From Candidatus Portnoybacteria bacterium (lineage in GTDB: Bacteria; Patescibacteriota; Minisyncoccia; Portnoybacterales; GWB1-42-6): 64,000 nucleotides of DNA. The stretch lies in contig JAQTYI010000003.1 of the NCBI GenBank assembly GCA_028688325.1, positions 32,116 to 96,115 of the forward strand, written 5' to 3'. Below are positions 1 to 64,000 of this stretch, piece by piece. Positions within the stretch are counted from its first letter, which is position 1. Each line of letters begins with the position of its first letter. The notes beneath the pieces were generated by a model. The model did no database searches and was not told where the DNA came from. It worked only from the letters and a program-made list of their open reading frames with translations. A program made the position numbers and the translations under genes.

Positions 1-363
1 CCGATTATTCCAGTTGGTTCATCGCTTTCCGCTTCTTCCACAAGTTTCGTTAAAAAATCCGACCCAACCGTTGTGTCATTATTCAGCAATAGAACATAAT
101 CCGCGCCTTTTTCCATCGCCAACTTTATTCCTTGATTATTTGCTCCGGCAAAGCCGAGGTTTTTATCGTTCTGTATTTGCGTAATTTTTAGATTCCGGGT
201 CGAGCCCGGAATGACAAAAGGAGACGGCATCAGCTCTTTAGACGCATTATCTATCAACACAACCTCAAAATTATCGTATTCCACCCGGCTCAAAGATTCC
301 AGACACTCTTTTGTGTCCGGCCAGCCATTGAAATTGACGATGATGATAAATACTTTTTTCTTC
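1..363 (-). CDS. Glycosyltransferase family 2 (N-terminal part; gene continues beyond window start)
   Basis: Reverse-strand translation from ATG at 363 gives MKKKVFIIIVNFNGWPDTKECLESL...VLIDNAS...NLGFAGANNQG, classic GT2 motifs. It is absent from the ORF track because no stop lies in the window. It carries an in-frame palindromic repeat at 191-217. Confidence 0.7.
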
Positions 364-384
364 ATGATACCGACTGTCTCTTTC

Positions 385-448
385 TGTCATCCTGAGCGAA
401 GCGAAGGATCTTTAATAGATTTTTCGCCCTACGGGCTCAGAATGACAA
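385..448. repeat. Palindromic MITE-like element, family B (tgtcatcctgagcgaagcgaaggatc...gggctcagaatgacaa)
   Basis: Inverted termini gtcatcctgagc / gctcagaatgac. Related copies or half-copies at 5981-6072, 7248-7275, 7618-7645, 23571-23601, 31633-31715, 19947-19968. Confidence 0.7.
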
Positions 449-457
449 AATAATAAA

Positions 458-745
458 TCAGTCCTTAAAATCCAATAAATCCTTAAATTCCGGGTTTTTG
501 ATTTTTATCAATTCTATTTTTTTGTTTCTAATCCAACCTTTTATTTTCTTTTCGGCGCATATCGCATCTTCCGGATTATTAAAAACCTCATAAAAAACTA
601 ATTTATTAACTTTATATTTTTTAGTAAATCCCGGCGTTAAACCGTTCTTATGCTCATACATTCTCCTATACAAATTATTTGTGATGCCCGTATATAAAAC
701 AGAGTTTGTATAATTGGTAGCAATGTATATATAATAATTTTTCAT
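458..745 (-). CDS. GIY-YIG nuclease family small protein
   Basis: YIYIATN...VLYTGITNNLYRRMYEHK block typical of the GIY-YIG catalytic domain. Stand-alone, 95 aa. Confidence 0.8.
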   Translation of the reverse strand: MKNYYIYIATNYTNSVLYTGITNNLYRRMYEHKNGLTPGFTKKYKVNKLVFYEVFNNPEDAICAEKKIKGWIRNKKIELIKIKNPEFKDLLDFKD

Positions 746-784
746 AGATTCTTCGGGTTTTGCCCTCAGAATAACACTTCTTTG

Positions 785-3439
785 CTAATACACCCTCCTT
801 ATCTCCGCCCCCAGATAATAATATTTCAGGACCTCCTGATAATTTTTCGCGCCCGTTATGGCAAACCGGCGGCTGCCCGCGGCAGAAAGACCGACGCAGT
901 GATTGCCGCCTCCGCAAATGGACTGCGTATAAGGCGCGCCGATGGGATCCCTCACTCCGCCAGCCAGATATTCAAAACCGGCCTGGCAGAACTGCAAGCC
1001 CCAAATTGAGCAGGCGCTTTTTGTGCCGACCGTATTCAATTCCGGCGCGCCGGAAGAATAAGCCGTAATTATGGGCGAGCCGTTATAAAGCGCCATCTCG
1101 CCCCGCGTGGATTTGACCGCGTCAACCACAGTTGGAGCCGCGGTTTCGCGGACATAACCCTTGTAAAGCTGATCGCTTGAAGTATTATTCAGGATATATA
1201 CTTCGTCCGCTCCGCGCTTGCCGCCTTTCAAAATATAATAATAAGCGTAGGTCCTGGCCGCCACAATCATCGTTTTTTGGTGCTCGACCGGGTCGGTTTG
1301 CGAAATTTCCGCGATGCCCTTAAGATAATCCTCGAGATTCAATTCGTTGACCGCCCAAATCTTATTGGCCTTGGCCGAATAAATTATTTCCACGGCCCCG
1401 CGGAATTGATTGTAATTCAACGACGGCTTCCAGGCCGGATGCTCTTCATAAGAAACGATCGTGACGATTCCGTCGACGGCTTGAGGCGCAATTTTCACAA
1501 AAGCGCCGGAAGCAACAGTAGGAATATTATAGACATAGTTCTCGTTGGCATTCTTTGCCGCGATTATCTGCCCGGATTTATCCAAAATATTATAAGCCGT
1601 GCTGGCGGTTAAAGTAACGCCGGGCGTTAACACCTCATAAATTGCTGCCCTCATCTTGGGTTCGGAGCCGGTTATTGGCACAGGCGTCGACGAAGGACTC
1701 GGCGAAGGGCTAACAGAGGGCGTGGCGCTCGGAGAAGGAGAAGCAAACGGACTCGGGCTGGCGGATGGCGCAAGCAACGGAGACGCCAAAGCCGCTCCGC
1801 GATACAGAACATGGAAATCCTGCGCCGCGATCACCCGAACGCTGGCCCATTTATATTTTTTCTTCTTGAAAGTCGCGCCATCTATCAATATCGGCTGGCC
1901 GCCGGATATCAGATAAACATTATTCTCGTCTTTGGGCCGCAAAAGAGTCCCCTCTTTATATTTTACATAATCGCCCGCCGGATAATAAGCCAGTTCCTCC
2001 GCCGGAATTTTTTTAATCTTTGACCAGCCATATTTCAGATTCAAGAATATTTCCGCGCTGATAAATCGCTTGGGCTTGCCGCCCTCAACCAAATAAACGG
2101 CTTCCTGGTCGGCCGCTTGCAAAAGCGTGCCGTCCGGATACGACAAGACCGCGCCGTCCAGATAATTTTTCAGATCCGCCGGAGCCAATTTCACTTTGGA
2201 CCAGCCATAGCCCAGCGCGACAAACAATGCGCCGGAAGGAACCCAGCGTTTTTTTCCGCCCTGAATGAGAAAAACCCGCCGGCCGTCGCTTAAGAGCTGT
2301 TTGTCGGGCCCGTATTTAACCGCGTCCGCCTCTTGGTATATGTTCAGGTCGGATTCTTCAACAACGCGCACTCTGGCAAAGTCAAAACCCAGTTGTGCAA
2401 ATTGTTTTGCCGTAACATTCAAATTTCTCTTTTTCCCGTCTTGTATCAGATAAATAGTCGGCTCGCCTGTAATTTGCAGGAGTGAGCCGTCCGGATATTT
2501 TAAGAATCTTGATTCGGAAAAAAGATCCAGCTGACTCTGTGAAATCGCGATTGATTTTTGGTAAACTCCGCCCGCGTTAGCATACGACGGCAAGTCATCA
2601 TAAATCTGGCGCGTGCCGCTGAAGATTTTATAAATTTTAGGCAAGCCGTCAACTTGGTAAATATAATTTTTATATTCGGCGGCAAAAGCCGCGGCCTCCC
2701 GGCGAAGACGGCTAAAATCAAGAGACCCGGGATCGGGATTGCCTTTTTCCACATCCTTATGCCCCACGATTATCGGCCCATTGTATAAACTGCTGAATTC
2801 GCTGGTAACCAGATTCCAAATGCTGGAAGAGCGCACACCCTGAGTATCAAGATTATTGGTTTGCGCCAGCCAAGCGACCAGCCGCGCCAAACTTTGGTAA
2901 ACGGCTTCGGGCGGCTGGATCTTGGCGTAATTGCCAAGCAGCGAAATTCCAATAGTGCCGAAATTGAAATTATCATTGGTACGGTCGACAAAAACATGCG
3001 CGGCGCGCGTGCCGTTTCCGCCGTATCGGCCCTCATAGATTCGGCCTTGCTGGTCGATGATATAGTTATAGCCGATATCTCCCCAGCCGCGCGTTACGGC
3101 ATGATACCGATATATCGCCTGAATGGTGGCAACCGGATTGGGGGTATTATTGCAAGTCGGATTTGACGCGTCGCAACCGGTATCATGAACGATTATCCGT
3201 TCCACCGGCTGATAATCGCTGGGTGAAGCGTTTTTATCAGGCATCCAGGTCATCAAAGCATTAAGCGCGGGGGTATTATCCCAAGTTGAACGGGGCAAGA
3301 TCACCGGCACATTGGAATCGCCATAGGTCGGATTTTCATTCTGCGCTTTGGTCAAGGGCGCAAAATAGCCGCCATTGGATAAAATAAGCGAGAAAATAAA
3401 CAGCCAAACTATGTTTTTGGTTAAGAATTTTCGTAACAT
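785..3439 (-). CDS. Secreted multi-domain peptidoglycan hydrolase: signal peptide, N-acetylmuramoyl-L-alanine amidase (Amidase_2/PGRP), cell-wall-binding repeats, Pro/Ser linker, SpoIID/LytB domain
   Basis: N-terminal hydrophobic signal. HDTG...GWGDIGYNYIIDQQGRIYEGR...AAHV amidase_2 motifs. Five or more repeats of the type YPDGSLLQ...IYLIQDGKKR. SPSPS linker. C-terminal SpoIID-like block ending CVGLSAAGSRRFAITGAKNYQEVLKYYYLGAEI. Confidence 0.7.
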   Translation of the reverse strand: MLRKFLTKNIVWLFIFSLILSNGGYFAPLTKAQNENPTYGDSNVPVILPRSTWDNTPALNALMTWMPDKNASPSDYQPVERIIVHDTGCDASNPTCNNTPNPVATIQAIYRYHAVTRGWGDIGYNYIIDQQGRIYEGRYGGNGTRAAHVFVDRTNDNFNFGTIGISLLGNYAKIQPPEAVYQSLARLVAWLAQTNNLDTQGVRSSSIWNLVTSEFSSLYNGPIIVGHKDVEKGNPDPGSLDFSRLRREAAAFAAEYKNYIYQVDGLPKIYKIFSGTRQIYDDLPSYANAGGVYQKSIAISQSQLDLFSESRFLKYPDGSLLQITGEPTIYLIQDGKKRNLNVTAKQFAQLGFDFARVRVVEESDLNIYQEADAVKYGPDKQLLSDGRRVFLIQGGKKRWVPSGALFVALGYGWSKVKLAPADLKNYLDGAVLSYPDGTLLQAADQEAVYLVEGGKPKRFISAEIFLNLKYGWSKIKKIPAEELAYYPAGDYVKYKEGTLLRPKDENNVYLISGGQPILIDGATFKKKKYKWASVRVIAAQDFHVLYRGAALASPLLAPSASPSPFASPSPSATPSVSPSPSPSSTPVPITGSEPKMRAAIYEVLTPGVTLTASTAYNILDKSGQIIAAKNANENYVYNIPTVASGAFVKIAPQAVDGIVTIVSYEEHPAWKPSLNYNQFRGAVEIIYSAKANKIWAVNELNLEDYLKGIAEISQTDPVEHQKTMIVAARTYAYYYILKGGKRGADEVYILNNTSSDQLYKGYVRETAAPTVVDAVKSTRGEMALYNGSPIITAYSSGAPELNTVGTKSACSIWGLQFCQAGFEYLAGGVRDPIGAPYTQSICGGGNHCVGLSAAGSRRFAITGAKNYQEVLKYYYLGAEIRRVY

Positions 3440-3477
3440 TTCTCCTTAATCGTATCATAAAAATCGGGTTTATTCAA

Positions 3478-3515
3478 AAACAAAGCCCCGCAAAAGCGGG
3501 GCTTTGTTTTGTCTT
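3478..3515 (-). terminator. GC hairpin plus U-run (aaagccccgcaaaagcggggcttt)
   Basis: Perfect stem gccccgc/gcggggc flanked by A/T runs, in the intergenic gap downstream of murC on the minus strand. Confidence 0.5.
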
Positions 3516-3819
3516 GGCGAGACATTGTCTAACCCAAATTAAAAACAAAAAAACAGCAAAAAACTATTGCTGTTGCGGCGGCTGCGTATTGTCTGTGCCG
3601 GTTGAAGGCGAAGAGCTCGGCGGCATTGTCTTGCCGTTCTCCTCCTTCATCGCCCACCAGATTACTCCTCCTATGATAACCAACGCGATGATGGCAAAAA
3701 ACCACATCATAAGGGTTATTTAGAATTACACTTTGAGTATATCCGACCCTGGCAAAAACGCAAGGCCTCCGTGTTTTGCTGCTGTGGACAACTCCCGGCT
3801 CAAGATATAATTTTAAAAA

Positions 3820-3915
3820 TTATAAAATTTTCCCAGCGCGAAAATTTTACTCGCCAGTTTTGCTCGCTCTCCGCCCAGGACGGAACCGTGCCCGCTCACA
3901 AAACTGAGCGTTTTT
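3820..3915. repeat. Structured repeat family 6, inverted copy
   Basis: Reverse complement matches the cores of 6702-6858 and 36107-36270 (aaacgctcagttttg...gcaaaactggcgagt.aaattttc). Confidence 0.55.
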
Positions 3916-3919
3916 AAAA

Positions 3920-5263
3920 TCAATCCCTCGCCTTCTGTTTTAAAACTACTAATTCGGTAAGCTTATAAACATCCCCCGCGCCCATAATCACGCAAATGTC
4001 GCCCGGCTGAAGATTTTTACGCAAATATTCCGCTGCCTCATCAAAATTAGACGCGTAAATAATATTTTCCGATTTACCCTGATCCTGCAGGCGAAGGGCT
4101 AATTTTTCCGAGCTCACTTTTTGCCTGATATCGTCTTTTTCCCTCCCCGTCGCGCTGTAAATCGGTAAAATAATTGTTTTATCTGCCGCGCCGAACGCGC
4201 CGACAAATTGGTCAAAAAAATCGTAAGTGCGCTGGTATTGGTGCGGCTGAAAAACGCACCAGAGTTTCCCTCCCCACTTTGTAAAAGGGGGGTCGGGGGG
4301 GATTTTTTTCAATAGCTCCCGCGCCCCCTCCAGCGTCGCTTTTATTTCTGTCGGATGATGGCCGTAATCATCATAAATTTTGGCGCCATTTAATTCACCT
4401 TTATACTCCATGCGCCGCCAAGCGCCGGTAAATTCATTTAGCGCTTCAACGGCAATTTTTTCATCAATGCCCAAAACTTTCGCCACGGCCAGCGCCGCGT
4501 TGGCATTGGAAACATTATGCTTGCCGGGAATTTTCAGATTCAGTTTTAGCTTATTTTCCGAGCTATATTTTTCAACGCGTAGTTTAAGATCCGCGCTTAT
4601 GAGCTTGGCAACATTTTCGTCTTCGCCATTTACAACTAAGATTCCGTCTTCCGGCAAATGCAAAATATATTCGCCGAAAGTTTCCATGATCTCGGGCAAG
4701 CCGCCTTTATAGGTATCCAGGTGCTCTTCCTCAATATTCAGCAGCACCAAAATCTTCGGCCAATAATTCAAAAACGACTTATCATATTCGTCCGCTTCTA
4801 TCACCAGATACTTACTTGTTCCCGGTCTGAAGTTGCTATTGCCCCACTCTTTGAGTTTCGTGCCCAAGATCACCGTCGGGTCCAGCCCGGCTTTCTCCAT
4901 CATCAAACCGATCATTGCCGTCGTTGTGCTTTTGCCGTGCATGCCGGAAACGGCAATTGTGTATTTTTCACGCGTCAGATCACCCAATGCCGCGGCATAT
5001 TTTTGCGTTTTCACGCCAAGCCGCCTGGCTTCAACCAATTCCGGATTATCCTCTTGCACCGCCGCACTAAATATCACGCAGTCCGACTGCGTGATATTTA
5101 GTGCTTTATGGCCGATGTAAATTTTTACGCCCAACTTTCTCAATTCCGCTACTGTTTCGTTTTTCACCGCGTCCGATCCGCTCACTTCGTCCCCTTGCGC
5201 CAAAAAATACCGCGCCAAGGCGGAAACGCCGATTCCTCCGATACCGATAAAATGAATTCTCAT
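3920..5263 (-). CDS. murC: UDP-N-acetylmuramate--L-alanine ligase
   Basis: MRIHFIGIGGIGVSALA...GMHGKSTTTAMIGL Mur-ligase motifs. A family C repeat lies in-frame at 4266-4304 (FTKWGGKLW). Confidence 0.9.
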   Translation of the reverse strand: MRIHFIGIGGIGVSALARYFLAQGDEVSGSDAVKNETVAELRKLGVKIYIGHKALNITQSDCVIFSAAVQEDNPELVEARRLGVKTQKYAAALGDLTREKYTIAVSGMHGKSTTTAMIGLMMEKAGLDPTVILGTKLKEWGNSNFRPGTSKYLVIEADEYDKSFLNYWPKILVLLNIEEEHLDTYKGGLPEIMETFGEYILHLPEDGILVVNGEDENVAKLISADLKLRVEKYSSENKLKLNLKIPGKHNVSNANAALAVAKVLGIDEKIAVEALNEFTGAWRRMEYKGELNGAKIYDDYGHHPTEIKATLEGARELLKKIPPDPPFTKWGGKLWCVFQPHQYQRTYDFFDQFVGAFGAADKTIILPIYSATGREKDDIRQKVSSEKLALRLQDQGKSENIIYASNFDEAAEYLRKNLQPGDICVIMGAGDVYKLTELVVLKQKARD

Positions 5264-5985
5264 AAAAATTTTTCCTTAATAATCAACCAAGAAAAAACTA
5301 CCACCGACCGCCAGGTTTTGCGCCATTGGCTGGGTTGAACAAATAACCGCCAGAGCCACTCCAGCCCTATTTTTTGTACCATTTTTGGCGCGCGGCGCTT
5401 TCGGCCGGAAATGAAATCAAATGTCCCGCCGACGCCGATGGCGACTTTCACGACTGGCATTTTCTTAAGATTATCATAAATCCACTTTTCTTGCTTTGGC
5501 ATTCCCAGAGCGACCAGCAAAATGGCCGCTCCGCTGCGATTGATAGCGCTTATCGCCTCTTCATCGGCGACATACCCGTTTATCGTGCCGGCAATTTTCG
5601 CCTGCGGCACTTTTTGCAAAATATTTTTTACCGCCCCTTGCGCCACCCCTTCTTTGGCGCCGAATAAAAATATGCCATGTTGCGCGCCAAATTTTGCAAA
5701 AAGCGCAAAAACCAGGTCCACGCCCATCACTCTGCTCTTCAATTTCTCGCCGCCTGAAATATAAGACGCGATTACCGGCCCGACACCGTCAGATAAGCTT
5801 AAATCCGCTTTATTTAAAATTTCTTTTAATTTTTCGTCCTTTTGCGCCTGGACCAGAAAATCAGAATACGGTAAAACGATATGATGCTGCCGACCGTCGG
5901 ACAAAAATCCGCTTATCTTTTTCAGCGATTCCCCAAGATTCAGATTGTCTATTTTTACGCCAAGTAAATACAATCCAGTGGTCAT
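5260..5985 (-). CDS. tagA: WecB/TagA/CpsF family glycosyltransferase (N-acetylmannosaminyltransferase-like)
   Basis: C-terminal GLEWLWRLFVQPSQWRK signature of Glyco_tran_WecB. 4-nt overlap with the murC stop. Confidence 0.8.
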   Translation of the reverse strand: MTTGLYLLGVKIDNLNLGESLKKISGFLSDGRQHHIVLPYSDFLVQAQKDEKLKEILNKADLSLSDGVGPVIASYISGGEKLKSRVMGVDLVFALFAKFGAQHGIFLFGAKEGVAQGAVKNILQKVPQAKIAGTINGYVADEEAISAINRSGAAILLVALGMPKQEKWIYDNLKKMPVVKVAIGVGGTFDFISGRKRRAPKMVQKIGLEWLWRLFVQPSQWRKTWRSVVVFSWLIIKEKFL

Positions 5986-6072
5986 CCTGAGGCCGCAGGC
6001 CGAAGGATCTGAAAGATTCTTCGCTTCCCCCTTCGCTAAAGCTTCGGGGGGACAAGTCGCTCAGAATGACAA
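5981..6072. repeat. Family B palindromic element, full copy
   Basis: gtcatcctgagg...gctcagaatgacaa termini between the tagA-like gene and thpR. Confidence 0.65.
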
Positions 6073-6080
6073 TTCTATAT

Positions 6081-6653
6081 TTATTCGTCTACTCCCAGCG
6101 GACAGCTTTCCAGCGTCGCGTATTCGGCGCCGTCAAATTTCAGATCGCTTTCCATAACCTCGATGCTTTTAACTTCAAATTGTACCTTAAAATCCTGTTC
6201 AACATCCGCCGGATTGATTTGCGCTTCTTTCCATTGCTCCATTTTCAACCGCGCCAGAGTGATATGCGGGCTAAACGGCCTGTTCTCAACCTTCCGGAGC
6301 CCCGCATTTTTGCTAAGAAGAGCTTCTTCCAGGGCTTTTTTTAATTCATCCAATTCCGGGTTTTTTTCCGCTTCAAGCCAAATCATTCTGGAAGCTTTAT
6401 CTTTCGGACCTAAGGCGATGCGTTTGAAATTAATGAAAAACGGATCGGCTTTGCCCGCCACCTCGCGCGCTATTTTGCACGCCTCCAGCATCTGTTCATT
6501 GTCAACATAACCGATAAATACCAGCGTCAAATGCAAACTTGCCAATTTTGTCCATCGCGCGGGAAGATAATCAAATTTTTCCTGATATTCTTTCAAGCGT
6601 TTTCGGACTTTTTCTGACAAGTTTATGGCGATAAAAATTCTCTTTTTAGTCAT
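6081..6653 (-). CDS. thpR: RNA 2',3'-cyclic phosphodiesterase (2H phosphoesterase, LigT/ThpR)
   Basis: Two H-x-T-x motifs (HLTLVFIG and HITLARL) about 80 aa apart. Confidence 0.8.
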   Translation of the reverse strand: MTKKRIFIAINLSEKVRKRLKEYQEKFDYLPARWTKLASLHLTLVFIGYVDNEQMLEACKIAREVAGKADPFFINFKRIALGPKDKASRMIWLEAEKNPELDELKKALEEALLSKNAGLRKVENRPFSPHITLARLKMEQWKEAQINPADVEQDFKVQFEVKSIEVMESDLKFDGAEYATLESCPLGVDE

Positions 6654-6701
6654 ATTCTTTATTATCTCTGTGTTTTTACCCGTGCATACGGAAAATTTTA
6701 A

Positions 6702-6858
6702 TTAGACCGGGAGCGAGGATTTACTTTTCTGAAACGCTCAGTTTTGCTTGCTTTCTCTGTTCGCCGCGGCGAACAGAGAAAGCAAGCAAAACTGCGTGAG
6801 TGAAATTTTCTACGCTGGGGAAAATTTCACGATTTCAGGAAGCAAATCCGAGTAATCC
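6702..6858. repeat. Structured repeat family 6 (long imperfect hairpin)
   Basis: ttagaccgggagcgaggatttacttt.ctgaaacgctcagttttgc...gcaaaactgcgtgagtgaaattttc...gatttcaggaagcaaatccgagtaatcc. Near-identical copy at 36107-36270. Confidence 0.6.
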
Positions 6859-6903
6859 TATATTTGCTATATTATCACAGCCAATGCTAAAATCAAACAA
6901 AAC

Positions 6904-8958
6904 ATGCGCCTTTTTGATATCATACCGCTCGCCAGAATTCCCGCCGCCTTGCCTCAAGTTTTGAGCTATTTTTCCGGCCAAAATCTACCAAACGGCGCTT
7001 TGGTCCAAATCCCTTTAGGTAGAAGAAAAGAAGAAGGCGTTGTTGTGGGCGCGCATGACATTGCCGATTACAAAATGGAAATAAAAAGCGCGGATTTTGA
7101 ATTGCGCAATATCAGCAAAATACTTTCGGCAAAACCCGTCTTAACGGCTAAACAAATTGAACTGGCTTTATTTCTGGGCCAATATTATTTTTGCTCACCG
7201 GGAATTTTTATCAAAATGTGTTTGCCGCCAAAAAACACCCTTATTCGTCATTCTGAGCGAAGCGAAGAATCTCTCGCGAATGCGAGGCCCAAAAAACAAA
7301 CCTTAATTCTCGCCCCAACAATAGCCCAAGCTGAAAAAATCTCCACTGGCTATAAAAACGCGGTTTTATGGCACAGCGGCCTTAAAAACAAGCAATTAAA
7401 AGAATCCTGGCAAAAAATTAAAACCGGCCAAGTGCAAACAATAATCGGCACTCGCTCAGCCGTTTTTTTGCCTTTTAACGGCCTGAAAGAAATTATCATT
7501 GAAGACGAGACAAACCCCAACCATAAGTCCTGGGATATGTTTCCTCATTATGACAGCCATATAATCGCGCAGAAGCTGGCGGAAATTTTTAGATGCAAAG
7601 TAATCTATAAAGATTTCGGTCATCCTGAACGAAGTGAGGGATCTAAAAAAGATTCTTCGGCTAATAAATCTCACGCAGTCAGAGTGCGTGAATTCAAACC
7701 GACTATTGTTGATATGAGAGAGGAACTTAAAGACGGAAATTTTTCCATTTTCAGCGTTGATCTTTACGAAGCCGCCAAAGACGCTTTGGCCGAAAATAAG
7801 CAAGTTATCTTATTCATAAACCGTCGCGGCGCGGCGAATTTCGTTCTGTGCCGCGACTGCGGTTATGTCGCCAACTGCCCAAATTGCGATTCCCCGATGG
7901 CATATCATCTGATAAACAATAGGCCTTCTTTATTTTGCCATCATTGCGGCGCCAAAGATATCCTTCCTAAACTTTGCCCCAAGTGCAAAAACTGGCGCAT
8001 CAAAACCGTGGGCTCTGGCTCCCAAAAAGTTGAAGCGGAAACAAAAAAATTCTTTCCGGACGCCAAAATTTCGCGCCTGGACAGCGACAGCGCGCCAAAG
8101 CCCAAAGACCAGCAAAAAATCATTGCTGATTTTATTGATAAGAAAATCGATGTCTTGATAACCACCCAGATAATTTTTTCCTGGCTGGAAGAACTGGCCG
8201 CGGCAAAACCGCAAGTTGTGGGAATATTATCAGCCGACACGCTTTTGCATCTGCCTGATTTCCGTTCGGGCGAACAGACATTTCAGACAATACGAGCATT
8301 ACAATCTTTACAAAATAACGCCCCCCGACCCGCAGCAGCGGGTCTTCCCCCTCTTAAATTAAGAGGGGGCGAGGGGGAGTTATCACAAAACAATTTCATC
8401 ATCCAAACCTACAACCCGGAAAATTCCGTCTTAAAATATATCCGCGATAATGACCGCAAGGGTTTTATCCAAGAAGAAAATGAAACCCGCCAGGCGTTGA
8501 ATTACCCGCCATTCTCGCAAATCGTTAAGCTAACCTTCCGACATCGTGATGCCGACAAAGCCGGGCAAGAAGCAAAAATTTTAGCGGCTAAACTAAATAA
8601 TGCTCTGCCCTCCCTTTCTGTCATTCCCGCCCCGCATCAAGTGCGGGGTAAACTGGAGACGGGAATCCAGGCCCTGACTCTTGAATCTGGATCCCGGGTC
8701 AAGCCCGGGATGACAAATAACAAGTACGCTGATAACATAGAAATATCCACCGCCCTGCCCGCCTTCAATCCGCGCTCGCGCGGAAAATTCGTTTGGAATA
8801 TAATAATAAAATTTCTTTCGGCTGCGGCTCCCTCCTTTTCCAAAGGAGGGTTGGGGAGGATTTTTACTACCTCCGAATTCCTTCAAAAAAGAAACTCTGT
8901 CTTGCAATATGTCCCGCAAAATTGGGAAATAGATGTAGATCCTGAAAATCTATTATGA
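6904..8958 (+). CDS. priA: Primosomal protein N' (PriA-like), apparently lacking the Walker A P-loop; carries five in-frame palindromic repeat insertions
   Basis: 3'BD-like N-terminus. LILAPTIAQAEK block (PriA motif Ia equivalent). CRDCGYVANCPNCDSPMAYH...LFCHHCG...CPKC zinc-binding region. DVLITTQII motif. No GxGKT found where expected. Repeat-encoded segments HSERSEESL, GHPERSEGS, PPLKLRGGEGE, IPAPHQVRGKLET...GSRVKPGMT, SKGGLGRI. Confidence 0.75.
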   Translation: MRLFDIIPLARIPAALPQVLSYFSGQNLPNGALVQIPLGRRKEEGVVVGAHDIADYKMEIKSADFELRNISKILSAKPVLTAKQIELALFLGQYYFCSPGIFIKMCLPPKNTLIRHSERSEESLANARPKKQTLILAPTIAQAEKISTGYKNAVLWHSGLKNKQLKESWQKIKTGQVQTIIGTRSAVFLPFNGLKEIIIEDETNPNHKSWDMFPHYDSHIIAQKLAEIFRCKVIYKDFGHPERSEGSKKDSSANKSHAVRVREFKPTIVDMREELKDGNFSIFSVDLYEAAKDALAENKQVILFINRRGAANFVLCRDCGYVANCPNCDSPMAYHLINNRPSLFCHHCGAKDILPKLCPKCKNWRIKTVGSGSQKVEAETKKFFPDAKISRLDSDSAPKPKDQQKIIADFIDKKIDVLITTQIIFSWLEELAAAKPQVVGILSADTLLHLPDFRSGEQTFQTIRALQSLQNNAPRPAAAGLPPLKLRGGEGELSQNNFIIQTYNPENSVLKYIRDNDRKGFIQEENETRQALNYPPFSQIVKLTFRHRDADKAGQEAKILAAKLNNALPSLSVIPAPHQVRGKLETGIQALTLESGSRVKPGMTNNKYADNIEISTALPAFNPRSRGKFVWNIIIKFLSAAAPSFSKGGLGRIFTTSEFLQKRNSVLQYVPQNWEIDVDPENLL
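8619..8716. repeat. Family A palindromic element (tgtcattcccgcccc...ggatcccgggtcaagcccgggatgacaa), full copy inside priA
   Basis: Near-identical copies at 9923-10030 and 12823-12920; short forms at 28852-28882, 47986-48016, 18784-18844, 191-217. Confidence 0.7.
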
Positions 8959-9905
8959 CAAAAACACAGATAAAGATTATTTTCATGGGCACGCCGGAAT
9001 TTGCCGTGCCGATTTTGAAAAAACTGGCCGACAGCGAATATAAGCCGACCGCGGTTTTTTGCGCGCCGGATAAACCGGTGGGACGCAAACAAACTCTGGC
9101 TCCTCCGCCGGTTAAGATTTTAGCGCAAAAATATGGCCTCCCTGTTTACCAGCCAAAAGATAAAAACGAGCTTTCCTATCAGCTAAAAGCTATCAGCTAC
9201 CAGCTAATAATCACCGCCGCCTACGGCCTGATCTTTTCCAAAGATGTCCTGAACGCGCCCCAATACGGCTGCATCAATATTCATCCGTCGCTCCTGCCCA
9301 AATACCGGGGCCCTTCGCCCATTCAGGCCGTCATATTGAACGGCGACCCGGCCACCGGTGTGACAATCTATAAAATGGACGAACAAATCGACCATGGAGA
9401 GATAATCGCGAATCGCGAATCGCGAATCGCGAATCGCAAAATCACCATGCCCGAATTATCTCGAGAACTGTCCGTCCTTGGCGCGGATTTATTATTAGAC
9501 ACCCTTCACGATTGGCTTGCCGGCAAAATCACGCCGGCGCCGCAAGACGAAAGCCAAGCGGCTTTCACCAAAATAATTGCCAAGGAAAACGGCCAAATTA
9601 ACTGGCAAAAATCCGCGCAAGAAATAGAACGGCAAATTCGTGCTTATACCCCTTGGCCAGGCAGCTATTCGCAAGTCGCCAATGGCCAATCGCTAATCGT
9701 CAAAATACTGGAAGCCGAAATATCAGATACAAGCGCCGGAAAACGAGCCGGTGGAATATTTTTGACCGCCGATAATGACCTGGCCGTTCAAACAGGCAAC
9801 GGCGCACTCATCATTAAAAAACTCCAGCTTGAGGGTGGCAAACCGCTTTCTGCTCCAAATTTTCTCCGCGGACATAAAGATATTATCGGAAAGATTTTAA
9901 ATTAG
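8955..9905 (+). CDS. fmt: Methionyl-tRNA formyltransferase
   Basis: KIIFMGTPEFAVPILKKL...IHPSLLPKYRGPSPIQ formyl-transferase motifs plus C-terminal domain. ATGA overlap with the priA stop. Confidence 0.9.
   Translation: MTKTQIKIIFMGTPEFAVPILKKLADSEYKPTAVFCAPDKPVGRKQTLAPPPVKILAQKYGLPVYQPKDKNELSYQLKAISYQLIITAAYGLIFSKDVLNAPQYGCINIHPSLLPKYRGPSPIQAVILNGDPATGVTIYKMDEQIDHGEIIANRESRIANRKITMPELSRELSVLGADLLLDTLHDWLAGKITPAPQDESQAAFTKIIAKENGQINWQKSAQEIERQIRAYTPWPGSYSQVANGQSLIVKILEAEISDTSAGKRAGGIFLTADNDLAVQTGNGALIIKKLQLEGGKPLSAPNFLRGHKDIIGKILN
9404..9437 (+). repeat. Tandem heptanucleotide repeat (aatcgcg, about 4.8 units) inside fmt
   Basis: atcgcgaatcgcgaatcgcgaatcgcgaatcgc read directly; encodes IANRESRIANR. 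Confidence 0.8.
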
Positions 9906-9922
9906 ATTACCACTTCTATTTT

Positions 9923-10030
9923 TTGTCATTCCCGCCCCCGCTTCGCGAGGATAAACTTCAGCGGGAATCCAGGACTTTATCGTACCGAATTTATTCAGGA
10001 CCTGGATCCCGGGTCAAGCCCGGGATGACA
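9923..10030. repeat. Family A palindromic element, full copy
   Basis: tgtcattcccgcccccgcttcgcgagg...ggatcccgggtcaagcccgggatgaca. Confidence 0.7.
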
Positions 10031-10045
10031 CAATAAGCATTAAAA

Positions 10046-10086
10046 CCAAAAACCCCTCTCCGCCCTGGGCGGAGAGGGGTTTTATA
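10046..10086. terminator. Bidirectional rho-independent terminator
   Basis: aaaaacccctctccgccctgggcggagaggggtttta: 11-bp perfect stem with A-run and T-run flanks, between convergent fmt and the 10111-10791 gene. Confidence 0.7.
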
Positions 10087-10110
10087 TTCTGATATCAAAA
10101 TACAAGTCCG

Positions 10111-10791
10111 TTATTCAGCGATTTCTTTCCGGAGGCGATTCAAGAAACTGGCTGCCGCGTCTTTGCCGCCGAGCCCAAATGCCAAACCGCCGGCCAAAGC
10201 CAGCATGGCGATGAGGCCCGTGATCAGCGTCTGCAACAAAGCGAAAGCGATGCCAAGTTGAATCAAAGCCGCAAATATCCCAAAAATGACCAGTGACCAA
10301 TAGGTCAAAGCGCCAAGGAACGCCGCTGCTTTGATGTTGGAAGCCGATACGCTGGCTTGTACGATTTTGCGCAAAACACTGGCCAGCCAAAAAGCCACCG
10401 CCAATATCACCACTGATACGACGACGCTAGGGATATAGCTCAAGATGCTGCGCAAGAAAATAGAAACCTCGTTAAGGTTTAAAATATCCGTTGCGGCCAA
10501 CAAGAAAACCAAAACCAGGAACCATTTGACGAAGGCGCCGATCCAGCCGGCAAAATCCATCTTGATTCCCGCTTTTTCAAAAAACTGACCGAGGCCCAGT
10601 TTCTCCAAGCCCGAATCAATCCTCAAGGCGCGCAACAATTGGACTATTAATTTTTGCAACCCCACGGCAATAGCCCAACCCACGAAGAAGATAACCAGGG
10701 CGCCCAATAAACTCGGCAAAAAAACGATAAAGCCGCCCCAAATCTCCTGGAACGCGTTTACCGTAACCTCTGTCCAAGATTGTAATAGCAT
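10111..10791 (-). CDS. Hypothetical multi-pass integral membrane protein
   Basis: Six or more long hydrophobic segments; no catalytic motif recognised. Confidence 0.5.
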   Translation of the reverse strand: MLLQSWTEVTVNAFQEIWGGFIVFLPSLLGALVIFFVGWAIAVGLQKLIVQLLRALRIDSGLEKLGLGQFFEKAGIKMDFAGWIGAFVKWFLVLVFLLAATDILNLNEVSIFLRSILSYIPSVVVSVVILAVAFWLASVLRKIVQASVSASNIKAAAFLGALTYWSLVIFGIFAALIQLGIAFALLQTLITGLIAMLALAGGLAFGLGGKDAAASFLNRLRKEIAE

Positions 10792-10978
10792 TTATTTCAC
10801 CTCCCTTCTTGCCCTCCGAAGCGTTTGCGCGGGAGGGCCGGATAAACAAAACCCGCATCCCCTTCAAAAAGGGACCCGGGTTAAACACATTTATTATCGA
10901 CCAAAATTTCCATTACTTTTATTATGAGCCCAAACAAAAACCCCGTCCATAGGCGGGGTTGTGGATAAATAAACTATT

Positions 10979-11152
10979 GCACCGGGAGGGAATCGGCCTC
11001 GGCTCTCGACTCGCAGTTTACCCGAACATAATCGAGGGGCGCTCCTCGGCCTGGCCACCGGCTCGCAGCTTCGCCTGCTGGCGAAACATCGCTCCGCCGT
11101 TCGATTCCTTGCGCGAGCCAAGCAGTTGGCTCGCTCCATGCACAAAAAAATA
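10979..11152 (-). other. tRNA-associated mini-element ending in a direct repeat of the tRNA-Lys 3' end
   Basis: 10979-10995 gcaccgggagggaatcg duplicates tRNA 11207-11223. The internal sequence shares long blocks with the element at 33341-33479 (gagcgagccaa.tgcttggctcg, ggaatcgaacg.cggagc, ggtggccaggccgagg). Confidence 0.55.
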
Positions 11153-11205
11153 ACTCTGGCGGGTTACTCTTTTTTGTTTACCCTGGGTTTATTTAAATCG
11201 AAAGG

Positions 11206-11278
11206 TGCACCGGGAGGGAATCGAACCCACGACCGTCTCCTTAAAAGGGAGCTGCTCTACCGACTGAGCTACCGGTGC
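11206..11278 (-). tRNA. tRNA-Lys (anticodon UUU)
   Basis: Manual fold. Acceptor GCACCGG/CCGGTGC, D-arm GCTCAGTCGGTAGAGC, anticodon stem GCTCC/GGAGA with loop CTTTTAA, T-arm GTGGGTTCGATTCCCTC (one U-U mismatch), discriminator A. Confidence 0.7.
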
Positions 11279-11425
11279 GCAACTACGCTCCGATTTTCAT
11301 CGGAGCTTCGATGGGCAAGCATTGAGTCAAGTAAACTGCTTGTCCGTCCGAAGCTCAAATGTAATGCGAGCGGAGGCGGAAGCTACCGGTGCGCACTTAA
11401 TAATTTACCATATTTTACAGAAAAA

Positions 11426-12121
11426 TCAACCCCCTGCTTCTTCTTGGTTTTTTAATTTTTCTCTTATCAGCACTTTTATTGCCGTCAGGCCGTCGCGGTA
11501 TTTTACTTTTTTGCCTTCCTTTTTTACCCGCGGATTGTAGGTTATGGACAGCTCGGTTATTTTAATTCCTTGCTTCAAAATTTTAGCGGTGATTTCCGGC
11601 TCAATTTCAAACCGCTTGCCCGCTAATGACAGATTTTTTAGAATATCCGCCCGAAACATTTTATAGGCCGTTTCCATATCGGTCAATTTTGCGCCGAAAA
11701 GAAAATTGGTCAGGCCCGTTAAAAAACGATTGCCCAAATAATGGACCTTGTTTTTCTCGGGCCGATAGCCGACAAAACGGGAGCCGTAAACGACAGAAAG
11801 ATCGTTTTTCAACAAATGGTCAAAAAGCGAAGAAATCTGATCGATGTCATATTCCAAGTCCGCATCGCAAAAAACTACAAAATTGCCGCGCGCGGCATCA
11901 ATGCCCGTCTTCACGGCCGCACCCTTGCCCAAGTTGCTTTCGTGCTTCAAATTTTTTATTTTTGAATAAAAGCCGCTTATTTTTTCACTGGTGCCGTCGG
12001 TTGAGCCGTCATCAACCACAATAATCTCTTTGTCCATCGCCAACGCCAACAAACGCTCCAGCACTTCTTGGATTGTTTGCACCTCATTGAAAACCGGAAC
12101 AATAATGGAAAGCTTGGGCAT
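11426..12121 (-). CDS. Glycosyltransferase family 2 (polyprenyl-phosphate hexosyltransferase-like)
   Basis: LSIIVPVFNE...VVDDGSTDGT...FCDADLEYD GT2 motifs; start taken at MPKLSIIV. Confidence 0.8.
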   Translation of the reverse strand: MPKLSIIVPVFNEVQTIQEVLERLLALAMDKEIIVVDDGSTDGTSEKISGFYSKIKNLKHESNLGKGAAVKTGIDAARGNFVVFCDADLEYDIDQISSLFDHLLKNDLSVVYGSRFVGYRPEKNKVHYLGNRFLTGLTNFLFGAKLTDMETAYKMFRADILKNLSLAGKRFEIEPEITAKILKQGIKITELSITYNPRVKKEGKKVKYRDGLTAIKVLIREKLKNQEEAGG

Positions 12122-12207
12122 AATAAAAATTTTCAATTATCAACTTTCAATTTTCAACAAAGCCCCGCTGCGCGGGGCGAAAAATACAACCTTCAAATTA
12201 ATAAAAT

Positions 12208-12750
12208 TTATTCTTCATAGCTATACTGGGACTGGCGGCCGCGCAGAAACATTATGGCCAGAATCGGCGCCAGAAGCCACATAAAATACGGCCATGGGCC
12301 GACAAAAATAATTTGCGCCAACGGACTGAGGCCGGCCGTCACTTTTGCCGGCAAAAAAGCGATAATCATGGATAAAATCAAACCGATCTGTAAAACGCTC
12401 AGAATTAATATCTGCCACCAAGCACCGCTTCCTTTTCCTCCCAGGCGCATAGTGTGGCGCAGAGAAGAATGAGGAATAGCGAAATAGAAACCCAGCACCA
12501 GCGCCAAAAAAATAAATATCTGCGTCGTGCTGACCGGCGCCGCTTTTAAGCCGAGCCAAGAAAGTTCTTTCCAGGGAATCGCGCGGGTGAGCAAAAAGGA
12601 AAAATAAGCCCCCAGCATCATCGCCACCAGCCGGTTGCGCCCCATAAAAAGCCCATAGGCCAGTGCCACGGCTAAAAATACCAAAGCGCTCAGCCAGTCC
12701 CAAGAGCCAGAAAAGCTTATATTTTGCAGATTTATAAAAGCGAGATTCAT
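12208..12750 (-). CDS. Hypothetical membrane protein
   Basis: Four or five hydrophobic helices. Preferred over the overlapping alternative frame 12221-12760, which lacks protein-like composition. Confidence 0.45.
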   Translation of the reverse strand: MNLAFINLQNISFSGSWDWLSALVFLAVALAYGLFMGRNRLVAMMLGAYFSFLLTRAIPWKELSWLGLKAAPVSTTQIFIFLALVLGFYFAIPHSSLRHTMRLGGKGSGAWWQILILSVLQIGLILSMIIAFLPAKVTAGLSPLAQIIFVGPWPYFMWLLAPILAIMFLRGRQSQYSYEE

Positions 12751-12822
12751 AATCCTCCAATTACGAATTTATTTTTATCTATTCTGTTTATTCCGCGCAT
12801 ACGAAAAACTTTACACCTTCTT

Positions 12823-12920
12823 TGTCATTTCCGCCCCACATCAAGTGCGGGGTAAACTGGAGACGGGAATCTAGGCCTTAACCCCTGAATCTGGATCCCG
12901 GGTCAAGCCCGGGATGACAA
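12823..12920. repeat. Family A palindromic element, full copy
   Basis: Nearly identical to 8619-8716. Confidence 0.7.
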
Positions 12921-13008
12921 CTGGTGTTGTCAATTTTATCGTCGGGCGCAGTTTTTGCGCCACTTTTTGCTGCCAAAAAGTGGCAAGCGACAAAAAGGTA
13001 GTAAAAAA

Positions 13009-14142
13009 TTATTGTTCTATTTCTCTTCTTAAACCTTCTAACAACTCCTTAGCTTTTTTAGACAAGTGCTTGGGTGTTTTTATCTTCACTTTCACTATCA
13101 TATCACCCGCTCCTCGCCGCTGCAAACGAGGCATACCCCTGCCCTCCAATTGAATATTGGTGCCGCTTTCCACGCCTTCAGGAATTTTCAGCTTAACCCA
13201 GCCGGCCAGCGTCGGCACTTCAATTTTGTCGCCCAAAGCCGCTTGAGAAAAAGAAATCTGCAAATTGTAGAACAGGTCGTCGCCCTCTCGCGAAAATCGC
13301 GGATCGGGCCGAACATGCACCGTTACATATAAATCCCCTGCTGGCGCGCCGTACGGGCCCGCCTCACCCTGACCGGCCAAACTGATAACCTGCCCGTCGC
13401 TGATGCCCGCGGGAATTTTAACCCTCAATGACTTGCTTTCTTTTATCCTGCCTTCTCCGCCGCATTTTGAACAAGCTTTATCGGGCTTCTTACCGCTGCC
13501 GTGGCATGCGGGGCATATCACTACTTGGGAAAAATTGAAAAATCCGTTGCCGCTGCGCTGTTCAACCTGGCCCGCGCCTTTGCAGGTCGGGCAGGTTTTC
13601 AGTTTTGAACCCGGTTCCGCTCCGTTGCCCGAGCACCTGTCGCAAACTACGGCCCGCCGCAAATTTATTTCCTTGTCCATTCCCCTAAAAGCATCTTCCA
13701 GGGATATTTCCACATCCACACCAATATTTTGCCTCCGGCTGCTCCTTGCACTTCTGCCCCGTCCGCTGCCGCCAAATATACCCTCAAAGATATCTTCAAA
13801 TCCGCCGCCATTTCTGTTGTTGTTGCTATTGCCGCCTTGACCGAAATTAAACGCCTCGGCAAAAGAGGAAAAATCACGGAAGCCCTCAAAACCGGGCGCA
13901 CCGCCCCGGGCCTGCGCTTGTTCGAAAGTGGAGCCGAACCGGTCATATTGGCTTTTTTTCTGCGGATCGGATAGGACTTGGTAGGCCTCGTTCACTTCCT
14001 TGAATTTTTCCTGGTCGCCGCCCTTGTCCGGATGGTGTTGCTGCGCCAAGCGCCGATAAGCCCGCTTGATCTCATCAGGCGAGGCGGTCTTTAAAACATC
14101 AAGAATTTTATAATAATCTTTGGACACAAAATTAATAACCAA
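13009..14142 (-). CDS. dnaJ: Molecular chaperone DnaJ
   Basis: J-domain with HPD (YYKILDV...HHPDK), Gly-rich linker, four CxxCxGxG zinc-finger repeats, C-terminal domain. Confidence 0.9.
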
Positions 14143-14262
14143 TCACCAAGATACAAGATACAAACAAATTGCAATAATCAAATTTAAAAAGTTCAAACCG
14201 GTTTGATTATTGAATTTTGGGATTTGAAATTTGTTTGGTTATTGTATCTTGGTTATTGTCTC

Positions 14263-15102
14263 TTATATCTCTAAAATTTCCCTTTCCGCCGCCACTTTAT
14301 TTATTTTAACCACTCCGCTCCACAACAGCGCTCGGAATACCAGCCAGGCAAAAAGCATCATCGCCCAGGAAAGAAAAGTGCCGATAACCTTAAGGCCGAA
14401 AAATATGCTGACTGAAGCCCCCAACGGCAACCATTTTTTAGACGACCGGCCGGCTGCGCTTATTTCTTCATTCATTGAAAAATATATCTTATCTAAAACC
14501 TCCGCTTTTTGTTTTTTAAACTCCGGAGTCGGTTTTAAATCTGTCTTTTGCGGCGAACTTATACCCAAGGCCAGATCGGCTGCCGGACCGGCAATAGCAT
14601 CGAACAAAGGCCGGGGCACAGAAATATTGCCTCCCAGCGACTGGGTGAATGGCGTAAAATAAAAAAGCAAGGTAACGAGCAACGCCAGGCCCGTGATCAT
14701 CGGCGCCAGGCCTTTTCGGAGAATTATCCCGGAAATGAACTTTATCCGCAGTGTCTTTTCAAAATGGCTGCGATAAGCCGCCAGAATAAAAAATATTATC
14801 GCGCCGGCCAGCACGAGCATAGTTGCCAAGCCCGGTTTCAAAAAAACCAAAACCGGCAAGATTATCGCCGCCGGCATGCCGTATAAAAACAGCTCGTCGC
14901 TTTCAACAAGGAAAAATAATCCCGCGCAAATTCCCAAAGCCATCAAAAAAACCAAAGACCAAATTGATCTTACTATCCAATCGGGGCTGTCGCTTAACGC
15001 GTTCGTCAATGTCGCCCAAAATAAAAACGAAAAAACCAGGATTAAAACTCCCAACGCCGAATGTACGATAATTTTCTTGTTCACCCCGCTAGAATTTTCC
15101 AC
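14263..15102 (-). CDS. Hypothetical membrane protein within the heat-shock operon
   Basis: Multiple transmembrane segments; lies between dnaK and dnaJ. Confidence 0.5.
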   Translation of the reverse strand: MENSSGVNKKIIVHSALGVLILVFSFLFWATLTNALSDSPDWIVRSIWSLVFLMALGICAGLFFLVESDELFLYGMPAAIILPVLVFLKPGLATMLVLAGAIIFFILAAYRSHFEKTLRIKFISGIILRKGLAPMITGLALLVTLLFYFTPFTQSLGGNISVPRPLFDAIAGPAADLALGISSPQKTDLKPTPEFKKQKAEVLDKIYFSMNEEISAAGRSSKKWLPLGASVSIFFGLKVIGTFLSWAMMLFAWLVFRALLWSGVVKINKVAAEREILEI

Positions 15103-15253
15103 AAATAACGAATCACCCGTTAAATCTTATATTTAAAAATTCTAACGGGGTTCATGCGGTAATTATCGCAAAAATCAGCAACTTTATCAACCCGCATAAA
15201 TGCCGTCGCGCCCCGCCTCGAGGCGGGGCGCAAATTTTAACATTAGACGGTGG

Positions 15254-17098
15254 CTATTTCTTTTCGCTTCCTTCTTCAAACTCTCCCTTAATAGACCCGT
15301 CTCCCTTATCTTTAATTTCCGGCTCCTCGGTTACTTCTTTTTCCGTGGCTTTTTCCTGTTTGTACATTTCCGAGCCGATTTTTTGGATCTCCTGCTGCAA
15401 GGCGTCCAAGGATTGCTTCAAGGCCGCTTCGTCGTTGCCATCTTTCACTTTTTTTACGGCCTCTATCTTTTCTTCCACGCCTCTTTTGATGTCCGCCGGC
15501 ACTTTATCGCCAGCGTCGCGCAAGGTTTTTTCAACGCTGTAGATTGTCGTATCGGCCTGATTGCGCAGATCGATTATTTCTTTCAGTTTGCGGTCATCGG
15601 CCGCGTGCGCTTCGGCTTCTTGCTTCATGCGCTCAATATCTTCTTTAGACAACGCGGAAGTATCTTTAATGGTGATATTCTGAGATTTATTGGTGGCCTT
15701 ATCTTTAGCCGTCACAGTTAAAATGCCGTTGGCGTCGATATCAAAGCTAACTTCGATCTGCGGCACGCCCCGCGGCGCCGGCGGAATTCCATCCAATATA
15801 AAGCGCCCCAAGGTCCTGTTGTCTTTCGCCAGAGGCCGCTCGCCCTGCAAAATATGGATTTCCACGCCCGGCTGATTATCGGAAGCCGTGGAGAACACCT
15901 GTGATTTTTGCGCGGGAATTGTCGTGTTGCGCTCAATTAGCGGAGTTGAAACGCTGCCCATAGTTTCAATGCCCAGGGTCAAAGGCGTAACATCAAGCAA
16001 CAGAACATCTTTCATTTCGCCGCCCAACACCGCCCCCTGAATGGCCGCGCCCATCGCCACGCATTCCATCGGGTCAACGCCCCGTTCGATTTTTTTGCCG
16101 ATATAGTCCTCGACGAATTTTTGCATTATCGGCATGCGCGTGGGCCCGCCCACCATAATGATACGGGTGATGTTTTGCGGACCCAATTTGGCATCATTCA
16201 ACGCCTGTTCCATCGGATGCTTGCAACGGTCGATTATGGGCTTGACCAATTCTTCCAGCTTGGCGCGCGTAATTTTCAATTGCAAATGCTTGGGGCCGTT
16301 CTGATCGGCCGTAATGAATGGCAAGTTGATATCCGTTTCCAGGGTGGAGGAAAGTTCTATTTTGGCTTTTTCCGCCGCTTCCTTCAAACGCGTCATGGCC
16401 ATTTTGTCTTTGCCCAGATCGATGCCGGATTCTTTCTTGAATTCACCCATAATATAATTAACCAGATTCTCATCCATATCCGTGCCGCCAAGATGTGTGT
16501 CGCCGGAAGTGGAAATAACCTCAAACACGCCTTCGCCAAATTCCATAATGGTGCAATCCAGCGTTCCACCGCCAAAGTCAAACACCAATATCTTTTCATC
16601 TTTGCCGGCCTTATCTATTCCGTAGGCCAAAGCCGCGGCTGTGGGCTCGTTGATTATGCGCACAACCTCCAAACCGGCGATGGAACCGGCGTCTTTGGTC
16701 GCCTGGCGCTGGGCATCATTAAAATATGCCGGCACGGTGATGACCGCTTTTTCCACCCGGTCGCCAAGATAGGCCTCGGCGTCTTTTTTTATTTTTTGCA
16801 AAATATACGCGGAAATCTGTTGGGGAGTGTATTCTTTCGCGTCTATTTTTATTTTTTCATCCGTGCCCATTTTGCGCTTAACGGCCAAGATGGTGCGCTC
16901 GGGATTGGTCACGGCCTGGCGCCGGGCCGGCTCGCCCACTAAAAGCTGGCCGTCTTTAGTGAAAGCCACATAAGAAGGAAACGCCTTGCCGCCAACGGTT
17001 GTGCCTTCGGCAGAAGGAATGATTAGGGGCTTGCCGGCTTCAACAACCGCCGCCGCCGAATTTGATGTGCCCAGATCGATACCGATGATTTTTGACAT
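15254..17098 (-). CDS. dnaK: Molecular chaperone DnaK (Hsp70)
   Basis: [18 protein letters not shown]...[10 protein letters not shown]...Hsp70 signatures. Start reassigned to the internal ATG at 17096-17098; the tracked ORF extends upstream through the hairpin repeat. Confidence 0.95.
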
Positions 17099-17099
17099 A

Positions 17100-17245
17100 A
17101 CTTTTTTAAAAATCCAAATTACCAAATCCCAATGACCAATCAATGACCAAGCCCTAAATCCCAAAAATTCATTTTGACATTGGGATTTGGGATTTTATTG
17201 GTCATTGGAAATTTGACATTTGATATTTATTTATATTTTTTAAAT
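17100..17245. repeat. AT-rich extended imperfect palindrome, family D (aatcccaa/ttgggatt, atgaccaa/ttggtcat units)
   Basis: Related hairpin clusters at 14143-14262, 20883-20945, 23455-23570, 25025-25150, 51185-51350, all intergenic. Confidence 0.55.
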
Positions 17246-17836
17246 TTATTTACTCACCTTCACTTTCGCCGCTCTTATAATTTTTCCATTTAATAAATAT
17301 CCCTTCTGCACTTCCTCCACGACCGCGCCTTCGCCGACATCCTTCGCTTCCACACACTCAACAGCTTCATGCAGCGCCGGATCGAATTTTTCACCAACCG
17401 CCTTCATCTCCATTAAGCCGTGTTTCGATAAAATCTTCATTAATTGGTCGCGTACAATTTTTAAACCCTCTACTCCTCCCTTTGAATTTAACCCCTCTTC
17501 GCCACCCTTTAAAAGGGGGGTTGGGGGGTTAGAACTTTTTTCCCCGCGCTCCTGCGCTGCTGAAGCGTCTAAAGTATCCAGCACGGGCAGCAAATCCCTC
17601 AATAGCCCTTCCCCGAACATCTTGCTCCACTCGCCCATCTGCTCTTCCTGGCGCCGCCTGTAATTTATAAAATCCGCCTGCGCCCGCTGCCAGCCCGCCA
17701 GATTATCCTGTTTTTCTTTCTGGCACTGCTCCAGTTTTTCTTTCATCTTTCCCAGCTTGTCTTTCATATCAACCGCGGCACTTTCGTTGTTTTCTTCTTC
17801 GTAATTTATATCTCGGCCTTTTTCTTCTTTATCCAT
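17246..17836 (-). CDS. grpE: Nucleotide exchange factor GrpE
   Basis: LAGWQRAQADFINYRRR motif and C-terminal beta domain. In-frame family C repeat at 17474-17535 (PTPLLKGGEEGLNSKGG). Confidence 0.85.
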   Translation of the reverse strand: MDKEEKGRDINYEEENNESAAVDMKDKLGKMKEKLEQCQKEKQDNLAGWQRAQADFINYRRRQEEQMGEWSKMFGEGLLRDLLPVLDTLDASAAQERGEKSSNPPTPLLKGGEEGLNSKGGVEGLKIVRDQLMKILSKHGLMEMKAVGEKFDPALHEAVECVEAKDVGEGAVVEEVQKGYLLNGKIIRAAKVKVSK

Positions 17837-17837
17837 A

Positions 17838-18050
17838 TATATTGGTATTTTTTACGCGCATGCGAAAAATTTTGCTATGAATTCGCGATGAGTTGAGCGT
17901 TAAAAAATTGCGTGCTGTGGTGGGGCCCCGATCGTCAGGTCGGGGCGTTGTGGATAGCAATTTTAGCGAAACGAATCCGAATTTATCAAAATTTTATCGC
18001 CGCGCGGCGGTTTTTTCCGCCGCTTTTTTGCCGCCAAAAAAGCGGCAAAA
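17838..18050. repeat. Repeat family 5 (about 190 bp) between hrcA and grpE
   Basis: cgcgcatgcgaaaaatttt...gcgtgctgtggtggggccccgatcgtcaggtcggggcgttgtggatagcaattttagcga... Second copy at 32238-32420. Confidence 0.65.
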
Positions 18051-18052
18051 GA

Positions 18053-18769
18053 TTATTGTTTATTGTTAACTGTTTTCTGTTTATTGACGCGCTTGCGCGT
18101 CTCTTCCAGCACAAACTTGTTTTTCCGGTAATTCATCCTCTTTGGCCCTAAAATCCCCAGAACGCCTCTCTCGCCGTCATTGTCGAAACCCGTCACCACC
18201 AAACTGTAATTTCGCAAATATTTTATGGGGTTTTCGCGGCCGATATAAATTTCCGTTTCTTCATCCATATCGCCGAAAAACTTATTGAAATCATCTTCCA
18301 GCGAATCAAAGCATTTCATTATATTTTTCAGATCACCGTCCTCAAATTCCGGCTCTTCTGCCAGCCACCCCAGCCCCGCTCCGTGAAAATCAGCCGCTTG
18401 TCCGAAAACCCCCGATAATCCCAGCCCCCGCGAGCAATCGGCCAAAAACTGCGCCATTTCTTTCATTGAGTCATCGTGAATTTTCCTCATCCGGGCCAAA
18501 ACATGCTCCTGCTCGCTCCGGCTAAAATCCTCTTCGCCGAATTCCTCAATAAAAAACCGAAAGGCCTTATCCGTGGGAAGCCGCCCCGCCGAGGTGTGGG
18601 GCTGCTCCAAAAATCCCTCTTTATCCAAAACGAGCATCTCCGCGCGGACGGTGGCGGGACTGAAGTCAAAATGCCACCTATCAGCCAAATCCGAAGACGC
18701 CACCGGCTCACCCGTCCGCTGGTATTCTTTTACTACGGCTTTTAAGATTTTCTTGCGTCTTTCCTGCAT
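18053..18769 (-). CDS. hrcA: Heat-inducible transcription repressor HrcA (short form)
   Basis: N-terminal winged helix EPVASSDLADRW...SPATVRAEMLVLDKEGFLEQPHTSAGRLPTDKAFRFF matches the HrcA consensus. Only 238 aa. CIRCE lies upstream. Confidence 0.7.
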   Translation of the reverse strand: MQERRKKILKAVVKEYQRTGEPVASSDLADRWHFDFSPATVRAEMLVLDKEGFLEQPHTSAGRLPTDKAFRFFIEEFGEEDFSRSEQEHVLARMRKIHDDSMKEMAQFLADCSRGLGLSGVFGQAADFHGAGLGWLAEEPEFEDGDLKNIMKCFDSLEDDFNKFFGDMDEETEIYIGRENPIKYLRNYSLVVTGFDNDGERGVLGILGPKRMNYRKNKFVLEETRKRVNKQKTVNNKQ

Positions 18770-18783
18770 AAAATAAAAAATAA

Positions 18784-18844
18784 GTTGTCGTCCTGAGCTT
18801 GTTTCAGGACCTTAGAGATGCCGAAACAAGTTCGGCATGACAAA
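18784..18844. repeat. Palindromic element (ttgtcgtcctgagcttgtttcaggacc...ggcatgacaaa), family A/B relative
   Basis: Inverted termini gtcgtcctgag / ttcggcatgacaa with internal hairpin. Confidence 0.5.
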
Positions 18845-18854
18845 ATAATACGGA

Positions 18855-18881
18855 TTAGCAGTCCCATACCGCGACTGCTAA
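18855..18881 (-). promoter_or_regulatory. CIRCE operator (TTAGCAGTC-N9-GACTGCTAA)
   Basis: Perfect 9-bp inverted repeat with a 9-nt spacer, matching CIRCE consensus TTAGCACTC-N9-GAGTGCTAA. About 85 nt upstream of the hrcA start. Confidence 0.8.
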
Positions 18882-18962
18882 AATCATTCTATTACCACCT
18901 AAAACCTTTGTCAACTCCCCTCTTTTGTAAAAAGGGGCTGGGGGAGAAGATTTAGTTGGCAT

Positions 18963-19100
18963 CCGATGTCCAAAATATTAAAGACCCCGCACCCAGGACA
19001 TCGGATGTCCTAATATTGAATTTAATCTGCTGACATCCGACAACTTAAAATTCAGAATTCTTTAATATTCGGGTTGTCGGATGTCAATACTGGCAAAATA
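18963..19100. repeat. About 140-bp repeat, family E (gacatccgacaac.taaaattcagaattctttaatattcgggttgtcgga.gtcaa)
   Basis: Second copy at 20945-21100; internal palindrome ttgtcggatgtc/gacatccgacaa. Confidence 0.65.
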
Positions 19101-19125
19101 AAAAACCGCTTGGATTTCCAAGCGG
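19095..19125 (-). terminator. Rho-independent terminator
   Basis: ccgcttggatttccaagcgg hairpin preceded by an A-run on plus (U-run on minus), downstream of the 19184-19579 gene. Confidence 0.6.
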
Positions 19126-19183
19126 GAGCAGTTGGTCTGCTCGGTCCATAAAAAATCGGAATTGAGACGGGAAAATATAAAGA

Positions 19184-19579
19184 TCAAAAATCCTCTATCT
19201 TTTTCCGAATATATTCGCCTTCACCAATCTGAAACTCTACATCTCCATTCCAATAGACCATCGCGCGGCGAAATTCACCGCCTTTAAAGATCGACTTCGG
19301 AGACTTCGGACTCCACTTAACATATAAATAGAGCCCCTCCCGTTCAGCTTGCCACCTCCCTACAGATACAGAACCCTCCGTTCCCGAAAAAACACTGGCA
19401 ACAAACTCCCGAAAACTATTTTCGATCGCTCTTAGTTTGGCGGGAGTTAATCCGCCGTTGCCGGCCATTACATAAGCGGCGACATAAGGGCCATTGGGCG
19501 GCGGAGCACTTTCTGCGGTCTCCGCAAACAACACACACAAAACTACCACAACCGCAAAAAATACCTGCGCTTTCTTCAT
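19184..19579 (-). CDS. Hypothetical secreted protein
   Basis: N-terminal signal peptide MKKAQVFFAVVVVLCVLFAETAESA. Confidence 0.5.
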   Translation of the reverse strand: MKKAQVFFAVVVVLCVLFAETAESAPPPNGPYVAAYVMAGNGGLTPAKLRAIENSFREFVASVFSGTEGSVSVGRWQAEREGLYLYVKWSPKSPKSIFKGGEFRRAMVYWNGDVEFQIGEGEYIRKKIEDF

Positions 19580-19985
19580 CTCTCTCCTCCTCTCCCCGAC
19601 ATCACCCTCGGCGGTGGGGTTATGTTTAATATTTTTTTGTTAAACAACTTACCTCAATCGGCAAAGATTTGAAGAGAGAATTAAAATGAATAATCATCCA
19701 ACCCTCCCTTCAAGTCCTTGCCGGCTTTTTACCCTATATAGGGGCAAAATACAGCTATATTCGTGATTTTAAAGTATACCATATAGCTATATGCTTGTCA
19801 AGGTTTGGCCCCTGGGGCGGGGAAGGCGCTTTGGAGGGGTATTTTTTTATGGTATGATTATATATAAATAAACAAGGCGATCCGAATCTACGAATCACAT
19901 CCTAATGTTCCGAATAAATTCATTCGGATGAGCGTTTTCGGATAATGTCCCGAGCGAAGCGAAGGGACTTTACGCTTTCGGATAC

Positions 19986-20882
19986 ATGAAAATCACCCAC
20001 AACCAGGTTTCTTGGCAACATATTGCCAAACCGAATTTCAGCGACCTGGAATTTTTAAAGAACGAATTCCGGGTTTCTTCGCCGGTTCTCAATGAATTGT
20101 TGGGCGACAACAAACGGCCGAAAATCGAAGAATACGACCAGTATCTTTTCATCGTTTTGCACTTTCCGGTCTTTAACGAAAGCACACGCCAGACAACGCC
20201 CACGGAGCTTGATTTCATCGTAACGAAAGATTCCGTCTTTACCGTGGCGCAAAATCCCAACCTCGCCCTGGAAAAACTATTCGCCGACGCCCAGAACGAT
20301 GCCGAGTCGCGTGAAGACAATTTCAAAAATTCCGGCTGGCTGTTGTTTTATCTTTTGGATGAAATGGTGGATTCCTGCCTGCCCATGCTGGATCATATCC
20401 ACGAAAAAATAGAAGAGATCGAGAAAGAAGTTTTTGAAGGCAAGGAGCGGGAAATGCTCAAAGAGGTGGCGATAGTGAAACGCGACATCATCGATTTTCG
20501 CCGCACAATAAAACCCCAGCGCTCCATCCTGGAAACCCTGGCCAAAAAATCTTCTCGGTTTTTCAAAAATGACCTGGATATCGTCTGCCAGGAGGTTATC
20601 GGCTCGGAAGTGCGCGTCTGGAACACGCTGGAAAACCATAAAGAAATGATAGAAGCCATTGAGCAGACCAACAGCAACCTGCTGTCTTACCAAATCAACC
20701 AGGTAATGCACACACTAACCTTCTTTTCCATCGTGCTTTTCTCGCTAACTTTCATCGCCGGATTTTTCAGTATGCGCGCCCTTGAAGGCGCCGGCGCTGT
20801 CGGCATCAAGGGAATTCTGGCCATAATGCTGGCCACGATATTGCTGATTGTGATTATATTCAAGAAAAAGAGATGGCTGTAA
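19986..20882 (+). CDS. corA: CorA-family divalent cation transporter with non-canonical SMR in place of the GMN motif
   Basis: C-terminal SLTFIAGFFSMRALEGAGA...IIFKKKRWL aligns with canonical CorA PLTFIAGIYGMNFEYMPEL...KKKKWL. Confidence 0.75.
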   Translation: MKITHNQVSWQHIAKPNFSDLEFLKNEFRVSSPVLNELLGDNKRPKIEEYDQYLFIVLHFPVFNESTRQTTPTELDFIVTKDSVFTVAQNPNLALEKLFADAQNDAESREDNFKNSGWLLFYLLDEMVDSCLPMLDHIHEKIEEIEKEVFEGKEREMLKEVAIVKRDIIDFRRTIKPQRSILETLAKKSSRFFKNDLDIVCQEVIGSEVRVWNTLENHKEMIEAIEQTNSNLLSYQINQVMHTLTFFSIVLFSLTFIAGFFSMRALEGAGAVGIKGILAIMLATILLIVIIFKKKRWL

Positions 20883-20944
20883 AAAGGACAAATGACAAAA
20901 TCCCAATGACCAAGCCCAAAATCACAAATAATCCCTTTTGACAT

Positions 20945-21100
20945 TTGGATTTGGGATTTTTTTGACATCCGACATCCCAAATATTAAGCACCCCGCATTC
21001 CGGATGTCGGATGTCCCGATATTAATTTTAATATGGCGATGTCCGACAACCTAAAATTCAGAATTCTTTAATATTCGGGTTGTCGGACATCAAAACCCTT
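20945..21100. repeat. Family E repeat, second copy
   Basis: Homologous to 18963-19100; overlaps the first 13 codons of the tracked cysS ORF. Confidence 0.65.
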
Positions 21101-21118
21101 AAAAGATTTATTAAATAT

Positions 21119-22789
21119 GTGCCGATAAAACTATACAATACTCTAACCCGCCGCAAGGAAGTTTTCACCCCGCTCAAAAAGGGCCGGGTGAGTTTTTACG
21201 CCTGCGGGCCGACGGTATATGATTTCTCCCATATCGGCAATTTCCGGACATATCTGTTCGAGGATATTTTGCGGCGGGTTTTGGAATACAACGGATACAA
21301 AGTGAGGCATGTGATGAATTTCACGGATGTGGGACATTTGGTTTCGGATGCCGACGAAGGCCAAGACAAAATGGAAAAAGCAGACAAAAACGCCCTATTT
21401 TTAAAATGCTCAAACTGTAAAAAAGTATTCTTCAGCGGTATCATAGACGCCGGAAAAAACTCAATTCTGAAGAACAACCAGCATAAATGTCCACATTGTG
21501 GTTTTATAAATATTGCTAAAGATAATTCTGCCTATTTTAAATCGGGAGAAAAACCGACAGAAAAAAGCATTTGGCAGATAGCCGATTTCTATATTGCCGC
21601 CTTTAAGCGCGATGCCGCGCTGCTCAACATAGAAAAGCCGGCTGTCTACGCCCGCGCCACCGAGCACATCAAAGAACAAATAGCGCTAATCAAGATACTG
21701 GAGAAAAGGGGCTACACCTATTTAACCGATGACGGCGTATATTTTGACACCTCCAAGCTCCCGGACTACGGGGCATTGGCCAAGCTGGATATTGAAGGGC
21801 TCAAAGCCGGCGCAAGAATTGAGAGCGTGGCGGGTAAAAAAAATCCCACGGATTTTGCGCTCTGGAAGTTTACTCCGAGTGAAACCCGGAGGCAAATGGA
21901 ATGGAAATCTCCCTGGCAACCTCCCGGCAGTCGGGTTCACCCCGAGGATTTACCTCGAGGGGGTAAAGTCATGGGTTTCCCCGGCTGGCATCTTGAATGC
22001 TCGGCCATGTCGCAAAAATATTTGGGCGAGCAATTTGATATCCACGCAGGCGCCATAGACCTTATTCCGGTGCACCATACCAACGAAATAGCTCAGTCCG
22101 AGGCGGCCTACGGCCAAATCCCGGCTCGCTATTGGCTGCACGGCGAATTCGTTCTATTGGACAGCGCCAAGATGGCCAAGTCGCTGGGAAACTTCATCAC
22201 CATTTCCAAGATAGCCGAGAAATTCAATCCGCTATCGTTTCGATATTTGACGCTCACCGCGCACTACCGTTCGCAATTGAACCTGACCTGGGAATCACTG
22301 GAAGCCGCGCAAACCGCGTTAAATAATCTATATCAGCAAACGCGCGAGTTGAAGGAAAACGCCGATCCATTCTGGCCCCTGATTAAAATCGCCGGGGGGC
22401 TGGGACTGGCGGGCAGAAGAACTTCCGCCGAGCTGAAGACAGCCAACCAATACCGGGAGAAATTCCGCGAATTCATCAACGACGACCTGAACACGCCCGA
22501 AGCCCTGGCGCTTGTTTGGCAAATATTGGCTGACCGGATATTGCCGCCAGCGGCCAAAAAGGACTTGCTTTTGGAATTCGATAATCTTTTCGGGCTAAGC
22601 TTGGCAAAAATAAAACCGGCCAGAGTGCCGGAACAAGTAAAACGGCTGGTGGCGCAGCGGGAAGCCGCCCGCCAAGACAAGAATTGGGCCAAAGCCGATG
22701 AATTGCGCGGCCAGATAGCCAAACACGGCTGGCTGGTGGAAGACGCGCCGCAGGGGCCAAAGCTCATAGAAAAACATATCAAAATATAA
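21119..22789 (+). CDS. cysS: Cysteine--tRNA ligase with an inserted C4 zinc-ribbon
   Basis: Start reassigned to GTG 21119 (VPIKLYNTLTRRKEVF...ACGPTVYD). KMSKS-type block KMAKSLGN. Insert CSNCKKVF-x22-HKCPHCGF. Confidence 0.85.
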   Translation: MPIKLYNTLTRRKEVFTPLKKGRVSFYACGPTVYDFSHIGNFRTYLFEDILRRVLEYNGYKVRHVMNFTDVGHLVSDADEGQDKMEKADKNALFLKCSNCKKVFFSGIIDAGKNSILKNNQHKCPHCGFINIAKDNSAYFKSGEKPTEKSIWQIADFYIAAFKRDAALLNIEKPAVYARATEHIKEQIALIKILEKRGYTYLTDDGVYFDTSKLPDYGALAKLDIEGLKAGARIESVAGKKNPTDFALWKFTPSETRRQMEWKSPWQPPGSRVHPEDLPRGGKVMGFPGWHLECSAMSQKYLGEQFDIHAGAIDLIPVHHTNEIAQSEAAYGQIPARYWLHGEFVLLDSAKMAKSLGNFITISKIAEKFNPLSFRYLTLTAHYRSQLNLTWESLEAAQTALNNLYQQTRELKENADPFWPLIKIAGGLGLAGRRTSAELKTANQYREKFREFINDDLNTPEALALVWQILADRILPPAAKKDLLLEFDNLFGLSLAKIKPARVPEQVKRLVAQREAARQDKNWAKADELRGQIAKHGWLVEDAPQGPKLIEKHIKI

Positions 22790-22794
22790 AAATA

Positions 22795-22850
22795 AAAAAG
22801 GATTCCATCGGAATCCTTTTTTCGTTTTCGCGCTTAGGCGCGTTTTTTAT
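22795..22850. terminator. Tandem hairpins forming a bidirectional terminator
   Basis: aaaaaggattccatcggaatcctttttt and cgcgcttaggcgcgtttttt between convergent cysS and the receiver gene. Confidence 0.65.
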
Positions 22851-23242
22851 TGTAAAACCGTTGCCAGTAATCCGCAAATCTCTTCGGGCATTATCGGCTT
22901 GCCCAAACAAGGACAGCCGAGTCCTTCAAATTTTCCCCTTAAAAGAGCCGAATGTTTTATAAAACCGGAGACCATAATAATGGAAATATTCTCGGTTTCT
23001 TTCCGGCTGCGAATAAAGGCCGCCAACTCCAAGCCATTCAAGCCGGGCATAACATAATCCAGCACCGCAGCGACGAGAATGCTTTCACCTTCATTTGAGC
23101 ATTCCATGAGCTTATCCCTGGCTTCATTGCCGTTTACCGCCCGCAAAACCTCTGTTTCGGGAAAGTTGTCATTGATAAGTTCCTCTATCATTCTTAAGCA
23201 CTCCAGATCGTCATCAGCCACCAAAATTTTTTTCGTTTTCAT
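22847..23242 (-). CDS. Stand-alone response-regulator receiver (CheY-like) protein
   Basis: ILVADDD...LDYVMPGLNG...IMVSG...GKP receiver motifs; no output domain. Confidence 0.75.
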   Translation of the reverse strand: MKTKKILVADDDLECLRMIEELINDNFPETEVLRAVNGNEARDKLMECSNEGESILVAAVLDYVMPGLNGLELAAFIRSRKETENISIIMVSGFIKHSALLRGKFEGLGCPCLGKPIMPEEICGLLATVLQ

Positions 23243-23454
23243 TTCTCCTCCTGGCAATGTTAGTTGGCCTCAAAAGAACTTGATAAATTCCGCCCCTTTC
23301 TGCGATAAGAAGATTCTATTCCGAAAAACAAATAAATGCAAGGCCTCTTTTTCAACTTTTACTCCCCACGAAATCCACTTTTTGCCGCAAAACGGCGTAT
23401 TGCCAAGTATCAATGCGATGATATACTGTAATAACGCCAGACCGCTGCGCTAAA

Positions 23455-23570
23455 TGTCTAAATCCTAATGCCTAATGACAAATGAAAAGCTTAATGCCCA
23501 ATTTCCAATCATTGAGGAATTGGTCATTTCATTAGACATTAGTCATTAGAGATTGGTCATTAAGTACAAA
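23455..23570. repeat. Family D AT-rich hairpin cluster
   Basis: aatgacaaatgaaaagc...ttggtcatttcattagacattagtcattag palindromic units. Confidence 0.5.
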
Positions 23571-23611
23571 TTCTTCGGCCTGCGGGGTCAGAATGACAAA
23601 TAAACTATAAT

Positions 23612-24973
23612 ATGGCTAAACAGAGTAATCAGTCCGATCGCCTTCCCCCGCAAAATATCGAAGCCGAGCAGAGCGTGCTTGGCTCCCTGATGCTGGGCAA
23701 AGATACCATCATCCGCGTAGCGGATATTTTGCGTCCGGGGCATTTTTACCGCCAGATCCACAATATCATCTTTGAGGTGATGTTGGAATTATATGAAAAA
23801 AGCGAGCCGATAGATGTTCTGAGCTTAACCAGCCGGCTGGAAGATATCGGCAAAATAGAAGAAATCGGCGGACCGGCATATTTGGCCGAGCTCGTTAACC
23901 GTGTGCCCACCGCCGCCCATGTTCTGCATTACGCCAAAATAGTGCACCATAAAAAGGTCTTGCGCGATCTCATCGACGCGGCCGACCACATCACGCGCCT
24001 GGGCTTCAATGAGGAAGAAAATTTGGAAAATATCTTGGACGAGGCCGAACAGAGCATTTTTCGCATTTCGCAAAAAAATCTTTCCCAAGAATTCATGCCG
24101 GTCAAGAACGCCCTGGAAGAAGCGTTTGAAAGAATTGATAAATTGCACAAAGGCGACGGTGCCATGCGCGGCGTGCCGACCGGTTTTTACGACCTGGACA
24201 ACTATCTTTCCGGCCTGCAAAAATCCGATTTGGTGATTCTGGCGGCCAGGCCATCTCTTGGTAAAACATCTCTGGCCATGGATGTTGTGCGCCATGTGGC
24301 CGTCAAGCAAAAAATCCCCGTGGGAATATTCTCGCTGGAAATGTCAAAACATGATGTGGTTGACCGCTTGCTGGCCGCGCAAGCCGGCGTCGATCTGTGG
24401 AAGTTGCGCACGGGGCGCCTGTCCATGGAAGGGCTGGACAACGACCTTCTCCGCATACAGGAAGCCATGGCCGTGCTGTCGGAAGCCCCCATTTTCATTG
24501 ATGATGCCCCCTCCCCCTCTGTGCTGCAAATGCGCACCATGGGCAGGCGGCTGCAAACCGAACAAGGGGGTTTAGGGCTTATCGTGGTTGACTACTTGCA
24601 GCTTATCCAGCCCCGCACCAATAACGACAATATGGTGCAGCAAGTCACGGAGATTTCCCGTTCTTTGAAAGGCCTGGCCCGCGAATTGGAGTGCCCCGTA
24701 TTGGCCCTGTCGCAGCTTTCCCGTGCGGTTGAGGGACGCCCCGATCAAATGCCGCGCCTGGCTGATTTGCGCGAATCCGGCTCCATTGAGCAAGACGCGG
24801 ATGTGGTCTTGTTTATTTATCGCGAGGATAAGACCAAAAAGGATTCTGCGCGGCCCAATATCGCCGATATTATTATCGCCAAACACCGCAACGGCCCTAT
24901 CGGCCGGGCAGAACTTTATTTCAACGACGCGCAGGCGAGCTTTAAAAATTTGGAAAAACACTTTAATGAATAA
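23612..24973 (+). CDS. dnaB: Replicative DNA helicase DnaB
   Basis: N-terminal primase-interaction domain (PPQNIEAEQSVLGSLML). Walker A ARPSLGKTSLAMD. RecA-like C-terminal domain. Confidence 0.95.
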   Translation: MAKQSNQSDRLPPQNIEAEQSVLGSLMLGKDTIIRVADILRPGHFYRQIHNIIFEVMLELYEKSEPIDVLSLTSRLEDIGKIEEIGGPAYLAELVNRVPTAAHVLHYAKIVHHKKVLRDLIDAADHITRLGFNEEENLENILDEAEQSIFRISQKNLSQEFMPVKNALEEAFERIDKLHKGDGAMRGVPTGFYDLDNYLSGLQKSDLVILAARPSLGKTSLAMDVVRHVAVKQKIPVGIFSLEMSKHDVVDRLLAAQAGVDLWKLRTGRLSMEGLDNDLLRIQEAMAVLSEAPIFIDDAPSPSVLQMRTMGRRLQTEQGGLGLIVVDYLQLIQPRTNNDNMVQQVTEISRSLKGLARELECPVLALSQLSRAVEGRPDQMPRLADLRESGSIEQDADVVLFIYREDKTKKDSARPNIADIIIAKHRNGPIGRAELYFNDAQASFKNLEKHFNE

Positions 24974-25163
24974 CAATTTTGACCAGCTGATAATTATGTT
25001 GCTATTTTGAATGAGGTTAAGAATCTATTTATTTAATGACAAATGACAAAATCCCAATGACCAATAAATGTCCAAGCCCAAAATCCTAAAAGATTTTTTG
25101 ACATTAGGATTTGGGATTTTATTTGACATTGGAAATTAGAAATTTGTCATTTAAATAACCTTA

Positions 25164-25766
25164 ATGCTTCCTCCTTCCCTCAAAACCCTCATCGACCATC
25201 TTTCAAGATTGCCGGGGTTAGGCCAGCGCTCCGCCACCCGTTTGGCTTTTTATCTTATCGGCCAGCCGCCGGCCGACTTGCACGGCTTAGCGCAAGCCAT
25301 AAAGGACTTGCCGGCCAAGATTAAGCATTGCCCGCGCTGTTTCAATTTAACGAGCAACAGCGAACTTTGCGCCATTTGCACGGACAAAAAACGCCAGCAA
25401 AACATCATCTGCGTGGTGGAAGATATTCTGGATATCATCCCCATTGAGCGCACGCGCCAGTTTAACGGCGTTTATCATGTGCTCGGCGGACTTATCTCGC
25501 CCATTGACGGACTCACGCCGGATAAGCTCCGCATCAAAGAATTGATTGTTCGCATCAAGCAATTTCTGGCCCAAAAAGTTCAGCCCGAAATAATCCTGGC
25601 ATTGAACCCCACCACCGAAGGCGACACCACGGCATTATATCTGGAAAAACTCCTGAAGCCGTCCAACGCTAAAATTACCAAATTAAATCGCGGACTCTCC
25701 ACGGGTAGCGACCTTGAATACGCGGATGAAACCACGCTCATCAACGCGTTGAAATATAGGCATTAG
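25164..25766 (+). CDS. recR: Recombination protein RecR
   Basis: HhH, C4 zinc finger CPRCFNLTSNSELCAIC, Toprim domain. Confidence 0.9.
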   Translation: MLPPSLKTLIDHLSRLPGLGQRSATRLAFYLIGQPPADLHGLAQAIKDLPAKIKHCPRCFNLTSNSELCAICTDKKRQQNIICVVEDILDIIPIERTRQFNGVYHVLGGLISPIDGLTPDKLRIKELIVRIKQFLAQKVQPEIILALNPTTEGDTTALYLEKLLKPSNAKITKLNRGLSTGSDLEYADETTLINALKYRH

Positions 25767-25773
25767 ATTAAAT

Positions 25774-25850
25774 CCTCCCCAGCCCTCCCTTACAAAAGGA
25801 GGGGGACGAATTTGATTCCTCCCTTTCGTAAAGGGAGGTTAGGAGGGATT
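25774..25850. repeat. Family C element, two tandem units (cctcccc.gccctcccttacaaaaggagggggacg; ttcctccctttcgtaaagggaggttaggagggatt)
   Basis: GGGAGG-type hairpins. Other copies at 4266-4304, 8343-8382, 8829-8864, 17474-17535, 18914-18950, 33999-34035. Confidence 0.65.
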
Positions 25851-25871
25851 TAGTTTCATTTTTGTTCCCAA

Positions 25872-25916
25872 AATAAAAACCCGCGAAGCTGCATCGCAGC
25901 CCGCGGGTCTTTTATT
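25872..25916. terminator. Bidirectional rho-independent terminator
   Basis: acccgcgaagctgcatcgcagcccgcgggt hairpin flanked by A-run and T-run between convergent genes. Confidence 0.7.
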
Positions 25917-25931
25917 ATAACTGACGCATTT

Positions 25932-28307
25932 TTATTGTATCGGCACCTGGCTGGGCTGGGTCGGGACTTGAGTTATCGCTGGTTTGCCCGCCTGGAGATT
26001 CGCCAAAATATTCTTGATATCCTGGTTGTCGGGATTGAGCGCCAGCACTTTGTTGAATTGTTCTGTCGCCGCTGGCTTATTGCCAAGCTGGTCGTAGACC
26101 AATCCCAGGAAATATCTGGCGTTGGAATAATTTTGGTCTATCAGGACAGCGCGCTCAAGTTCGGCTTTGGCCGAATTCCAATCGGACTTTTTATAATATA
26201 AAAGTCCCAGCTGGAAAGCCACGCCGATATCCTGCGGATATAGGTTTCTTGTCTTAATCATGCTGGCGATAGCTTCGTTGGTCTGGCCGGTTCGGCTATA
26301 AACCATGGCCAGCTCAAACAACGCCTGCGCGTAATCGGGCTTGGCATCTATGGATTTTTTCAGCGCTTCTTCGGCTTTAGCCAGATAATCTTTTTGTCTG
26401 GCGGCCGCCTCCTTATCTTTCTGGGCCGCCTGCGTCAAAATATCAGAACCCAAAACATAAGTGCTGCCCAGCTCGTAATAATACGAAGGATTTTGCGGTT
26501 CAAGTTTTGAGGCCTCACTATAAGCATCAAAGGCCCATTGCTCTGCCCCATTGATATAACCAATAACTGCCCGATAAATCGCCGCCCGCTGGACCCAATT
26601 GTCAACATTCAACGGCGCCAGGTCCGTTGATCGCTTGCCGATGTTTATGGCTGTGGCGATCAGATTCTGAATGTTGGCATCTCGTTCCGCACTCTGCGGC
26701 TTGGCTATTTCCTGGGTAACCTTCTGCAAGGCGGCCCGTGAAAGCGTGCGCAAATAAAGATCGTTATAAGGATTAAGCATCACCGCGTCCTTGATCTTTA
26801 CCGTGCCGCCGTCTATATCGTTTTTTGCGTTCACCGCGGTTATGCCTTTCTGATAAAGAATATCGGCATAATAATAACTGCCTCCAAGATACAGGGCGCT
26901 GATGGTTAAGACCAAAACGACCACGAAAGAGAAAGACAGAAGCGAAGCGAAGGGCGAAGTCCGGTCGAAGGACACCGACATTGCCGGAATTTTTTCAATT
27001 TCTATTTCGGCCTCTTCGCCTTTGGTCGCTAAGGTCTTCAAACACAAAAATGACAAGCCCAGCATGAACCAAAAAGCGAATTCCAAAGTCAGGTTAGTGC
27101 CATAAAAAAACTGCGAAAGAGCCAATACCAGCCAAGACGAAAATATCGCCAGGGTCAAAGGCCAGTTCCTCCCCCGCCGCTTGATAAGCACAAAAAGTCC
27201 ATAAGCCGCGAAACCTATCAATATGACGGCCCAAGTAAGCGAACCCGCTATACCCAGGGTGACCGGCTGGCTGGCAATTTTGGATACCCCTTGATTGAAG
27301 CGGACGCTCCAAAAATCCGTCTGATTCAAAACCTTATCGCGATACAGACCATACGCGTAAGAATATTCCCCCGGCCCCACTCCGAAAATCGGCTTTTTTT
27401 TCAAAACTTGCCTATCGATATCCATTGAAGCGCTCCAGGAGGGCGCGACTTCCGACGGCACGGATAACCATGTGAAAAGATTCAAGCGGATCGGCAAAAG
27501 CATCAAAACCGCAAAAGCCAGAACAAGCATCGGCAGGGCCAAACGAAACTGACTCATTTGCCCTCGATTAATGATGCCGAGAGAAATGATTATTATCGCT
27601 ACAACCAATAAGGCCCACCAAACATTAGCGAAGTTGATGGATAATATCATTATCAAAAACAAGAAAGCGGCTATGCCGTAGAAAATCCGGCGCCAAACCG
27701 GGGTCTCGTTCTCCGTAAAAAGCACCGCGGCCAAAACCATCAGAGAAGCCAGGAGGAATTCCAAAGAGTTGACCGAACCGACGCTGTTAAAATTGGCTAT
27801 TTTGGCAAAGTCCAATGGCAGCAGGAATTTTCCGGCCAGCTGGAAAGCGCCGAAAAGCCCGGCGATAAGCCCCGAAAAGATAAGAATGGAAACAGAATTG
27901 ATCATCTCCTCGCGGCTCTTGATGTTGTTGACCAGGACGAAAAAAATAATGAGCAGAGCGACAAGCGAGAAGAATGCTTCATTGATGACGCTACCCGAGC
28001 CAACCAGGCCCAAATAAAGATTTTTCGACACTACAGCGCTTATCAAGGAAAAAATAGCGAATAGCGCCAAACCGATATTCAGCCAACTTTTTTTCAACTC
28101 CATCCGCCCTTCGGCCATCATTTTGCCAAGCCACGCTATGAGCAGCACCAGGCAGAAAACAACCAGCAGAAGCTGTTTATTCAGCTCTAAAACATTGAGG
28201 TTGAACGGTAGAAAAAACACCGGCGTTAAAAAAGCAAGCAGATAAAGCCCGCCTTTTATCACCCAGTCGCAAAACCAAATCGCCCTCAGGTCGTTCTCTT
28301 TGCTCAT
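25932..28307 (-). CDS. O-antigen ligase/polymerase-like polytopic membrane protein with C-terminal TPR repeats
   Basis: Twelve or more transmembrane helices with a Wzy_C-like loop; C-terminal 250 aa of TPR-like repeats. Confidence 0.6.
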   Translation of the reverse strand: MSKENDLRAIWFCDWVIKGGLYLLAFLTPVFFLPFNLNVLELNKQLLLVVFCLVLLIAWLGKMMAEGRMELKKSWLNIGLALFAIFSLISAVVSKNLYLGLVGSGSVINEAFFSLVALLIIFFVLVNNIKSREEMINSVSILIFSGLIAGLFGAFQLAGKFLLPLDFAKIANFNSVGSVNSLEFLLASLMVLAAVLFTENETPVWRRIFYGIAAFLFLIMILSINFANVWWALLVVAIIIISLGIINRGQMSQFRLALPMLVLAFAVLMLLPIRLNLFTWLSVPSEVAPSWSASMDIDRQVLKKKPIFGVGPGEYSYAYGLYRDKVLNQTDFWSVRFNQGVSKIASQPVTLGIAGSLTWAVILIGFAAYGLFVLIKRRGRNWPLTLAIFSSWLVLALSQFFYGTNLTLEFAFWFMLGLSFLCLKTLATKGEEAEIEIEKIPAMSVSFDRTSPFASLLSFSFVVVLVLTISALYLGGSYYYADILYQKGITAVNAKNDIDGGTVKIKDAVMLNPYNDLYLRTLSRAALQKVTQEIAKPQSAERDANIQNLIATAINIGKRSTDLAPLNVDNWVQRAAIYRAVIGYINGAEQWAFDAYSEASKLEPQNPSYYYELGSTYVLGSDILTQAAQKDKEAAARQKDYLAKAEEALKKSIDAKPDYAQALFELAMVYSRTGQTNEAIASMIKTRNLYPQDIGVAFQLGLLYYKKSDWNSAKAELERAVLIDQNYSNARYFLGLVYDQLGNKPAATEQFNKVLALNPDNQDIKNILANLQAGKPAITQVPTQPSQVPIQ

Positions 28308-28477
28308 ACGATTCTTTTATCGATAACCGGCTCCGCGTTTTAAATTTTAAGCGCGGGGACGAAAATCAATATAAATTAAAATTACCTGCTATTTTTATAG
28401 AGGCCCGGATTTCTACGCTTATTATAGCAAAATTAACCCTGGCTACCAAGTATTTTTTGTCCACAGCCGAAAACTAA

Positions 28478-28510
28478 GGAACAAAAAATCCCCGCTCGGC
28501 GCAAGGGATT
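28478..28510 (-). terminator. Rho-independent terminator downstream of rplU
   Basis: aaaaaatccccgctcggcgcaagggatttt hairpin with an A-run on plus (U-run on minus). Confidence 0.5.
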
Positions 28511-28519
28511 TTGAATGGG

Positions 28520-28831
28520 TTATTTTTCCGCCTCTATTTCAACGAGGGTATAGGGCTGGCGATGGCCTCTTTTCACCTTCTCGCGCTTCTTGGATTTATA
28601 CTTGAAAATGATAACTTTATCGGCTTTGTCCTGCTTCAGAATTTTAGCGTTGACTTTCGCACCCTTAATGAAGGGTTGGCCGACTTGCACTTTATCACCC
28701 GCCAACACCAATAAAACCTCGTCAAAAACGATCTTGCCGCCCTCTTCGCCTTTCAGTTTTTCAACTCTTAATTTTTGGCCGGGAGAAACAATATATTGCT
28801 TGCCGCCGGTTTTTATGACAGCTAATTCCAT
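28520..28831 (-). CDS. rplU: 50S ribosomal protein L21
   Basis: MELAVIKTGGKQYIVSPGQKLRVEKL... bL21 consensus. Confidence 0.9.
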   Translation of the reverse strand: MELAVIKTGGKQYIVSPGQKLRVEKLKGEEGGKIVFDEVLLVLAGDKVQVGQPFIKGAKVNAKILKQDKADKVIIFKYKSKKREKVKRGHRQPYTLVEIEAEK

Positions 28832-28851
28832 ATTTTTATATAATCAATTTC

Positions 28852-28882
28852 TTGTCATCCCGAACTTGTTTCGGGATGACAA
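28852..28882. repeat. Family A short perfect palindrome (ttgtcatcccgaacttgtttcgggatgacaa)
   Basis: 31-bp near-perfect palindrome just upstream of the rplU start. Confidence 0.7.
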
Positions 28883-29083
28883 TTAAAGATAATTTAAGGG
28901 CCCTTCTCAGGGCCGATTTGACTGTTTGTATATTAACAAAAGGCAGCAAAAGGGTCAAGGCCCATTCCAATTTTGACATCTCCCCGGGGCATCCCCTTTG
29001 CATTTTAAGGGCATTGTGCTATAATGCCCTTAAAGGTTTCCATAATAATTAATACATCCGCCAAAAAGCGGACAACAAAAAAC

Positions 29084-29341
29084 ATGGCACAGAAAACCAA
29101 TTCTGCGTTTATGAAGCCCCTCAAGGTCAGCGCTGAGCTGGCTGCGGTGGTCGGCAACGGCCCGATGGCCAGGTCAGAGGTTGTGAAAAAACTCTGGGCC
29201 TATATTAAAAAAAATTCGCTGCAAGACGCGAACAACAAGCGCAATATCAATGCCGATGCGAACCTGAAAAAGGTTTTTGGAGGCAAAGCGGTCGTCAATA
29301 TGTTCGAAATGACCAAGCTTGTTTCCAAGCATCTCTCGTAA
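29084..29341 (+). CDS. SWIB/MDM2 domain protein
   Basis: KPLKVSAELAAVVGNGPMARSEVVKKLWAYIKKNSLQD...NINADANLKKVFGG...MFEMTKLVSKHL matches the SWIB domain; start taken at MAQKT. Confidence 0.7.
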   Translation: MAQKTNSAFMKPLKVSAELAAVVGNGPMARSEVVKKLWAYIKKNSLQDANNKRNINADANLKKVFGGKAVVNMFEMTKLVSKHLS

Positions 29342-29354
29342 GAGAATTCCAAAT

Positions 29355-29392
29355 AAAAAATCCCTTGCCAATCGGCGGGGATTTTTTATTTA
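29355..29392 (+). terminator. Rho-independent terminator
   Basis: aaaaatcccttgccaatcggcggggatttttt. Confidence 0.65.
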
Positions 29393-29418
29393 AATAGGAT
29401 AGCTTAATCACTTTTCCC

Positions 29419-30510
29419 TTATTCTTCGTCCTTTATCGCCGGGCCTTCAATTTGCATGGGCTCGATATCGCTTGTCTTGCCCGTAATTTTCACAACATCC
29501 TTGTCTATCTTGCCAAACTCCTTGTAGGCACGGTTATACATATTAACGGTTGTGCCAAGATTGTTGCCGAGTTTTTTCAGATATTCTTCGTAGCTCCCCA
29601 GATGCTTTTGCAGCATTTCCACATACTTGCGGATTTCCTTGGCCGATTCCTCGATCTGCAACGCGCGCAAGCCCTGCATCACCGTTTGCAGATAAGCGAA
29701 AAACGAAGTTGGCGAAACGATGATGACATGCTTTTCCTTGAACGCGTATTCTATCAAATCGCGCGTATTCACTTTGATGGCGCCCACTTGGTTTATCAAC
29801 AAGTCATAATATATGCCTTCAGCCGGAATGAACATAAAGGCGAAATCCATCGTGTCTTCGTTGGGCCGGATGTATTTGGCGGTTTCGTCTATCCGGTTTT
29901 TCAAGTCCATCTTGAACTGCTTTTCCAGATACTCTTTTTGCGTTTCGTCTTTTTCCTGCAGAATGCGGTTATAATTTTCCAATGAGAACTTTGAATCGAT
30001 GGGAATTATCTTGTCCTTAACAAACACGGCCGCGTCCACGATGTCGCCGTTCTTGAATTCGTATTGCATCTGATAGTTTTTGGGCGGAAGAACATTCTTC
30101 AGAACATTTTCCAAAAAATATTCGCCCAAAACCCCGCGGTGCTTGGGATTTTTTAAGACATCTTCCAACCCCTGCAGCTGATCGGCCACATTCATCACCT
30201 GTTTGTTGGTTTCATCCAGCTTGGTCAGTTTTTCCGTCACATTGATCATCTTATCGCCCATATCTTTGACGATCTTTGAACTTTGGGCAAATTGCTGCTG
30301 GAACATCTTGGCCGAGTCGCCCATTTTGCTATCCACCTGTGTGCCAAAGGTTTGCAAGGTCTGGCGCAACTCTTTCAACTGCTCCTGCATCATCAAAATG
30401 GCCGAGTTATCCTGCGGCTTATCTTCCGGCTTTTTTTTCAGAGTAATATAAATCAGCGCGCCGACAGCGGCCAGAACGACAAATAACAGATAATCTTGCC
30501 ATATACTCAT
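29419..30510 (-). CDS. rmuC: DNA recombination protein RmuC
   Basis: N-terminal transmembrane helix, long coiled coil. HRGVLGEYFLENVL, IPIDSKFSLENY, FMFIPAEGIYY motifs typical of RmuC. Confidence 0.85.
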   Translation of the reverse strand: MSIWQDYLLFVVLAAVGALIYITLKKKPEDKPQDNSAILMMQEQLKELRQTLQTFGTQVDSKMGDSAKMFQQQFAQSSKIVKDMGDKMINVTEKLTKLDETNKQVMNVADQLQGLEDVLKNPKHRGVLGEYFLENVLKNVLPPKNYQMQYEFKNGDIVDAAVFVKDKIIPIDSKFSLENYNRILQEKDETQKEYLEKQFKMDLKNRIDETAKYIRPNEDTMDFAFMFIPAEGIYYDLLINQVGAIKVNTRDLIEYAFKEKHVIIVSPTSFFAYLQTVMQGLRALQIEESAKEIRKYVEMLQKHLGSYEEYLKKLGNNLGTTVNMYNRAYKEFGKIDKDVVKITGKTSDIEPMQIEGPAIKDEE

Positions 30511-30534
30511 GAATTTAATTTAAATTTAATCACC

Positions 30535-30563
30535 TTGACATACACTTATCAACAGCCTATACT
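30535..30563 (+). promoter_or_regulatory. Consensus sigma70-type promoter (TTGACA-17-TATACT)
   Basis: ttgacatacacttatcaacagcctatact read directly. The partly palindromic region also gives TTGATA-17-TTAAAT on the minus strand, upstream of the rmuC ATG. Confidence 0.45.
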
Positions 30564-30596
30564 ATAGGTGTAAGTATCGAAGAAAGGCGTCGACCG

Positions 30597-31412
30597 TTAG
30601 GACGATGGCCTTTTTTCATTTTCTACTACATCTAAGGCAATAATTGGCAACCTACGCCTGATATCTTTATCCACAAAAACATTGAAATTATAGCTTTTAA
30701 AACCATTCATAAATTCCTTAGCTCCCGCGTTATTTTTTAAGTATTCTAAAAACCTTCTTTTATATTTATCACCGCTTAAAATAAGATTGGTTGATAATTT
30801 CAAATCGTAGCTTATTGCTCCAACTATCAAATCCGCTATTTGCAAAAGATCATTTGATTTTGAGTCAAAACGACAAACACCGGCAACTGCTAGTCTCTTA
30901 AATTTATCGTTTATTTTTCTTTTAACATTAACTTCAAATTTAATATCTTTTGGCGTTAAAATATGGTCGGCAATTACCATTATAATCTCGTTATAAGCAA
31001 TGCCAGACTCCAGGACTCTAATTGAGATATCTTCGTATGATTTCCAGGGATCTGCACCAAATTCTCGAAGAAAATACTCCCCCTCTTTGTCTACAGAATA
31101 AGAATTAAAACAAGTACTCCTAGTCGCGAAAAACGCATCTATCGAAAATTTTGCAAAATCTATATTATTCTTAGACAATTTATTAAACTTCATCTCATCA
31201 TAAAAATGACGCTTATTTCTTTCATAGATAATTTTACTGTTTAAATAATATGGTTGAGAGCATTTTATAAACCCGACTGTAAAGAATGGGTCTTTTTTAT
31301 TATTCAGACTGCCGCTCTCGTCCAAAAAACAAAATTTAGTCCAAATTTTTCGATAATCGGTTAAAGAAAGATTATTATTCTCTTTTCCTCTTAAAAAATT
31401 AAAGGCCCCCAT
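30597..31412 (-). CDS. DUF3800-family protein on a markedly AT-rich islet
   Basis: N-terminal FCFLDESGSL and C-terminal LLQIADLIVGAIS motifs characteristic of DUF3800. Local GC is about 30 percent against about 50 percent in the flanks. Confidence 0.6.
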   Translation of the reverse strand: MGAFNFLRGKENNNLSLTDYRKIWTKFCFLDESGSLNNKKDPFFTVGFIKCSQPYYLNSKIIYERNKRHFYDEMKFNKLSKNNIDFAKFSIDAFFATRSTCFNSYSVDKEGEYFLREFGADPWKSYEDISIRVLESGIAYNEIIMVIADHILTPKDIKFEVNVKRKINDKFKRLAVAGVCRFDSKSNDLLQIADLIVGAISYDLKLSTNLILSGDKYKRRFLEYLKNNAGAKEFMNGFKSYNFNVFVDKDIRRRLPIIALDVVENEKRPSS

Positions 31413-31445
31413 TTTTATATTAGTAAATTATCTTATATTATAATT

Positions 31446-32237
31446 TTAACACTTTTTCTTATAGATTAACAGCAACAGAGAAATAGAGAAAATTACTACT
31501 GCTATCCACTGGCTCACGCTCAAAATCCCCCAGCGAGGGTCGGCTAGGGGGCCGGAGGAAACGCGAATGAATTCAAGGAAAAAACGGATGGCGGAATAAG
31601 AAATTAGGAATAATAAAAAGAATAGACCATCTGTCATCGTGAGCCCCGCAGGGGCGTGGCGATCCCGCGATACTGCCGCGTCCACGGAATTGCTTCGTTC
31701 CGCTCGCAATGACATATTTTTTATTTTTTTCTGTAAAAACCAAAACACTGCCAACAACCCGAACCCGACCAGCGATTCATATATCCCCATCGGATGGCGC
31801 GAAATGCCGTCCGGCCATAAAATTCCCCAGGGTAAATTTGTCGGCGCGCCCTGGTGGTCGTTGATTAAAATACAGCCGATGCGGCCAATGCCAATTCCCA
31901 GCGCCATCGGTAGAACAAACAAATCGGCTGTTTTCCAAAAAGGTATTTTGGCCTTTTCCATATACGCCCACCCAAACAATATCGCGCCGATCAATCCACC
32001 CATAAAAGCGGCTCCGCCGCCCGCGGTTAACCGCGCCAGAACCCACGCGCCCGATATTGCGCCAAAAAAAATCGCGACGGCCAGGCCCGCGATTTTTTTT
32101 GGCGCCAGATTTTCTTTCCGGGCCAAGTAATAAAACAATAGATATCCAACGCTAAACCCCAGCCCCGCGAACAAACCCCAGATATAAAGCTTTACGGGAC
32201 CAAGAGAGATTTGATTAATAACAAAATACGGTATCAT
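31446..32237 (-). CDS. lgt: Prolipoprotein diacylglyceryl transferase
   Basis: IGPVKLYIWG...GIGIGRIGCILINDHQG Lgt signature. Start moved to MIPYF (32237). In-frame family B insertion at 31633-31715. Confidence 0.85.
   Translation of the reverse strand: MIPYFVINQISLGPVKLYIWGLFAGLGFSVGYLLFYYLARKENLAPKKIAGLAVAIFFGAISGAWVLARLTAGGGAAFMGGLIGAILFGWAYMEKAKIPFWKTADLFVLPMALGIGIGRIGCILINDHQGAPTNLPWGILWPDGISRHPMGIYESLVGFGLLAVFWFLQKKIKNMSLRAERSNSVDAAVSRDRHAPAGLTMTDGLFFLLFLISYSAIRFFLEFIRVSSGPLADPRWGILSVSQWIAVVIFSISLLLLIYKKKC
31633..31715. repeat. Family B-like palindromic element inside lgt
   Basis: tgtcatcgtgagccccgcaggggcg...cgctcgcaatgaca; encodes RAERSNSVDAAVSRDRHAPAGLTMTD within Lgt. Confidence 0.6.
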
Positions 32238-32420
32238 AAATCCAAGACCGCGCATACGAAAAATTTTGATAGAAAATAGCAATGAGCCGAGCGTCTAAAT
32301 TTGCGTGCTGTGGCGGGGCCCCGACCGTCAGGTCGGGGCGTTGAGGATAGCAAATTTAGCGAGGCGAGTTCTATTTTCTCAAAATTTTATCGTCGCGCGG
32401 GAACTCTTTTGCTACTTTTC
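32238..32420. repeat. Repeat family 5, second copy
   Basis: ccgcgcatacgaaaaattttgatag...gcgtgctgtggcggggccccgaccgtcaggtcggggcgttgaggatagcaaatttagcga... Confidence 0.65.
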
Positions 32421-32446
32421 TGGTTACAGAAAAGTAGATGAAAAAA

Positions 32447-33337
32447 TTAATAATTTACCAGCTTCTCCGTTATCGATTCCAGCCAGTCATCGGCATGGAA
32501 ACGCCGGATGATATACCTAAACTTGGGTTGCTGGTCAATGATTTTATACACACTGAAGGCCGCCTGATAGCCGGCTTCTTTGGCAAGCTGAATGACATGG
32601 TCGTTATAGCTTCCGCCGGGATAAGCGAGTAAATCAACTTTTTTGCCGATCCTTTCCTCCAATATTTTTTTACTGCCCGCGAGCTCCGCGCTTAATTGCT
32701 TGTCGTCAACTTTGTTCATAGCCGCGTGATCCAAAGAATGGCTGCCTATGCTCATGCCGTTATCGCTCATTTCCTTAACCTGCTGCCAAGTCATAAAATC
32801 CCTTTTATCTATCCAATCGGTCGTAATAAAGAATGTCGCGGTCATACCGTATTTTTTAAGCAGAGGATAAGCCCATTTGTATTGGCCGTAGCGGCCGTCG
32901 TCAAACGAAATAGCCACGGCTTCTGGCGGCAATGGCTTGCCGGTATCAAAATAATCCAGCAGATCATAAACCGAAACTATCTGATAATTGTTGTCTTTAA
33001 AATATTTCAAATGCGCCTCAAAGCCCTCCGGCGAAACAGTAAAAGCGCGGTCTGTGATAGTTGAGCTGGCAACATCGGGCATTGGCCGGATGTGGTGATA
33101 ATTGAAAACCGGAAATTTTATAACAGCGTTATCAGCCGGCTTTTGATAGCTCGGTTCAGGTGTCATCTCGGCGCTTGAAGGCAGCGGCTCTTGCGTTAGG
33201 GTTCTTTGCGGCAATAAAGTCGGAGTCGATGAATTATTGATTTGCACGGTATTTTCCGCTCGCATCCAATTATAAAAAACCGCTCCGATAGTGGCCAGCA
33301 GCATCAAAATAAGAAAGATGAAAAAAGCTTTTTTCAT
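32447..33337 (-). CDS. Polysaccharide deacetylase (NodB-homology) with N-terminal membrane anchor
   Basis: FDDGRYGQYKWAYPLLKKYGMTATFF...SIGSHSLDHAAM motifs. Start reassigned to MKKAFFIFLIL; the tracked ORF runs into the tRNA-associated element. Confidence 0.8.
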   Translation of the reverse strand: MKKAFFIFLILMLLATIGAVFYNWMRAENTVQINNSSTPTLLPQRTLTQEPLPSSAEMTPEPSYQKPADNAVIKFPVFNYHHIRPMPDVASSTITDRAFTVSPEGFEAHLKYFKDNNYQIVSVYDLLDYFDTGKPLPPEAVAISFDDGRYGQYKWAYPLLKKYGMTATFFITTDWIDKRDFMTWQQVKEMSDNGMSIGSHSLDHAAMNKVDDKQLSAELAGSKKILEERIGKKVDLLAYPGGSYNDHVIQLAKEAGYQAAFSVYKIIDQQPKFRYIIRRFHADDWLESITEKLVNY

Positions 33338-33340
33338 TGG

Positions 33341-33479
33341 TAGCCCTACGGGGAATCGGCCGCGGCTCTCGGCTCGCCATCGCTCGCCTCGGCCTGGCCA
33401 CCGCCTCGCCAAATTTTCCGCTGAAAATTCGGCTCCGGCGTTCGATTCCCGACACGAGCCAAGCAATTGGCTCGCTTGC
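33341..33479 (-). other. tRNA-associated mini-element ending in a direct repeat of the tRNA-Glu 3' end
   Basis: 33341-33358 tagccctacggggaatcg duplicates 33497-33514. Internal blocks are shared with the 10979-11152 element. Confidence 0.55.
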
Positions 33480-33496
33480 TTTTATGGTATTTATAG

Positions 33497-33568
33497 TAGC
33501 CCTACGGGGAATCGAACCCCGATTTTACGGATGAGAACCGTATATCCTAGCCGTTAGATGATAGGGCC
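33497..33568 (-). tRNA. tRNA-Glu (anticodon CUC)
   Basis: Manual fold. Acceptor GGCCCTA/TAGGGCT, anticodon stem TACGG/CCGTA with loop TTCTCAT, T-arm GGGGTTCGATTCCCC, discriminator A. Confidence 0.7.
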
Positions 33569-33612
33569 AAAACTTACTTTACTTTACCATAATTTTTATT
33601 TTTTTCAATAAA

Positions 33613-33641
33613 AAACGGGTCGCGCTCAGCGCGACCCGAAA
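33613..33641 (-). terminator. Rho-independent terminator
   Basis: gggtcgcgctcagcgcgaccc hairpin with an A-run on plus (U-run on minus). Confidence 0.6.
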
Positions 33642-33659
33642 GAACATAGAACGCTGGAG

Positions 33660-33881
33660 TTAAAGCCCGAGGAAGGACAGCGCGGTTTCCCAGAAGGAGG
33701 GGGAGCGCGCCAAAGCATCTTCCCTTGAAAGGCCACAGCTCGAACAGAATTTATCAGCCGGGAAGACCTTTTCGCGGCAGCTGCAGCATTGAGGCAATTT
33801 TACCTCAATCAGCTTCGCGCCACATAAAGAACAGTAGTTACCAAAGACCGATGTCATTTTGCAGCTTGGACAATCTTTCAT
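33660..33881 (-). CDS. Small double zinc-ribbon protein
   Basis: MKDCPSCK...YCSLCGAKL...CCSCREKV...FCSSCG. Start chosen at the internal Met; the longer tracked ORF overlaps a family C repeat. Confidence 0.4.
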   Translation of the reverse strand: MKDCPSCKMTSVFGNYCSLCGAKLIEVKLPQCCSCREKVFPADKFCSSCGLSREDALARSPSFWETALSFLGL

Positions 33882-33962
33882 TTTTTCACCTCCCCTCTTC
33901 TTGCTGTTTTTTTGATAAAAAATACTACTCTCAGCATACCATCCAGCCGGGGCTTGACAAGT

Positions 33963-33974
33963 GAACGATTGTTC
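33963..33974 (+). promoter_or_regulatory. Putative LexA (Cheo-type) box GAACGATTGTTC upstream of lexA
   Basis: GAAC-N4-GTTC palindrome next to a TTGACA hexamer, about 150 nt upstream of lexA. Confidence 0.4.
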
Positions 33975-34121
33975 AATAAACTGAAAATATAATAAATTAC
34001 TCCTCCCTTTTGTAAAGAGAGGGCAGGAGGGATTTAAGAAGCTTTCTAAATCCACCCTAACCCTCTCGCCTCGCTAAAGCTATGGCGAAGCGGGCCCTTA
34101 TAAAAGGAGGGAACAAATCCC

Positions 34122-34694
34122 ATGGACATCCAAAAAGCATTAGACAAAATCCGTAAATTCTACCGCCAGCGAAAGCGCCTTCCCTCTTATCGAGAAATAG
34201 CGGAGCTCTTAAATTTTAAATCCGTTAACGCGGCCTGGCGCGTGGTAAAGAAATTGATTGATCAGGGCTACTTGGATAAGGACAGCCAAGGAAAATTGAT
34301 ACCGAAAAAATTGGCGCACGAGCTCAAGGTTCTGGGCACGGTGGCTGCCGGCATGCCGACACTGGCCAATCAGGAAGATATGGATACTTTATCGCTGGAT
34401 GATTACCTGCTCACCAATCCTTCCAGAAATTATATGCTGCGCGTCATCGGCCAATCCATGAAAGACGCGGGCATTTCGCCCAACGACCTCGTTATCGTGG
34501 AATCCGAAAAAGAACCGCTCAACGGCGATATAGTGGTAGCCGAGGTTGACGGCGACTGGACTATGAAATATTATCAAAAACGCAAAAATGAAGTTGTTCT
34601 GATTCCCGCCAACAAGGATTATCCCAATGTCTATCCCAAACAAAACTTGCGCATCGGCGGAGTCGTTGTTTCACTGATAAAGAAATATTACTAG
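34122..34694 (+). CDS. lexA: LexA repressor
   Basis: N-terminal winged-helix DNA-binding domain; S24 peptidase domain with a Ser (GQSMKDAG) and Lys dyad. Confidence 0.9.
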   Translation: MDIQKALDKIRKFYRQRKRLPSYREIAELLNFKSVNAAWRVVKKLIDQGYLDKDSQGKLIPKKLAHELKVLGTVAAGMPTLANQEDMDTLSLDDYLLTNPSRNYMLRVIGQSMKDAGISPNDLVIVESEKEPLNGDIVVAEVDGDWTMKYYQKRKNEVVLIPANKDYPNVYPKQNLRIGGVVVSLIKKYY

Positions 34695-34794
34695 AAGCGC
34701 GGATATGGACGCAAATCTTATAACGCCGATCAAAAAACGCGGATCTAAAATTTAGGATCCGCGTTGATATCCGCTTGCCATATCCGTGTTAAGA

Positions 34795-36093
34795 TCAGCG
34801 GCTCTCCCATTCTTCTCCCTGGCGCACCAGCAATTCCTTGGCTCGTTCCGGCTCAGCCATCAGTTCTTTGACTATTTTTTCCATGCGCATACCTTGAGAT
34901 CCTTTTACCAATATTATATCCCCTTCTTTTATCATGTCCTGCAATTCGCGTCCCGCATCTTCGGAGTCGGCAAAATACCAAGCTCTTTCCTGCGCCAAGC
35001 CGTTTTTTTTGGCCTCATCGGCCATAAAAATTGACTTTTCTCCAACCGCCAGCAGAATATCCGCCGCCTTGGCCACATTGGCGCCGATCTTCCGGTGCGC
35101 TTCTTCCGAAAAAGCGCCTAATTCCAGCATATCGCCGAGTGCGGCGATTTTACGGCCGGGTTCTCCGTCAGTGCGCAAATTGGACATTCTCCCCAGCAAT
35201 TCCAGCGCCTTCAAAGAAGAGCTGGGTGAAGAGTTGTAAGTATCGTCAATTATCCAGGTTTTTTTTATGCCGCGAAGCAGGCGCAAGCGGCCGGGATACG
35301 GCGTAATACTTTTAAGCGCCTGGGCGATTTCCACCAGGTTCAATTTAAAAATCAAACCCACGGCCATACCCGCCAAAACCGCGTAAACTTGATGCTGCGC
35401 GCAAAGGCCGGATAAGCGAACCGGAACATTACTGCCCTGGTAATCGACCTTAAAAGACATTCCCACATCGCTTAAGTCGTCCAATCTCTGCTCAAAATTG
35501 GAGGCGCGTAAATCGGCTTTTTCATCAAAACCGTAGGTAAAAATTTGCGCCGGAGTTTTGCGCGCCATGGCGCGCACGCGCTGGTCGTCGTAATTTAAGA
35601 CCGCCCAGCCGCCCTTGTCCAGACCGCGCACCAGATTCGCTTTTTCTTTGGCCACTTGGTCCGCGCCCTGGAAGAATTCAACATGCACAGGAATCTCTCC
35701 GATGGCGGTGATGACGCCCACATGGCATTTGATGAAATCCGTCAGATATGCGATATCGCCCATCTTATCGGCGCCCATCTCCAAAACCAAGATTTTGGGA
35801 TAGTTTTTGGCATATAAAATTTCAAAAAAACCTATCAAAAGCGTTTGCAGCCATCGCCAAACGGAATCGCCGCAACTGATCTGGCCCAAAATGGTAAGCG
35901 GCGCACCGATTTCATTGTTGTAATTTTTAATATTGCGGCGCACGCCGAATTTTTCTTTCAAAACCGCGTAGATGGCTTCTTTGGCGGCGGTTTTACCAAC
36001 GCTGCCGGTCACGCCAATGACCAGGGGCTTATAACGCCACAATGTGGCCCGGGCAAGAATTTTTAAAATAAAGCAAAGAATTTTTTTGGGCAT
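34795..36093 (-). CDS. murF: UDP-N-acetylmuramoyl-tripeptide--D-alanyl-D-alanine ligase
   Basis: VIGVTGSVGKTAAKEAIYAVL and Mur ligase middle/C domains; start taken at MPKKILCF. Confidence 0.9.
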   Translation of the reverse strand: MPKKILCFILKILARATLWRYKPLVIGVTGSVGKTAAKEAIYAVLKEKFGVRRNIKNYNNEIGAPLTILGQISCGDSVWRWLQTLLIGFFEILYAKNYPKILVLEMGADKMGDIAYLTDFIKCHVGVITAIGEIPVHVEFFQGADQVAKEKANLVRGLDKGGWAVLNYDDQRVRAMARKTPAQIFTYGFDEKADLRASNFEQRLDDLSDVGMSFKVDYQGSNVPVRLSGLCAQHQVYAVLAGMAVGLIFKLNLVEIAQALKSITPYPGRLRLLRGIKKTWIIDDTYNSSPSSSLKALELLGRMSNLRTDGEPGRKIAALGDMLELGAFSEEAHRKIGANVAKAADILLAVGEKSIFMADEAKKNGLAQERAWYFADSEDAGRELQDMIKEGDIILVKGSQGMRMEKIVKELMAEPERAKELLVRQGEEWESR

Positions 36094-36106
36094 ACGATTA
36101 TTCTGA

Positions 36107-36270
36107 TTAGACCGAGAGCGAGGATTTACTTTCCTGAAACGCTCAGTTTTGCAAGCGGGCACGGTGTCCCGACTTTATGGAGGGACGAGCGAGCAAAACT
36201 GGCGAGTGAAATTTTCCTGGCTGGGGAAAATTTTACGATTTCAGAAAGTAAGTCCGAGCGATTATTTACT
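36107..36270. repeat. Structured repeat family 6, copy 2
   Basis: ttagaccgagagcgaggatttactttcctgaaacgctcagttttgc...gcaaaactggcgagtgaaattttcctggctggggaaaattttacgatttcagaaagtaagtccgagcg. Confidence 0.6.
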
Positions 36271-37966
36271 CTTCCGGCGGAATCTCATAATAATTAAAAA
36301 GGTATCTGGCCAAATCGCTAAACACCGGCGCCAGCGACTCTGAGGCGAACTGGATGCCACGCGGTTTTTCCAGGCGCAGAAAAATCAAAAATTTCGGATC
36401 ATAAGCCGGAGCATAGCCCTCAAAAGAATGATTGGTTTCATCGGCCGAGTAACCGCCGCTTGAGGCGATTTGCGCTGTGCCCGTCTTGCCGGCCACAAAA
36501 TATCCGGGCAACTTCACCTTATCATAACCGTTACGGACCGTGCTGACCAGCATAGCGGTCAATTTACCGGCGGTCTGCGGCGCCACGGCCTGGCGTATGA
36601 TTTTGGGCTGGGTAATCTCTTCCCGGCCGTCAGGATGAACTATTTTTTCCACAACATATGGTCGCATAAGTTTGCCGCCGTTGGCAATGGCGGCGATAGA
36701 CGAGGCCATTTCTATCGGCGTCACAGAAATGCCTTGGCCGAAAGCGGCAGTGGCAAAATTTATCTCCCTGTTTTCCCTGATATTTTTCAGGTCGCCCCTG
36801 GTTTCGCCCGACAGATCAATGCCGGTCAGTTCGTCGAAACCGAACGCCTCAATGTATTTTTTGAAAATTTCTCCACCGATCAGCCGCTGCACGAAAACGA
36901 CTCCCGTGTTGATTGATTTTTCCAAAACATTGGTCATGGTGCTTGGCCCGTAGGTTTTTTGCTGGGCGTTCTGAATGGTATAACTGCCAATCTGCAAAAT
37001 GCCGGCATCGGTGTAGGCGGTTTCCGGCGAAATTTTTCCCGTGTCCAAGCCGGCAGCCATAACGATGGGCTTAAAAACAGAACCGGGCTCATATAGTTTT
37101 TGCACGCAAGAATTCATAAAAAAATCCGCGCTTTTGGTTTTTTGGTATTCGTTGGGATCAAAATCGGGTAAGCTCACCATAGCCCGGATGGCGCCGGTTT
37201 TCGGCTCCATTACCACGGCACAAGCGGCGCCGGCGTTCCATTTGGCCATCAAGGCCTTCATTCTTTGTTCCGCCGCATACTGAATATTCTGATCCAGCGT
37301 TAAATAAATATTCGCTCCGTCCTCCGCCGGCTCCAAATTATAATCACCCATCAAAAGCCAGTTGCCCAGCGCGTCTTTTTGCGACTCCAGCAATCCGCTT
37401 TTTCCGGCCAGCGCTTCTTGATAATATTGTTCAATGCCGTATTGCCCGATTTTTTCATTATCTTTTATGCCGACAAACCCCAAAACATTTGACGCCAAAG
37501 TTCCCTGCGGATACCAGCGCCATTCTTCCGGCGTCAGGCGCACCCCTTTCAGATTAAGACCTTTTATTTTTTCGGCGATTTCATCGTCCAATTTTGATTT
37601 TAACGGCTCGTATGGATCTTTGGGGTCTTTGAGTTTTTCTAGAATTTTTTCCCGCGCCACACCCACCAATGGCGCCAATTTTTCGGCCACTTTGTTTTTA
37701 TCCGCCACTTCTTTGGGCACTAAAAAAACCGTTCGGAAGGAGCGGTTCACGGCCAGAGGGTGCCAAACTCCGCCTTTTTCTTGAATAAAAATTCCCCCGC
37801 GGCGGGGAGTCAATTTTTCCAAAACATCGTGCTGGTCTTCGGCTAAAGCGGCATAAAAGCTATGCCGGATGATTTGAAGAGAAAAAAGACGGACTGCAAT
37901 GCCGCCCGCCACTAACACCAACAAGATCAGTAATGTATAGAGTCGTAAATTGCCAAACTTCAACAT
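36266..37966 (-). CDS. ftsI: Peptidoglycan D,D-transpeptidase (PBP2/FtsI class)
   Basis: N-terminal membrane anchor, dimerisation domain, transpeptidase SVFKP...SxN...KTGT motifs. Confidence 0.9.
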   Translation of the reverse strand: MLKFGNLRLYTLLILLVLVAGGIAVRLFSLQIIRHSFYAALAEDQHDVLEKLTPRRGGIFIQEKGGVWHPLAVNRSFRTVFLVPKEVADKNKVAEKLAPLVGVAREKILEKLKDPKDPYEPLKSKLDDEIAEKIKGLNLKGVRLTPEEWRWYPQGTLASNVLGFVGIKDNEKIGQYGIEQYYQEALAGKSGLLESQKDALGNWLLMGDYNLEPAEDGANIYLTLDQNIQYAAEQRMKALMAKWNAGAACAVVMEPKTGAIRAMVSLPDFDPNEYQKTKSADFFMNSCVQKLYEPGSVFKPIVMAAGLDTGKISPETAYTDAGILQIGSYTIQNAQQKTYGPSTMTNVLEKSINTGVVFVQRLIGGEIFKKYIEAFGFDELTGIDLSGETRGDLKNIRENREINFATAAFGQGISVTPIEMASSIAAIANGGKLMRPYVVEKIVHPDGREEITQPKIIRQAVAPQTAGKLTAMLVSTVRNGYDKVKLPGYFVAGKTGTAQIASSGGYSADETNHSFEGYAPAYDPKFLIFLRLEKPRGIQFASESLAPVFSDLARYLFNYYEIPPEE

Positions 37967-37975
37967 TGTTAGAAA

Positions 37976-38305
37976 TTATGGTTTTTGCGAAAGAGCGAAA
38001 AACCCCGGAACCGTTTTCAAATATTCAACTTTTTCTATCGCCACCAAGTTCAAGTCCTTGGCCGCATTTTCCAAGCTGTTCATGGAACGAACTCGCATCA
38101 GCGAAATCGTTGCGGCCTGATTTGCGTCCTGTTTGGCCTTCAGGGAATTTTGGACCGCGCGCAATTCAAAATTCCGCGCCACCAAGCTGTTTATCTGCGC
38201 CAAATAAAGCACGCTCATCAAAAATAAGCCGAAAATAATGGCTGCGCTCAATGCGATATTGCCTTTTTGTCGGTCGGCAAAAACTATTTGTTTGTGATAG
38301 GTCAT
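37976..38305 (-). CDS. ftsL: Cell division protein FtsL-like
   Basis: Small bitopic protein with coiled coil, positioned between rsmH and ftsI. Confidence 0.6.
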   Translation of the reverse strand: MTYHKQIVFADRQKGNIALSAAIIFGLFLMSVLYLAQINSLVARNFELRAVQNSLKAKQDANQAATISLMRVRSMNSLENAAKDLNLVAIEKVEYLKTVPGFFALSQKP

Positions 38306-38336
38306 AGGTCCAGATTTCTAAATTAGGAAGCGATGA

Positions 38337-39245
38337 CTATTCTATTTTTTTGATCACGCGAAGTTTCGCGCTCCGGCTCCGGGGATTTACATGGATTTCG
38401 TCCTCCCCCGCCGTTATCGGTTTTTTTGTTAAGAGCTCCGCCCGGCCCGCTTTGGCCAGGTCCCTGAAAAAATTTTTGACTATCCTGTCTTCCAGCGAAT
38501 GGAAAGAAATTATCGCCAAGCGCCCTCCTTCTTTTAAAACATCAATTGCTTGAGGTAAAAATCTCTTAAGATTTCCCAGTTCGTCGTTAACGGTAATTCG
38601 CAAAGCTTGAAAAGTTCTTGTAGCAAAATGTATCCTGCCATATTGAAATTTCTTGGGAACCGCTTCGGCGATAACGCCGACCAGCTCCTTCGTGCTTAAA
38701 ATCGATTTTATTTTTCTGCTTTTTATTATTTGCTCGCTTATCCTCCTGGCGAACGGCTCTTCACCGTATTCTTTCAAAATATTTTCTATTTCTTTGTTTT
38801 CCCAGTGATTGATAATCTCTCGCGCGGTCAACTCCTGATTCGCGCCATATCTCATATCCAGCGGCTCATCTTTCATAAAAGAGAATCCCCGCCCGCCTGC
38901 TTCCAGCTGATCGGAAGATAATCCCAGATCCAGCAATATTCCATGCACCGGCGCAAAATTATTTTCTTTAACGGCTTGCGCGATATTTGCGTATGTGTCA
39001 TTCGCGAATATCATCCGCCCCGACAATCCCTTGGCCGCAATAGTTTCTTTGGCCCGCGTTATTGCTTCGGCGTCCCGATCGAAGAATAAAATCTTGCCGC
39101 CGGGCGCATTCTTTTCTAAGGTCGCCAGCGTATGGCCGGCCGCGCCGCCCGTGCCGTCGATAAAATTCTCATCGGCAACCGGATTCAAATATTCTATTAC
39201 CTCTTGGAGAAGAACCGGGATATGCATAAAAATATTTTTAACCAT
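38337..39245 (-). CDS. rsmH: 16S rRNA (cytosine1402-N4)-methyltransferase
   Basis: HIPVLLQEVIEYL...DGTGGAAGHT...DLGLSSDQL MraW motifs; exact start uncertain (39227-39263). Confidence 0.9.
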   Translation of the reverse strand: MVKNIFMHIPVLLQEVIEYLNPVADENFIDGTGGAAGHTLATLEKNAPGGKILFFDRDAEAITRAKETIAAKGLSGRMIFANDTYANIAQAVKENNFAPVHGILLDLGLSSDQLEAGGRGFSFMKDEPLDMRYGANQELTAREIINHWENKEIENILKEYGEEPFARRISEQIIKSRKIKSILSTKELVGVIAEAVPKKFQYGRIHFATRTFQALRITVNDELGNLKRFLPQAIDVLKEGGRLAIISFHSLEDRIVKNFFRDLAKAGRAELLTKKPITAGEDEIHVNPRSRSAKLRVIKKIE

Positions 39246-39306
39246 CTTCGAGCCGCAAGCCATAAGCCGATGGCTTAAGGGTTTGCGGCCTCCGGCCCGC
39301 CGATGG

Positions 39307-39738
39307 CTAAAATCCTATTTCCGAAAGTTTGGCAGCCATATCTCCCACCGTCTTTTCGGTTTTCTGTTTATATCCCTCCCACTGCTTCTGATCCCAAATT
39401 TCCAAATGATTGAAAACGCCTGCAATCACGGTATTTTTTTCTATTGCTGCGTATTGCTTCAAGTAATCCGGCACCAAAATCCTGCCCAAGGCATCAAACT
39501 CAACTTCCACGGCTCCCGAAAGTATCACCCGTGCCAATCCCCGCGCTTCCACTTGACCGGTTGGGAGCTTACTTAATTTATCCGCCAGCTTTTCCCATTC
39601 TTTCAAAGGATACAATGCCAAACAATTATCAAGGCCGCGCGTCAGCACCGCGCCCTTGCCCAATTCCTTGCGAAGCTTGGCCGGAATCGCCAAGCGCTTC
39701 TTTTCGTCAATTGTGTGCTGATATTCGCCGATTAACAT
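39307..39738 (-). CDS. mraZ: Transcriptional regulator MraZ
   Basis: Duplicated SpoVT/AbrB-like halves, each with a DxxxR motif (IDEKKRLAIP; RILVPDYL). Confidence 0.85.
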   Translation of the reverse strand: MLIGEYQHTIDEKKRLAIPAKLRKELGKGAVLTRGLDNCLALYPLKEWEKLADKLSKLPTGQVEARGLARVILSGAVEVEFDALGRILVPDYLKQYAAIEKNTVIAGVFNHLEIWDQKQWEGYKQKTEKTVGDMAAKLSEIGF

Positions 39739-40060
39739 ACTTTGCGTTAAATTATGAGCGAGGCGTCCGCTGAAAAAAATGTCGCGCAACCGCGCCCCAG
39801 ATTTGTTTATTTTAATATTGATGCGCGGCGAGCGCCAAGCAGCAACCGAAACTATACTTTATACCGTTGCTTTAGGCTGACTGCGGTTTTTTGAAGCGGA
39901 CGCCGAGCGGACATTCTGAGCGCGGCGAGGGGTCTCCTCGCTAAGGTGAGTCCCGCATCAAGCCCATCTATATAAGAATAGGCACGGGAGGTCCTTCGCC
40001 TCGCGCAAAATGAATTTACGAATACTTGTACTGCATTTCTATGGATACCCCCTCGAGAAG

Positions 40061-40111
40061 TTATCCACAGAAATGAGTACTTACTAACATCTTTATCCAC
40101 AATTATCCACT
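40061..40111. promoter_or_regulatory. Cluster of three DnaA boxes (TTATCCACA x2, TTATCCACT)
   Basis: Exact 9-mers at 40061-40069, 40093-40101 and 40103-40111, in a 770-bp non-coding region followed by an AT-rich stretch. Confidence 0.5.
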
Positions 40112-40365
40112 ACCCTTACATTATATTCCACTTTCATAAAACCCGTCAACCACCCTGTTCCACTCGAACCGTTAATCCTCCCTTAATTTTTCGCGAACAA
40201 CAAAAAACGGCTCAATCAAGCCGTTTCTCCTTGCTATACACTATAAGCTATACGCTATAAGCTATTAAATTGTCCCCCATTTATCCCCAAGGGTATTTTG
40301 GGTGGGCACATCTGGATTCCAGCCACGGAACCCTTTCGATGCCTACCCCGTTAAACTTTTGGGTG

Positions 40366-40450
40366 TGGATGATAATGGACCCGAACCACTGACCTTTCCA
40401 ATGTGAACCCTTCGACAAGCTCAGGGTAAATTTCGCGCTCTACTTCAGCT
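40366..40450 (-). other. Degenerate tRNA-Val-like sequence (pseudo-tRNA) just 3' of tRNA-Val
   Basis: Shares GTAGAGCG, the TTCACAT anticodon loop, AGGTC variable region and a TTCGGGT T-loop with the tRNA. The anticodon stem does not pair and there is a 21-nt insert. Confidence 0.35.
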
Positions 40451-40451
40451 G

Positions 40452-40523
40452 TGGGCAATGCTGGGATTGAACCAGCGGCCTTTCCGATGTGAACGGAACG
40501 CTCTACCACTGAGCTAATTGCCC
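40452..40523 (-). tRNA. tRNA-Val (anticodon CAC)
   Basis: Manual fold. Acceptor GGGCAAT/ATTGCCC, D-arm GCTCAGTGGTAGAGC, anticodon stem TTCCG/CGGAA with loop TTCACAT, T-arm GCTGGTTCAATCCCAGC. Confidence 0.75.
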
Positions 40524-40552
40524 AAGCTTGGCGGGGCGAGCCAAACTGTAAC

Positions 40553-41155
40553 TTACACGAATTTCAGCCGGTTCAATAATTTCTCGTGCGGTTTTTCCAG
40601 AATGTCGCGCACGAAACGGTCGAACATATGAAAACGATAATCGAATTCTTTGGTTTCCATCGCCGCATACTCTATCTCCTTGCCGACTTCCGCTTCCATA
40701 TCCGCCAAAAAATTCATCAGTTTTTTATGGGAGATATCGTCGCCGACCAAAAATAAATCTACCCGGCTGTTGTCGCTATTTAAAAATACGCCGCCGACAA
40801 GCGCCATCTTTATCCGGCCTATTTTCATTAAACGCTTCAACATTTTTACCTTGGAAGTCGGACTGGATTTTAAAACCAAACTTTGGAGCTCCGGATAGAA
40901 ATCGAACTTGGGGTTCACATTATAATACAAGCCGCCGATTATTCCTTTTTTTCGGTTGGTTTTTATTTTTTTGGCAGCCAACAAACCGATGCTTTCCAGC
41001 CCACTCACATGCTTAACGACCGCGTTCCGGCGCTCCTGAGTTTTTTTAATGATATTCTGCATCAAAAACTGCCTGTCCGGGTTGCGCAAAAACAGCTTAA
41101 GCAGTTTTACTTTTATCGGCGAGTCGAACAATTGCTCAAGTATTCGTTCTGACAT
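40553..41155 (-). CDS. Hypothetical protein (N-terminal winged-helix-like region)
   Basis: Protein-like composition. Start reassigned to MSERILEQ; upstream codons belong to the inverted-repeat leader. Confidence 0.5.
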   Translation of the reverse strand: MSERILEQLFDSPIKVKLLKLFLRNPDRQFLMQNIIKKTQERRNAVVKHVSGLESIGLLAAKKIKTNRKKGIIGGLYYNVNPKFDFYPELQSLVLKSSPTSKVKMLKRLMKIGRIKMALVGGVFLNSDNSRVDLFLVGDDISHKKLMNFLADMEAEVGKEIEYAAMETKEFDYRFHMFDRFVRDILEKPHEKLLNRLKFV

Positions 41156-41288
41156 ACCAGGTAGTAGAAATTCGGCTGTCATATTCAAAAAATATTAAAT
41201 ACAACAGAAGCAATCTCTATTTTTATACTTTTTTGATTGCCAAATAATGAAGTAAATCCAACCGCCGAATTTTCACTACCTGGCATAT
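41156..41288 (-). ncRNA. Conserved inverted-repeat leader element (candidate cis-regulatory RNA), copy 1
   Basis: accaggtagtagaaattcggc...(about 88 nt)...gccgaattttcactacctggcat abutting the ATG; same termini as the copy upstream of rplJ. Confidence 0.45.
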
Positions 41289-41421
41289 TAAAAAAGAGGT
41301 CTCCCTCCATACCCTGTCAATTATTATATATACTCAAAGATTAGTATTTTTTGACGATTGTGTCCAGCCCCGAACAAGCTACCCTTACCTTCGGCTTTTT
41401 GATATAATATATTTATATCTT

Positions 41422-42165
41422 ATGGTCAAAATCGAAGAAATATTAATAAAGGCCCCTCGCAGCAAAAATACCATTTGCGATATTTTTATGTATGAACCGG
41501 GTAATATAGAAGAGGCCTCCCTGGGAAGCTTATATATGGTGGCCGAGCTCACGACCGACGAGGATTCGCTGCACCTGGTGAATCTTTTAAGTTCCATCAT
41601 TAAACGAGAATATTATCTGCTGCCCCACCGCGGATCGGTGGAGTCGCTGGAAGCGGCGTTAAAAAAGGCCAACCAGGCCCTAAGCGAAATCGCCAATCAA
41701 GGAAATCTAAATTGGCTGGGCAAGATCCATTTTGTCTGCGCCGCGCTGAACAAAGAAAAAGACCTTTTCCTGACGCAGACCGGCTCGGCCCAGGCCTGGC
41801 TTTGCCGCGCCGGCCAATTGGTCAATATAACAAAAAAGCTGGTGCCCTCGGCCAACAAGCCCCATCCGGCCAAAACCTTTCAAAGCGTTATTTCCGGCAC
41901 CCTGGGCTCCGGCGATAAAATAATTTTCGGCACGCCGGCCATTTTTGATTTTTTTTCGCTGCCCGGCCTCAAGCAAATTTTTTCGCTACCCAAGATAGCC
42001 CTGGTTTCCGAGCAGATACAAAAAATTCTGCGTGAAGAGAAAAAACCGCCAACTTTGGGTGCGCTGCTGCTGGAAATCGCCGCGGACGAAGAATTGCTCG
42101 AGCCCGCCAAGGGGCCCAAAAAATTCATTACTCCGCCGATAGCGTTAAGCGAACTGCTGAATTGA
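41422..42165 (+). CDS. Hypothetical protein, weak PP2C/SpoIIE-like phosphatase fold
   Basis: HFVCAALNKEKDLFLTQTGSAQAWLCRAG...GTLGSGDKIIFGTPAIFD resembles the PP2C C-terminal half; metal-binding motifs not evident. Confidence 0.4.
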   Translation: MVKIEEILIKAPRSKNTICDIFMYEPGNIEEASLGSLYMVAELTTDEDSLHLVNLLSSIIKREYYLLPHRGSVESLEAALKKANQALSEIANQGNLNWLGKIHFVCAALNKEKDLFLTQTGSAQAWLCRAGQLVNITKKLVPSANKPHPAKTFQSVISGTLGSGDKIIFGTPAIFDFFSLPGLKQIFSLPKIALVSEQIQKILREEKKPPTLGALLLEIAADEELLEPAKGPKKFITPPIALSELLN

Positions 42166-42195
42166 CAAAAACCCGCGTTTTTGCACAGGTGCGGA

Positions 42196-42233
42196 AATAA
42201 AAAACCACTTCGGAAAATGAAGCGGTTTTTTAT
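42196..42233. terminator. Bidirectional terminator
   Basis: aaaaaaccacttcggaaaatgaagcggtttttt. Confidence 0.55.
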
Positions 42234-42238
42234 TTGGT

Positions 42239-42646
42239 TTATTTCAATTCTACGGTCGCGCCGGCTTCGGTCAATTTCTTGCGAATTTCTTCGGCATCGG
42301 CTTTTTTAACATTCTCCTTTATCATCTTGGGGGCTCCGTCAACCAAGTCCTTGGCTTCTTTCAAGCCCAGGCCCGTGACTTCGCGCACAACCTTAATGAC
42401 ATTTATCTTCTGGTCGCCCGCCAACTTCAACTCAATGTTAAAGCTGGATTTTTCTTCGGCGGGAGCTCCGGCGGCTTCGCCGGCAGCCGGCATCGCACCC
42501 ATCATCATCGGCGCAGCCGCGGAAACACCAAATTTCTCTTCTAAAACTTTGACGAGTTCCGCCAGGTCTAGAACAGATAATTTTTCTATCTGCTCGACCA
42601 AATCCTTGAATTTGGCTGGAACCTCAACTTTGTTTTGTTCGCTCAT
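42239..42646 (-). CDS. rplL: 50S ribosomal protein L7/L12
   Basis: MSEQNKV...[19 protein letters not shown]...Ala/Gly hinge...[18 protein letters not shown]. Confidence 0.9.
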
Positions 42647-42727
42647 ATTATTTTTTGATAACGAGGGCGTCTTTGAGAAAAGCATCTTTTCTCAACCGAT
42701 ACCCGAATTTATCTTTTTTTATTTGAT

Positions 42728-43240
42728 TTATTGTTTGATTTGTGAGAGCACTCGAACCAATCCTCTCAAATTACCCTGCAAAACATTCAACATTCCGCTC
42801 ATCGGCGCGGCAACGGTGCCAACCAATCTGCCCAGCAATTCCTGCTTGGACGGCAATTTGGCAAGACCGATAACGCTTAAGCTGTCGATGAACTTGTTTT
42901 CCAATATTCCGCCCAAAATTTTCAACTGCGTGTTCTGCCTGGCAAAATCGTTCAGGATCTTGGCCGGCGAAATTTCATCCTGATATCCAAAAGCCACCGC
43001 CACCTGACCATTCATATTCTTGGTATCCACATTTTCAATGCCGCTCTTTTTGAACGACAGGTCTATCAAGGTCTTCTTGGCAACCTTCAGCTCGCCCGAC
43101 TGGCTGCGCAATTTCCGGCGCAGCTCTGTCAATTTGGTCACGCTAAGGCCCGTGTAGTCAGCAAAAACAGCGGCTTTGGTTTTGGTCAAACGCTCGGTCA
43201 ATTCTTTCAACAATTCCTCTTTTTGTTGTTTTGTTTGCAT
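42728..43240 (-). CDS. rplJ: 50S ribosomal protein L10
   Basis: MQTKQQKEELLKELTERL...AVFADYTGLSVTKLTELRRKL; start moved to the internal ATG adjoining the leader. Confidence 0.9.
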   Translation of the reverse strand: MQTKQQKEELLKELTERLTKTKAAVFADYTGLSVTKLTELRRKLRSQSGELKVAKKTLIDLSFKKSGIENVDTKNMNGQVAVAFGYQDEISPAKILNDFARQNTQLKILGGILENKFIDSLSVIGLAKLPSKQELLGRLVGTVAAPMSGMLNVLQGNLRGLVRVLSQIKQ

Positions 43241-43378
43241 ACCAGGTAGTAGAAATTCGGCTATATTCATAAATCCCAATGGACTTACTTAACTTTGCCA
43301 AACTCTATGGTTTTATCAAGTTTTACCAGCCAACGACAATTCGGTTAAATCGCCGAATTTTCACTACCTGGCATATAT
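43241..43378 (-). ncRNA. Conserved inverted-repeat leader element upstream of rplJ, copy 2 (candidate L10-leader analogue)
   Basis: Same 21 to 23-nt inverted termini as 41156-41288 enclosing about 90 nt; abuts the rplJ ATG. Confidence 0.45.
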
Positions 43379-43619
43379 TTTTAATAAAAAACGCCTCTTC
43401 AGGCGCATTAACGATAAGCCATTCGTCGTTTATCCCGAACTTGCTCGCCTCGCTGAAGCTTTAGCGAAGCGGGTCAAGGGACGATCAGCTACCTTCCGCC
43501 TGGGCAGGATTTATACTGACTTGCTCATTGGAGTTTATCCCGAGCTTGTCGAGGGACCTGCTTTCTTGGGCTCGTATTCTATTAGTTACATCTTACTCTC
43601 TTACCTGAAATTGTCAAGG

Positions 43620-44687
43620 TTATTTCAAATACTTCGCCCTGTTCCTATTATGCTCATCCAAGGTTTTACTGAAAACCGTGGGGCCGTCGAGCGGATGCAG
43701 AAAAAACAGATAATCGGTTTTGGGCGGATTTATCGCCGCGCGGATGGCTTCAATGCCAGGATTGGCGATGGGGCCGGGCGGCAAACCGCGGTACATATAG
43801 GTGTTATACGGCGACTTGATTTTTAAGTCCTCGTATGTGGTCTGCCGCAATTTCTTACCGGTGGCGTAATTTACCGAAGCGTCCGATTCCAGCGCTATGC
43901 CTTTTTGCAGGCGATTGGCAAAAACACCGGCAACAAGCGGCATATCGTTTTCGTCTATCGCCTCCTGCTGGACGATAGACGCCAAAATAACCACATTGTA
44001 TATATTCTTGCCCTGCCGCGATATTTGCTCGCGCAAATCCGGCGTTAGTTTTTTATCAAAATTGTCCAGAAATTTTTTGATTATTCCGGCCGCCTTGACA
44101 TCGCGCTCAAAAATATAGGTGTCGGGGAACAGGAATCCCTCAAGACCGGCGTTAGCCGGCGCGTCAGATAAAAATTTATACTGCACCTGAAAATCGCCGA
44201 CTGTCTCGCCTCCCATATCATCAAAACCGGTTATTCCTTGTTCGGCCAGGCGCGCTTTGACCTGTTTATAAGTGAACCCCTCGGGAAAAGTTATCTTTAC
44301 TTCATTCAAAACGACTTTTCCGCCTGTTATTGTACCCACGATTTCCGGCACGCTGAAACTTTTTCCCAGCGCGTATTTTCCGGCTTGCAAATCGCCGCTT
44401 TGCTTCTTATACCATATATAGGTTTCAAACCACCAGGCGCTGCGGATCAATTTGGCGTCTTCCAGCTGCCAGGAAATTTCTTTTACGCCCAAGCCCTTCG
44501 TCACGGTAAATTCCACCGTTTCAACGCTATTTTTATCCACGGGAACATAAATCTCATAATATGCGTATGCTAAAAATCCCGCGGCCAAAACAGCCAGTGC
44601 CGCCAGGCCGTAAAATAAAACAGCCCGGGATTTTTTTTGCGGCTCGGCTGCTTGAGTTACGGGAATTTTTATTGTTTGGTTTTCCAT
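43620..44687 (-). CDS. mltG: Endolytic murein transglycosylase MltG (YceG-like)
   Basis: N-terminal transmembrane helix, LysM-like region, YceG motifs GFLFPDTY...SPYNTYMYRGLPPGPIANPG. Confidence 0.85.
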   Translation of the reverse strand: MENQTIKIPVTQAAEPQKKSRAVLFYGLAALAVLAAGFLAYAYYEIYVPVDKNSVETVEFTVTKGLGVKEISWQLEDAKLIRSAWWFETYIWYKKQSGDLQAGKYALGKSFSVPEIVGTITGGKVVLNEVKITFPEGFTYKQVKARLAEQGITGFDDMGGETVGDFQVQYKFLSDAPANAGLEGFLFPDTYIFERDVKAAGIIKKFLDNFDKKLTPDLREQISRQGKNIYNVVILASIVQQEAIDENDMPLVAGVFANRLQKGIALESDASVNYATGKKLRQTTYEDLKIKSPYNTYMYRGLPPGPIANPGIEAIRAAINPPKTDYLFFLHPLDGPTVFSKTLDEHNRNRAKYLK

Positions 44688-44805
44688 CTTTTTATTATAT
44701 CAATAAAAAAGATTTTGCCAATATTGACTGATTGATTGTAAAATATTATACTATGTATAGTTCCTTCCCGATGGTTCTTACTACTTGAAAAGGGGGTTTA
44801 ACGAA

Positions 44806-45231
44806 ATGGAGAAATCGAAACAGAAACAAGCAGCTGTTCAGCCACCCGACCAGATGCCTAATTTTTTCTTCAAAGACAGCCAGGTTCTCGAAATGCATGG
44901 AAAAAGAAAAAAAGCGAGCAGGAAGAACTGCCATGACGGAACGAGCGGAGCCACTCCTTATCCCGCATCGATTAAAGATTGCAAAAGCTATGAATTAAAG
45001 ATCGCCTGGTCGTTTTGGTATCCCTTGGCCCTGACAATCAGGACCAAAATCGGCAACTGCAATAATAACAACAAGCCCCTCGCAACCTTCGGCTTCAGGA
45101 ACAATAAATACACCCTGAAGTTCCATCCTTGCGTGGCGCTTCGTTTGGGCCTGCCGGGAACTTGCATTTTTCCGTTTCCAGCGTATGACGCAATGACAAT
45201 ATACAATGAAATCATCAGAATGATGCGATAG
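44806..45231 (+). CDS. Hypothetical protein
   Basis: Strong RBS aaaggggg 8 nt upstream of the ATG; no recognisable domain. Confidence 0.35.
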   Translation: MEKSKQKQAAVQPPDQMPNFFFKDSQVLEMHGKRKKASRKNCHDGTSGATPYPASIKDCKSYELKIAWSFWYPLALTIRTKIGNCNNNNKPLATFGFRNNKYTLKFHPCVALRLGLPGTCIFPFPAYDAMTIYNEIIRMMR

Positions 45232-45389
45232 AAGCTCCTATCTGCAACAACAAAGGGTCTGCGACGCAAAAAATGCGCGCAGGCCCTTTTTTATTTCATC
45301 ACTAAATTTGGCACGGTGATTTGTCCGAAATCCTTTGACTTACCGTTGATTTTAAACGATAATTAGAGCAATCTTTGTTTTAATTATCA

Positions 45390-45977
45390 ATGACCCCACT
45401 CCAGCAAATCATTCTTTGGCTCAGCGCTTATAAATACTTCGCTTTATTTCCCCTGGCCGTGGCCGAAGGGCCCATTATTACCGTTGCCGCGGGATTTTTT
45501 GTTTCCACGGGACATCTTAATTTTTGGCTCGCCTATCTTGTCATTGTTGCCGGTGACCTCGTCGGCGATGTCCTGCATTACGCCGTTGGCCGCTTTGGCG
45601 GAATCAAATTCATTGAAAAATGGGGGCGGCTTGTCGGAGTCGGCGAAAAAGAAGTCCAATCCCTGGAATCGCAATTTGACAAACGCGGCAGCAATCTTTT
45701 ATTTATCGGCAAGATGTCTCATGGCATCGGAGGAGCATTTCTGATCGCCGCCGGCATCATCAAAATGCCTTTTGATAAGTTCATCTTTTCCAATATGATG
45801 GCCACGCTGATAAAATCTCTCCTGCTATTACTCCTTGGTTTTTATTTCGGCCACGCCCTGTCAACCATTAGCACATATTTGGAGAGAATTTCACTGATTT
45901 TCATTGGCGCGGCAATTGGCGCATTTTTAATATACTTTTTCTATTTTAGAAAAGGCCGTAATAATTCCGCGTCCTGA
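45390..45977 (+). CDS. DedA/VTT-domain membrane protein
   Basis: FPLAVAEGPIITVAAGFFVSTG...GRFGG DedA motifs. Confidence 0.75.
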   Translation: MTPLQQIILWLSAYKYFALFPLAVAEGPIITVAAGFFVSTGHLNFWLAYLVIVAGDLVGDVLHYAVGRFGGIKFIEKWGRLVGVGEKEVQSLESQFDKRGSNLLFIGKMSHGIGGAFLIAAGIIKMPFDKFIFSNMMATLIKSLLLLLLGFYFGHALSTISTYLERISLIFIGAAIGAFLIYFFYFRKGRNNSAS

Positions 45978-45978
45978 T

Positions 45979-46821
45979 ATGAACAACGCCGTCTTTCAAG
46001 AAAAATCCGTTCAAACAAGCGTCGGCAAAATTTTTTATTACCTGGAAAATTCTTTTCCGGGGCGGCCTTTTGTCGTACTGCTCCACGGCCTGTCTTCCAA
46101 CCACACGACATGGCTCAGCACAATGGAAGTTTTGCGCGCCAACAGATACAACTGCCTGGCGCCGGATATGCGCGGACACGGCCGCTCCGATAAAACAAAA
46201 GATGAAAATTTATATGAACTTTCCGTTTTTTCCGACGACCTGCAAAAAATAGCTGATAACGAGAATATCAAAGATTTTATATTGGCGGGTTATTCGTTTG
46301 GCGGCCAGGCCGCCATTGATTTTACCGCCAGGCATCCTGAACGGATCAAGGGGCTTATCCTTCTCAGCGCCAATCACGCGCCGTTTTTCAAATATCTGCA
46401 TCTTGATTTCCTGACTCCGCTCGTTGTCGGCGCGTTGAATTTTTTGGCCGCTCTTCTGCTCTGGCAAAAGCGCCAAAATTACCATTACTACCAACACGGC
46501 AAAACCGTCGGCTATTGGGATTCCGTTTGGGACGGCTTGCGCACAATGCCCATATCGGTGAATTTTTGGATGCTGGCGCGCGTGACGAAGCTTAATCTGG
46601 AAAATGAACTTAAAAATATCAAAGCGCCCGCCATCCTGGTTTACGGCCGAGAAGATGCGTTCATCACCAAAGCTGAAATCAACGCCGCAGCCAAAGCGAT
46701 GCCCGGCGCCCATCTGATATTTTCCAAAAACCCGGACCATTTCATAAGCACCAACGCCCAGAACGAAACAAACGAAATAATTTTGGAATTTTTAAAAAAA
46801 TATGAGAATAGCGATATTTAG
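45979..46821 (+). CDS. Alpha/beta hydrolase
   Basis: VVLLHGLSSNHTTW, nucleophile elbow GYSFGG, C-terminal His. Confidence 0.75.
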   Translation: MNNAVFQEKSVQTSVGKIFYYLENSFPGRPFVVLLHGLSSNHTTWLSTMEVLRANRYNCLAPDMRGHGRSDKTKDENLYELSVFSDDLQKIADNENIKDFILAGYSFGGQAAIDFTARHPERIKGLILLSANHAPFFKYLHLDFLTPLVVGALNFLAALLLWQKRQNYHYYQHGKTVGYWDSVWDGLRTMPISVNFWMLARVTKLNLENELKNIKAPAILVYGREDAFITKAEINAAAKAMPGAHLIFSKNPDHFISTNAQNETNEIILEFLKKYENSDI

Positions 46822-47962
46822 CGACACTTTCCCCCCGCAAACCACTAATGGCGTGGCCAATGTGGCATATCAGTCGGCCAAGGGACTCGCGGACAGGGGC
46901 CACGAAGTTATGGTTTTTACGGTTTCCAAGGATGCTTCGCGCCATAACGATTCCACCCGCAAGAATCTCTCGATCTGTTATCTCCCCTCTTTGCCGGCTT
47001 TGGTCTATGGCAATGAGCGGCTAAGTTTTCCGATCGGATTTTCTTTTAACCGGTTGAGAAAATTCAAGCCCGATATTATCCACACCCACACGCCGTTTTC
47101 TGTCGGTCTGGAAGCGGTGATGTGCGCCAAGTTTTTCAAAGTTCCGCTGGTCGGCACGCACCACACTTTCTATGACCATTATTTAAAGCACATTGGGATG
47201 AACCATGATTTTGGGAAAAAACTTTCCTGGAAGCTCACGGTCAGCTATTATAATCGATGCGACCTTATCTTAAGTCCGTCCCAATCGCTGGCTAATGCCA
47301 TGGTATCCAAGGGCCTAAAAAAACTGACGACAGTCCTGAAAAATTCCATAGACACAAAATTATTCCATCCGGTCAAAGACAACGAAACCAAAGAGAAACT
47401 AAAACGGTATTTCGGCATAGAAGACAGGTCTGTTGCTTATATGGGCCGGCTAAGCTACGAAAAAAGCATCGACCAGGTTATTAAAGCTTTTCCCTTGATG
47501 CTCGAAGAAATGCCGTCGCTCAAACTGATGCTTATCGGCGACGGACCGGAAAAAGACAAGCTGAAAAAGCTGGCGGAAAAATTGGGAGTCGCCGATAATG
47601 TCATCTTCACCGGATTCGTTTACGGCGAAACACTGGCCCGAGCCCTGCAAACCAACGATGTTTTCATAACCGCCAGCAAAAGCGAAAATATGCCCCTTTC
47701 CGTCCTTGAGGCGATGTCCGCGGGCCTGCCTATCGTCGCAGCTAAGGAAAACGGCCTGGCCGAGATTGTGGAAGAAAACACCAACGGATTTTTCGCGCGC
47801 ACGGACGACCCGGCCGATATCGCCCAAAAAACTCTGGCTATCCTTTCGAGCCCCGAGTTGCTCGGTAAATTCAGCGAGGGCTCGCGCCGCCTGGTCATGG
47901 AATATTCGGAAGAAAAGATTCTGACTCGGCTGGAAGATTATTATAAAGAATTGCTAAAATAA
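46802..47962 (+). CDS. GT4 glycosyltransferase
   Basis: Glyco_trans_4 N-domain plus the ...EAMSAGLPIVA motif. Confidence 0.85.
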   Translation: MRIAIFSDTFPPQTTNGVANVAYQSAKGLADRGHEVMVFTVSKDASRHNDSTRKNLSICYLPSLPALVYGNERLSFPIGFSFNRLRKFKPDIIHTHTPFSVGLEAVMCAKFFKVPLVGTHHTFYDHYLKHIGMNHDFGKKLSWKLTVSYYNRCDLILSPSQSLANAMVSKGLKKLTTVLKNSIDTKLFHPVKDNETKEKLKRYFGIEDRSVAYMGRLSYEKSIDQVIKAFPLMLEEMPSLKLMLIGDGPEKDKLKKLAEKLGVADNVIFTGFVYGETLARALQTNDVFITASKSENMPLSVLEAMSAGLPIVAAKENGLAEIVEENTNGFFARTDDPADIAQKTLAILSSPELLGKFSEGSRRLVMEYSEEKILTRLEDYYKELLK

Positions 47963-47985
47963 TTATTTATTATAAATAAAAAATA

Positions 47986-48016
47986 TTGTCATCCCGCACT
48001 TGACCCGGAATGACAA
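47986..48016. repeat. Family A short palindrome (ttgtcatcccgcacttgacccggaatgacaa)
   Basis: Intergenic between the two GT4 genes. Confidence 0.65.
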
Positions 48017-48028
48017 TTCATTGATATT

Positions 48029-49042
48029 ATGAAAATTTGTCTTTACCTGGAATTCTACCATTTCATGAATGGCATTTTTTTCAAGAACCTGGGCACGGGG
48101 CTTTTATCGTCTTACGAAAATCAGAAAAAATCACTCAAAGCCATGAATATCGATTTCACGGAAAAGTGGGACGATTCCTGCGACCCTCTGCAAATCAACA
48201 CGCCCTGGCTCAAATCCCTCTATCTCATCAAAAAAGCCCGCCGCAAAGGTAAAAAGGTTATCATCTGGTCGCATGTCACGGTCGAGGATTTTATGCAGGT
48301 CTTTCGCTTCAACAAATTTTTGGCGCCGCTGATGAAAAAATATTTGACTTACGCCTACGGCCTGGCAGATCTGGTTTTTTGCCCCAGCGCCTATACCAAG
48401 TCGCTCCTTGTCAATTACGGCCTGCCGCCGGAAAAACTGATGGTTCGCTCAAACGGCGTGGATACGAATTTTATTTTTCCCGACCAAGCGAGCCGCGACG
48501 CGTACCGCAAAGAATATAAATGCGAAAAGCTGACCGTCGGCACGGTGGGGCTCGTTATTCCCCGCAAAGGCACCGACACTTTTTTAATGCTGGCTGAAAA
48601 TTATCCGCAATACCAGTTCGTGTGGTTTGGCAAAATTTACAGCGCTATGATGGTTAAAGCCCTTCCCAAAGAGCTACCCGGCAACACGCAATTTACCGGA
48701 TATGTTCAAGACCGCAACGCCGCGTTCAATTGCCTGGATATTTTCGTTTTTCCGTCTTTTGAAGAGAACCAAGGAATGGTCATCCTTGAAGCGGCAGCCG
48801 TCGGACTCCCCATCATCGTGCGCGACTTGCCGGTTTACAACCCCTGGCTTATAGATGGCGTCAACTGTCTTAAAGCCAAAAATGACGAGGAATTCAAGAC
48901 CTGCCTTGAGCGCGTTATCGGCGACAACTCTTTAAGAACGCGGCTCAAAGAAGGCGCCAAAGCTCTGGCGCAGAAAGAAGACATCAAGGCGCTCAATCAG
49001 GAGTTATCAGAAATATACAAAAGATTATTAGAAAATAAATAA
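48029..49042 (+). CDS. GT4 glycosyltransferase, second of the pair
   Basis: FVFPSFEENQGMVILEAAAVGLPIIV C-terminal GT1/GT4 motif. Confidence 0.75.
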   Translation: MKICLYLEFYHFMNGIFFKNLGTGLLSSYENQKKSLKAMNIDFTEKWDDSCDPLQINTPWLKSLYLIKKARRKGKKVIIWSHVTVEDFMQVFRFNKFLAPLMKKYLTYAYGLADLVFCPSAYTKSLLVNYGLPPEKLMVRSNGVDTNFIFPDQASRDAYRKEYKCEKLTVGTVGLVIPRKGTDTFLMLAENYPQYQFVWFGKIYSAMMVKALPKELPGNTQFTGYVQDRNAAFNCLDIFVFPSFEENQGMVILEAAAVGLPIIVRDLPVYNPWLIDGVNCLKAKNDEEFKTCLERVIGDNSLRTRLKEGAKALAQKEDIKALNQELSEIYKRLLENK

Positions 49043-49224
49043 AAAAATATATATTATTCTTCGAGCGAAGCCCCGCTTTGGCGGGGCGTAGTCGAGAAGT
49101 CACACAATAGCTTAGTTCTCGACTCGTCCTATGGACTCGCTCGAACAATAATAGTTTAATTTCAATAATAAAAATCCCCCGCGGTTTCCCGCGAGGGTTG
49201 TTTGTTTGTTTTGCAAAATGCATC

Positions 49225-49974
49225 TTATAGTATTTTGGCAATGGCAATGTTCCAAACAATAACGTTTTCTGCCATCGCAATGAAAAAATGTTTTTTCCAA
49301 GAACCCCGTTGTATCATAACAGCCTGAGCGTTCTGAATGATAAAGAACGCTGCCAACAAGCCGCTCACCCAGAACACTACCTCCTTGGGCATCGGAGCGA
49401 CAATATACGCCAACATCACAGCCACCTGCGCCGACATGAACCAGAAATGCACCCAGCCGGCTTTCGTCATATCGTCGTAAAAACCGTTGTGTTCAACGGG
49501 GACTCTTGTTTCGGGAGTATGACCGATATTCCAGCCGATGAAAATATGGCCGAGGTTTTCATCGTGTCCCCACCAGGCGCGATGAAAAAGAATGCTCACC
49601 GCTATGCCGGCAACAAGAAAGAAAGGCGTGAACATGACAAAAAATGAAACACCGTTCCACTGCCGATCCAAGACCGGCCACAACGACGACACAACCAGCG
49701 CGTTGACTACGGGAAAGATATACATATCCCCCCAACTGGCCGCCCAGTTATTCAGAAATGACATGGGCAAATGTTGCCAACGGTATTGGCCATGAAATTT
49801 GACCGGCGTCCTGCTGTATTCTTCCAGTTGCCCCAAAGAGAAAGTTTTATCCTTATAGGACATCACCGCTTCAAACAGCTTCCAGAGCAGCGTTATCGCC
49901 GCTGCCATTAGTACAATCTCTATGGTTTTCAAGGTACCGCCCTCCTTTCGTTCGTTTTCCACAAAATACACCAA
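49225..49974 (-). CDS. Hypothetical polytopic membrane protein
   Basis: Five or six transmembrane helices; Trp/His-rich loops. Confidence 0.5.
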   Translation of the reverse strand: MVYFVENERKEGGTLKTIEIVLMAAAITLLWKLFEAVMSYKDKTFSLGQLEEYSRTPVKFHGQYRWQHLPMSFLNNWAASWGDMYIFPVVNALVVSSLWPVLDRQWNGVSFFVMFTPFFLVAGIAVSILFHRAWWGHDENLGHIFIGWNIGHTPETRVPVEHNGFYDDMTKAGWVHFWFMSAQVAVMLAYIVAPMPKEVVFWVSGLLAAFFIIQNAQAVMIQRGSWKKHFFIAMAENVIVWNIAIAKIL

Positions 49975-50093
49975 AACGACAATTGTGTCAATCCCGTTAA
50001 AAATTATTAAACTCTCTTTTTGCTGGCAGAGATTGTATCAATCAGCCAAACGAATTATTCAAAAAATCGTTTATCCAATAATTTCTAACGGGA

Positions 50094-50741
50094 TCAAACA
50101 TTTTCCTCTTTCAAAAACAACTCGTAGTCCTTCGCAAACAGCCATTGGGCAATGTGGCAAATGCCATAAGCGATGAAAAACGCGGCAAAAACATCGATGG
50201 AATAATGCAAATGGCCCAGCAAAACGCTGGCGCTGAAAAACACGGATAAACAAATGAAAAATGCCCTCAAACGCTTGTTTTTCCAGAATATCAGCGCCAT
50301 CAGGAACGGCATGCCGGCGTGCGAGGAAAAGAACAAGTCATTGCCGGAAGTTATCTCGCTAAACATATTACTCAAACTCAAAATGGGCTGGCCCGGCGGC
50401 GCGGCCAAGTGCGTCAAAGAAATAAAAGCGGAGCGAATCAAAATAAAGATTGCTATGCTTTTGAGCACAAAGGGTATTCTTCGCGGCTCTTTTACCATCA
50501 GCCAGGCAACAAATATAAAAAATATGATAGTTCCTTGAAAAAATATCCAGCCGACATTTATCGCCGGCAAATTATCTAAGAAAAGATCGGAAACGGAATT
50601 GCTCGCGCGGTTGGTTACATAGATATTGGCGCCATAGTTGATAAACAAGCTCAAGGCCAAGAAAACCAAGCCAAAAATACCACTCCAGCGAAGATTATTT
50701 TGCGACCAAAATGACTTGTGTCTATGGATAATATTTTTCAT
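50094..50741 (-). CDS. PAP2-superfamily membrane phosphatase
   Basis: FFSSHAG and GHLHYSIDV resemble PAP2 motifs C2 and C3. Confidence 0.6.
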   Translation of the reverse strand: MKNIIHRHKSFWSQNNLRWSGIFGLVFLALSLFINYGANIYVTNRASNSVSDLFLDNLPAINVGWIFFQGTIIFFIFVAWLMVKEPRRIPFVLKSIAIFILIRSAFISLTHLAAPPGQPILSLSNMFSEITSGNDLFFSSHAGMPFLMALIFWKNKRLRAFFICLSVFFSASVLLGHLHYSIDVFAAFFIAYGICHIAQWLFAKDYELFLKEENV

Positions 50742-50775
50742 AGTATCGGCCCGGTTTTACGGGCAAAGCGCGCCT

Positions 50776-51204
50776 TTACTGCGACGACGAAGGAGAAACC
50801 TGGACATCCGGCCTTATTTGAACCTGGCTGGCAGTGATGCTGCCGTCCGAGTTAGCCGTGCCGTTGGCAACAACCTGCTTGCCGACCGCCAGCTCGTCCT
50901 GAGAAGCGGAAGCCGTCTTTTGCAGCTGGGTTGAAGCTGAATAAAAAACTATTCTGGAACCGCCGTCCCTCAATTTGATTGTAACGCTTTTATCGTCTTT
51001 GGCAATGATCTCACCCGCCGCGACTCCGTCGTTGCGGTTAACGCCTGCGGAAAAGTTGCCTGCTCCGCGCTGGCGCTGGCCGCCGGAAAAATTCTGCGCC
51101 AAAGACGCGGTCTTACCCTGTTGATATTTCATGCCGCCGAAAAAACCGCCCGCGCCAAAGATAAGCGCGCACAGAATGCCGGCTATAATAGTTTTGTTTT
51201 TCAT
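50776..51204 (-). CDS. Hypothetical secreted/anchored beta-rich protein
   Basis: N-terminal transmembrane/signal segment, Gly-rich region. C-terminal domain similar to 55094-55588 (KSVTIKLRDGGSRIVF ... ITASQVQIRP). Confidence 0.45.
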   Translation of the reverse strand: MKNKTIIAGILCALIFGAGGFFGGMKYQQGKTASLAQNFSGGQRQRGAGNFSAGVNRNDGVAAGEIIAKDDKSVTIKLRDGGSRIVFYSASTQLQKTASASQDELAVGKQVVANGTANSDGSITASQVQIRPDVQVSPSSSQ

Positions 51205-51350
51205 AAAAATTAAATTCTGAATTCTAAATTCTAAACAATATTTAATGACCAAATTTCAAAACCGTTTCAATGTTTAAGATTTTTGGATTTTTAATTTTGA
51301 GTTCGTTTGGAATTTAGAATTTAGGATTCAGAATTTTTTATATTTACTGT
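51185..51350. repeat. Family D AT-rich hairpin cluster
   Basis: aattctgaattctaaattctaaa...tttagaatttaggattcagaatttt palindromic arms. Confidence 0.5.
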
Positions 51351-52573
51351 TATTCATATCTTAATGCTTCAATGGGATTCAATTGCGAAGCGCGCCGGGC
51401 TGGATAATAGCCAAACACCACTCCGATGGCCGCAGAAACTCCGAAGGCCAAAAATACCGAAGACCAGGAAACCGATGTGGCGATGCCGGCGAACAAAGAA
51501 ACCAGATAAGCCAAAAGCCAACCCAAGCCGACCCCAATCATCCCGCCAAGAAAAGTCAAAGTTATCGCTTCCATCAAAAATTGCAGATTTATATCCCTCT
51601 TCTTGGCGCCGATGGCTTTGCGCAGGCCAATTTCGCGTGTTCGTTCAGTCACGGTCGTCAACATCATATTCATTATGCCGATGCCGCCAACCAGCAAAGA
51701 GATGCCGGCAATGGAAGCCAGCAGTATTGTGAAAGTACTGGTAACCGTTGAGGCGGTCGCCACGATATCGGCCTGAGTCAGAACGCCAAAATCCGCGGCC
51801 GCAGGGTCTGATATCTTATGCCGCTCCAGCAAAAGGATCGTTATCTGCTGTTGGACGGAAGCCATTGAAGACTGGTCCTGTGCCTCAATGCTGATGGTTG
51901 TTACATAGGCATCCCCTGCCAAGAATCTCTGCGCTGTGGTCAGGGGGACATAAACAATGTCGTCGGGATTGTTGAACCCCGATCCTCCTTTGGCCTGCGT
52001 GATGCCGACGATCTTGAATATTACGCCGTTGATCTTAATTGACTGGCCCAGCGCTTCGGCGCCCTGGCCAAAAAGATCGTCCCTAACGGTCGGCCCGATA
52101 ACGGCCACTTTGGAATACGAGGCCATCTGCTGTGCGTCAATGAACGATCCCTCGCCAACAGCGATATTGCGCACCTCAGGATAGGCCGGGGTGGTGCCGG
52201 TAATGGATGTGTTGGTATTTTGGCCTTTGGCCGTTATTTGATAACGGCGCGTGAGTTCTGGCGCAATCTGCTTTATGGAACTTATTTCTTTCTGGATGGC
52301 GTCCGCGTCAGCCTGCGTCAGGGTCTGGGCCGAGCCGCGGCCAGCGCTCACCTGCACACCGACGCCCCGCTGGGCGCCCGGCGTTACGATGACAAGATTG
52401 GAGCCGATGGATTGGATGCTGGACTGGATGCTGCCTTGCGCCCCCTGGCCGATGGAGACCATAGCAATAACCGAACCGATGCCGATAACAATTCCCAGCA
52501 CCGTCAAAAAAGACCTGATCTTGTTGGCCGACAAAGCGAAGTAGATTTCTTCCAGCAGATCGAAAATAGCCAT
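51350..52573 (-). CDS. ABC transporter permease (MacB/FtsX family)
   Basis: N-terminal transmembrane helix, large periplasmic domain, C-terminal FtsX four-helix bundle. Confidence 0.85.
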   Translation of the reverse strand: MAIFDLLEEIYFALSANKIRSFLTVLGIVIGIGSVIAMVSIGQGAQGSIQSSIQSIGSNLVIVTPGAQRGVGVQVSAGRGSAQTLTQADADAIQKEISSIKQIAPELTRRYQITAKGQNTNTSITGTTPAYPEVRNIAVGEGSFIDAQQMASYSKVAVIGPTVRDDLFGQGAEALGQSIKINGVIFKIVGITQAKGGSGFNNPDDIVYVPLTTAQRFLAGDAYVTTISIEAQDQSSMASVQQQITILLLERHKISDPAAADFGVLTQADIVATASTVTSTFTILLASIAGISLLVGGIGIMNMMLTTVTERTREIGLRKAIGAKKRDINLQFLMEAITLTFLGGMIGVGLGWLLAYLVSLFAGIATSVSWSSVFLAFGVSAAIGVVFGYYPARRASQLNPIEALRYE

Positions 52574-52577
52574 AAAT

Positions 52578-53258
52578 TTATCTTAAAATCTCGTCCTTCA
52601 AAATGCTTCCGTCGCGGATATGGATAATGCGCTTGGCATGCCTGGCCACTTCCGGCTCATGAGTTATCAGAACGATGGTGTGGCCGGCATCGTTGAGCTT
52701 CTTGAATGTTTCCAATATCAAGTCGCCGGTTTTCGTGTCCAGATTTCCAGTCGGCTCGTCCGCCAAAATAAGAGAAGGGTTATTTATCAGCGCCCGCGCG
52801 ATTGCCACGCGCTGCATCTGCCCGCCGGACAGCTGATTTGAAAGATGGTGGAAGTGCGTTTCGGGCAGACCGGTTGCTGATAATTTTTCTTCCGCTATCC
52901 TTACCCTCTCTTCTTTGGAGACGCCCGAATACACCAAAGGCAAATAAACATTGCGGATGACCGAAGCGCGAGGCAAAAGATTGAATGACTGAAAAACGAA
53001 ACCGATCTTATTTTTTCTGATATCCGCCAATTCGTCTTCCGTCAACAAGGCGACATCTTGTCCGTCCAACAGATATCTGCCGCTCGTCGGCGTATCCAAA
53101 GCGCCCAAAATATGCATCAGAGTTGATTTGCCCGAGCCGCTTGGCCCCATTATCGCCACGAATTCCCCGTCGTTTATTTTGAATGACACATTTTTCAACG
53201 CCAAGAATTCCACATTCTCATTCTTGTATAGTTTGGTGATATCGGATATTTCTATCAT
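52578..53258 (-). CDS. ABC transporter ATP-binding protein (MacB/LolD type)
   Basis: Walker [10 protein letters not shown], signature [15 protein letters not shown], Walker [12 protein letters not shown]. Confidence 0.9.
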
Positions 53259-53264
53259 GCTATT

Positions 53265-55082
53265 TTAATTTCCCCTTATAGCCCTATTAGCCGCGCCTCC
53301 ACCGCCCGCGCCGCTAAGGCCGGGAATCCTCAAGCCGGAACTTTGGTAGGGAGAAGTGTTCGTCGTGCCGGAAGTTATGGTTTGAACGATGATGGTGTCC
53401 CCTTCTTTCAGTCCGATGGTAATTTCCGTTGAGGTGTCGTTAGACGCGCCAATCTCCACGGCTTGGGCCTGAGGCAACATTTTCAATGTGACTTGATTGG
53501 CCGAACCGGTCACCGGCTGAGACGCGGATTTATCCGCGATCTCGACATAAGATTGGCCCCCCTGGGTTTTCACGGCGCCGTTGGGCACGACCAGAACATC
53601 CGGCTTGGCATCGATTATTACTGACGCCGATGTGCTCATGCCGGGTTTTATCCTGTCATCCTGCGCGTCCAAAACTATTTGCACATTATAACTTACAACT
53701 CCCTGGGCGACCGTCCCGGTAACATCTATTTGCGCCACATGCCCCGTCAGCGTCAATCCGTCAATAGCGTCAAAAGTGAGATTGGCCCGCTGGCCGATTT
53801 TGACCCTGGCTACATCGACTTCGTTCAGCGATATCACGACGATGCGCTGGCTGGTCACGACAGTGGCCGCGGCAAAACCCGAAGAAACCGAATCTCCTTT
53901 GCCAACATTAATCTTGGCGATGACACCGTCAAAAGGAGCGCGGATATAATAATTCGCCAATGTTTGCTGGGCGTCCGCCAAAGCATTCTGCCGCTGCTTG
54001 ACTGCCAGCTGTTGCGATTGGATATCCAGCGGATCAGCGCCGGCTTTTAATTTTGCCAGCGATTGGGTTTTTTCCGTGATGGCCAGATCGTCGCTCACCA
54101 GCGTGTCTTTGTAATTTTTTATCAAGTCCATGCTGGACGAAATGCTTGATAAATTAGTGTTTGATTTGGCGGTATAGGTTGCGACATTGGCCTGATGTGT
54201 TGCCATCTGCAAAGGCAACGAAGTTCCCCTTGCAGTCAGGCGATCCTTCACAAAACTTAAAAAATTATCCGAACTCTTCACGGAATTGGACGCCAATTTG
54301 AAAGTGTTGTAAGTTTCATTGAGCAAAGCGTCTATCGCGTCGTTGCCCGAATCACGGGTTGCGGCCTTATAATTAAGGAAATTTTTATCGTAAGCTGCGC
54401 GAGCCGCCTGGTATTTGGCGTTGGCATCATCCCTGTAAGTAAAAACCGTCTGGTCGTATACTTTGGCCAGATCGGTATAGTAAGAAATATTATCCTGTTG
54501 CGGGTTGTAACTGGTGCCATAAAGCGCGCTCTGGACGCCGGTAATCACGGTTGGCAAATCCAGAAAAGCATTGGAAATATTGGTAAAAGCGTCCGAGTAA
54601 GCCGCATTCAGACTGTCCTGACCCTTGGCTTTTGCCTGCCGAGCTAATGTCAGCGAGTTTTCGGCCTGAGTTACTGCTAATTGGTCGGCCGGTTGGACGA
54701 GCTTGTCCAAAGATAATTGCGCCGAGTCCAAATTCGCCTGCGCATCGCGAACCGCTTTCTGCGCGTCTTGCGCGTTTAGCTGCACAAGCAACGCGCCGCT
54801 TTTAACCTGCTGCCCCGCAACCACCCCAACGAAAGTCGCCTCTCCCGACGACGCTTTGGCTTTAACATCCACCTGGCTCGACGCCGAGACCTGGCCGTTG
54901 CCGCTGATTGAAGTTACCAGGGTATCCTTTTTGACCGCACCCAGAACATAACGGGTCGCGGCCTGACTTTGGTTTGAGGAACTGTAAAAATAATATGCGC
55001 CAAAAAGCACGGTGATAACTGCGGCTGCTGTTAAAAATTTATGCTTTTGAGCAAGCTCCTTCAATTTTTGCGGATAATTCAT
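53265..55082 (-). CDS. HlyD/MacA-family periplasmic adaptor with extended coiled coil
   Basis: N-terminal transmembrane helix, biotinyl-lipoyl-like half-motifs, about 250-aa coiled coil, beta-barrel C-domain, Gly-rich tail. Confidence 0.75.
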   Translation of the reverse strand: MNYPQKLKELAQKHKFLTAAAVITVLFGAYYFYSSSNQSQAATRYVLGAVKKDTLVTSISGNGQVSASSQVDVKAKASSGEATFVGVVAGQQVKSGALLVQLNAQDAQKAVRDAQANLDSAQLSLDKLVQPADQLAVTQAENSLTLARQAKAKGQDSLNAAYSDAFTNISNAFLDLPTVITGVQSALYGTSYNPQQDNISYYTDLAKVYDQTVFTYRDDANAKYQAARAAYDKNFLNYKAATRDSGNDAIDALLNETYNTFKLASNSVKSSDNFLSFVKDRLTARGTSLPLQMATHQANVATYTAKSNTNLSSISSSMDLIKNYKDTLVSDDLAITEKTQSLAKLKAGADPLDIQSQQLAVKQRQNALADAQQTLANYYIRAPFDGVIAKINVGKGDSVSSGFAAATVVTSQRIVVISLNEVDVARVKIGQRANLTFDAIDGLTLTGHVAQIDVTGTVAQGVVSYNVQIVLDAQDDRIKPGMSTSASVIIDAKPDVLVVPNGAVKTQGGQSYVEIADKSASQPVTGSANQVTLKMLPQAQAVEIGASNDTSTEITIGLKEGDTIIVQTITSGTTNTSPYQSSGLRIPGLSGAGGGGAANRAIRGN

Positions 55083-55093
55083 ATATCGATCGG

Positions 55094-55588
55094 TTATTTG
55101 GAGTTAAAAACCCTTATCAGGATGGCCTCTATCTGTCCGCCGGTGTTGGGATTGCCGACAACTACGACCAATTCGCCGATTTTAAGATCGCCCAATTTTA
55201 TGTCCTGTTGTCCGTTGCGTATTATCGTTTTGTCGGAAACGACCACGATCTTTTCGGGCGTGTTATTGCCGTCCACCACCAGATTATTGCCGTCTATCTT
55301 GATTATCAGGCCCGTTGTGCCGTGGGCGCTGATAAAATCACTGCCGAACATCATCGGCATCTGGCGGAAAAATCCGTTTCTCGGGCCGCCGAAATTACGG
55401 TGATAATTTTCTCCCCAATTATAGCTGAAATTGGCCTTGCGATAGCCCACCGCCATCCCCAATCCGAAAACGCCGGTGATGATTATCAAAAATAAAACCG
55501 CGGCCGTTGTTATTTTAAAAATTCTGGAATGAGCCGCTCCGGCTAATTTTTTGGCGATGCTATCGCTGATTTTTTCGTTCGTTTCCAT
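55094..55588 (-). CDS. Hypothetical membrane-anchored beta-rich protein, paralog of 50776-51204
   Basis: Transmembrane helix followed by IKIDGNNLVVDG...IIRNGQQDIKLGDLKIGELVVVVG. Confidence 0.5.
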   Translation of the reverse strand: METNEKISDSIAKKLAGAAHSRIFKITTAAVLFLIIITGVFGLGMAVGYRKANFSYNWGENYHRNFGGPRNGFFRQMPMMFGSDFISAHGTTGLIIKIDGNNLVVDGNNTPEKIVVVSDKTIIRNGQQDIKLGDLKIGELVVVVGNPNTGGQIEAILIRVFNSK

Positions 55589-55597
55589 ATATTTATA

Positions 55598-56071
55598 TTA
55601 ATTATTAAGTTTAAAAGTCGAATTAAAATTAAGCTTGGGCAAGCTGTTAAATATGAGTCCGGCCGACACCAACAACAATAAGAATCCGGCCATAGTTAGA
55701 GCGAACGGCCAGACGGGCAAAGATTCCAAAAATGACAAGGCAAAATCCTGCCAATTGGCCAGAATCGCCATAGAATCGGAAAAGGCCAAAAATAATATTT
55801 TCAGTGTTCCGGTTTGTTCAAATTGCCGGCCAAGCTCGGAAACGGCAAAAAACACGACCGACAAAGAAATACCGGAAACGGCTAAAGAGCCGATCATTTC
55901 CATCCTGGCATAGAACAGTCGGCGGTGTGAAATGGCCAGAATGATCTTAGGCAGCAAATAAGCCGGGGGCTCTTGGCCCTCGGCTAATATTTCCGGTAAC
56001 ATCTTATCAAGGTGAGCCAAAGAAAAGTCGACGGTTTCTTTGGCATTAAAATTGGTCTTTTTGTCCTTCAT
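55598..56071 (-). CDS. Putative anti-sigma factor (membrane protein directly downstream of the ECF sigma)
   Basis: Call rests on position and transmembrane segments only; start uncertain. Confidence 0.35.
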   Translation of the reverse strand: MKDKKTNFNAKETVDFSLAHLDKMLPEILAEGQEPPAYLLPKIILAISHRRLFYARMEMIGSLAVSGISLSVVFFAVSELGRQFEQTGTLKILFLAFSDSMAILANWQDFALSFLESLPVWPFALTMAGFLLLLVSAGLIFNSLPKLNFNSTFKLNN

Positions 56072-56672
56072 ACCTATATATACGGGTCGATGGTCCTTTT
56101 TGGTGCATTTTGCCGCCCGCAATCCTTTTTCTCAAAAATAGCAAGGCCCGGCGACTCCGGCTTTTTACCGTATCTATAGGTTCTCCCAGCAATTCGGCTA
56201 TCTCTTTGAAGGTCATACGCTGGCCGTAGCGCAGTAAAATTATTTCCCTGCTATGCCCGGATAATTTTGCCAGATGCTCCTGCATTTCCCGGGCTAATTC
56301 TTTCTTGTTTATTTCCTCGATTATAGATTCTCCCGTATCGGCTATCTTGTCCGATAACTGTTCTCCGTCTTTGTCGTTTTCCAACGCCGAAAACGCTATC
56401 GGCTTTTTGCGCCGCAAATAATCCACGCAAATATTCCGGACGATGCGCCACATCCAAGTTTGAAAATTTCTATTTTGATCGAATTTCCTCAGTCCCTGCC
56501 AAACTTTCATGAAAACCTCCTGGGTCAGATCTTCCGCTTCTTTGGCGCTGCCGATGTAACGAGCCGTAAAATTGAACACGCGCTTAAAATAGCGCCTGAT
56601 AAGCGTCTCCAGCGCCTCTTCATTGCCCGTTAGATAAAGCCCGACTAATTGTTCATCGGACAGATCTTTCAT
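56046..56672 (-). CDS. ECF-type RNA polymerase sigma factor
   Basis: Region 2 (DLTQEVFMKVW), region 4 HTH (MTFKEIAELLGEPIDTVKSR). Confidence 0.8.
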   Translation of the reverse strand: MKDLSDEQLVGLYLTGNEEALETLIRRYFKRVFNFTARYIGSAKEAEDLTQEVFMKVWQGLRKFDQNRNFQTWMWRIVRNICVDYLRRKKPIAFSALENDKDGEQLSDKIADTGESIIEEINKKELAREMQEHLAKLSGHSREIILLRYGQRMTFKEIAELLGEPIDTVKSRSRRALLFLRKRIAGGKMHQKGPSTRIYRYEGQKDQF

Positions 56673-56690
56673 GAAAAAAATAAAAGGGAT

Positions 56691-58499
56691 TTATTCTTCC
56701 TGGCCATTACCGTTCCTGATGAATCCGCCGGCCTGCAACGCCCAAAGTTTTTTGTAGAGAGTATCTTTGGCGATGAGCTCTTTATGCGAGCCGCTTTCTT
56801 TGATGATGCCTTTTTCCAGAACGACTATCCTGTCCATCTTCCTGATGGTTGAAAGCCGATGCGCGATGACGATAACCGTTTTGCCTTTCATTAAAACATC
56901 CAGTGCGTCCTGGATAAGAGCTTCCGAGCGCGAATCCAAGCTGGAAGTGGCTTCATCCAAGATTAATATCGGCGCGTTCTTCAAGATGGCGCGCGCGATG
57001 GCTACCCGCTGGCGCTCTCCGCCAGAAAGCTTGATGCCCCGTTCGCCCACATGCGTTTCGTATTTTTTGGGCAGATTATCTATGAACTCGTCGCAATAAG
57101 CCAGGCGTGCCGCTTTTATCACTTCCTCGTCCGCGGCGCTCTGGCGTCCATAGCGGATATTGGCCATAATGGTGCGGTGAAAAAGTATCGGGTCTTGCGG
57201 CACCAAACTAATATTGTTGCGCAAGCTTTCGAGTGTTACCTTTTTGATGTCTTGCCCGTCGATAAGGATATTCCCGCTTATGGCGTCGTAAAAACGCAGC
57301 AAAAGCCGGACTAATGTTGTTTTTCCCGAACCCGACGGCCCCACCAGCGCGATTTTCTCGCCGGCCTTGATTTTTAAATTAACGCCTTTTAAGACCTCCC
57401 GCCCGTCGTTAAAATAAAAATTAACATCATTAAAAACAACCTCGCCGGCCGACACCTCCAGCGGCTTGGCGCCAGGCGCGTTTTTGATATCGTAAGGCAG
57501 TTTCATTATTTCCACCATTTCTTTCATATCGGCGTAGCCCTCGTAGAAATCACGCACAATACGGCTGAATTCCCACAAGCGCATGCCAAGCCCTATAACA
57601 TACATTTGCACCAGCACGAATGTGCCGATGGTTACAACGCCGACCTGCCAGTAGCGGACGGTAAAATATAAGATGATGAATTCTATGATAAAAATAAGCG
57701 CCGCCTGGATGCCGTCCATTCCGAGGTCCGTGTTCCAGTTGAAAGCCGTAATTTTTCTCTGCTCTTCCGTGACTTCCTTAAAATTGTCTTTTTCGCTCTG
57801 ATGGCGGCTGAAAATCTCGATATTGTTCTGGTTGGCGATGGTGTCGGCCAAAACAGCCGTAGTGCGCGAATCGGCCTCGGCCGCTTTGATGCTGTATTTC
57901 AATTTCCAAAGCGAATAAAAATAATTTACGACTATATAAAGCGCAGCCCAACCGATTATGAGTATCGTCAGGCGTTGTTCTATGGACATGGTGATTATCG
58001 CGATACCCGTTAAACGAACAATCAAAGGGACGAGATTCCAGGTAATGCGGTCGGCCAGGCGCTCAAAAGCGCGGGCATAGCGCCCCACGCGCTGGACAAG
58101 CGCGCCGGAAAAATTATTGGCGAAAAAATTGTATGAATGATGGATAAGATAACCGTAGGCCTGCCGGCGCAAAACCGCCATTGATTTTGCCTGGAAAAAA
58201 ACATTGGCGAATGAGCCGACCCGCCAGAAGACCCAGGCGCAAACATTCAAAAATAATATCATCAAGAGTATATCGATAAGCTGGGCCGCCACAATATTTT
58301 TATCCGGCACAAAAGCAAGCAAGTCAAAAAAACGCTTAAAATAAAGCGGTGTTATTATCTCAAAGACGCTGGCGCCGGCAATTCCGGCAATGGTCAGAAA
58401 CATCGCCAGTTTGCTGCTTTTTATGCCATACCAAACATAACCCGCAACATCTTTGAGGCGAACTGGCGGATATTTAATATTGGAATTCTTGTCTTTCAT
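56691..58499 (-). CDS. ABC exporter, fused permease-ATPase (MsbA-like)
   Basis: Six transmembrane helices plus NBD with [38 protein letters not shown]. Confidence 0.9.
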   Translation of the reverse strand: MKDKNSNIKYPPVRLKDVAGYVWYGIKSSKLAMFLTIAGIAGASVFEIITPLYFKRFFDLLAFVPDKNIVAAQLIDILLMILFLNVCAWVFWRVGSFANVFFQAKSMAVLRRQAYGYLIHHSYNFFANNFSGALVQRVGRYARAFERLADRITWNLVPLIVRLTGIAIITMSIEQRLTILIIGWAALYIVVNYFYSLWKLKYSIKAAEADSRTTAVLADTIANQNNIEIFSRHQSEKDNFKEVTEEQRKITAFNWNTDLGMDGIQAALIFIIEFIILYFTVRYWQVGVVTIGTFVLVQMYVIGLGMRLWEFSRIVRDFYEGYADMKEMVEIMKLPYDIKNAPGAKPLEVSAGEVVFNDVNFYFNDGREVLKGVNLKIKAGEKIALVGPSGSGKTTLVRLLLRFYDAISGNILIDGQDIKKVTLESLRNNISLVPQDPILFHRTIMANIRYGRQSAADEEVIKAARLAYCDEFIDNLPKKYETHVGERGIKLSGGERQRVAIARAILKNAPILILDEATSSLDSRSEALIQDALDVLMKGKTVIVIAHRLSTIRKMDRIVVLEKGIIKESGSHKELIAKDTLYKKLWALQAGGFIRNGNGQEE

Positions 58500-58651
58500 C
58501 TCTTAAATTAAAAACAGCCCCGCCGGGCATAAATATAAGCGCGTTGCTCCTCTTTTTTTGCCGACCCTTGCGCTCTTTTGAGCCGTTTATGATATTTTAT
58601 CAAAGCGCCGTTCAATGGTCAAATTTGAAGTCAAAAAATTATCGCTTCCTG

Positions 58652-58680
58652 TTGCCAAAAACAAGCAACGAGCATATAAT
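58652..58680 (+). promoter_or_regulatory. Sigma70-type promoter (TTGCCA-17-TATAAT) upstream of gmk
   Basis: ttgccaaaaacaagcaacgagcatataat, about 40 nt before the gmk ATG. Confidence 0.5.
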
Positions 58681-58720
58681 GAAAACCCCCCGATAAATCA
58701 ACGGAAACAAGCCAAAAACC

Positions 58721-59299
58721 ATGACCAATCGTTATAAAAACATCATTCTGGTAATTTCCGGCACTATGGCCAGCGGCAAGGACGCCGTTTTGCGATTACT
58801 GCGCAAAAATGTTGACTTTTCTTTTGTAAAATCATTCACCAGCCGGCCGCGGCGCCACAACGAAAAAACAAGCCCGCCCTATAAGTTTATTTCGCGGAAA
58901 AAATTCAAAAAACTGGTGTCTAAAAATTTTTTCTGGGAATTTAAAAAATTATACGGACATTTTTACGGTATAGCCAAAATCGATATCCGAAGGGCCTTGG
59001 CGCGCCAGAAACCCGTTGTTTTCCGGGTAAACGAACAAGGCGCAGATAAGATAAAAAGTTTTTTCCCCGAAACTAAATCGGTTTTTATCGCCCCGCCGTC
59101 GTTGGAGGTCGTGAAAGAAAGAGCCGCCAGGAGAAAAAGTGTTCCCCGACGCCTCAAAAACAAGCGCTTGGCCGCCGCAAAAAAACAACTAAATTCCTTG
59201 ACAAAAGACCAGAAATGGGACTATGTTATAGTTAATAAGGACTTGCGCCAAAGCGTGGAAAAGATAGGCCGAGTTATCGGCTCCTTAAAAACTCAATAG
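58721..59299 (+). CDS. gmk: Guanylate kinase-like protein
   Basis: TSRPRR...Y.FIS...F motifs; C-terminal WDYVIVNKDLRQSVEKI matches the GMK consensus. The P-loop is divergent (GTMASGKD). Confidence 0.65.
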   Translation: MTNRYKNIILVISGTMASGKDAVLRLLRKNVDFSFVKSFTSRPRRHNEKTSPPYKFISRKKFKKLVSKNFFWEFKKLYGHFYGIAKIDIRRALARQKPVVFRVNEQGADKIKSFFPETKSVFIAPPSLEVVKERAARRKSVPRRLKNKRLAAAKKQLNSLTKDQKWDYVIVNKDLRQSVEKIGRVIGSLKTQ

Positions 59300-59328
59300 A
59301 AACCGAAACCGGAAAGGAGGTGGTCGGT

Positions 59329-60336
59329 ATGCCAAGAGAGCAAAAAACACATGAAAACATCTCCATCTCTTTGATTTGGGATGTCTGGGACCGGCTGTTG
59401 TTGCTCTTCAACGAAAAACACGGCCTCTGGATGCTGCCCGGCGGCCATAGCGAACCGGAGAAAGGAGAAAATATCACCGCGGCGGCCAACCGGGAAAACC
59501 TTGAAGAAACAACACTGTCTGACATTGAGGGATATCGTTCCCTTTTTTATCTAGAGGACACAAAAGAAGGCCGTCCTCGGGTATTTTTTGTCCACGAAGG
59601 GTTTTATTTGAAGAAGGATCCTCAAGATATTAAGCTTCCCAAAAAACTGCTGAAAAAAGAACATATCAGGGAGGCCAAGTGGTTTTCTCTGGAGAAGCTG
59701 GAAGACCTTCCGCTTTCGCCCATTGCCAAAAAAGCAATAGATATGGCTCTGCCGTTGCTTGACAGACGGAAAGACATCAACTCCAATCGTGCGCGCAACT
59801 ATCTTCAGAAAATCCTGTCTCAAGCGCAAAAAAGTATTAATAACCCCAACAAACTCAAGCAGATAGACCGGACGATTAAAAAACTGGGCGGGCTTATGGG
59901 CGGCCTGGACAAAGAAGGCGGCGGTCCGGCAATCAATTCGCCGGATATCTCCGAAAACAATCACGAGAAAAAAGACCTTGTGATAATAGTTGACGACGAC
60001 AGGTCCATCAGCTCCCTGACCAAAGAATTTCTGGAAAATTTTTACCGCGTCTTCACTTTTGACAATCCGACTGATGCGTTAAAATATTTGGAAAAACTGC
60101 CCGAGGAATCGATTAAGGCGATTCTGGTAGATTTTTATTTTCCAGCGGAAGCTAATGGCAAGACCGGCGTGGATTTCATTAAAAATGTGAACAATCTTTA
60201 TCCCGGCATAAAGACCATTCTCTTCACCGGCGATATTTTGGAGGCGCAAAAACATACCGGCTTATGCCTGCAAAAGCCGACGAGCTTTGAAGAAATCCTC
60301 GGCGCCATAAAGGGCAATGGCAAGACAAAAATCTGA
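59329..60336 (+). CDS. NUDIX hydrolase fused to a C-terminal receiver (REC) domain
   Basis: Nudix box GGHSEPEKGENITAAANRENLEETTL. C-terminal VIIVDDD...ILVDFYFP...ILFTG...QKP receiver motifs. aaaggagg RBS before the ATG. Confidence 0.75.
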   Translation: MPREQKTHENISISLIWDVWDRLLLLFNEKHGLWMLPGGHSEPEKGENITAAANRENLEETTLSDIEGYRSLFYLEDTKEGRPRVFFVHEGFYLKKDPQDIKLPKKLLKKEHIREAKWFSLEKLEDLPLSPIAKKAIDMALPLLDRRKDINSNRARNYLQKILSQAQKSINNPNKLKQIDRTIKKLGGLMGGLDKEGGGPAINSPDISENNHEKKDLVIIVDDDRSISSLTKEFLENFYRVFTFDNPTDALKYLEKLPEESIKAILVDFYFPAEANGKTGVDFIKNVNNLYPGIKTILFTGDILEAQKHTGLCLQKPTSFEEILGAIKGNGKTKI

Positions 60337-60435
60337 AACCCGGCATCTCGCAAAAATTGCGAAATAAGATGCCGGGTTTTTCATTGCAAAAAACCGCCCC
60401 AAGCGCAATCAAGGAGCGGTTTTTCCAAAAGATTA

Positions 60436-60777
60436 TTATCCGATTTCTATTTCTTCTACTTTTTCAAATATGCTGCTCACTACTTTTCCCATGGGTTTCT
60501 TTTCCAATATTTCATACCTCCCCTCGCCCTTGGGAATGATTTTTGTGGGAAATCCTCGGTGAAATTCGGCGATAACTTCCCCATTTGATATCAGCTTCAT
60601 ATCCTGGCCGCAAAAACCTTCTTCCGGCGCTTCGGGCTTTTTTTGTTCGCCGGGCTTAGGAAAAGGATAAATTTTTGCGGGTCCCTTTTTTTGCTCGCCC
60701 TCGCTTAATTCCCCTTCTTTCGGCTCCGGCGAAGGCAAACTTTCAAATGCTTGTTTTTGCGATTCAGCTCCAAGCAT
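60436..60777 (-). CDS. Hypothetical protein (Lys/Glu/Pro-rich N-terminus)
   Basis: ORF only. Confidence 0.3.
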   Translation of the reverse strand: MLGAESQKQAFESLPSPEPKEGELSEGEQKKGPAKIYPFPKPGEQKKPEAPEEGFCGQDMKLISNGEVIAEFHRGFPTKIIPKGEGRYEILEKKPMGKVVSSIFEKVEEIEIG

Positions 60778-60928
60778 AGATTTACATTATTTACCCTATG
60801 TAAATACACTATCATAAAAAGGCGAAAATAACCACATTTTGATAATATGCCCGCTTAAGACAAAAAAGACCGGCCAACGCGGCAACAACCATGGATATAA
60901 AAATTATAACAAAACTCGCCGCCACGCG

Positions 60929-60960
60929 TAAACAAAAACACCCCCGCAAAGCGGGGGTGT
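60929..60960 (-). terminator. Rho-independent terminator downstream of cspA
   Basis: cacccccgcaaagcgggggtg hairpin with an A-run on plus (U-run on minus). Confidence 0.7.
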
Positions 60961-60977
60961 TTTTAAATTGCTTGTGA

Positions 60978-61175
60978 TTAAGCCCGTGATACGCCAACGG
61001 CGCTGGGACCCTTTTCACCTTCAACGACTTCAAAGGAAACGGCATCGCCAACCTTCAACTCATCGAAGGTCACGCCTTGCAGCTCTTTGGAGTGGAAAAA
61101 CAGATCCTTCGCTTCGCCTTCGCGAGAGATGAATCCAAATCCCCTGTCCGTGAGCGTTTTGATAACTCCAGTCAT
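60978..61175 (-). CDS. cspA: Cold-shock protein (CspA family)
   Basis: GVIKTLTDRGFGFISREGEAKDLFFHSKEL RNP motifs. Confidence 0.9.
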   Translation of the reverse strand: MTGVIKTLTDRGFGFISREGEAKDLFFHSKELQGVTFDELKVGDAVSFEVVEGEKGPSAVGVSRA

Positions 61176-61350
61176 GTGATTTTGCTTTTTATTATTTTTG
61201 CTTAGAAACTCGACTATGTCTCTTCTGCTACTTTTTAACTCTATCAGAATTATTGGTTTTTGTCAAAAAATCAGTAAATAAAAGCCCGCCAACGCAATTA
61301 GTGCTGGCGGGTTCGTTTGATGTAAAAAATGATTCTGCGGCCGGTTAACA

Positions 61351-61947
61351 TCAGAAACCGGATGGCCAGATAAAAAAATACTCTCTTTCTTTTTTGCCTT
61401 GATTTTTTATTTCTTTGGTTTTAAAACCCATGGGGAAATCTAATTGGAAAGTGCTTGTGAATATCGCTCTTTCTCCATTTTTATCGTAATGTATTTCCGC
61501 AATTTCAAAACCCGTTAATTGCTTGTCAGCGTCCAACAACTTCATAACTTTGCATTCCGCTATAATACGCTTGCTGTTGTTGTCAACGGCGATTGCGCCG
61601 GCAGGCATCCGAGAAAGCATGGATATAGTATCTTTGTAAACAAAGATGTTCCTCCATTCACCGAAATCCTGGCATAGCACGATTGATTCCATTCCCATCA
61701 TTCCCCCGCCGATATTCTTGGTATATTCATTGAACTCCAGAGGCATTGGCCCTCTATAGAACGGCGGCTTCATCATATAGCTTTTCCTATAACTGAGGGT
61801 CGGGCCTCCGATGGAATTGACCAGCGCTTCAGTATCTTTCAGGTCTTGCTTATGCCAGAATTGCTCCACATCGATGTTCGGGCTGCTGCTACAAGCAGCC
61901 ATCAATAAAAAAATCGGGGCAACAATCAATGAAATAATTTTTCGCAT
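61351..61947 (-). CDS. Hypothetical lipoprotein
   Basis: Signal peptide with lipobox LMAAC. Confidence 0.55.
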   Translation of the reverse strand: MRKIISLIVAPIFLLMAACSSSPNIDVEQFWHKQDLKDTEALVNSIGGPTLSYRKSYMMKPPFYRGPMPLEFNEYTKNIGGGMMGMESIVLCQDFGEWRNIFVYKDTISMLSRMPAGAIAVDNNSKRIIAECKVMKLLDADKQLTGFEIAEIHYDKNGERAIFTSTFQLDFPMGFKTKEIKNQGKKEREYFFIWPSGF

Positions 61948-61977
61948 GCTTGGCCTCCTTTTCAGAAAATGTCTTTA

Positions 61978-62630
61978 TCAGAATCTGCCCCATCCGACCC
62001 TATGGCTGCCGGGCCCTGAGCGTATCCGATAACCGTGAGCGCGTGCCCAGTCCGAACCGCCGCTATGCAGCTCTCCTGAGCCGCTGTTCAAAAAATCTTC
62101 AGCCATGCCTTTGTCTCCATACCGCATAAGCAAAGAATTTAATGTGCTCTGCGTTCCAGATATGCCCAGTTTGACGATTAAGAATAAAACCCTCAACCGG
62201 TCGATGTGGATCAATACCACCCTTGTCATTGAATCTCCCAGGGTCTGACTATCGTATTTTTTGAGCATATCATAGAGCTTGCGCCCTTTGACCGGATATA
62301 CCCAATTTGCCTGCATATCCAAACAAGCCGCGGCCGTGAAAATAAGCTTATCAACATAGAGCGCCCTCTTTGCTTCAATGGGATTGTCCTTTTGCAAGCG
62401 GGCTAACTGTTCCACTTCATGATCGTCCAGAGTATATGATTTGGCGATCTTAGCCCTGGCTTCGCCGACATGGGCACCCAAGGGATTTGACTTGATATAA
62501 TCTCCGTAGGACTCAAAACTGTCCATTTGCCTGGCTTTTTCCCAGGACTTTTGGTCAACCGTTGCACAACCGGTAAAGAGCAAAACCAAAAAAACAACCG
62601 CAACACCGCCGAAATCACACCCTTTTTCAT
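61978..62630 (-). pseudogene. Lipoprotein gene interrupted by a frameshift at an A7/T7 homopolymer within the signal peptide (possible phase-variable gene or assembly error)
   Basis: ATG at 62630 gives MKKGVISAVLRLFF, then goes out of frame. With one more T in the T7 tract (62588-62594) the reading continues as LVLLFTGCATV... for 200 aa with lipobox LFTGC. Confidence 0.5.
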
Positions 62631-63341
62631 GGCTATTCCCCTTTCTTTTGTTGTTAAAGAATATTTTTTACAGACAGCATTGCCTTGTCCCCCTATTTAA
62701 TAATGAAGAGTAATGCGAAATAAGGCAATAGTCAAATATAAAATAAAAAAGTCGCTTTAACCGAAGCGGCGCGGGAGCAATCGCTTGCTCAATTTCTTCA
62801 ATTCTTCATCACCTTACCCAATCCGACATACGGGGGAAGATTTTCTCGGTGTATTTTATTTCCCCCTCTCCTGGTTATCATCCGAGGACACCTTGAACAT
62901 AATACCGATACCTGACTATCAGACATACTGACTAATATTCCGCACTCACACTTAAAAACATCCATCTCCATAGTTTTACCCTCCCTAAGAACTACTTTAT
63001 CCTGGCCAGCGCCGATTTGGTGTTTCTCGCATCGCGCAAGTATTCCAGCTCGGCCGCTACCCTCATGATGTTTTCGCTTGGCCGAATGTGTGCCTATGGC
63101 TGCAATCACTTGCCAAGCCGATCGGGTCAAACCCAATCTTTCTGAAACTTCCCGCAGCGTCAGCTGCCTTCATCGCGTCTCTCATATTTTCCTCTTTTAT
63201 TGAAGAACAAAAGGCGTCGGATATCTTTTTAACAAAAACGGCACAATCTAAATCGCGTCGGTTTTGATAGTGATTATTTGACCCAAATCAAGTTTCTGGA
63301 TATTTGTTGTTATAAATCAGTACTGCAATTTCACCCCTATC

Positions 63342-63554
63342 TTATCCGCCAACTGTAACAGCCATTTTTTCGTGCCGGTCGACTTTATGGGACAAAGCGA
63401 CTATTTCTTGAAAACATGTATCGGCTTTTTTAGCATAACCGTCAACGGAAATCTGAAGATTATTAAAATCTTCTTTTAGATCCTTAAAATCCCCCTCTAT
63501 CTTATTGAACTTCTCGTCCAAATATTGAATTAATTCTGAAAAATCTTCTTTCAT
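63342..63554 (-). CDS. Hypothetical small protein
   Basis: ORF only; charged coiled-coil-like composition. Confidence 0.3.
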   Translation of the reverse strand: MKEDFSELIQYLDEKFNKIEGDFKDLKEDFNNLQISVDGYAKKADTCFQEIVALSHKVDRHEKMAVTVGG

Positions 63555-64000
63555 ATAACTTCATTATAAACCCAGCAAAACCTTGTCAAATGAGAATCTC
63601 GGGTCGTTTGAACCTGTCCACTGATGGCACAGATTAAAGAATTATACTGGAACACCATTGAACGAGTAATCCTTAATTGAAAGCAGGCCTATCAAACAAG
63701 CGGCCTTATCACTTTGACATGAAATGGTACCTGACACCTTTATTTTTCTCGCAAAAATTGCGAAACAAGACGCCGGGTTTTTTCCGTAAAATTTATTTAA
63801 ATTTTAATTTCCTTTATTTTTTTTGAAAAAAGCAGCAATAAAACCATGGGCAGAGCAACCCGCTTAAAGCCGGTAAAAAACAAAAAGGCGGCAGCCGGCA
63901 AAAAATTTGCCAGGCCGGTGAAAGTGACGGGATCCGGATGGTGCAAAAGCCAGGGTTTCCAAAAAACCCACCAAAGGCCGGCCAAAATCGGCGCCACCCA

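Follow-up and report, generated by a model that had tools for sequence, protein, structure and literature searches.

GTCAT-tagged hairpin repeats in frame within core genes of a Candidatus Portnoybacteria genome, and a candidate GIY-YIG partner nuclease

Rickettsia palindromic elements (RPEs; Ogata et al. 2000, 2002, summarised in PMC10969869 and PMC3733652) are small palindromic repeats of a reduced genome that occur in frame in unrelated housekeeping genes. There are several families per genome, and the peptide segments that they add are compatible with the fold of the host protein. REPs are also known from within genes for DNA synthesis and repair (Di Nocera et al. 2013, PMC3733652), and REP or REPIN repeats and their RAYT genes form systems known as REPtrons (Bertels and Rainey, PMC3116915). 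Such repeats are short hairpins with a conserved 5' tag, arranged in inverted doublets and lacking target-site duplications, and their partner gene is flanked by repeats and can be single-copy and vertically inherited. MITEs (Correia/NEMIS, ERIC, RUP, Nezha) have terminal inverted repeats, are short non-coding forms of a longer gene-bearing form, and occasionally produce in-frame fusions with host ORFs (PMC10969869).

We analyzed 64,000 nt of Candidatus Portnoybacteria bacterium (GCA_028688325.1, JAQTYI010000003.1 positions 32,116-96,115), and "the window" refers to this whole stretch. Its repeats share the features listed above with each of these systems, some copies lying inside replication and repair genes as REPs do. 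Like RPEs, they are in-frame palindromes in functional ORFs that add a tolerated peptide. However, they do not belong to the Rickettsia families, from which tag and host set them apart: the host is a member of the Patescibacteria/CPR, another phylum, and the tag is GTCAT rather than the CGTC of RPE-4 and RPE-6. The units are 27-105 nt, compared with about 150 for RPE-1, a single 684-aa protein contains five inserts, loops are reused by different families, and a candidate partner nuclease is present, whereas the CGTC repeats have no known one.

REP/REPIN-RAYT systems also differ. Their tags are GTAG or CGTC, and PMC3733652 mentions neither GTCAT nor GIY. The gene flanked by repeats in the window encodes a hydrolytic Slx1-like GIY-YIG nuclease (PF01541), not an HUH/Y1 tyrosine transposase. 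In addition, an exact 25-nt core recurs across phyla here, whereas 10.1101/2022.05.22.493013 describes REPIN-RAYT systems as mostly vertically inherited within lineages. The elements differ from MITEs in that they have no target-site duplication, the gene of their long form encodes a nuclease, not a transposase, and each arm is a covarying hairpin.

Repeat copies within genes

Pattern scans of the window counted three B cores and four A right arms, and a degenerate C-type pattern gave 11 overlapping matches corresponding to six separate loci, against 0-0.05 expected from shuffles. The copies claimed in the original prediction are present where it placed them, far beyond chance, and the same repeat families were recovered by a repeat search. 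Nine copies lie inside genes, five in priA and one each in murC, grpE, lgt and a partial GT2 gene, and a gene-by-gene check found all nine in frame and stop-free. That the host genes are essential, as originally described, is an assumption. The priA gene and its inserts are as follows.

6904-8958, plus strand: priA, 684 aa, intact ORF with five repeat-derived segments
7247-7290, plus strand: priA site 1, aa 115-129, RHSERSEESLANARP; single B-type GTCAT module and small hairpin, without right arm; pLDDT<50 at 116-123
7619-7694, plus strand: priA site 2, aa 239-264, GHPERSEGSKKDSSANKSHAVRVRE; decayed B-type doublet of left arm, spacer and degenerate right arm; pLDDT<50 at 239-261
8317-8388, plus strand: priA site 3, aa 472-495, ending PRPAAAGLPPLKLRGGEGELSQ; 72-nt composite C-type double hairpin, z -6.7
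8620-8714, plus strand: priA site 4, aa 573-604, VIPAPHQVRGKLETGIQALTLESGSRVKPGMT; 95-nt A-type doublet, z -4.0
8825-8865, plus strand: priA site 5, aa 641-654, APSFSKGGLGRIF; C-type hairpin

All five sites are indels relative to orthologs, both in the protein alignment and in a DNA alignment with two ~83%-identical relatives. Site 3 is a clean indel compared with relatives L001 and L002. It is flanked by ACAAAATAA and ACAAAACAA, and the empty sites hold a single copy, representing one possible 9-nt duplication. At site 4 the termini are shared with the relatives, whose interiors are of B type, and priA positions 8612-8716 are 90% identical over 105 nt to the intergenic stretch 12816-12920. 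The site 1 insert is also found in homologs P0004 and P0005. In an AlphaFold model of PriA the only long stretches with pLDDT<50 are the five inserts, which have no secondary structure, so that the segments fall in unstructured, low-confidence loops. LKLRGGEGELSQ is an example of a peptide spanning an insert.

The window PriA matches solved PriA structures (E 2.5e-43) and contains the Pfam domains PF17764, PF18319 and PF18074, which are the 3'-DNA-binding domain, the Cys-rich zinc region and the C-terminal domain. The Walker A motif GSGKT, DExH and motif VI GRxGR are absent from this protein and from all 29 aligned homologs except the most distant, P0119, which keeps the superfamily-2 ATPase motifs. 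Among the 120 PriA matches listed, PF00270 occurs only in homologs of ~42% identity or less. The PriA clade of the window has lost the ATPase motifs.

The remaining four coding copies are the following.

4272-4301, minus strand: murC insert, aa 321-331, IPPDPPFTKW; clean 30-nt C-type unit
17474-17535, minus strand: grpE insert, aa ~101-121, SSNPPTPLLKGGEEGLNSKGG; C-type
31633-31713, minus strand: lgt insert, aa 190-217, MSLRAERSNSVDAAVSRDRHAPAGLTMT; 81-nt decayed GTCAT doublet whose right arm is an ATTGC/GCAAT stem variant
191-215, minus strand: GT2 module, a single A-like module (GTCATTCCGGGCTCGACCCGGAATC) encoding FVIPGSTRNL

The murC insert is missing from an 80%-identical ortholog (in L001) and faces a gap in H. 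influenzae MurC. The grpE insert is missing in 8 of the 19 orthologs compared and faces a gap in a solved GrpE. Five orthologs lack the lgt insert, where the loop is hypervariable; a sequence search of Lgt against solved structures gave no match. The GT2 module falls within a continuous Pfam GT2 match of the partial gene. For eight of the nine inserts, close orthologs either lack the segment or hold another element in the same loop, GT2 lying outside this comparison. The peptide SFCHPERSEGS, originally listed as gene-encoded, turned out to be what the intergenic copy at 379-411 would encode if translated; priA itself reads DFGHPERSEGS and IRHSERSEES.

The host genes are unbroken and evolve under purifying selection. 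The dN/dS is 0.18 for priA and 0.14 for murC, values in the upper part of the range of neighboring genes (0.02-0.15), and there are no internal stops, which disposes of the possibility that the hosts are disrupted pseudogenes. Compared with a ~83%-identical syntenic contig, coding indels in the window are all a net multiple of three, while most intergenic indels are not. These frame and stop constraints suggest that the inserts are translated. Taken with the orthologs and the loop locations, the intact genes support the original reading of the segments as lineage-specific, in-frame insertions of small palindromic mobile elements resembling RPEs.

Only nine of the 22 element loci (41%) are coding, compared with ~84% of the window, a comparison based on one 64-kb window with crude gene calls. 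Coding and intergenic copies share sequence, with 90-100% identity at unrelated sites. The intergenic copies are listed below.

386-446, plus strand: B-type doublet, 61 nt, z -4.3; also the downstream arm region of the GIY-YIG cassette
5981-6070, plus strand: B-type doublet with a nested 30-nt E-type hairpin at 6027-6056; its first 5 nt overlap the wecG start codon
9925-10029, plus strand: A-type doublet, 105 nt, downstream of fmt, z -3.6
12824-12918, plus strand: A-type doublet, 95 nt, 90% identical to the priA site 4 copy
28854-28880, no strand assigned: minimal perfect GTCAT palindrome, 27 nt, z -8.6
47988-48014: second minimal GTCAT palindrome
23569-23597, minus strand: solo GTCAT module
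18818-18843: another solo GTCAT module
25770-25852, no strand assigned: C-type inverted hairpin pair directly after recR
18917-18946 and 34001-34036: further C copies

For the element at 9925-10029, the intergenic DNA of relatives is too diverged to define an empty site. Compared with shuffles, full copies fold into hairpins with z scores of -3.6 to -8.6, while priA site 1 and the lgt copy give z ~-0.5. An Rfam scan of the whole window (E <= 1) placed no family on any element and returned only tRNAs and chance matches.

GTCAT arms are associated with a GIY-YIG nuclease gene

At least six repeat families occur in the 64-kb stretch, where the original prediction had two or three. Families A and B are sub-types of a single superfamily of hairpin modules with a GTCAT tag, to which the lgt copy also belongs. 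A module consists of (T)GTC and a 5-bp outer stem, then a variable inner hairpin (often GCGAAGC) with GA on either side, and finally the complementary stem and C, and modules are usually paired in inverted orientation to give a REPIN-like unit. The outer stems show strong covariation, with Watson-Crick pairs in 171/175 and 172/175 cases, and the inner hairpins end in G-C (128) or A-T (28). Other stem variants pair as well: 160 modules pair at 5/5 positions compared with four in a shifted control. Each arm is an independent hairpin, and there is no real signal of concerted evolution between the two arms of an element (identity 0.44 within elements, 0.40 between). The elements have terminal inverted repeats with the ends TG...CA and are 27-105 nt in size. 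None of 126 B-type elements has a target-site duplication, direct repeats in the flanks being no more common than in shuffled pairings; T is found at -1 in 104/126 and A at +1 in 94/126. The parallel originally drawn with Correia-type MITEs fails on this point. The exact 25-nt B core is found in many bacterial phyla. Planktothrix, Mucilaginibacter and Calothrix are examples of culturable bacteria rich in elements. Recurrent breakpoints are seen after GTCATYCTGA(GC), and element lengths are bimodal, with a class of 60-120 nt without an ORF and one of 320-430 nt with an ORF.

Family C and the 30-nt family are separate from the GTCAT superfamily, and neither has a known partner gene. C-type elements account for four of the nine coding inserts, and no partner gene was found for them. 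They are not pan-bacterial, in contrast to B: loci from other phyla, 1.06 Mb in all, gave one match. Insertions of the 30-nt units are clean and leave no duplication.

The window contains one example of the long, gene-bearing form, a cassette of arms and GIY-YIG gene at 386-775, of which the downstream arm region is given above.

461-745, minus strand: Slx1-like GIY-YIG nuclease gene, 95 aa, PF01541 E 4e-17, with GTCAT arms on both sides
747-775, minus strand: upstream arm of the cassette, GTTATTCTGAGGGCAAAACCCGAAGAATC, ending 1 nt before the ATG

An arm lies beside a ~90-aa Slx1-like GIY-YIG gene, or arms enclose it, in 74 of 80 unrelated metagenomic loci when variant stems are counted. The left arm is within 200 nt upstream at 48/80 loci and the right arm within 250 nt downstream at 48/80, with both present at 38/80, against a background of 0.29 motifs per kb. 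Conversely, only 3/120 loci selected by element hold the gene. The nuclease proteins do not cluster significantly by arm stem type (p = 0.27). In one lineage the gene is single and in a conserved locus, and there it looks vertically inherited. No other copy was identified in the window by tblastn, the exact window protein is on record at one genomic place only, and NCBIfam has no model for it. The family is rare in phages (1/50,697 records) and plasmids (34/72,556 records), and so is carriage of the cassette by either.

The GIY-YIG protein of the window is a catalytic domain only, with no auxiliary domain. It matches the stand-alone Slx1-like/UPF0213 proteins BH0048 (1zg2) and EF2693 (1ywl), likewise minimal catalytic domains, which have been placed in the Slx1 family (Dunin-Horkawicz et al. 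2006, PMC1564403); a profile of our alignment of the family matches both structures (E 1.7e-8 and 5.8e-6, respectively), and that alignment shows no variation at the Tyr, Arg, His and Glu positions. However, PMC1564403 mentions no palindromes or inverted repeats, and the flanking arms are a new context for such proteins. Homing endonucleases of the I-TevI/Seg type share the GIY-YIG catalytic domain (PF01541), but the 95-aa window protein lacks an appended DNA-binding domain, does not reside in an intron or phage intergenic site and belongs to a family rare in phages and plasmids. Literature searches combining GIY-YIG (COG2827/YhbQ/UPF0213) with REP/REPIN/RAYT, searches with the element sequences, and searches for MITEs or palindromic elements in Patescibacteria/CPR found nothing relevant. 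The unity of A, B and the lgt copy, the pan-bacterial B core and the presence of a GIY-YIG cassette in the same window all go beyond the original prediction.

Origin of the inserts and their significance

We propose that selfish hairpin repeats landed in genes and that some copies survived selection, with the GIY-YIG nuclease as their putative partner; we give this explanation as a whole a probability of about 0.8. Small, hairpin-forming repeats would insert into genes, and a surviving copy would need a net change that is a multiple of three, a stop-free frame and a tolerant surface loop able to take up disordered residues. Remaining genic insertions would be purged, which would account for the deficit of coding loci in a largely coding window. 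Permissive loops are presumably few, and elements may also insert into, or recombine with, resident elements; together these would explain why the element in a given loop of PriA, Lgt, GrpE or MurC varies from lineage to lineage and would imply fast turnover. Coding copies would later decay and lose their hairpins. The partner enzyme would be the ~90-aa Slx1-like nuclease, whose gene is normally between both arms. It may recognize the module in its folded form and cleave close to the end of GTCATYCTGA, with other elements serving as templates for repair of the breaks. GIY-YIG enzymes are hydrolytic, and strand transfer is beyond them. Movement to new sites without flanking homology is left unexplained by a hydrolytic nuclease. 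The low share of element-selected loci that hold the gene, its vertical pattern in one lineage, the lack of clustering of the proteins by arm stem type and the failure to find a partner gene for C-type elements also count against the proposal.

More tentatively, and at slightly worse than even odds, the GTCAT modules and the Slx1-like gene that they enclose may constitute a pan-bacterial, undescribed REPIN/RAYT-like system. Here a structure-specific hydrolytic nuclease, not an HUH transposase, would drive or maintain the repeats, and the system and other hairpin families would repeatedly write disordered loops into CPR core proteins. The nuclease gene could instead be a passenger, that is, a free-standing homing-type gene targeting the loop of existing GTCAT palindromes, which would serve as multi-copy landing pads and would themselves spread otherwise or by replication slippage. 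The position of the gene is always the spacer between arms, ORF-less elements far outnumber genes, and the grouping of the nuclease proteins does not follow arm type, all of which would fit a passenger. The arms would also offer short homology for repair-mediated copying, and REPs are known targets of IS elements (PMC1525189). However, the protein has none of the domains with which true GIY-YIG homing endonucleases bind specific DNA sequences (PMC1564403), its conserved, single locus in one lineage more closely resembles that of a domesticated RAYT-type partner, and the spread of the palindromes would stay unexplained. We regard a passenger gene as possible but unlikely. Mobilization of the repeats as classical MITEs, deletion derivatives of an IS whose movement depends on a DDE transposase acting in trans from another genomic locus, would suit the TG...CA termini, the element sizes and the flanks of the C-type priA site 3. 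Against this, the B-type elements lack target-site duplications, the 30-nt units insert without duplication, the 320-430 nt form carries the GIY-YIG gene only, and no transposase was identified among 20 window proteins scanned against Pfam (~63 genes were called in the window), making a MITE origin improbable.

The segments could also have been exapted: their structure in mRNA or DNA might adjust the expression of priA, grpE or murC, or the peptides might serve as functional linkers. Many intergenic copies lie a short way downstream of genes, a position in which REPs are believed to function as RNA elements (PMC3733652), and some inserts are common to several related lineages, such as priA site 1. 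However, even orthologs of 70-80% identity vary in whether they carry an insert, one loop can house different families, the fold is lost in coding copies and the segments are predicted to be disordered; we consider a function of this kind doubtful. That the segments are not insertions at all, but ancestral variable linkers deleted in relatives or artefacts of assembly, is already largely refuted and very improbable. While the window derives from a MAG and repeats interrupt the contigs of relatives, these sequences recur at unrelated intergenic sites and across phyla, the same insert type is found in independent assemblies from JGI, ENA, Logan and NCBI, and the indels are clean at the DNA level. 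Removal before the protein is made, as for an intron or intein, would render the frame irrelevant and might be suggested by the strong hairpins. The frame constraint on coding indels indicates that the elements are not spliced out, and with all nine copies stop-free, no Rfam intron or ribozyme match and no intein motifs, such removal is scarcely credible.

There are precedents for in-frame REP and RPE insertions in genes of replication and repair; it is the lineage, the density, the reuse of loops and the link to a GIY-YIG gene that appear to be new. Although the genomes of CPR/Patescibacteria are considered streamlined, at least six repeat families are present in this stretch, with nine copies in core genes with functions in replication, cell wall, chaperone and lipoprotein pathways. 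Selfish DNA can thus create lineage-specific protein loops even in tiny genomes, and repeats may account for much of the length variation among CPR orthologs. The 25-nt core and the peptide signatures HPERSEGS, VILSEAKDL, LRMT and AQDD can serve as flags for spurious ORFs and mis-extended gene calls. The tight link between hairpin and nuclease across phyla points to a function, open to testing, for a protein family that numbers over 11,000 representatives at 50% identity. Should the nuclease prove to be the partner enzyme, REP-like repeat populations would have a second route of origin that differs in mechanism, and a REPIN/RAYT-like GIY-YIG system, if true, would be the first function for the large UPF0213/YhbQ-type family.

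Repeat families in the window

The palindromic repeat families described from the sequence alone in the original prediction are real, and that observation is confirmed. A repeat search of the window recovered seven C-type copies, three A-type right arms that are 100% identical over 29 nt in addition to the copy in the partial GT2 gene, and the B-type core at 386, 7247 and 7619. Pattern scans allowing up to three mismatches gave 3, 4 and 11 matches to the B core, A right arm and C-type element, far above the 0–0.05 expected from shuffles. Overlaps reduce the 11 C-type matches to six separate loci, and the pattern misses the copies in grpE and priA site 3. Over 105 nt, priA 8612–8716 and the intergenic sequence at 12816–12920 share 90% identity. 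Full copies form multi-hairpin folds closed by a TGTCAT/ATGACA stem (z -3.6 to -8.6), and a scan of the window against Rfam returned no family matching the elements.

One module underlies the A-type elements, the B-type elements and the lgt copy; in order, it consists of GTC, a 5-bp stem, GA, an inner hairpin, GA, the complementary stem, and C. The usual GTCAT element is two such modules, inverted. Of 175 modules chosen without selection on core sequence, 171 have a Watson-Crick pair at one of the two free outer-stem positions and 172 at the other; the closing pair of the inner hairpin is G-C in 128 and A-T in 28. Pairing is also kept in the stem variants ATTGC/GCAAT (one arm of the lgt copy), ACCCT/AGGGT, ATCCC/GGGAT (A-like), and others. 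The frequent inner sequences GCGAAGC, GCGTAGC and GCGCAGC match the d(GCGNAGC) mini-hairpins, which are exceptionally stable. No target-site duplications were found in 126 elements; position -1 is T in 104 of them and position +1 is A in 94. At least 120 segments of species-representative genomes contain an exact match to the 25-nt B core, and the hosts include Acidobacteriota, Chloroflexota, Nitrospirota, Bacteroidota, Bacillota, Gemmatimonadota, Verrucomicrobiota, Planctomycetota, Cyanobacteria and Patescibacteria. C-type elements are rare beyond the Portnoybacteria lineage of the window.

Nine of the 22 element loci in the window lie in coding sequence (5 of 14 GTCAT-type, 4 of 8 C-type), far below the ~84% expected under random placement given the coding share from a crude gene call. 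Read directly, the B module is open in four of six frames. The peptide SFCHPERSEGS, originally listed as gene-encoded, actually comes from the intergenic copy at 379–411. The ATG start of wecG (5260–5985, - strand) is formed by the terminal ATGAC of a GTCAT element (5981–5985), and the annotated start may have been provided or moved by that element.

Several other repeats were observed. The 212 nt between ligT and priA (6651–6862), missing from the syntenic relative L001, contain a perfect 28+28-nt palindrome (6739–6794); with related copies at 36090–36258 and 3817–3913 they appear to form another, larger family. A 30-nt hairpin unit, CCCNCCTYCGCWAAWGCTNCGGNGGGCAAR, is present at 6027–6056 and 43444–43473 and in L001 near 4705 (in ligT) and 8662 (intergenic). 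It forms exact 30-nt indels without duplication in coding and non-coding sequence, one copy is nested inside a B module, and its length keeps the reading frame even at sites that need none; the C-type insert in murC matches this 30-nt length exactly. Long imperfect palindromes made of AT-rich periodic repeats (CAAATGACAAAATCCCAATGACCAA...) lie in intergenic DNA (14133–14265, 17110–17230, 20884–20964, 25035–25154). PriA site 5 is filled in many homologs by low-complexity peptides (IENLKLKI; IFNFQFSM in L001) that are possibly related to these repeats. Two intergenic families with two copies each, one of 142 nt (18949–19090 and 20955–21096) and one of about 104–153 nt (17855–18007 and 32249–32400), have copy identities of 82–88%.

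Insertions within host genes

The coding inserts are as follows.
7247–7290, 7619–7694, 8317–8388, 8620–8714 and 8825–8865, + strand: sites 1–5 of priA (6904–8958)
4272–4301, - strand: murC
17474–17535, - strand: grpE
31633–31713, - strand: lgt
191–215, - strand: partial GT2 gene

Pfam bears out the identities of these genes and their neighbours, and the 684-aa priA product is 100% identical to an annotated primosomal protein N' from a Candidatus Portnoybacteria MAG, encoded on a contig of 788,852 bp. Indels cluster at all five sites in an alignment of 30 PriA sequences. The nearest homologs (77–78% identical) have no inserts at sites 1–3, and their site 4 carries a peptide from a different element. 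Elsewhere, site 3 carries the B-type peptide CHPERSERS in one lineage and the A-type peptide VIPAQAGIQGSGSRVKPGMT in another. Compared with L001 and L002, two ~83%-identical relatives, site 3 is a clean 72-nt indel, and at site 4 the termini GTCAT...CGGGATGACAAATAACAAG are common to all three genomes while the interiors differ. The 30-nt murC insert is missing from the 80%-identical L001 ortholog (1891–3354), which has two repeat-derived inserts of its own, STPELPHPSPLLEKERGQK and a 40-aa segment with PSPLKGEGE...PFEKGGENY, both missing in the window; inserts have therefore turned over in both directions. In GrpE and Lgt the site is empty in several orthologs and holds other element peptides in others, and solved GrpE and MurC structures align with gaps opposite the inserts. 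Along 11.5 kb of synteny with L001, all coding indels are net multiples of three, whereas intergenic indels are mostly not (53, 212, 65, 43, 52 and 32 nt; the four that are measure 12, 30, 30 and 54 nt).

These orthologs, either lacking the segments or carrying other elements, support the interpretation of the repeats as in-frame, lineage-specific palindromic insertions. The alternative that the hosts are disrupted pseudogenes is ruled out, as they contain no internal stops, and priA and murC have dN/dS values of 0.18 and 0.14 relative to L001, in the upper range of neighbouring genes (0.02–0.15). Judged from sequence, the insert-bearing genes are functional. In an AlphaFold model of PriA (mean pLDDT 75), long stretches with pLDDT below 50 occur only at residues 116–123, 239–261, 474–494, 572–609 and 641–653. 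These are the five inserts, none with secondary structure.

A GIY-YIG nuclease cassette and a proposed recurrent breakpoint

The window also contains a complete cassette (386–775) in which a nuclease gene lies between GTCAT modules (arms).
747–775: arm, stopping 1 nt before the ATG
461–745, - strand: 95-aa GIY-YIG nuclease ORF
386–446: full 61-nt doublet, downstream of the ORF

The nuclease belongs to the Slx1-like/UPF0213 family (11,619 representatives at E <= 1e-3), in which over-extended ORF calls running through the arms are gene-call artefacts. Three of 120 core-selected loci have a homolog, in each case within ~120 nt of the core. Among 80 metagenomic loci chosen through the GIY-YIG protein alone, a left arm is found upstream in 48, a right arm downstream in 48, and both in 38, against a background of 0.29 motifs per kb; including variant stems, 74 of the 80 have an arm. 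The usual order is arm, ~5–30 nt, ORF, ~5–40 nt, arm, and element lengths are bimodal (60–120 and 320–430 nt). A cultured Planktothrix plasmid has the identical layout. In a Logan contig from the window's organism, the sequence stops just past the GIY-YIG gene, probably because of the repeat.

The nuclease proteins do not cluster by arm type, and one lineage appears to have inherited the gene vertically at a conserved locus, as is the case for RAYTs in REP/RAYT systems; together these weaken a simple co-evolution model. Eight orthologous loci (L133, L134, L135, L143, L147, L151, L153 and L180) have flanks 84–94% identical and less conserved GIY-YIG genes (78–87% identical), and two carry an extra ORF-less element within the left arm.

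At one orthologous locus an ORF-less element is placed exactly after GTCATCCTGAGC of the cassette's left arm, and 12 tandem duplications of [flank + GTCATYCTGA] are spread over 10 loci. From these two observations and from priA site 4, which keeps its termini with the interior swapped, we infer a recurrent break or rejoining point at the junction of outer stem and inner hairpin. The tandem arrays (~10 nt of flank + GTCATYCTGA) stand ahead of a full element at loci L004, L020, L029, L033, L040, L112, L162, L185, L189 and L203 (680–745); they span several phyla and the Planktothrix plasmid, where the period is 22, and the breakpoint is always directly after GTCATYCTGA.

Precedents and the PriA clade

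In line with the parallel drawn at the outset with Rickettsia palindromic elements (RPEs), in-frame RPEs have been described (PMC10969869). REPs within DNA synthesis and repair genes are also on record (PMC3733652), and thus in-frame insertion itself is already known. A 2006 GIY-YIG survey noted an Slx1-like domain recently inserted within an HsdR gene and did not mention palindromes (PMC1564403). Our literature search found no paper on these families in CPR bacteria, on such insert density (five in one protein), on different families reusing the same loops, or on the GTCAT tag or its association with a GIY-YIG nuclease.

The window PriA and its homologs P0001–P0097 lack Walker A and motif VI and have EDET in place of DEEH; the ATPase motifs are retained only in distant homologs such as P0119. 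The 3'-binding domain, zinc cysteines and C-terminal domain are all conserved in the clade. From these motifs the clade looks like an ATPase-dead PriA, which may serve solely as an assembly platform. The five inserts in priA may reflect relaxed constraint on its helicase lobes.

Follow-up and report, generated by a model that had tools for sequence, protein, structure and literature searches.

A candidate non-autonomous cassette with a conserved, putatively structured RNA core downstream of tRNA genes in CPR bacteria

Introduction

A direct repeat of a tRNA 3′ end that starts in the T-loop is the classical footprint of integration. In T-loop-targeting integrative elements and CIMEs it comes with a replacement 3′ end that keeps the tRNA intact, with tandem accretion at one tRNA and with filled and empty sites among relatives. 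The genomes of CPR bacteria (Patescibacteria) are tiny and hold little spare DNA. The elements described here resemble the integrative elements in all of these respects. They were recognised in the window, that is, the whole 64-kb stretch of DNA analysed, where, at two of the three tRNA genes, a conserved RNA fold of roughly 100 nt is flanked on both sides by the 3′ end of the tRNA concerned. Unlike integrative elements and CIMEs, they are protein-less units of about 130-230 bp with no integrase in cis or detectable nearby, and they carry an extra inverted copy of the target and a covarying RNA interior that recurs across 23 tRNA types.

Integron attC cassettes and the folded attP of CTX are a second point of comparison. 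Here too the units are small, promoter-less and arrayed, end in an imperfect palindrome of the recombination site and conserve structure over stem sequence, and they would depend on a trans-acting enzyme. In contrast to integron attC, the palindrome arms of the present elements are tRNA-derived and locus-specific, and the cargo is a conserved RNA fold rather than an ORF. On a visual comparison only, the attC core-site consensus (R″/R′, RYYYAAC / GTTRRRY) was not seen, the T-loop sequence GTTCGAT differing at position 4.

Group I introns in the tRNA genes of Patescibacteria occupy anticodon-loop positions, match the Rfam group I models and self-splice (PMC13011429). That paper makes no mention of T-loops, duplications or tRNA fragments of the kind seen here. 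Introns and elements have in common that they are CPR-enriched, protein-less structured RNAs interrupting tRNA-like sequence, and the nearest approach to the intron case is at loci L116 and L077, where a complete tRNA copy holds the core within its T-loop. Unlike the introns, which are several-fold larger, the element has a core of 80-105 nt, no group I features and an intact tRNA that is always adjacent. A group I intron was rejected for the window elements, whose cores (81-103 nt, where such an intron has 200 nt or more) form a simple three-way junction in place of a P3-P8 catalytic core and end in C, not in a terminal G; nor do they interrupt the only gene copy, as an intact tRNA adjoins.

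An acceptor/T-arm-like helix set on a non-tRNA domain, with CCA in many copies, is also known from mascRNA/MALAT1, the MHV68 TMERs and tmRNA, and processing by tRNA enzymes is plausible for the element as for these tRNA-like scaffolds. Unlike them, its arms copy the adjacent tRNA exactly and vary by locus, the T-loop is replaced so that there is no elbow, and the 5′ arm often pairs with the CCA. The element is missed by ARAGORN and by the Rfam tmRNA and tRNA models; tmRNA and permuted tRNA were rejected on these grounds. No paper describing the element was found in a literature search, and the family is apparently undescribed and CPR-wide.

The two elements of the window

ARAGORN and Rfam detect three tRNA genes in the window, Lys(UUU), Glu(CUC) and Val(CAC), all on the minus strand (Table 1). 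The window belongs to a Candidatus Portnoybacteria (CPR) chromosome; its GT2 protein next to the element is 100% identical to one encoded by a Candidatus Portnoybacteria MAG. The genes of the window include housekeeping ones (PriA, Fmt, DnaK/DnaJ/GrpE, Mur ligases, PBP, LexA, DnaB, RecR, CysRS). Degenerate tRNA-Val fragments lie downstream of tRNA-Val, and tRNA loci here accumulate scars.

Behind tRNA-Lys, the 18-nt sequence TGCACCGGGAGGGAATCG is repeated exactly. Read on the tRNA strand it extends from C56 to A73 and comprises the 3′ half of the T-loop, the 3′ strands of the T-stem and the acceptor stem, and the discriminator; the distal copy is on the minus strand, offset downstream by 228 nt. 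Behind tRNA-Glu, 19 nt are repeated exactly (33340-33358 and 33496-33514). The repeats start at the identical T-loop step, T55|C56, and run through the discriminator base at both loci, and both distal copies are preceded by ...GAGAGCCG(A/C)GGC. An exact 18-nt repeat within about 230 nt has a calculated chance expectation of about 1e-8 to 1e-9. Because the repeats are exact and the sequence between them is common to the Lys and Glu loci (74% mean column identity), the observation is far beyond chance. The blocks CCTCGGCCTGGCCACC and CGAGCCAAGCANTTGGCTCGC occur only in these two elements within the 64 kb.

The initial annotation had reported the duplicated 3′ end of tRNA-Lys as a 17-nt repeat. 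The duplication is real and exact, it recurs at tRNA-Glu and at no fewer than 38 non-redundant tRNA loci elsewhere, and its length is corrected to 18 nt. The interior had been given as about 160 conserved nucleotides; it is indeed shared with the tRNA-Glu locus, but 210 nt separate the Lys repeats and about 140 nt of these make up the conserved module. At both loci the element is downstream of the tRNA as read on the minus strand.

Table 1. Positions of the tRNA genes and element parts in the window
Feature	Positions	Strand	Basis
tRNA-Lys(UUU), intact	11204/11206-11278	-	ARAGORN; Rfam RF00005, 68.6 bits
DR1-Lys, proximal copy of C56-A73, part of the tRNA	11206-11223	-	repeat search, 100% identity
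Lys trailer between tRNA and element: A-run, weak hairpin, T7 run	11144-11205	-	sequence, comparison
Lys IR1 remnant GTGCATGGA, degenerate reverse complement of the acceptor 3′ strand	11135-11143	-	sequence comparison
Lys P1 hairpin GCGAGCCAA-CUGC-UUGGCUCGC	11113-11134	-	fold and 19-sequence alignment
Lys IR2 CAAGGAAUCGAAC, reverse complement of T-loop G53-U60 and part of the T-stem 3′ strand	11099-11111	-	fold
Lys core (GGCGGAG...GAGGC), predicted three-way junction	10996-11098	-	fold, covariation
DR2-Lys, exact distal copy of C56-A73	10978-10995	-	repeat search
Intrinsic terminator after DR2-Lys	10939-10960	-	terminator prediction; L003 sequence
tRNA-Glu(CUC), intact, includes DR1-Glu	33496-33568	-	ARAGORN, Rfam, repeat search
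DR1-Glu, proximal copy inside tRNA-Glu	33496-33514	-	repeat search
Glu P1 hairpin, closed by a G.U pair	33454-33475	-	fold
Glu IR2 CGGGAAUCGAAC	33440-33451	-	repeat search, fold
Glu core, 81 nt	33359-33439	-	alignment, fold
DR2-Glu, C56-A73 plus CCA	33338-33358	-	repeat search, sequence
tRNA-Val(CAC)	40451-40523	-	ARAGORN, Rfam

Several parts of the Lys element are best read against its relatives. The hairpin and T-run of the trailer are conserved in L001, L007 and L103, and the IR1 arm, a remnant in the window, is perfect in L007 (GTGCGCCGG) and also in L015, L073 and L103. P1 has nine pairs, most of them with compensatory changes in the 19-sequence alignment. IR2 is predicted to pair with DR2 or, alternatively, with DR1, and the core hairpin Pd bears a 20-nt expansion. 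DR2-Lys is followed by AT and thus has no CCA. The terminator beyond it is also present in relatives that have no element and is therefore host sequence. At the Glu locus, the inverted repeat that holds IR2 (33436-33450) is 93% complementary to the T-arm of tRNA-Glu. DR2-Glu carries CCA where the tRNA-Glu gene itself has CTA, and it abuts the ATG (33337-33335) of a polysaccharide deacetylase gene (Pfam PF01522).

A family with a common anatomy

Further copies were sought with one conserved 21-mer in 185,579 species genomes and with a two-block pattern in metagenomes. Most matches of both scans were chance matches in GC-rich genomes, and the family counts, given as lower bounds, are at least 27 copies from genomes and at least 18 from metagenomes, or at least 45 distinct cores. 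As the patterns demanded exact conserved blocks, copy numbers and diversity are underestimated, and ascertainment raises the apparent conservation of the blocks themselves. The MAGs that carry the family are labelled Uhrbacteria, Magasanikbacteria, Yanofskybacteria, Saccharibacteria and Patescibacteria. A few are labelled Gammaproteobacteria and are taken as mis-binned.

At least 38 non-redundant pairs of tRNA and element were assembled, covering 23 isoacceptors and 15 amino acids; in each the tRNA gene immediately precedes the element in the same orientation. At 25 of the 38 loci the two copies of the 18-nt segment C56-N73 are identical, and allowing one mismatch brings the number to 27. On the tRNA strand the order of parts is tRNA, trailer, IR1, P1, IR2, core and a direct copy of the segment from C56 to the 3′ end. 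The trailer is usually a bidirectional terminator made of an A-tract, a hairpin and a T-tract, and a second terminator is frequent after the distal copy. IR1 is the Watson-Crick reverse complement of the acceptor 3′ strand and discriminator, often including CCA. The inverted arm is split at the acceptor/T-stem junction by P1, typically GCCAA-NNNN-UUGGC, and continues as IR2, the reverse complement of T-loop positions G53-60 and the T-stem 3′ strand, a complementarity that accounts for an invariant GAAC. In L015, L023, L073 and L007 a single long and nearly perfect palindrome spans the tRNA 3′ end, the terminator and IR1. Of about 14 elements beside a tRNA gene that has no CCA, 6 carry CCA after the distal copy, where chance would give 1/64.

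Arms with P1 and no core ('empty scaffolds') were not found among the sequences searched. Occupancy is patchy, with the unit at only two of the seven tRNAs in L048, and decayed or truncated copies are common (L001, L017, L102, L103 and L140).

Structure of the core

The core is predicted to fold, alike in both window copies, into a three-way junction closed by pairing of IR2 with the distal copy. One arm consists of helix Pa (CGSC/GSCG) followed by the variable hairpin Pb with an ANCA loop; the other consists of helix Pc (GGCC/GGCC plus GSC/GSC) followed by hairpin Pd. Between the Lys and Glu cores there is a compensatory G/C swap in Pa. Across 41 sequences the consensus has 32 pairs, which are 94.7% paired, and 22 of the 32 show compensatory changes. 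The covariation score is 0.464, as compared with 0.137 for shuffled alignments (0 of 500 reach it) and 0.06-0.09 when the partners are slid. The tRNA strand folds better than its complement in 45 of 45 cores, by a mean of 9 kcal/mol, and an RNA from the opposite strand was rejected accordingly. About 45 core positions are invariant across distant CPR lineages, a number inflated by ascertainment in the blocks that were searched. Rfam 15 returns only tRNAs at the gathering threshold (three in the window) and nothing over the elements at E<10. Covariation thus gives strong support, from comparative sequence data, for the core being a conserved structured RNA motif under selection.

When the tRNA and element are folded as a whole, the predicted MFE structure at both loci pairs the 5′ strand of the tRNA with the distal copy and IR2 with the proximal T-loop. 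This alternative would be compatible with an RNA-level strand swap or a guide mechanism; co-transcriptional folding would favour the ordinary tRNA over it.

Gain and loss in syntenic relatives

The Lys locus has the order DnaJ, 180-aa protein, GT2, tRNA-Lys, MscS-like, Fmt. Filled sites are those of the window, L001, L007, L103 and L051, with L001 being a deletion variant that has an extra hairpin and L103 having no distal copy. The element is absent from L003-L006, in which an HD-domain gene follows tRNA-Lys. Where the acceptor stem of tRNA-Lys differs by a compensatory change, GGTGCA in the window and GGCGCA in L001 and L007, the distal copy differs with it.

The Glu locus has the order LexA, tRNA-Glu, deacetylase, Lgt, RmuC, and only the window and L130 (82% amino acid identity in the deacetylase) carry the element, which is absent from L131-L134 (71-73%). 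In L132 and L133 about 70 nt, comprising a terminator and an TTGTTATAAT promoter, separate tRNA-Glu from the ATG; the same terminator-promoter segment precedes the ATG in L131 and L134 in a different upstream context. In the window this ancestral segment is replaced, and the distal copy with its CCA meets the ATG. With the segment gone, transcription of the deacetylase would have to start at the tRNA-Glu promoter and run through the element.

The flank after the distal repeat differs from the empty sites at both loci (HD gene inserted at Lys, terminator and promoter replaced at Glu), and neither a precise empty-site junction nor an excised form was seen in the sequences compared. Lys-type units and Glu-type P1 hairpins or units persist vertically over long periods across genomes. 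A selfish RNA and a host-beneficial one would account equally well for this persistence and for the strong conservation of the core.

Arrays, chimeras and shared cores

Elsewhere in the family the distal repeat can be longer, reaching 51 nt with the terminator included in L135 and about 85 nt, or 1.4 units, in L193. Tandem units occur in L012, L061 and L082, and in L227 tRNA-Leu is followed by three units that share their arms and each have a core of their own. In L116 and L077 tRNA-Arg is duplicated in tandem over its full length, and one copy holds the core between its G53 and C56, once in the former and three times in tandem in the latter, with the intact copy adjacent.

Cores are also shared between different tRNAs. 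The two cores of L048, beside Arg-CCU and Ala-GGC, are 100% identical and have different P1 hairpins and arms; both carry the A57 of the tRNA-Arg T-loop, whereas tRNA-Ala has G57. In other genomes, cores that accompany tRNA-Gly(CCC) (L082, L172) match the Glu core of the window at 92-93% identity. In L177, a copy of tRNA-Asp switches within the shared T-arm to a 3′ end of the tRNA-Ser type and continues with a terminator, a Ser-type IR1, P1, core and an Asp 3′ end, and an intact tRNA-Asp adjoins. This chimera is the product expected of T-loop recombination between a Ser-type unit and tRNA-Asp. Judged by their sequences, the filled and empty sites, the arrays, the L177 chimera and the identical cores on different tRNAs look like the traces of units that move or duplicate.

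Search for a mobilising enzyme or carrier

Pfam finds no tyrosine or serine integrase, transposase or reverse transcriptase (RT) among the 50 window ORFs of at least 150 aa. The same kinds of enzyme are absent from the 25 recurrent families listed, of the 154 matched, for 145 ORFs within 3.5 kb of about 45 loci. A single IS200-type tnpA lies near 1 of about 250 loci, beside L227 only, and the link was rejected after a tblastn search with the L227 TnpA matched only L227. Among 2.9 million viral contigs of IMG/VR, scanned with two core blocks, no genuine copy was found (one block gave no match, the other six chance matches), and a phage origin was rejected on this result.

Other classes of small element and RNA were also tried and rejected. 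A MITE or IS-derived miniature should have terminal inverted repeats and a target-site duplication of fixed length, and here the duplication ranges from 18 to about 85 nt, is always anchored in a tRNA, and is accompanied by a tRNA-derived arm pair as the sole inverted repeat. A TnpB/Cas12-like guide RNA, made of a scaffold and a 3′ guide, would here have that 'guide' locked up by pairing with its complement and would be directed at a tRNA gene of its own host, and no protein of this type is encoded nearby. A T-box-like tRNA sensor does not fit hairpin loops that fail to track the anticodon.

Discussion

The favoured reading, to which a probability of roughly one half is given, is that the units are non-autonomous cassettes that recombine in the tRNA T-loop and carry a selected RNA. 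Crossovers or template switches within the T-loop/T-arm, the only sequence common to all tRNAs and to both unit ends, would insert the units, multiply them and remove them. The target's own 3′ end would be left as the distal repeat and the unit would supply a replacement 3′ end with a terminator, so that the proximal copy from C56 to the end completes a functional tRNA. The enzyme would act in trans and may be host recombination or another recombinase. The core, predicted to be transcribed only by read-through from the tRNA promoter, would be selected as an RNA closed by the inverted arm pairing with the distal copy. Read-through would be obligatory at Glu, where the next gene has the element as its 5′ leader. 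Our guess is that the core RNA binds a protein or propagates itself and does not serve as a mimic of tRNA in translation.

Some observations count against the cassette. The strong terminators that often stand ahead of the unit make expression of the RNA uncertain. The co-variation of the distal copy with the GGTGCA/GGCGCA change means that passive duplication is no explanation, and the Glu distal copy, which has no ancestral flank after it, is not the product of a simple insertion. The initial annotation had proposed integration at the tRNA gene, and this proposal holds in so far as the duplication, the filled and empty sites, the arrays and the L177 chimera agree with it; the lack of a recombinase nearby, the inverted tRNA copy, which a simple att duplication leaves unexplained, and the missing flank at Glu do not. 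The same annotation was right that the unit is too small for an integrase. Of the things that it had suggested looking for, further copies, empty sites in relatives and a predicted internal fold were found, and an integrase was not, among the ORFs of the window and those listed near the loci.

One rival, possible though on present evidence doubtful, takes the elements for a host ncRNA family in which the acceptor/T-arm minihelix of the neighbouring tRNA has been duplicated in degenerate form and its T-loop replaced by a junction that binds a protein or ligand. Enzymes of tRNA processing (RNase P, RNase Z or exonucleases, the CCA enzyme) would be drawn to the tRNA-like ends, which would also stabilise the RNA, and identity with the neighbouring tRNA would be kept by selection or by short-tract gene conversion. 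The strong covariation and invariant junction nucleotides, the preference for the tRNA strand and the long vertical persistence of Lys-type units and Glu-type P1 hairpins are what such a family should have, and so are the distal copy that follows the tRNA-Lys acceptor stem, the CCA on distal copies beside CCA-less tRNA genes and an inverted arm that is still a perfect complement of the 3′ end in old copies (L015, L073, L007, L103, L069). A host RNA is harder to reconcile with the sporadic distribution, the frequent decay and truncation, the recent syntenic gains and losses and the tandem partial units. Moreover, a strong terminator and no promoter lie between tRNA and unit, the 5′ arm often pairs with the CCA, which is then not a free acceptor end, and no anticodon-like loop tracks the identity of the tRNA.

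The inverted arm, an exact reverse complement of G53-A76 that includes GTTC and often TGG, lends itself to a different and unlikely alternative, an element mobile as RNA or as a folded single strand, which the arm would guide to the T-loop-to-CCA segment of the tRNA or its gene. The core would be a catalytic fold or one recognised by a recombinase, acting by ribozyme-like reverse splicing into the T-loop or as a folded single-stranded substrate of the attC/CTX kind, and insertion would regenerate the target distally and so allow arrays. The head-to-tail units, each ending in target sequence, the strand-specific structure, the CCA on distal copies and the predicted alternative pairings, tRNA 5′ strand to distal copy and guide to proximal T-loop, agree with this. 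Several results speak against it. The ORFs listed near the elements include no RT, and IS200-type tnpA is all but absent from the loci. In size the core falls far short of group I or II introns, and it matches no ribozyme family. Group II introns were not detected in Patescibacteria (PMC13011429). It is speculative, and rather improbable, that a CPR-specific, gene-less element targets itself by its own fold, with the arm as a guide of about 24 nt for the T-loop-to-CCA segment of a chosen tRNA, a three-way junction that is catalytic or recruits a recombinase, and arrays carrying different RNA cargoes. A decayed attR-side remnant of a larger integrase-bearing island or prophage in the tRNA gene would account for the classical repeat starting in the T-loop and would suit the tRNA-Val scars of the window. 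The same compact architecture and core at 38 or more loci and 23 isoacceptors, with no integrase and no viral copies, and an interior that covaries as a fold across CPR lineages, largely refute this reading, which is very improbable, and with it the remnant att site considered in the initial annotation.

If the cassettes are indeed mobile, they would be, to our knowledge, the smallest tRNA-targeting elements known, and a trans-acting or RNA-based mechanism would be needed. If they are host RNAs, they would constitute a new multi-copy class of tRNA-linked ncRNA. The elements would also rewire the transcription of downstream genes and mark recombination hotspots in otherwise streamlined genomes. 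They are a source of false tRNA-fragment and long-ORF calls as well; an example is a listed 339-aa ORF (32447-33466) that runs through the Glu element.

Insertions around tRNA-Lys

The interval between tRNA-Lys and the MscS-like gene is a general hotspot for small insertions, as judged from two additional genes in relatives. One is a 174-aa gene carried by two relatives (L001 and L003) and missing from the window; the other, in the relative L007, encodes 238 aa and lies between direct repeats of about 45 nt that consist of TTTATTTATCCACA and a terminator motif. On its 5′ side, tRNA-Lys also seems to have undergone another such event, either an insertion or a duplication. The distal copy of the tRNA 5′ end lies 114 nt upstream of the gene, and the two copies enclose a hairpin-rich stretch of 99 nt. 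A promoter-like TTGATT...TATGGT was seen by eye upstream of the distal fragment; it was not among the matches reported by a consensus promoter scan of 10800-11500.

Coordinates of features at tRNA loci in the window and in related loci
Feature	Position	Strand	Setting
174-aa gene, PaaX_M with weak Cas2-like match	L001 2149-2673; L003 3757-4281		between GT2 and tRNA-Lys
tRNA-Lys positions -3 to 12 and their perfect 15-nt duplicate, AGCTACCGGTGCGCA	window 11381-11395 and 11267-11281		region 11282-11395
Three units behind tRNA-Leu(CAA)	L227 about 2790-3360 and 3560-4000	reverse	
Small extra hairpin CTTGYCCGCC...GGCGGR	L001 3107-3136; L130 about 417-435		inserted in distal copy
Distal tRNA-Glu copy and deacetylase ATG	window 33335-33358		deacetylase ORF 32447-33337
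Two degenerate tRNA-Val-like fragments	window 40290-40450	minus	downstream of intact tRNA-Val 40451-40523

Variation within and next to the element

The extra hairpin occupies the identical point of the distal copy (CGA|TTCC) at a Lys locus (L001) and a Glu locus (L130) from two genomes, and a different insertion lies near this point in L065. This suggests that the hairpin is an optional fifth helix or that the distal copy offers a secondary insertion site. The three units of the tRNA-Leu array (L227) share the same arms and have three different cores. An IS200/IS605-type tnpA about 250 nt past this array is the only transposase observed near any copy of the element.

At the Glu locus, the CCA of the distal tRNA copy runs without a gap into the ATG of the polysaccharide deacetylase gene. 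Within this copy an AGGG, 6 nt upstream of the ATG (AGGA in L130), could be the ribosome-binding site of the deacetylase. In relatives without the element, this position is taken by a terminator and a TTGTTATAAT promoter of their own. Mechanical ORF listing gives a 339-aa ORF (32447-33466) extending across the element.

Other rearranged tRNA loci

The tRNA-Val-like fragments both lack the conserved core, marking a third tRNA locus with duplication scars of a different kind. One fragment retains a TTCACAT anticodon loop, the T-arm and the acceptor 3′ strand, and the other has a shortened T-arm plus ATGTGCCCA. Besides its Asp/Ser chimera, L177 carries on the reverse strand a tRNA-Asp 5′ fragment (positions 1-36) about 48 nt upstream of intact tRNA-Asp, so a segment bearing the intact copy appears to have divided the original gene at its anticodon loop.

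Follow-up and report, generated by a model that had tools for sequence, protein, structure and literature searches.

The islet between lgt and rmuC

The window, by which we mean the whole 64-kb stretch of DNA analysed here, carries between lgt and rmuC an AT-rich islet that is a two-gene accessory module, composed of a gene for a predicted DUF3800 nuclease and a convergent RNA gene that overlaps its 3' end. Both flanks were confirmed by Pfam where the first-pass annotation had placed them (lgt at 31446..32282 and rmuC at 29419..30510, both on the minus strand and co-directional with the DUF3800 gene), and the wider neighbours in the window include a deacetylase and L21. What that annotation had described as a lone gene is in fact one half of a protein and RNA pair, whose features are the following:

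30511..31445, no strand: AT-rich islet, from rmuC start to lgt stop (composition; empty sites in relatives)
30597..31412, minus: DUF3800 gene, predicted RNase HII/H2-like nuclease (271 aa, ATG start)
30572..30617, plus: small RNA gene of ~46 nt (promoter geometry, U-run, covariance model, conservation)
30586..30609, plus: invariant 24-nt RNA core, GGCGTCGACCGTTAGGACGATGGC (single copy in the window)
30579..30617, no strand: A-tract/hairpin/T-tract shaped like a bidirectional intrinsic terminator (fold; downstream T-rich sequence)
30535..30563, plus: small RNA promoter, TTGACA-17-TATACT (consensus scan, 11/12)
30523..30552, minus: candidate rmuC promoter of putative function, TTGATA-18-TAAATT (consensus scan only, 9/12)

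The DUF3800 gene and its product

The assignment of the protein to DUF3800 was borne out by an HMM search with PF12686 (Pfam; 45.4 bits against a cutoff of 21, E=1.8e-11; residues 27-202, profile 1-148 of 149). The protein also matches PHROG 3732, its top match in PADLOC is PDC-M04A (PDLC04353; E=3.9e-19, residues 28-247, profile 7-225 of 232), and it has 663 homologues, the best 120 of which lie at 63-100% identity. When the AF2 model (pLDDT 86, pTM 0.83, with residues 258-271 of the tail below pLDDT 50) was searched with Foldseek, the best matches were RNase HII, H2 and HIII (E=2e-5, probability 1.0), with weak matches to Argonaute and Cas12g. D31, E32, D149 and Q191xxD194 are putative catalytic positions, all invariant in the protein alignment; the N-terminal DE motif (D31-E32, within FCFLDESG) and the QxxD motif (Q191-I-A-D194) are so in 43 aligned sequences, and both the N-terminal DE and the C-terminal QxxD have been described as motifs of DUF3800 (PMC7736814). 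The predicted structure resembles the RNase HII fold and keeps the DE...D...QxxD motif intact, a reading consistent with earlier work (PMC7736814, PMC10910872).

The final ~14 residues (...NEKRPSS) are only the ORF running into the antisense of the RNA gene, and this C-terminal tail is missing where the RNA gene is inverted (L015/P0029). The start codon lies 33 nt from the lgt stop, and a consensus scan found no promoter-like site between the two. A weakly signalled gene with AT-rich codons, facing an RNA promoter that matches 11/12 consensus positions, suggests an asymmetry of expression in favour of the RNA.

A predicted small, near-invariant RNA gene with its own promoter

The predicted small RNA has (A)AGUAUC as its 5' tail, continues into a bulged hairpin of 16 bp capped by a GUUA loop, and ends in a U-run. 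It runs antisense to the final codons, the stop codon (30597-30599) and the 3' end of the DUF3800 gene, with the hairpin spanning the stop; we infer its ends from the U-run and the promoter geometry, and the gene itself from conservation. Covariance model R1 matches positions 30568-30625 on the plus strand with 76.2 bits (E=3e-18), compared to 12.6 bits on the opposite strand, and the predicted fold has an MFE of -20.3 kcal/mol (z=-4.5). Compensatory changes occur in 8/16 hairpin pairs, 98.4% of alignment cells are paired, and none of 500 shuffles equalled this. Since 121 G.U cells in the alignment are compatible only with the strand antisense to the gene, it is also clear which strand folds.

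In more than 100 loci the 24-nt core shows practically no variation. It occurs exactly in 45 of 185,579 species genomes, in one copy per genome, and in none of the IMG/VR viral contigs, and it has at most two mismatches at all 78 loci that were found via the protein. All 24 bases stay identical even as the DUF3800 proteins drop to ~53% identity. A known RNA family was ruled out, as Rfam gave no match at gathering score over the whole window and no significant match under permissive settings (E<=10 on 30480-30700, E<=5 on eight other loci), where resemblances to ctRNA_p42d (14-20 bits) and to a CsrC-like terminator were both non-significant. A tRNA or tmRNA fragment or an att site was likewise ruled out, with no ARAGORN match at the position of the RNA. 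The predicted ~46-nt RNA gene is previously uncatalogued and near-invariant.

On the strand of the DUF3800 gene the same hairpin is followed by TTTCTTC (CTTTTTC in other loci), and it probably also terminates the lgt-DUF3800 transcript. The A-tract/hairpin/U-tract arrangement is, as a counterpoint, equally what a bidirectional terminator plainly looks like.

The promoter, directed into the 3' end of the DUF3800 ORF, lies and reads as first proposed, although it is near-perfect (11/12 consensus positions) rather than perfect. It is interleaved back-to-back with the candidate rmuC promoter. Taken alone it would be statistically unremarkable, given that a scan of 6 kb returned 24 promoter-like sites versus 12.4 expected. 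Across independent loci, its boxes are kept in both sequence and position (mean match 9.55/12), the distance from the end of the -10 box to the RNA core being 20-22 nt in 33/49 loci, and on this conservation it is a recognisable sigma-70-type promoter, real and conserved. Moreover, a DnaA box (TTATCCACA) adjoins the -35 box in 25/49 loci, against 1.2 expected. The suggestion that an antisense promoter here drives a small antisense RNA has therefore held up well: promoter and RNA recur in more than 100 loci, the RNA showing covariation and G.U pairs specific to one strand. It was the most speculative point of the first-pass annotation and has become the strongest.

Coupling of RNA and protein across genomes

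At all 78 loci found via the protein the RNA is present, antisense and overlapping in 77 and co-directional in one, and no intact DUF3800 gene without the RNA was found among them. In most of the 78, including the syntenic relative discussed below, the tblastn alignment stops 9 nt into the core. The co-directional RNA (L015/L108) does not overlap the gene and has its own promoter, and the RNA is therefore an independent unit. Among 45 genomes found via the RNA, 12 carry an orphan RNA and about six an RNA beside a decayed DUF3800 gene; these orphans came from an exact-match search, so that their intactness is partly an effect of ascertainment. This order of loss agrees with the logic of a toxin and its antitoxin. 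Some orphan RNA genes retain good promoters, and the RNA might equally serve a function of its own.

The RNA is essentially confined to Patescibacteria and patchily distributed, and the module is also found in the cultivable Mucilaginibacter (Mucilaginibacter frigoritolerans ATCC BAA-1854, L050). It occupies more than 90 unrelated contexts, the gene often starting 1-40 nt after a co-directional host gene, and DNA conservation ends at the ORF start on one side and at the RNA promoter on the other. Serine recombinases lie near the module in two cases (L004 and L050).

History and base composition of the islet

The DUF3800 ORF (GC 0.312, GC3 0.283) stands well apart from the other 47 ORFs of the window (GC 0.475+/-0.026, GC3 0.556+/-0.041; z=-6.2 and -6.7, respectively), and it is the lowest-GC 816-bp stretch in the whole 64 kb. 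The codon usage is thus atypical, as had been noted at first pass, and the gene is indeed close to the proposed 30% GC (31%), its surroundings being at ~46-47% rather than ~50%. At the same lgt-rmuC junction, three syntenic relatives (L144, L145 and L146) are empty, with a gap of 10-13 bp in L145 and L146. Because of these empty junctions the islet is accessory, and this presence/absence polymorphism among relatives supports the variable status that had been suggested.

Recent horizontal acquisition, which the first-pass annotation had read from the AT-richness, is a different matter. Another syntenic relative (L010) carries DUF3800 at the same site with 71% protein identity; compared with the window copy, its dN is 0.21 (0.17-0.39 for the flanks) and its dS is saturated as in the flanks, values which indicate purifying selection, and the GC3 of DUF3800 in this comparison is 0.28-0.36 versus 0.51-0.62. 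In 14 of 14 locus entries (representing eight distinct contexts, several being duplicate contigs) DUF3800 lies 6-18 GC points under its host. Given the same-site copy, a synonymous saturation like that of the flanks and AT-richness whatever the host, we reject a recent import: the gene has diverged together with its flanks and its low GC has persisted. Conserved synteny together with native-like composition had been named as what would speak against acquisition; we found synteny kept in a relative, but not a native-like composition. Entry of the module into the lgt|rmuC junction took place in a common ancestor of the window's lineage, L010 and L091, and the module has been retained since. Transposon-type ends were also ruled out, as a search of the islet borders found neither terminal inverted repeats nor a target-site duplication. 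Since every member of the family is AT-rich whatever its host, low GC is a maintained family trait, and atypical base composition can accordingly be a stable, selected property of a family and not the mark of a recent transfer.

Defence context and mobility

The link to defence that had been suspected for DUF3800 proteins gains support from the PDC-M04A match in PADLOC and from the finding that type I restriction-modification (R-M) operons adjoin or enclose 23 of the 117 module copies, with the order hsdM>DUF3800>[RNA]>hsdS at 10 loci or more. The window copy is itself flanked by housekeeping genes, outside any defence island. PDC-M04 is a multi-gene candidate system, of which the window has component A; a second protein component was not found in the window (rmuC and lgt included) or among nine proteins that recur near or adjoin the module at other loci. 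A conserved third protein was likewise ruled out, as small downstream ORFs (L001, L006, L008) matched nothing in Pfam and nothing convincingly in PADLOC, where only the L006 ORF gave a marginal match, to a phospholipase effector (E=0.0016).

An origin from phages or plasmids was ruled out. The family is absent from PLSDB plasmids, the subfamily is, like the RNA core, absent from IMG/VR viral contigs, and among phage genomes only a few actinophages have homologues, at ~25% identity. Such absence from plasmids and viral contigs is unusual for mobile defence genes.

A possible RNA-restrained nuclease and its alternatives

As a whole, these observations are in our view best explained by a defence module in which a nuclease toxin is restrained by the hairpin RNA, a reading to which we give somewhat less than even confidence. 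The inference of a toxin and antitoxin comes from the predicted RNase HII-like fold, the embedding in R-M operons, the orphan RNAs and the lack of intact genes without the RNA. The DUF3800 nuclease would act as a toxic effector, held harmless by an abundant and probably short-lived hairpin RNA. If the supply of RNA were stopped, for example by phage-induced shut-off of transcription, the nuclease would be freed to cut nucleic acid, with RNA/DNA hybrids or structured RNA as its most likely substrates, and the outcome would be abortive infection or growth arrest. Restraint would work mainly through binding of the RNA to the protein, in the manner of a type III antitoxin, and convergent antisense transcription across the 3' end of the mRNA, as in type I systems, could be a second route. 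Protein binding would explain the invariant primary sequence of the RNA, and we favour it because a cis-antisense RNA is complementary whatever its sequence, yet the core stays frozen as the proteins diverge. Pairing in trans between the RNA and its own mRNA was ruled out by near-shuffle energies and inconsistent duplexes. No conserved complementarity to the DUF3800 translation-initiation region was found, the duplex with its own initiation region reaching -11.9 kcal/mol compared to -10.9 for shuffles; an internal site around codons ~170-187 (-23.8 versus -21.3) mostly reflects composition, with duplexes that are inconsistent between loci.

Other readings share parts of this evidence. Rather than inhibit the protein, the hairpin could form part of an active DUF3800 ribonucleoprotein, with a structural or targeting role; it might, for instance, position the RNase H-like catalytic centre on a nucleic acid that is complementary or is recognised specifically. 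We consider this rather unlikely, even if the co-occurrence at 78/78 loci and a sequence invariance that implies protein recognition are what one would expect of a cofactor. RNA-guided enzymes do exist among nucleases of the RNase H fold (compare the weak Argonaute and Cas12g matches), DUF3800 is found with RNA-guided Cas12 and Cas13 effectors (PMC10910872, PMC12669027), and Weinberg et al. proposed a "biochemically challenging task" for such RNAs (PMC5737381). An invariant RNA is nevertheless impossible as a programmable guide, conserved complementarity to a target was not found, and orphan RNAs by decayed or absent DUF3800 genes are unexpected of an RNA that has no use apart from the protein. 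Pure cis-regulation, in which a bidirectional terminator and an antisense promoter dampen DUF3800 by transcriptional interference or 3' antisense pairing without any RNA-protein interaction, seems to us unlikely. It would fit the convergent overlap at 77/78 loci, the A-tract/hairpin/U-tract architecture and the weak, non-significant countertranscript resemblance (ctRNA_p42d, 14-20 bits), but it leaves unexplained a 24-nt core that, over hundreds of lineages, is invariant in loop and bulges and has a compensated stem, the co-directional, non-overlapping RNA of L015/L108, and the orphan RNA genes with intact promoters.

The remaining two alternatives concern what the module does for itself or for its host. 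Were nuclease and hairpin an enzyme and its DNA or RNA recognition site, together forming a selfish cassette that inserts downstream of host genes, one could readily account for the >90 unrelated contexts, the gene starts 1-40 nt past co-directional host genes, the presence/absence at lgt|rmuC, the nearby serine recombinases (L004, L050) and the bounds of DNA conservation at ORF start and RNA promoter. This is made very unlikely by the single copy in 45/45 genomes, the lack of terminal inverted repeats and target-site duplication, a site held long enough for synonymous saturation, and a conserved promoter at fixed distance, which points to an RNA product and not a DNA site. Least probable of all, and to our minds barely credible, is a housekeeping substitute for RNase H that clears RNA primers or R-loops in the reduced genomes of Patescibacteria, tied to the state of replication by an RNA gene with a DnaA box. 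The predicted RNase HII-like fold with its acidic residues intact, the housekeeping neighbours in the window, the DnaA box by the -35 (25/49 loci, 1.2 expected) and purifying selection (dN 0.21, dS saturated) are all compatible with such a role; close syntenic relatives without the module, its patchiness (exact core in 45/185,579 species genomes), copies embedded in R-M operons, decayed copies and atypical codon usage are not.

Returning to the RNA-restrained nuclease, a more specific version, which we hold to be improbable, is that the hairpin is a new type of antitoxin or sensor for an RNase H-like nuclease, single-copy, transcribed independently and recognised by sequence, with a promoter that DnaA controls in many lineages via the neighbouring DnaA box. 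If so, the module would read the state of transcription or replication and free its nuclease upon phage or other insult. It would also offer the first mechanism for DUF3800-associated RNAs, as a compact RNA-gated nuclease accompanying type I R-M.

Comparison with known systems

Among known toxin-antitoxin systems, one proposed parallel is with type III (ToxIN, CptIN, TenpIN), in which a protein toxin is neutralised by a small structured RNA that it recognises by sequence, with a role in abortive infection; here, too, the RNA is conserved beyond what pairing in cis would need. Type III antitoxins are, however, tandem repeats upstream of the toxin, co-transcribed with it and processed by an endoRNase toxin of another fold, whereas the RNA described here is a single convergent copy with its own promoter and terminator, next to a protein whose predicted fold is RNase H2-like. 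Among type I systems, pairs in which an antisense RNA overlaps the 3' end, such as txpA/RatA and bsrG/SR4 of Bacillus subtilis, have toxins that are small hydrophobic peptides and antisense RNAs whose sequence drifts freely with the gene. Our module resembles them in its convergent transcription, with the 3' ends of small RNA and mRNA overlapping across a common terminator and the antisense RNA covering the end of the DUF3800 mRNA, but it differs in having a soluble, nuclease-like protein of 271 aa, not a small hydrophobic toxin, and a frozen RNA sequence. PDC-M04, a multi-gene candidate in PADLOC represented here by component A only, is a further point of comparison, and we found no publication describing it.

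DUF3800 nucleases recur in such settings, as retron effectors and as accessory genes at Cas12/Cas13 loci (for some of these loci, see PMC10910872, PMC12669027). Certain retrons are organised as tripartite toxin/antitoxin systems (PMC8632793), and those of type VII combine a reverse transcriptase and an msr/msd ncRNA with an effector of the DUF3800 family (Mestre et al. 2020, PMC7736814). Type VII retrons share with our module a DUF3800 protein that comes with its own non-coding nucleic acid in a unit of defence type, as well as the N-terminal DE motif and a model resembling RNase H2. The Q of QxxD is missing from the retron DUF3800 proteins but present in the protein here (Q191...D194), and no reverse transcriptase was found near the window gene or in eight gene-called contexts.

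The nearest precedent are the DUF3800-I to -XI RNA motifs (Weinberg et al. 2017, PMC5737381; Rfam RF02969, RF02968 and others), eleven unrelated DUF3800-associated RNAs that were reported in 2017 without a functional hypothesis. As in those motifs, a conserved structured RNA lies by a DUF3800 gene, in either orientation and not as a 5'-UTR element, and is followed by a Rho-independent terminator, as theirs often are. No Rfam 15 model matches it, those of the DUF3800 motifs included; it is also far smaller and of simpler build (a single bulged hairpin of ~46 nt), nearly always antisense over the 3' end of the gene, equipped with a sigma-70-type promoter and all but exclusive to Patescibacteria. 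With adjacency at 78/78 loci (77 antisense, one sense), covariation and a promoter of its own, the predicted RNA is a new member of this known, unexplained class. The module is the smallest and anatomically clearest DUF3800-RNA example so far, with promoter, 46-nt hairpin and terminator all visible; the coupling of the gene to the RNA is 100%, and orphan RNAs and decayed genes give this dependency a direction. Overall, its anatomy, its coupling, its embedding between hsdM and hsdS and its presence in a cultivable Mucilaginibacter make the role of DUF3800 RNAs directly testable.

An AT-rich DUF3800 gene between rmuC and lgt

The AT-rich insert at 30511-31445 holds a DUF3800 gene paired with a small RNA gene, a pair that we call the module. 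Its features and neighbours in the window are as follows.

29419-30510, minus strand: rmuC, flanking the DUF3800 gene on one side
30523-30552, minus strand: candidate rmuC promoter TTGATA-18-TAAATT, interleaved back-to-back with the small-RNA promoter
30535-30563, plus strand: small-RNA promoter TTGACA-17-TATACT, 11/12 consensus positions
30568-30625, plus strand: covariance model match to the RNA, 76.2 bits, E=3e-18, one copy in the window
30572-30617, plus strand: ~46-nt hairpin RNA gene, with a 24-nt core at 30586-30609
30597-31412, minus strand: DUF3800 ORF, 271 aa, ATG start
31446-32282, minus strand: lgt, flanking the DUF3800 gene on the other side

The first-pass annotation had described an AT-rich DUF3800 gene lying between rmuC and lgt, and this description holds: the ORF exists, matches the Pfam DUF3800 model at 45.4 bits (cutoff 21) and shares the minus strand with both neighbours. 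Its GC of 0.312 and GC3 of 0.283 compare with 0.475+/-0.026 and 0.556+/-0.041 in the remaining 47 window ORFs (z = -6.2 and -6.7), and it is the lowest-GC 816-bp stretch in the 64 kb. At both edges of the window, at 1-900 and ~63070-63900, GC also drops below 38% over 816-bp windows, and no convincing ORF or family was found in either patch.

Among 663 homologues of the protein, the best 120 are full-length, come from many Patescibacteria lineages and are 63-74% identical, a range which leaves out the source genome's own identical protein. When 1.84 billion cluster representatives were searched exhaustively with phmmer, only 29 matches reached E<=1e-30 and 326 reached E<=1e-3. The group thus defined is a compact subfamily within a divergent superfamily. 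The only relatives in annotated collections are a few actinobacteriophage hypothetical proteins of ~25% identity (Mycobacterium phage Dori gene 47, NC_023703.1; Gordonia phages, MN428057.1 and MN234218.1); a plasmid search with the protein gave no match.

DUF3800 has been stated to be an RNase H-fold nuclease (PMC7736814, PMC10910872, PMC12669027), and our literature search found no reported biochemical activity. The AF2 model is confident (pLDDT 86, pTM 0.83), its top Foldseek matches in the PDB are all RNase HII, H2 or H3 (E=2e-5, probability 1.0, TM 0.43-0.55), and D31-E32 (FCFLDESG), D149 and Q191xxD194 are invariant in the alignment. The predicted fold and invariant residues agree with the published assignment.

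A conserved small RNA gene overlapping the 3' end

We aligned the 3' ends of nine DUF3800 copies from unrelated neighbourhoods, secF/rpoB, enolase, a DUF87 ATPase, HU and a serine recombinase being among the upstream or adjacent genes. About 50 nt over the stop codon are almost invariant in DNA, although the encoded proteins are only ~70% identical, and the TTGACA and TATACT boxes are kept beyond this stretch. The predicted RNA fold is a 16-bp hairpin with bulges, capped by a GUUA loop and followed by a U-run (MFE -20.3 kcal/mol, z=-4.5). In a covariation test on 58 distinct sequences, with 500 shuffles and slid controls, standard pairs filled 98.4% of pair cells (34-76% in the slid controls) and 8/16 pairs showed both-sided changes, with 0/500 shuffles reaching the observed values. 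Core variants are compensatory (U5-A20 to C-G in five loci, C6-G19 to U-A in one), with free variation at bulge and loop positions. The alignment has 121 G.U cells, with one G.U pair invariant, and each would turn into an A.C mismatch if the gene-sense strand were folded instead. The fold therefore belongs to the strand that follows the promoter. The covariance model scores only 12.6 bits on the opposite strand of the window match, and no Rfam 15 family, the DUF3800-I...XI models included, matches the RNA.

The promoter had been called perfect in the first-pass annotation. Its place and strand stand, but not its perfection, and taken alone it is statistically unremarkable (24 promoter-like sites in the AT-rich stretch against 12.4 expected). 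Across loci its mean match is 9.55/12, and in 33/49 the -10 element ends 20-22 nt before the core, a fixed distance from which transcription would begin at the conserved (A)AGUAUCGA. Promoter, hairpin, covariation and strand specificity together argue that the proposed small antisense RNA gene is real. Upstream of the DUF3800 ATG no DNA is conserved across the compared copies. Since the small-RNA and rmuC promoters are interleaved, RNA polymerase on one may exclude the other; L010, a syntenic relative with the module, shows the same layout.

In many loci a DnaA-box 9-mer (TTATCCACA or TGTGGATAA, either orientation) adjoins the -35 element, ~5-25 nt upstream. It occurs with <=1 mismatch in 25/49 loci (1.2 expected, maximum 5 in 200 controls) and exactly in 17/49 (0.17 expected); examples are L001, L006, L017, L021, L028, L034, L035, L043, L044, L046, L049, L051, L053, L059, L062 and L063. 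This suggests DnaA-dependent control of the RNA in many lineages. The box is absent at window 30511-30534, and from the lineage of the window and L010.

The C-terminal residues 258-271 have pLDDT below 50. In one locus (L015) the protein is without the '...NEKGPSS' tail and the whole promoter-hairpin unit is inverted after the stop codon; the tail therefore arises only where the ORF reads on into the antisense strand of a separate unit.

Coupling, distribution and defence context

The RNA core (<=2 mismatches) is present in 78/78 protein-anchored metagenome loci with room downstream, antisense in 77 and co-directional in one. The exact 24-mer occurs in 45/185,579 species genomes, once per genome and almost all in Patescibacteria of many classes; viral contigs hold no exact copy. 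Sorted from a tblastn table and the sequences, these 45 genomes comprise ~24 with intact DUF3800, ~6 with fragments or frameshifts (L024, L032, L033, L034, L036, L059), 12 with none and 3 truncated at the end of the locus. Intact genes are therefore never without the RNA, while RNAs outlast the gene.

One of the 45 genomes is that of a cultivable Bacteroidota isolate, Mucilaginibacter frigoritolerans ATCC BAA-1854 (L050, NZ_VLLI01000012.1, 1-260 and 4132-5892), where the RNA, with its exact core, overlaps the DUF3800 3' end and a large serine recombinase is found ~4 kb away. The same pair in this isolate implies inter-phylum transfer.

A link to defence, which the first-pass annotation had raised, found support. 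PADLOC matches the protein to PDC-M04A, component A of a multi-gene candidate defence system (E=4e-19), and no second protein partner was found. Clustering of neighbours over 95-117 distinct contexts gave recurrent type I R-M genes (HsdS, HsdR and RadC confirmed by Pfam, HsdS by PADLOC too), within the short locus in 23/117 contexts. At least ten loci have the order hsdM>DUF3800>[RNA]>hsdS (L025, L046, L059, L065, L068, L073, L076, L098, L111, L112), and in L023 and L061 the RNA stands alone between hsdM and hsdS, the gene missing. No R-M genes adjoin the window copy.

An old accessory gene

The gene order MurF-LexA-deacetylase-lgt-rmuC-L21-TPR-recR-dnaB is common to four relatives at comparable distances. 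L010, like L091, has a DUF3800 gene at the same lgt|rmuC junction; in L145 and L146 only 10-13 bp separate lgt from rmuC, and L144 has an unrelated 82-aa ORF instead, so the junction seems to take various small inserts. That ORF (1182-1430) has a hydrophobic N-terminal segment and no Pfam match. The RNA core was sought in L144, L145 and L146 and found in none. The DUF3800 gene is accessory.

Between the window and L010, identity is 71% for DUF3800 and 46-91% for flanking orthologues, dN is 0.21 and 0.17-0.39, dS is saturated for both, and conserved residues use the same codon at rates of 0.49 and 0.43-0.49; the two copies are sisters in a neighbour-joining tree of 80 distinct copies. The gene at this junction is thus old. 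Despite its age, its GC3 is 0.28-0.36 against 0.51-0.62 in the flanks (window and L010), and its GC lies 6-18 points under the host flanks in 14/14 locus entries (8 distinct contexts), so AT-richness is a maintained family property. Selection for low expression via rare codons is one possibility behind it. Where AT-richness had been read as a mark of horizontal acquisition, accessory status is upheld by the empty junctions, and un-ameliorated import is contradicted by saturated dS and the AT-richness of all copies examined. Conserved synteny with native-like composition had been set against acquisition: same-site synteny is present in L010 and L091 and absent in L144-L146, and the composition is not native-like.

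Gene phylogenies around the junction are discordant. Window RmuC is only 65% identical to that of L010 (6358-7443) and 86-90% to those of the islet-free L144-L146; TPR and MurF are, in the opposite pattern, nearer to L010. The window lgt carries an in-frame insert of ~28 aa (…SLRAERSNSVDAAVSRDRHAPAGLTMTDG…) at 31630-31715, missing from the L010 orthologue. The DNA coding for it is GC-rich, is bounded by inverted repeats and resembles a MITE-type repeat that landed without breaking the frame; a 26-nt GC-rich part of it occurs once in the window at <=3 mismatches.

Interpretation and relation to known systems

Any reading has to accommodate an accessory, defence-associated pairing of a nuclease-like gene with a conserved structured RNA gene that has its own promoter. 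We tentatively favour a model, put at a little under an even chance as a whole, in which the nuclease would be toxic and the RNA would inhibit it as an antitoxin. Recognition would depend on the RNA's sequence, since a frozen primary sequence is more than cis-antisense pairing can explain; convergent transcription would form a second layer of control, and the nuclease would be freed when RNA supply fails. The asymmetry of loss, with orphan RNAs found by exact match, is what a toxin/antitoxin dependency would predict.

Constant company with intact genes would also suit an RNA that is a cofactor or guide, which we consider unlikely, orphan RNAs being seen as well. Pure cis-regulation or a terminator, to which the antisense overlap and U-run might point, is somewhat less probable again. 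Between the RNA and its own mRNA, no conserved complementarity was found at the initiation region and no convincing site inside the gene. We regard a selfish cassette as improbable, and a housekeeping RNase H, with which the fold would be compatible, as very improbable for an accessory gene.

Structured RNAs of eleven unrelated motifs have been reported next to DUF3800 genes, in either orientation and often with terminators, and no hypothesis was offered for their role (Weinberg et al. 2017, PMC5737381). The RNA described here is a further one, outside Rfam, unusually small and anatomically explicit. The module brings the open question of these RNAs within experimental reach, and the Mucilaginibacter isolate offers an experimental host. 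Though without the tandem-repeat RNA of type III toxin-antitoxin systems, the small peptide toxin of type I systems and the reverse transcriptase of type VII retrons, the module would, by analogy, resemble all three in its logic.
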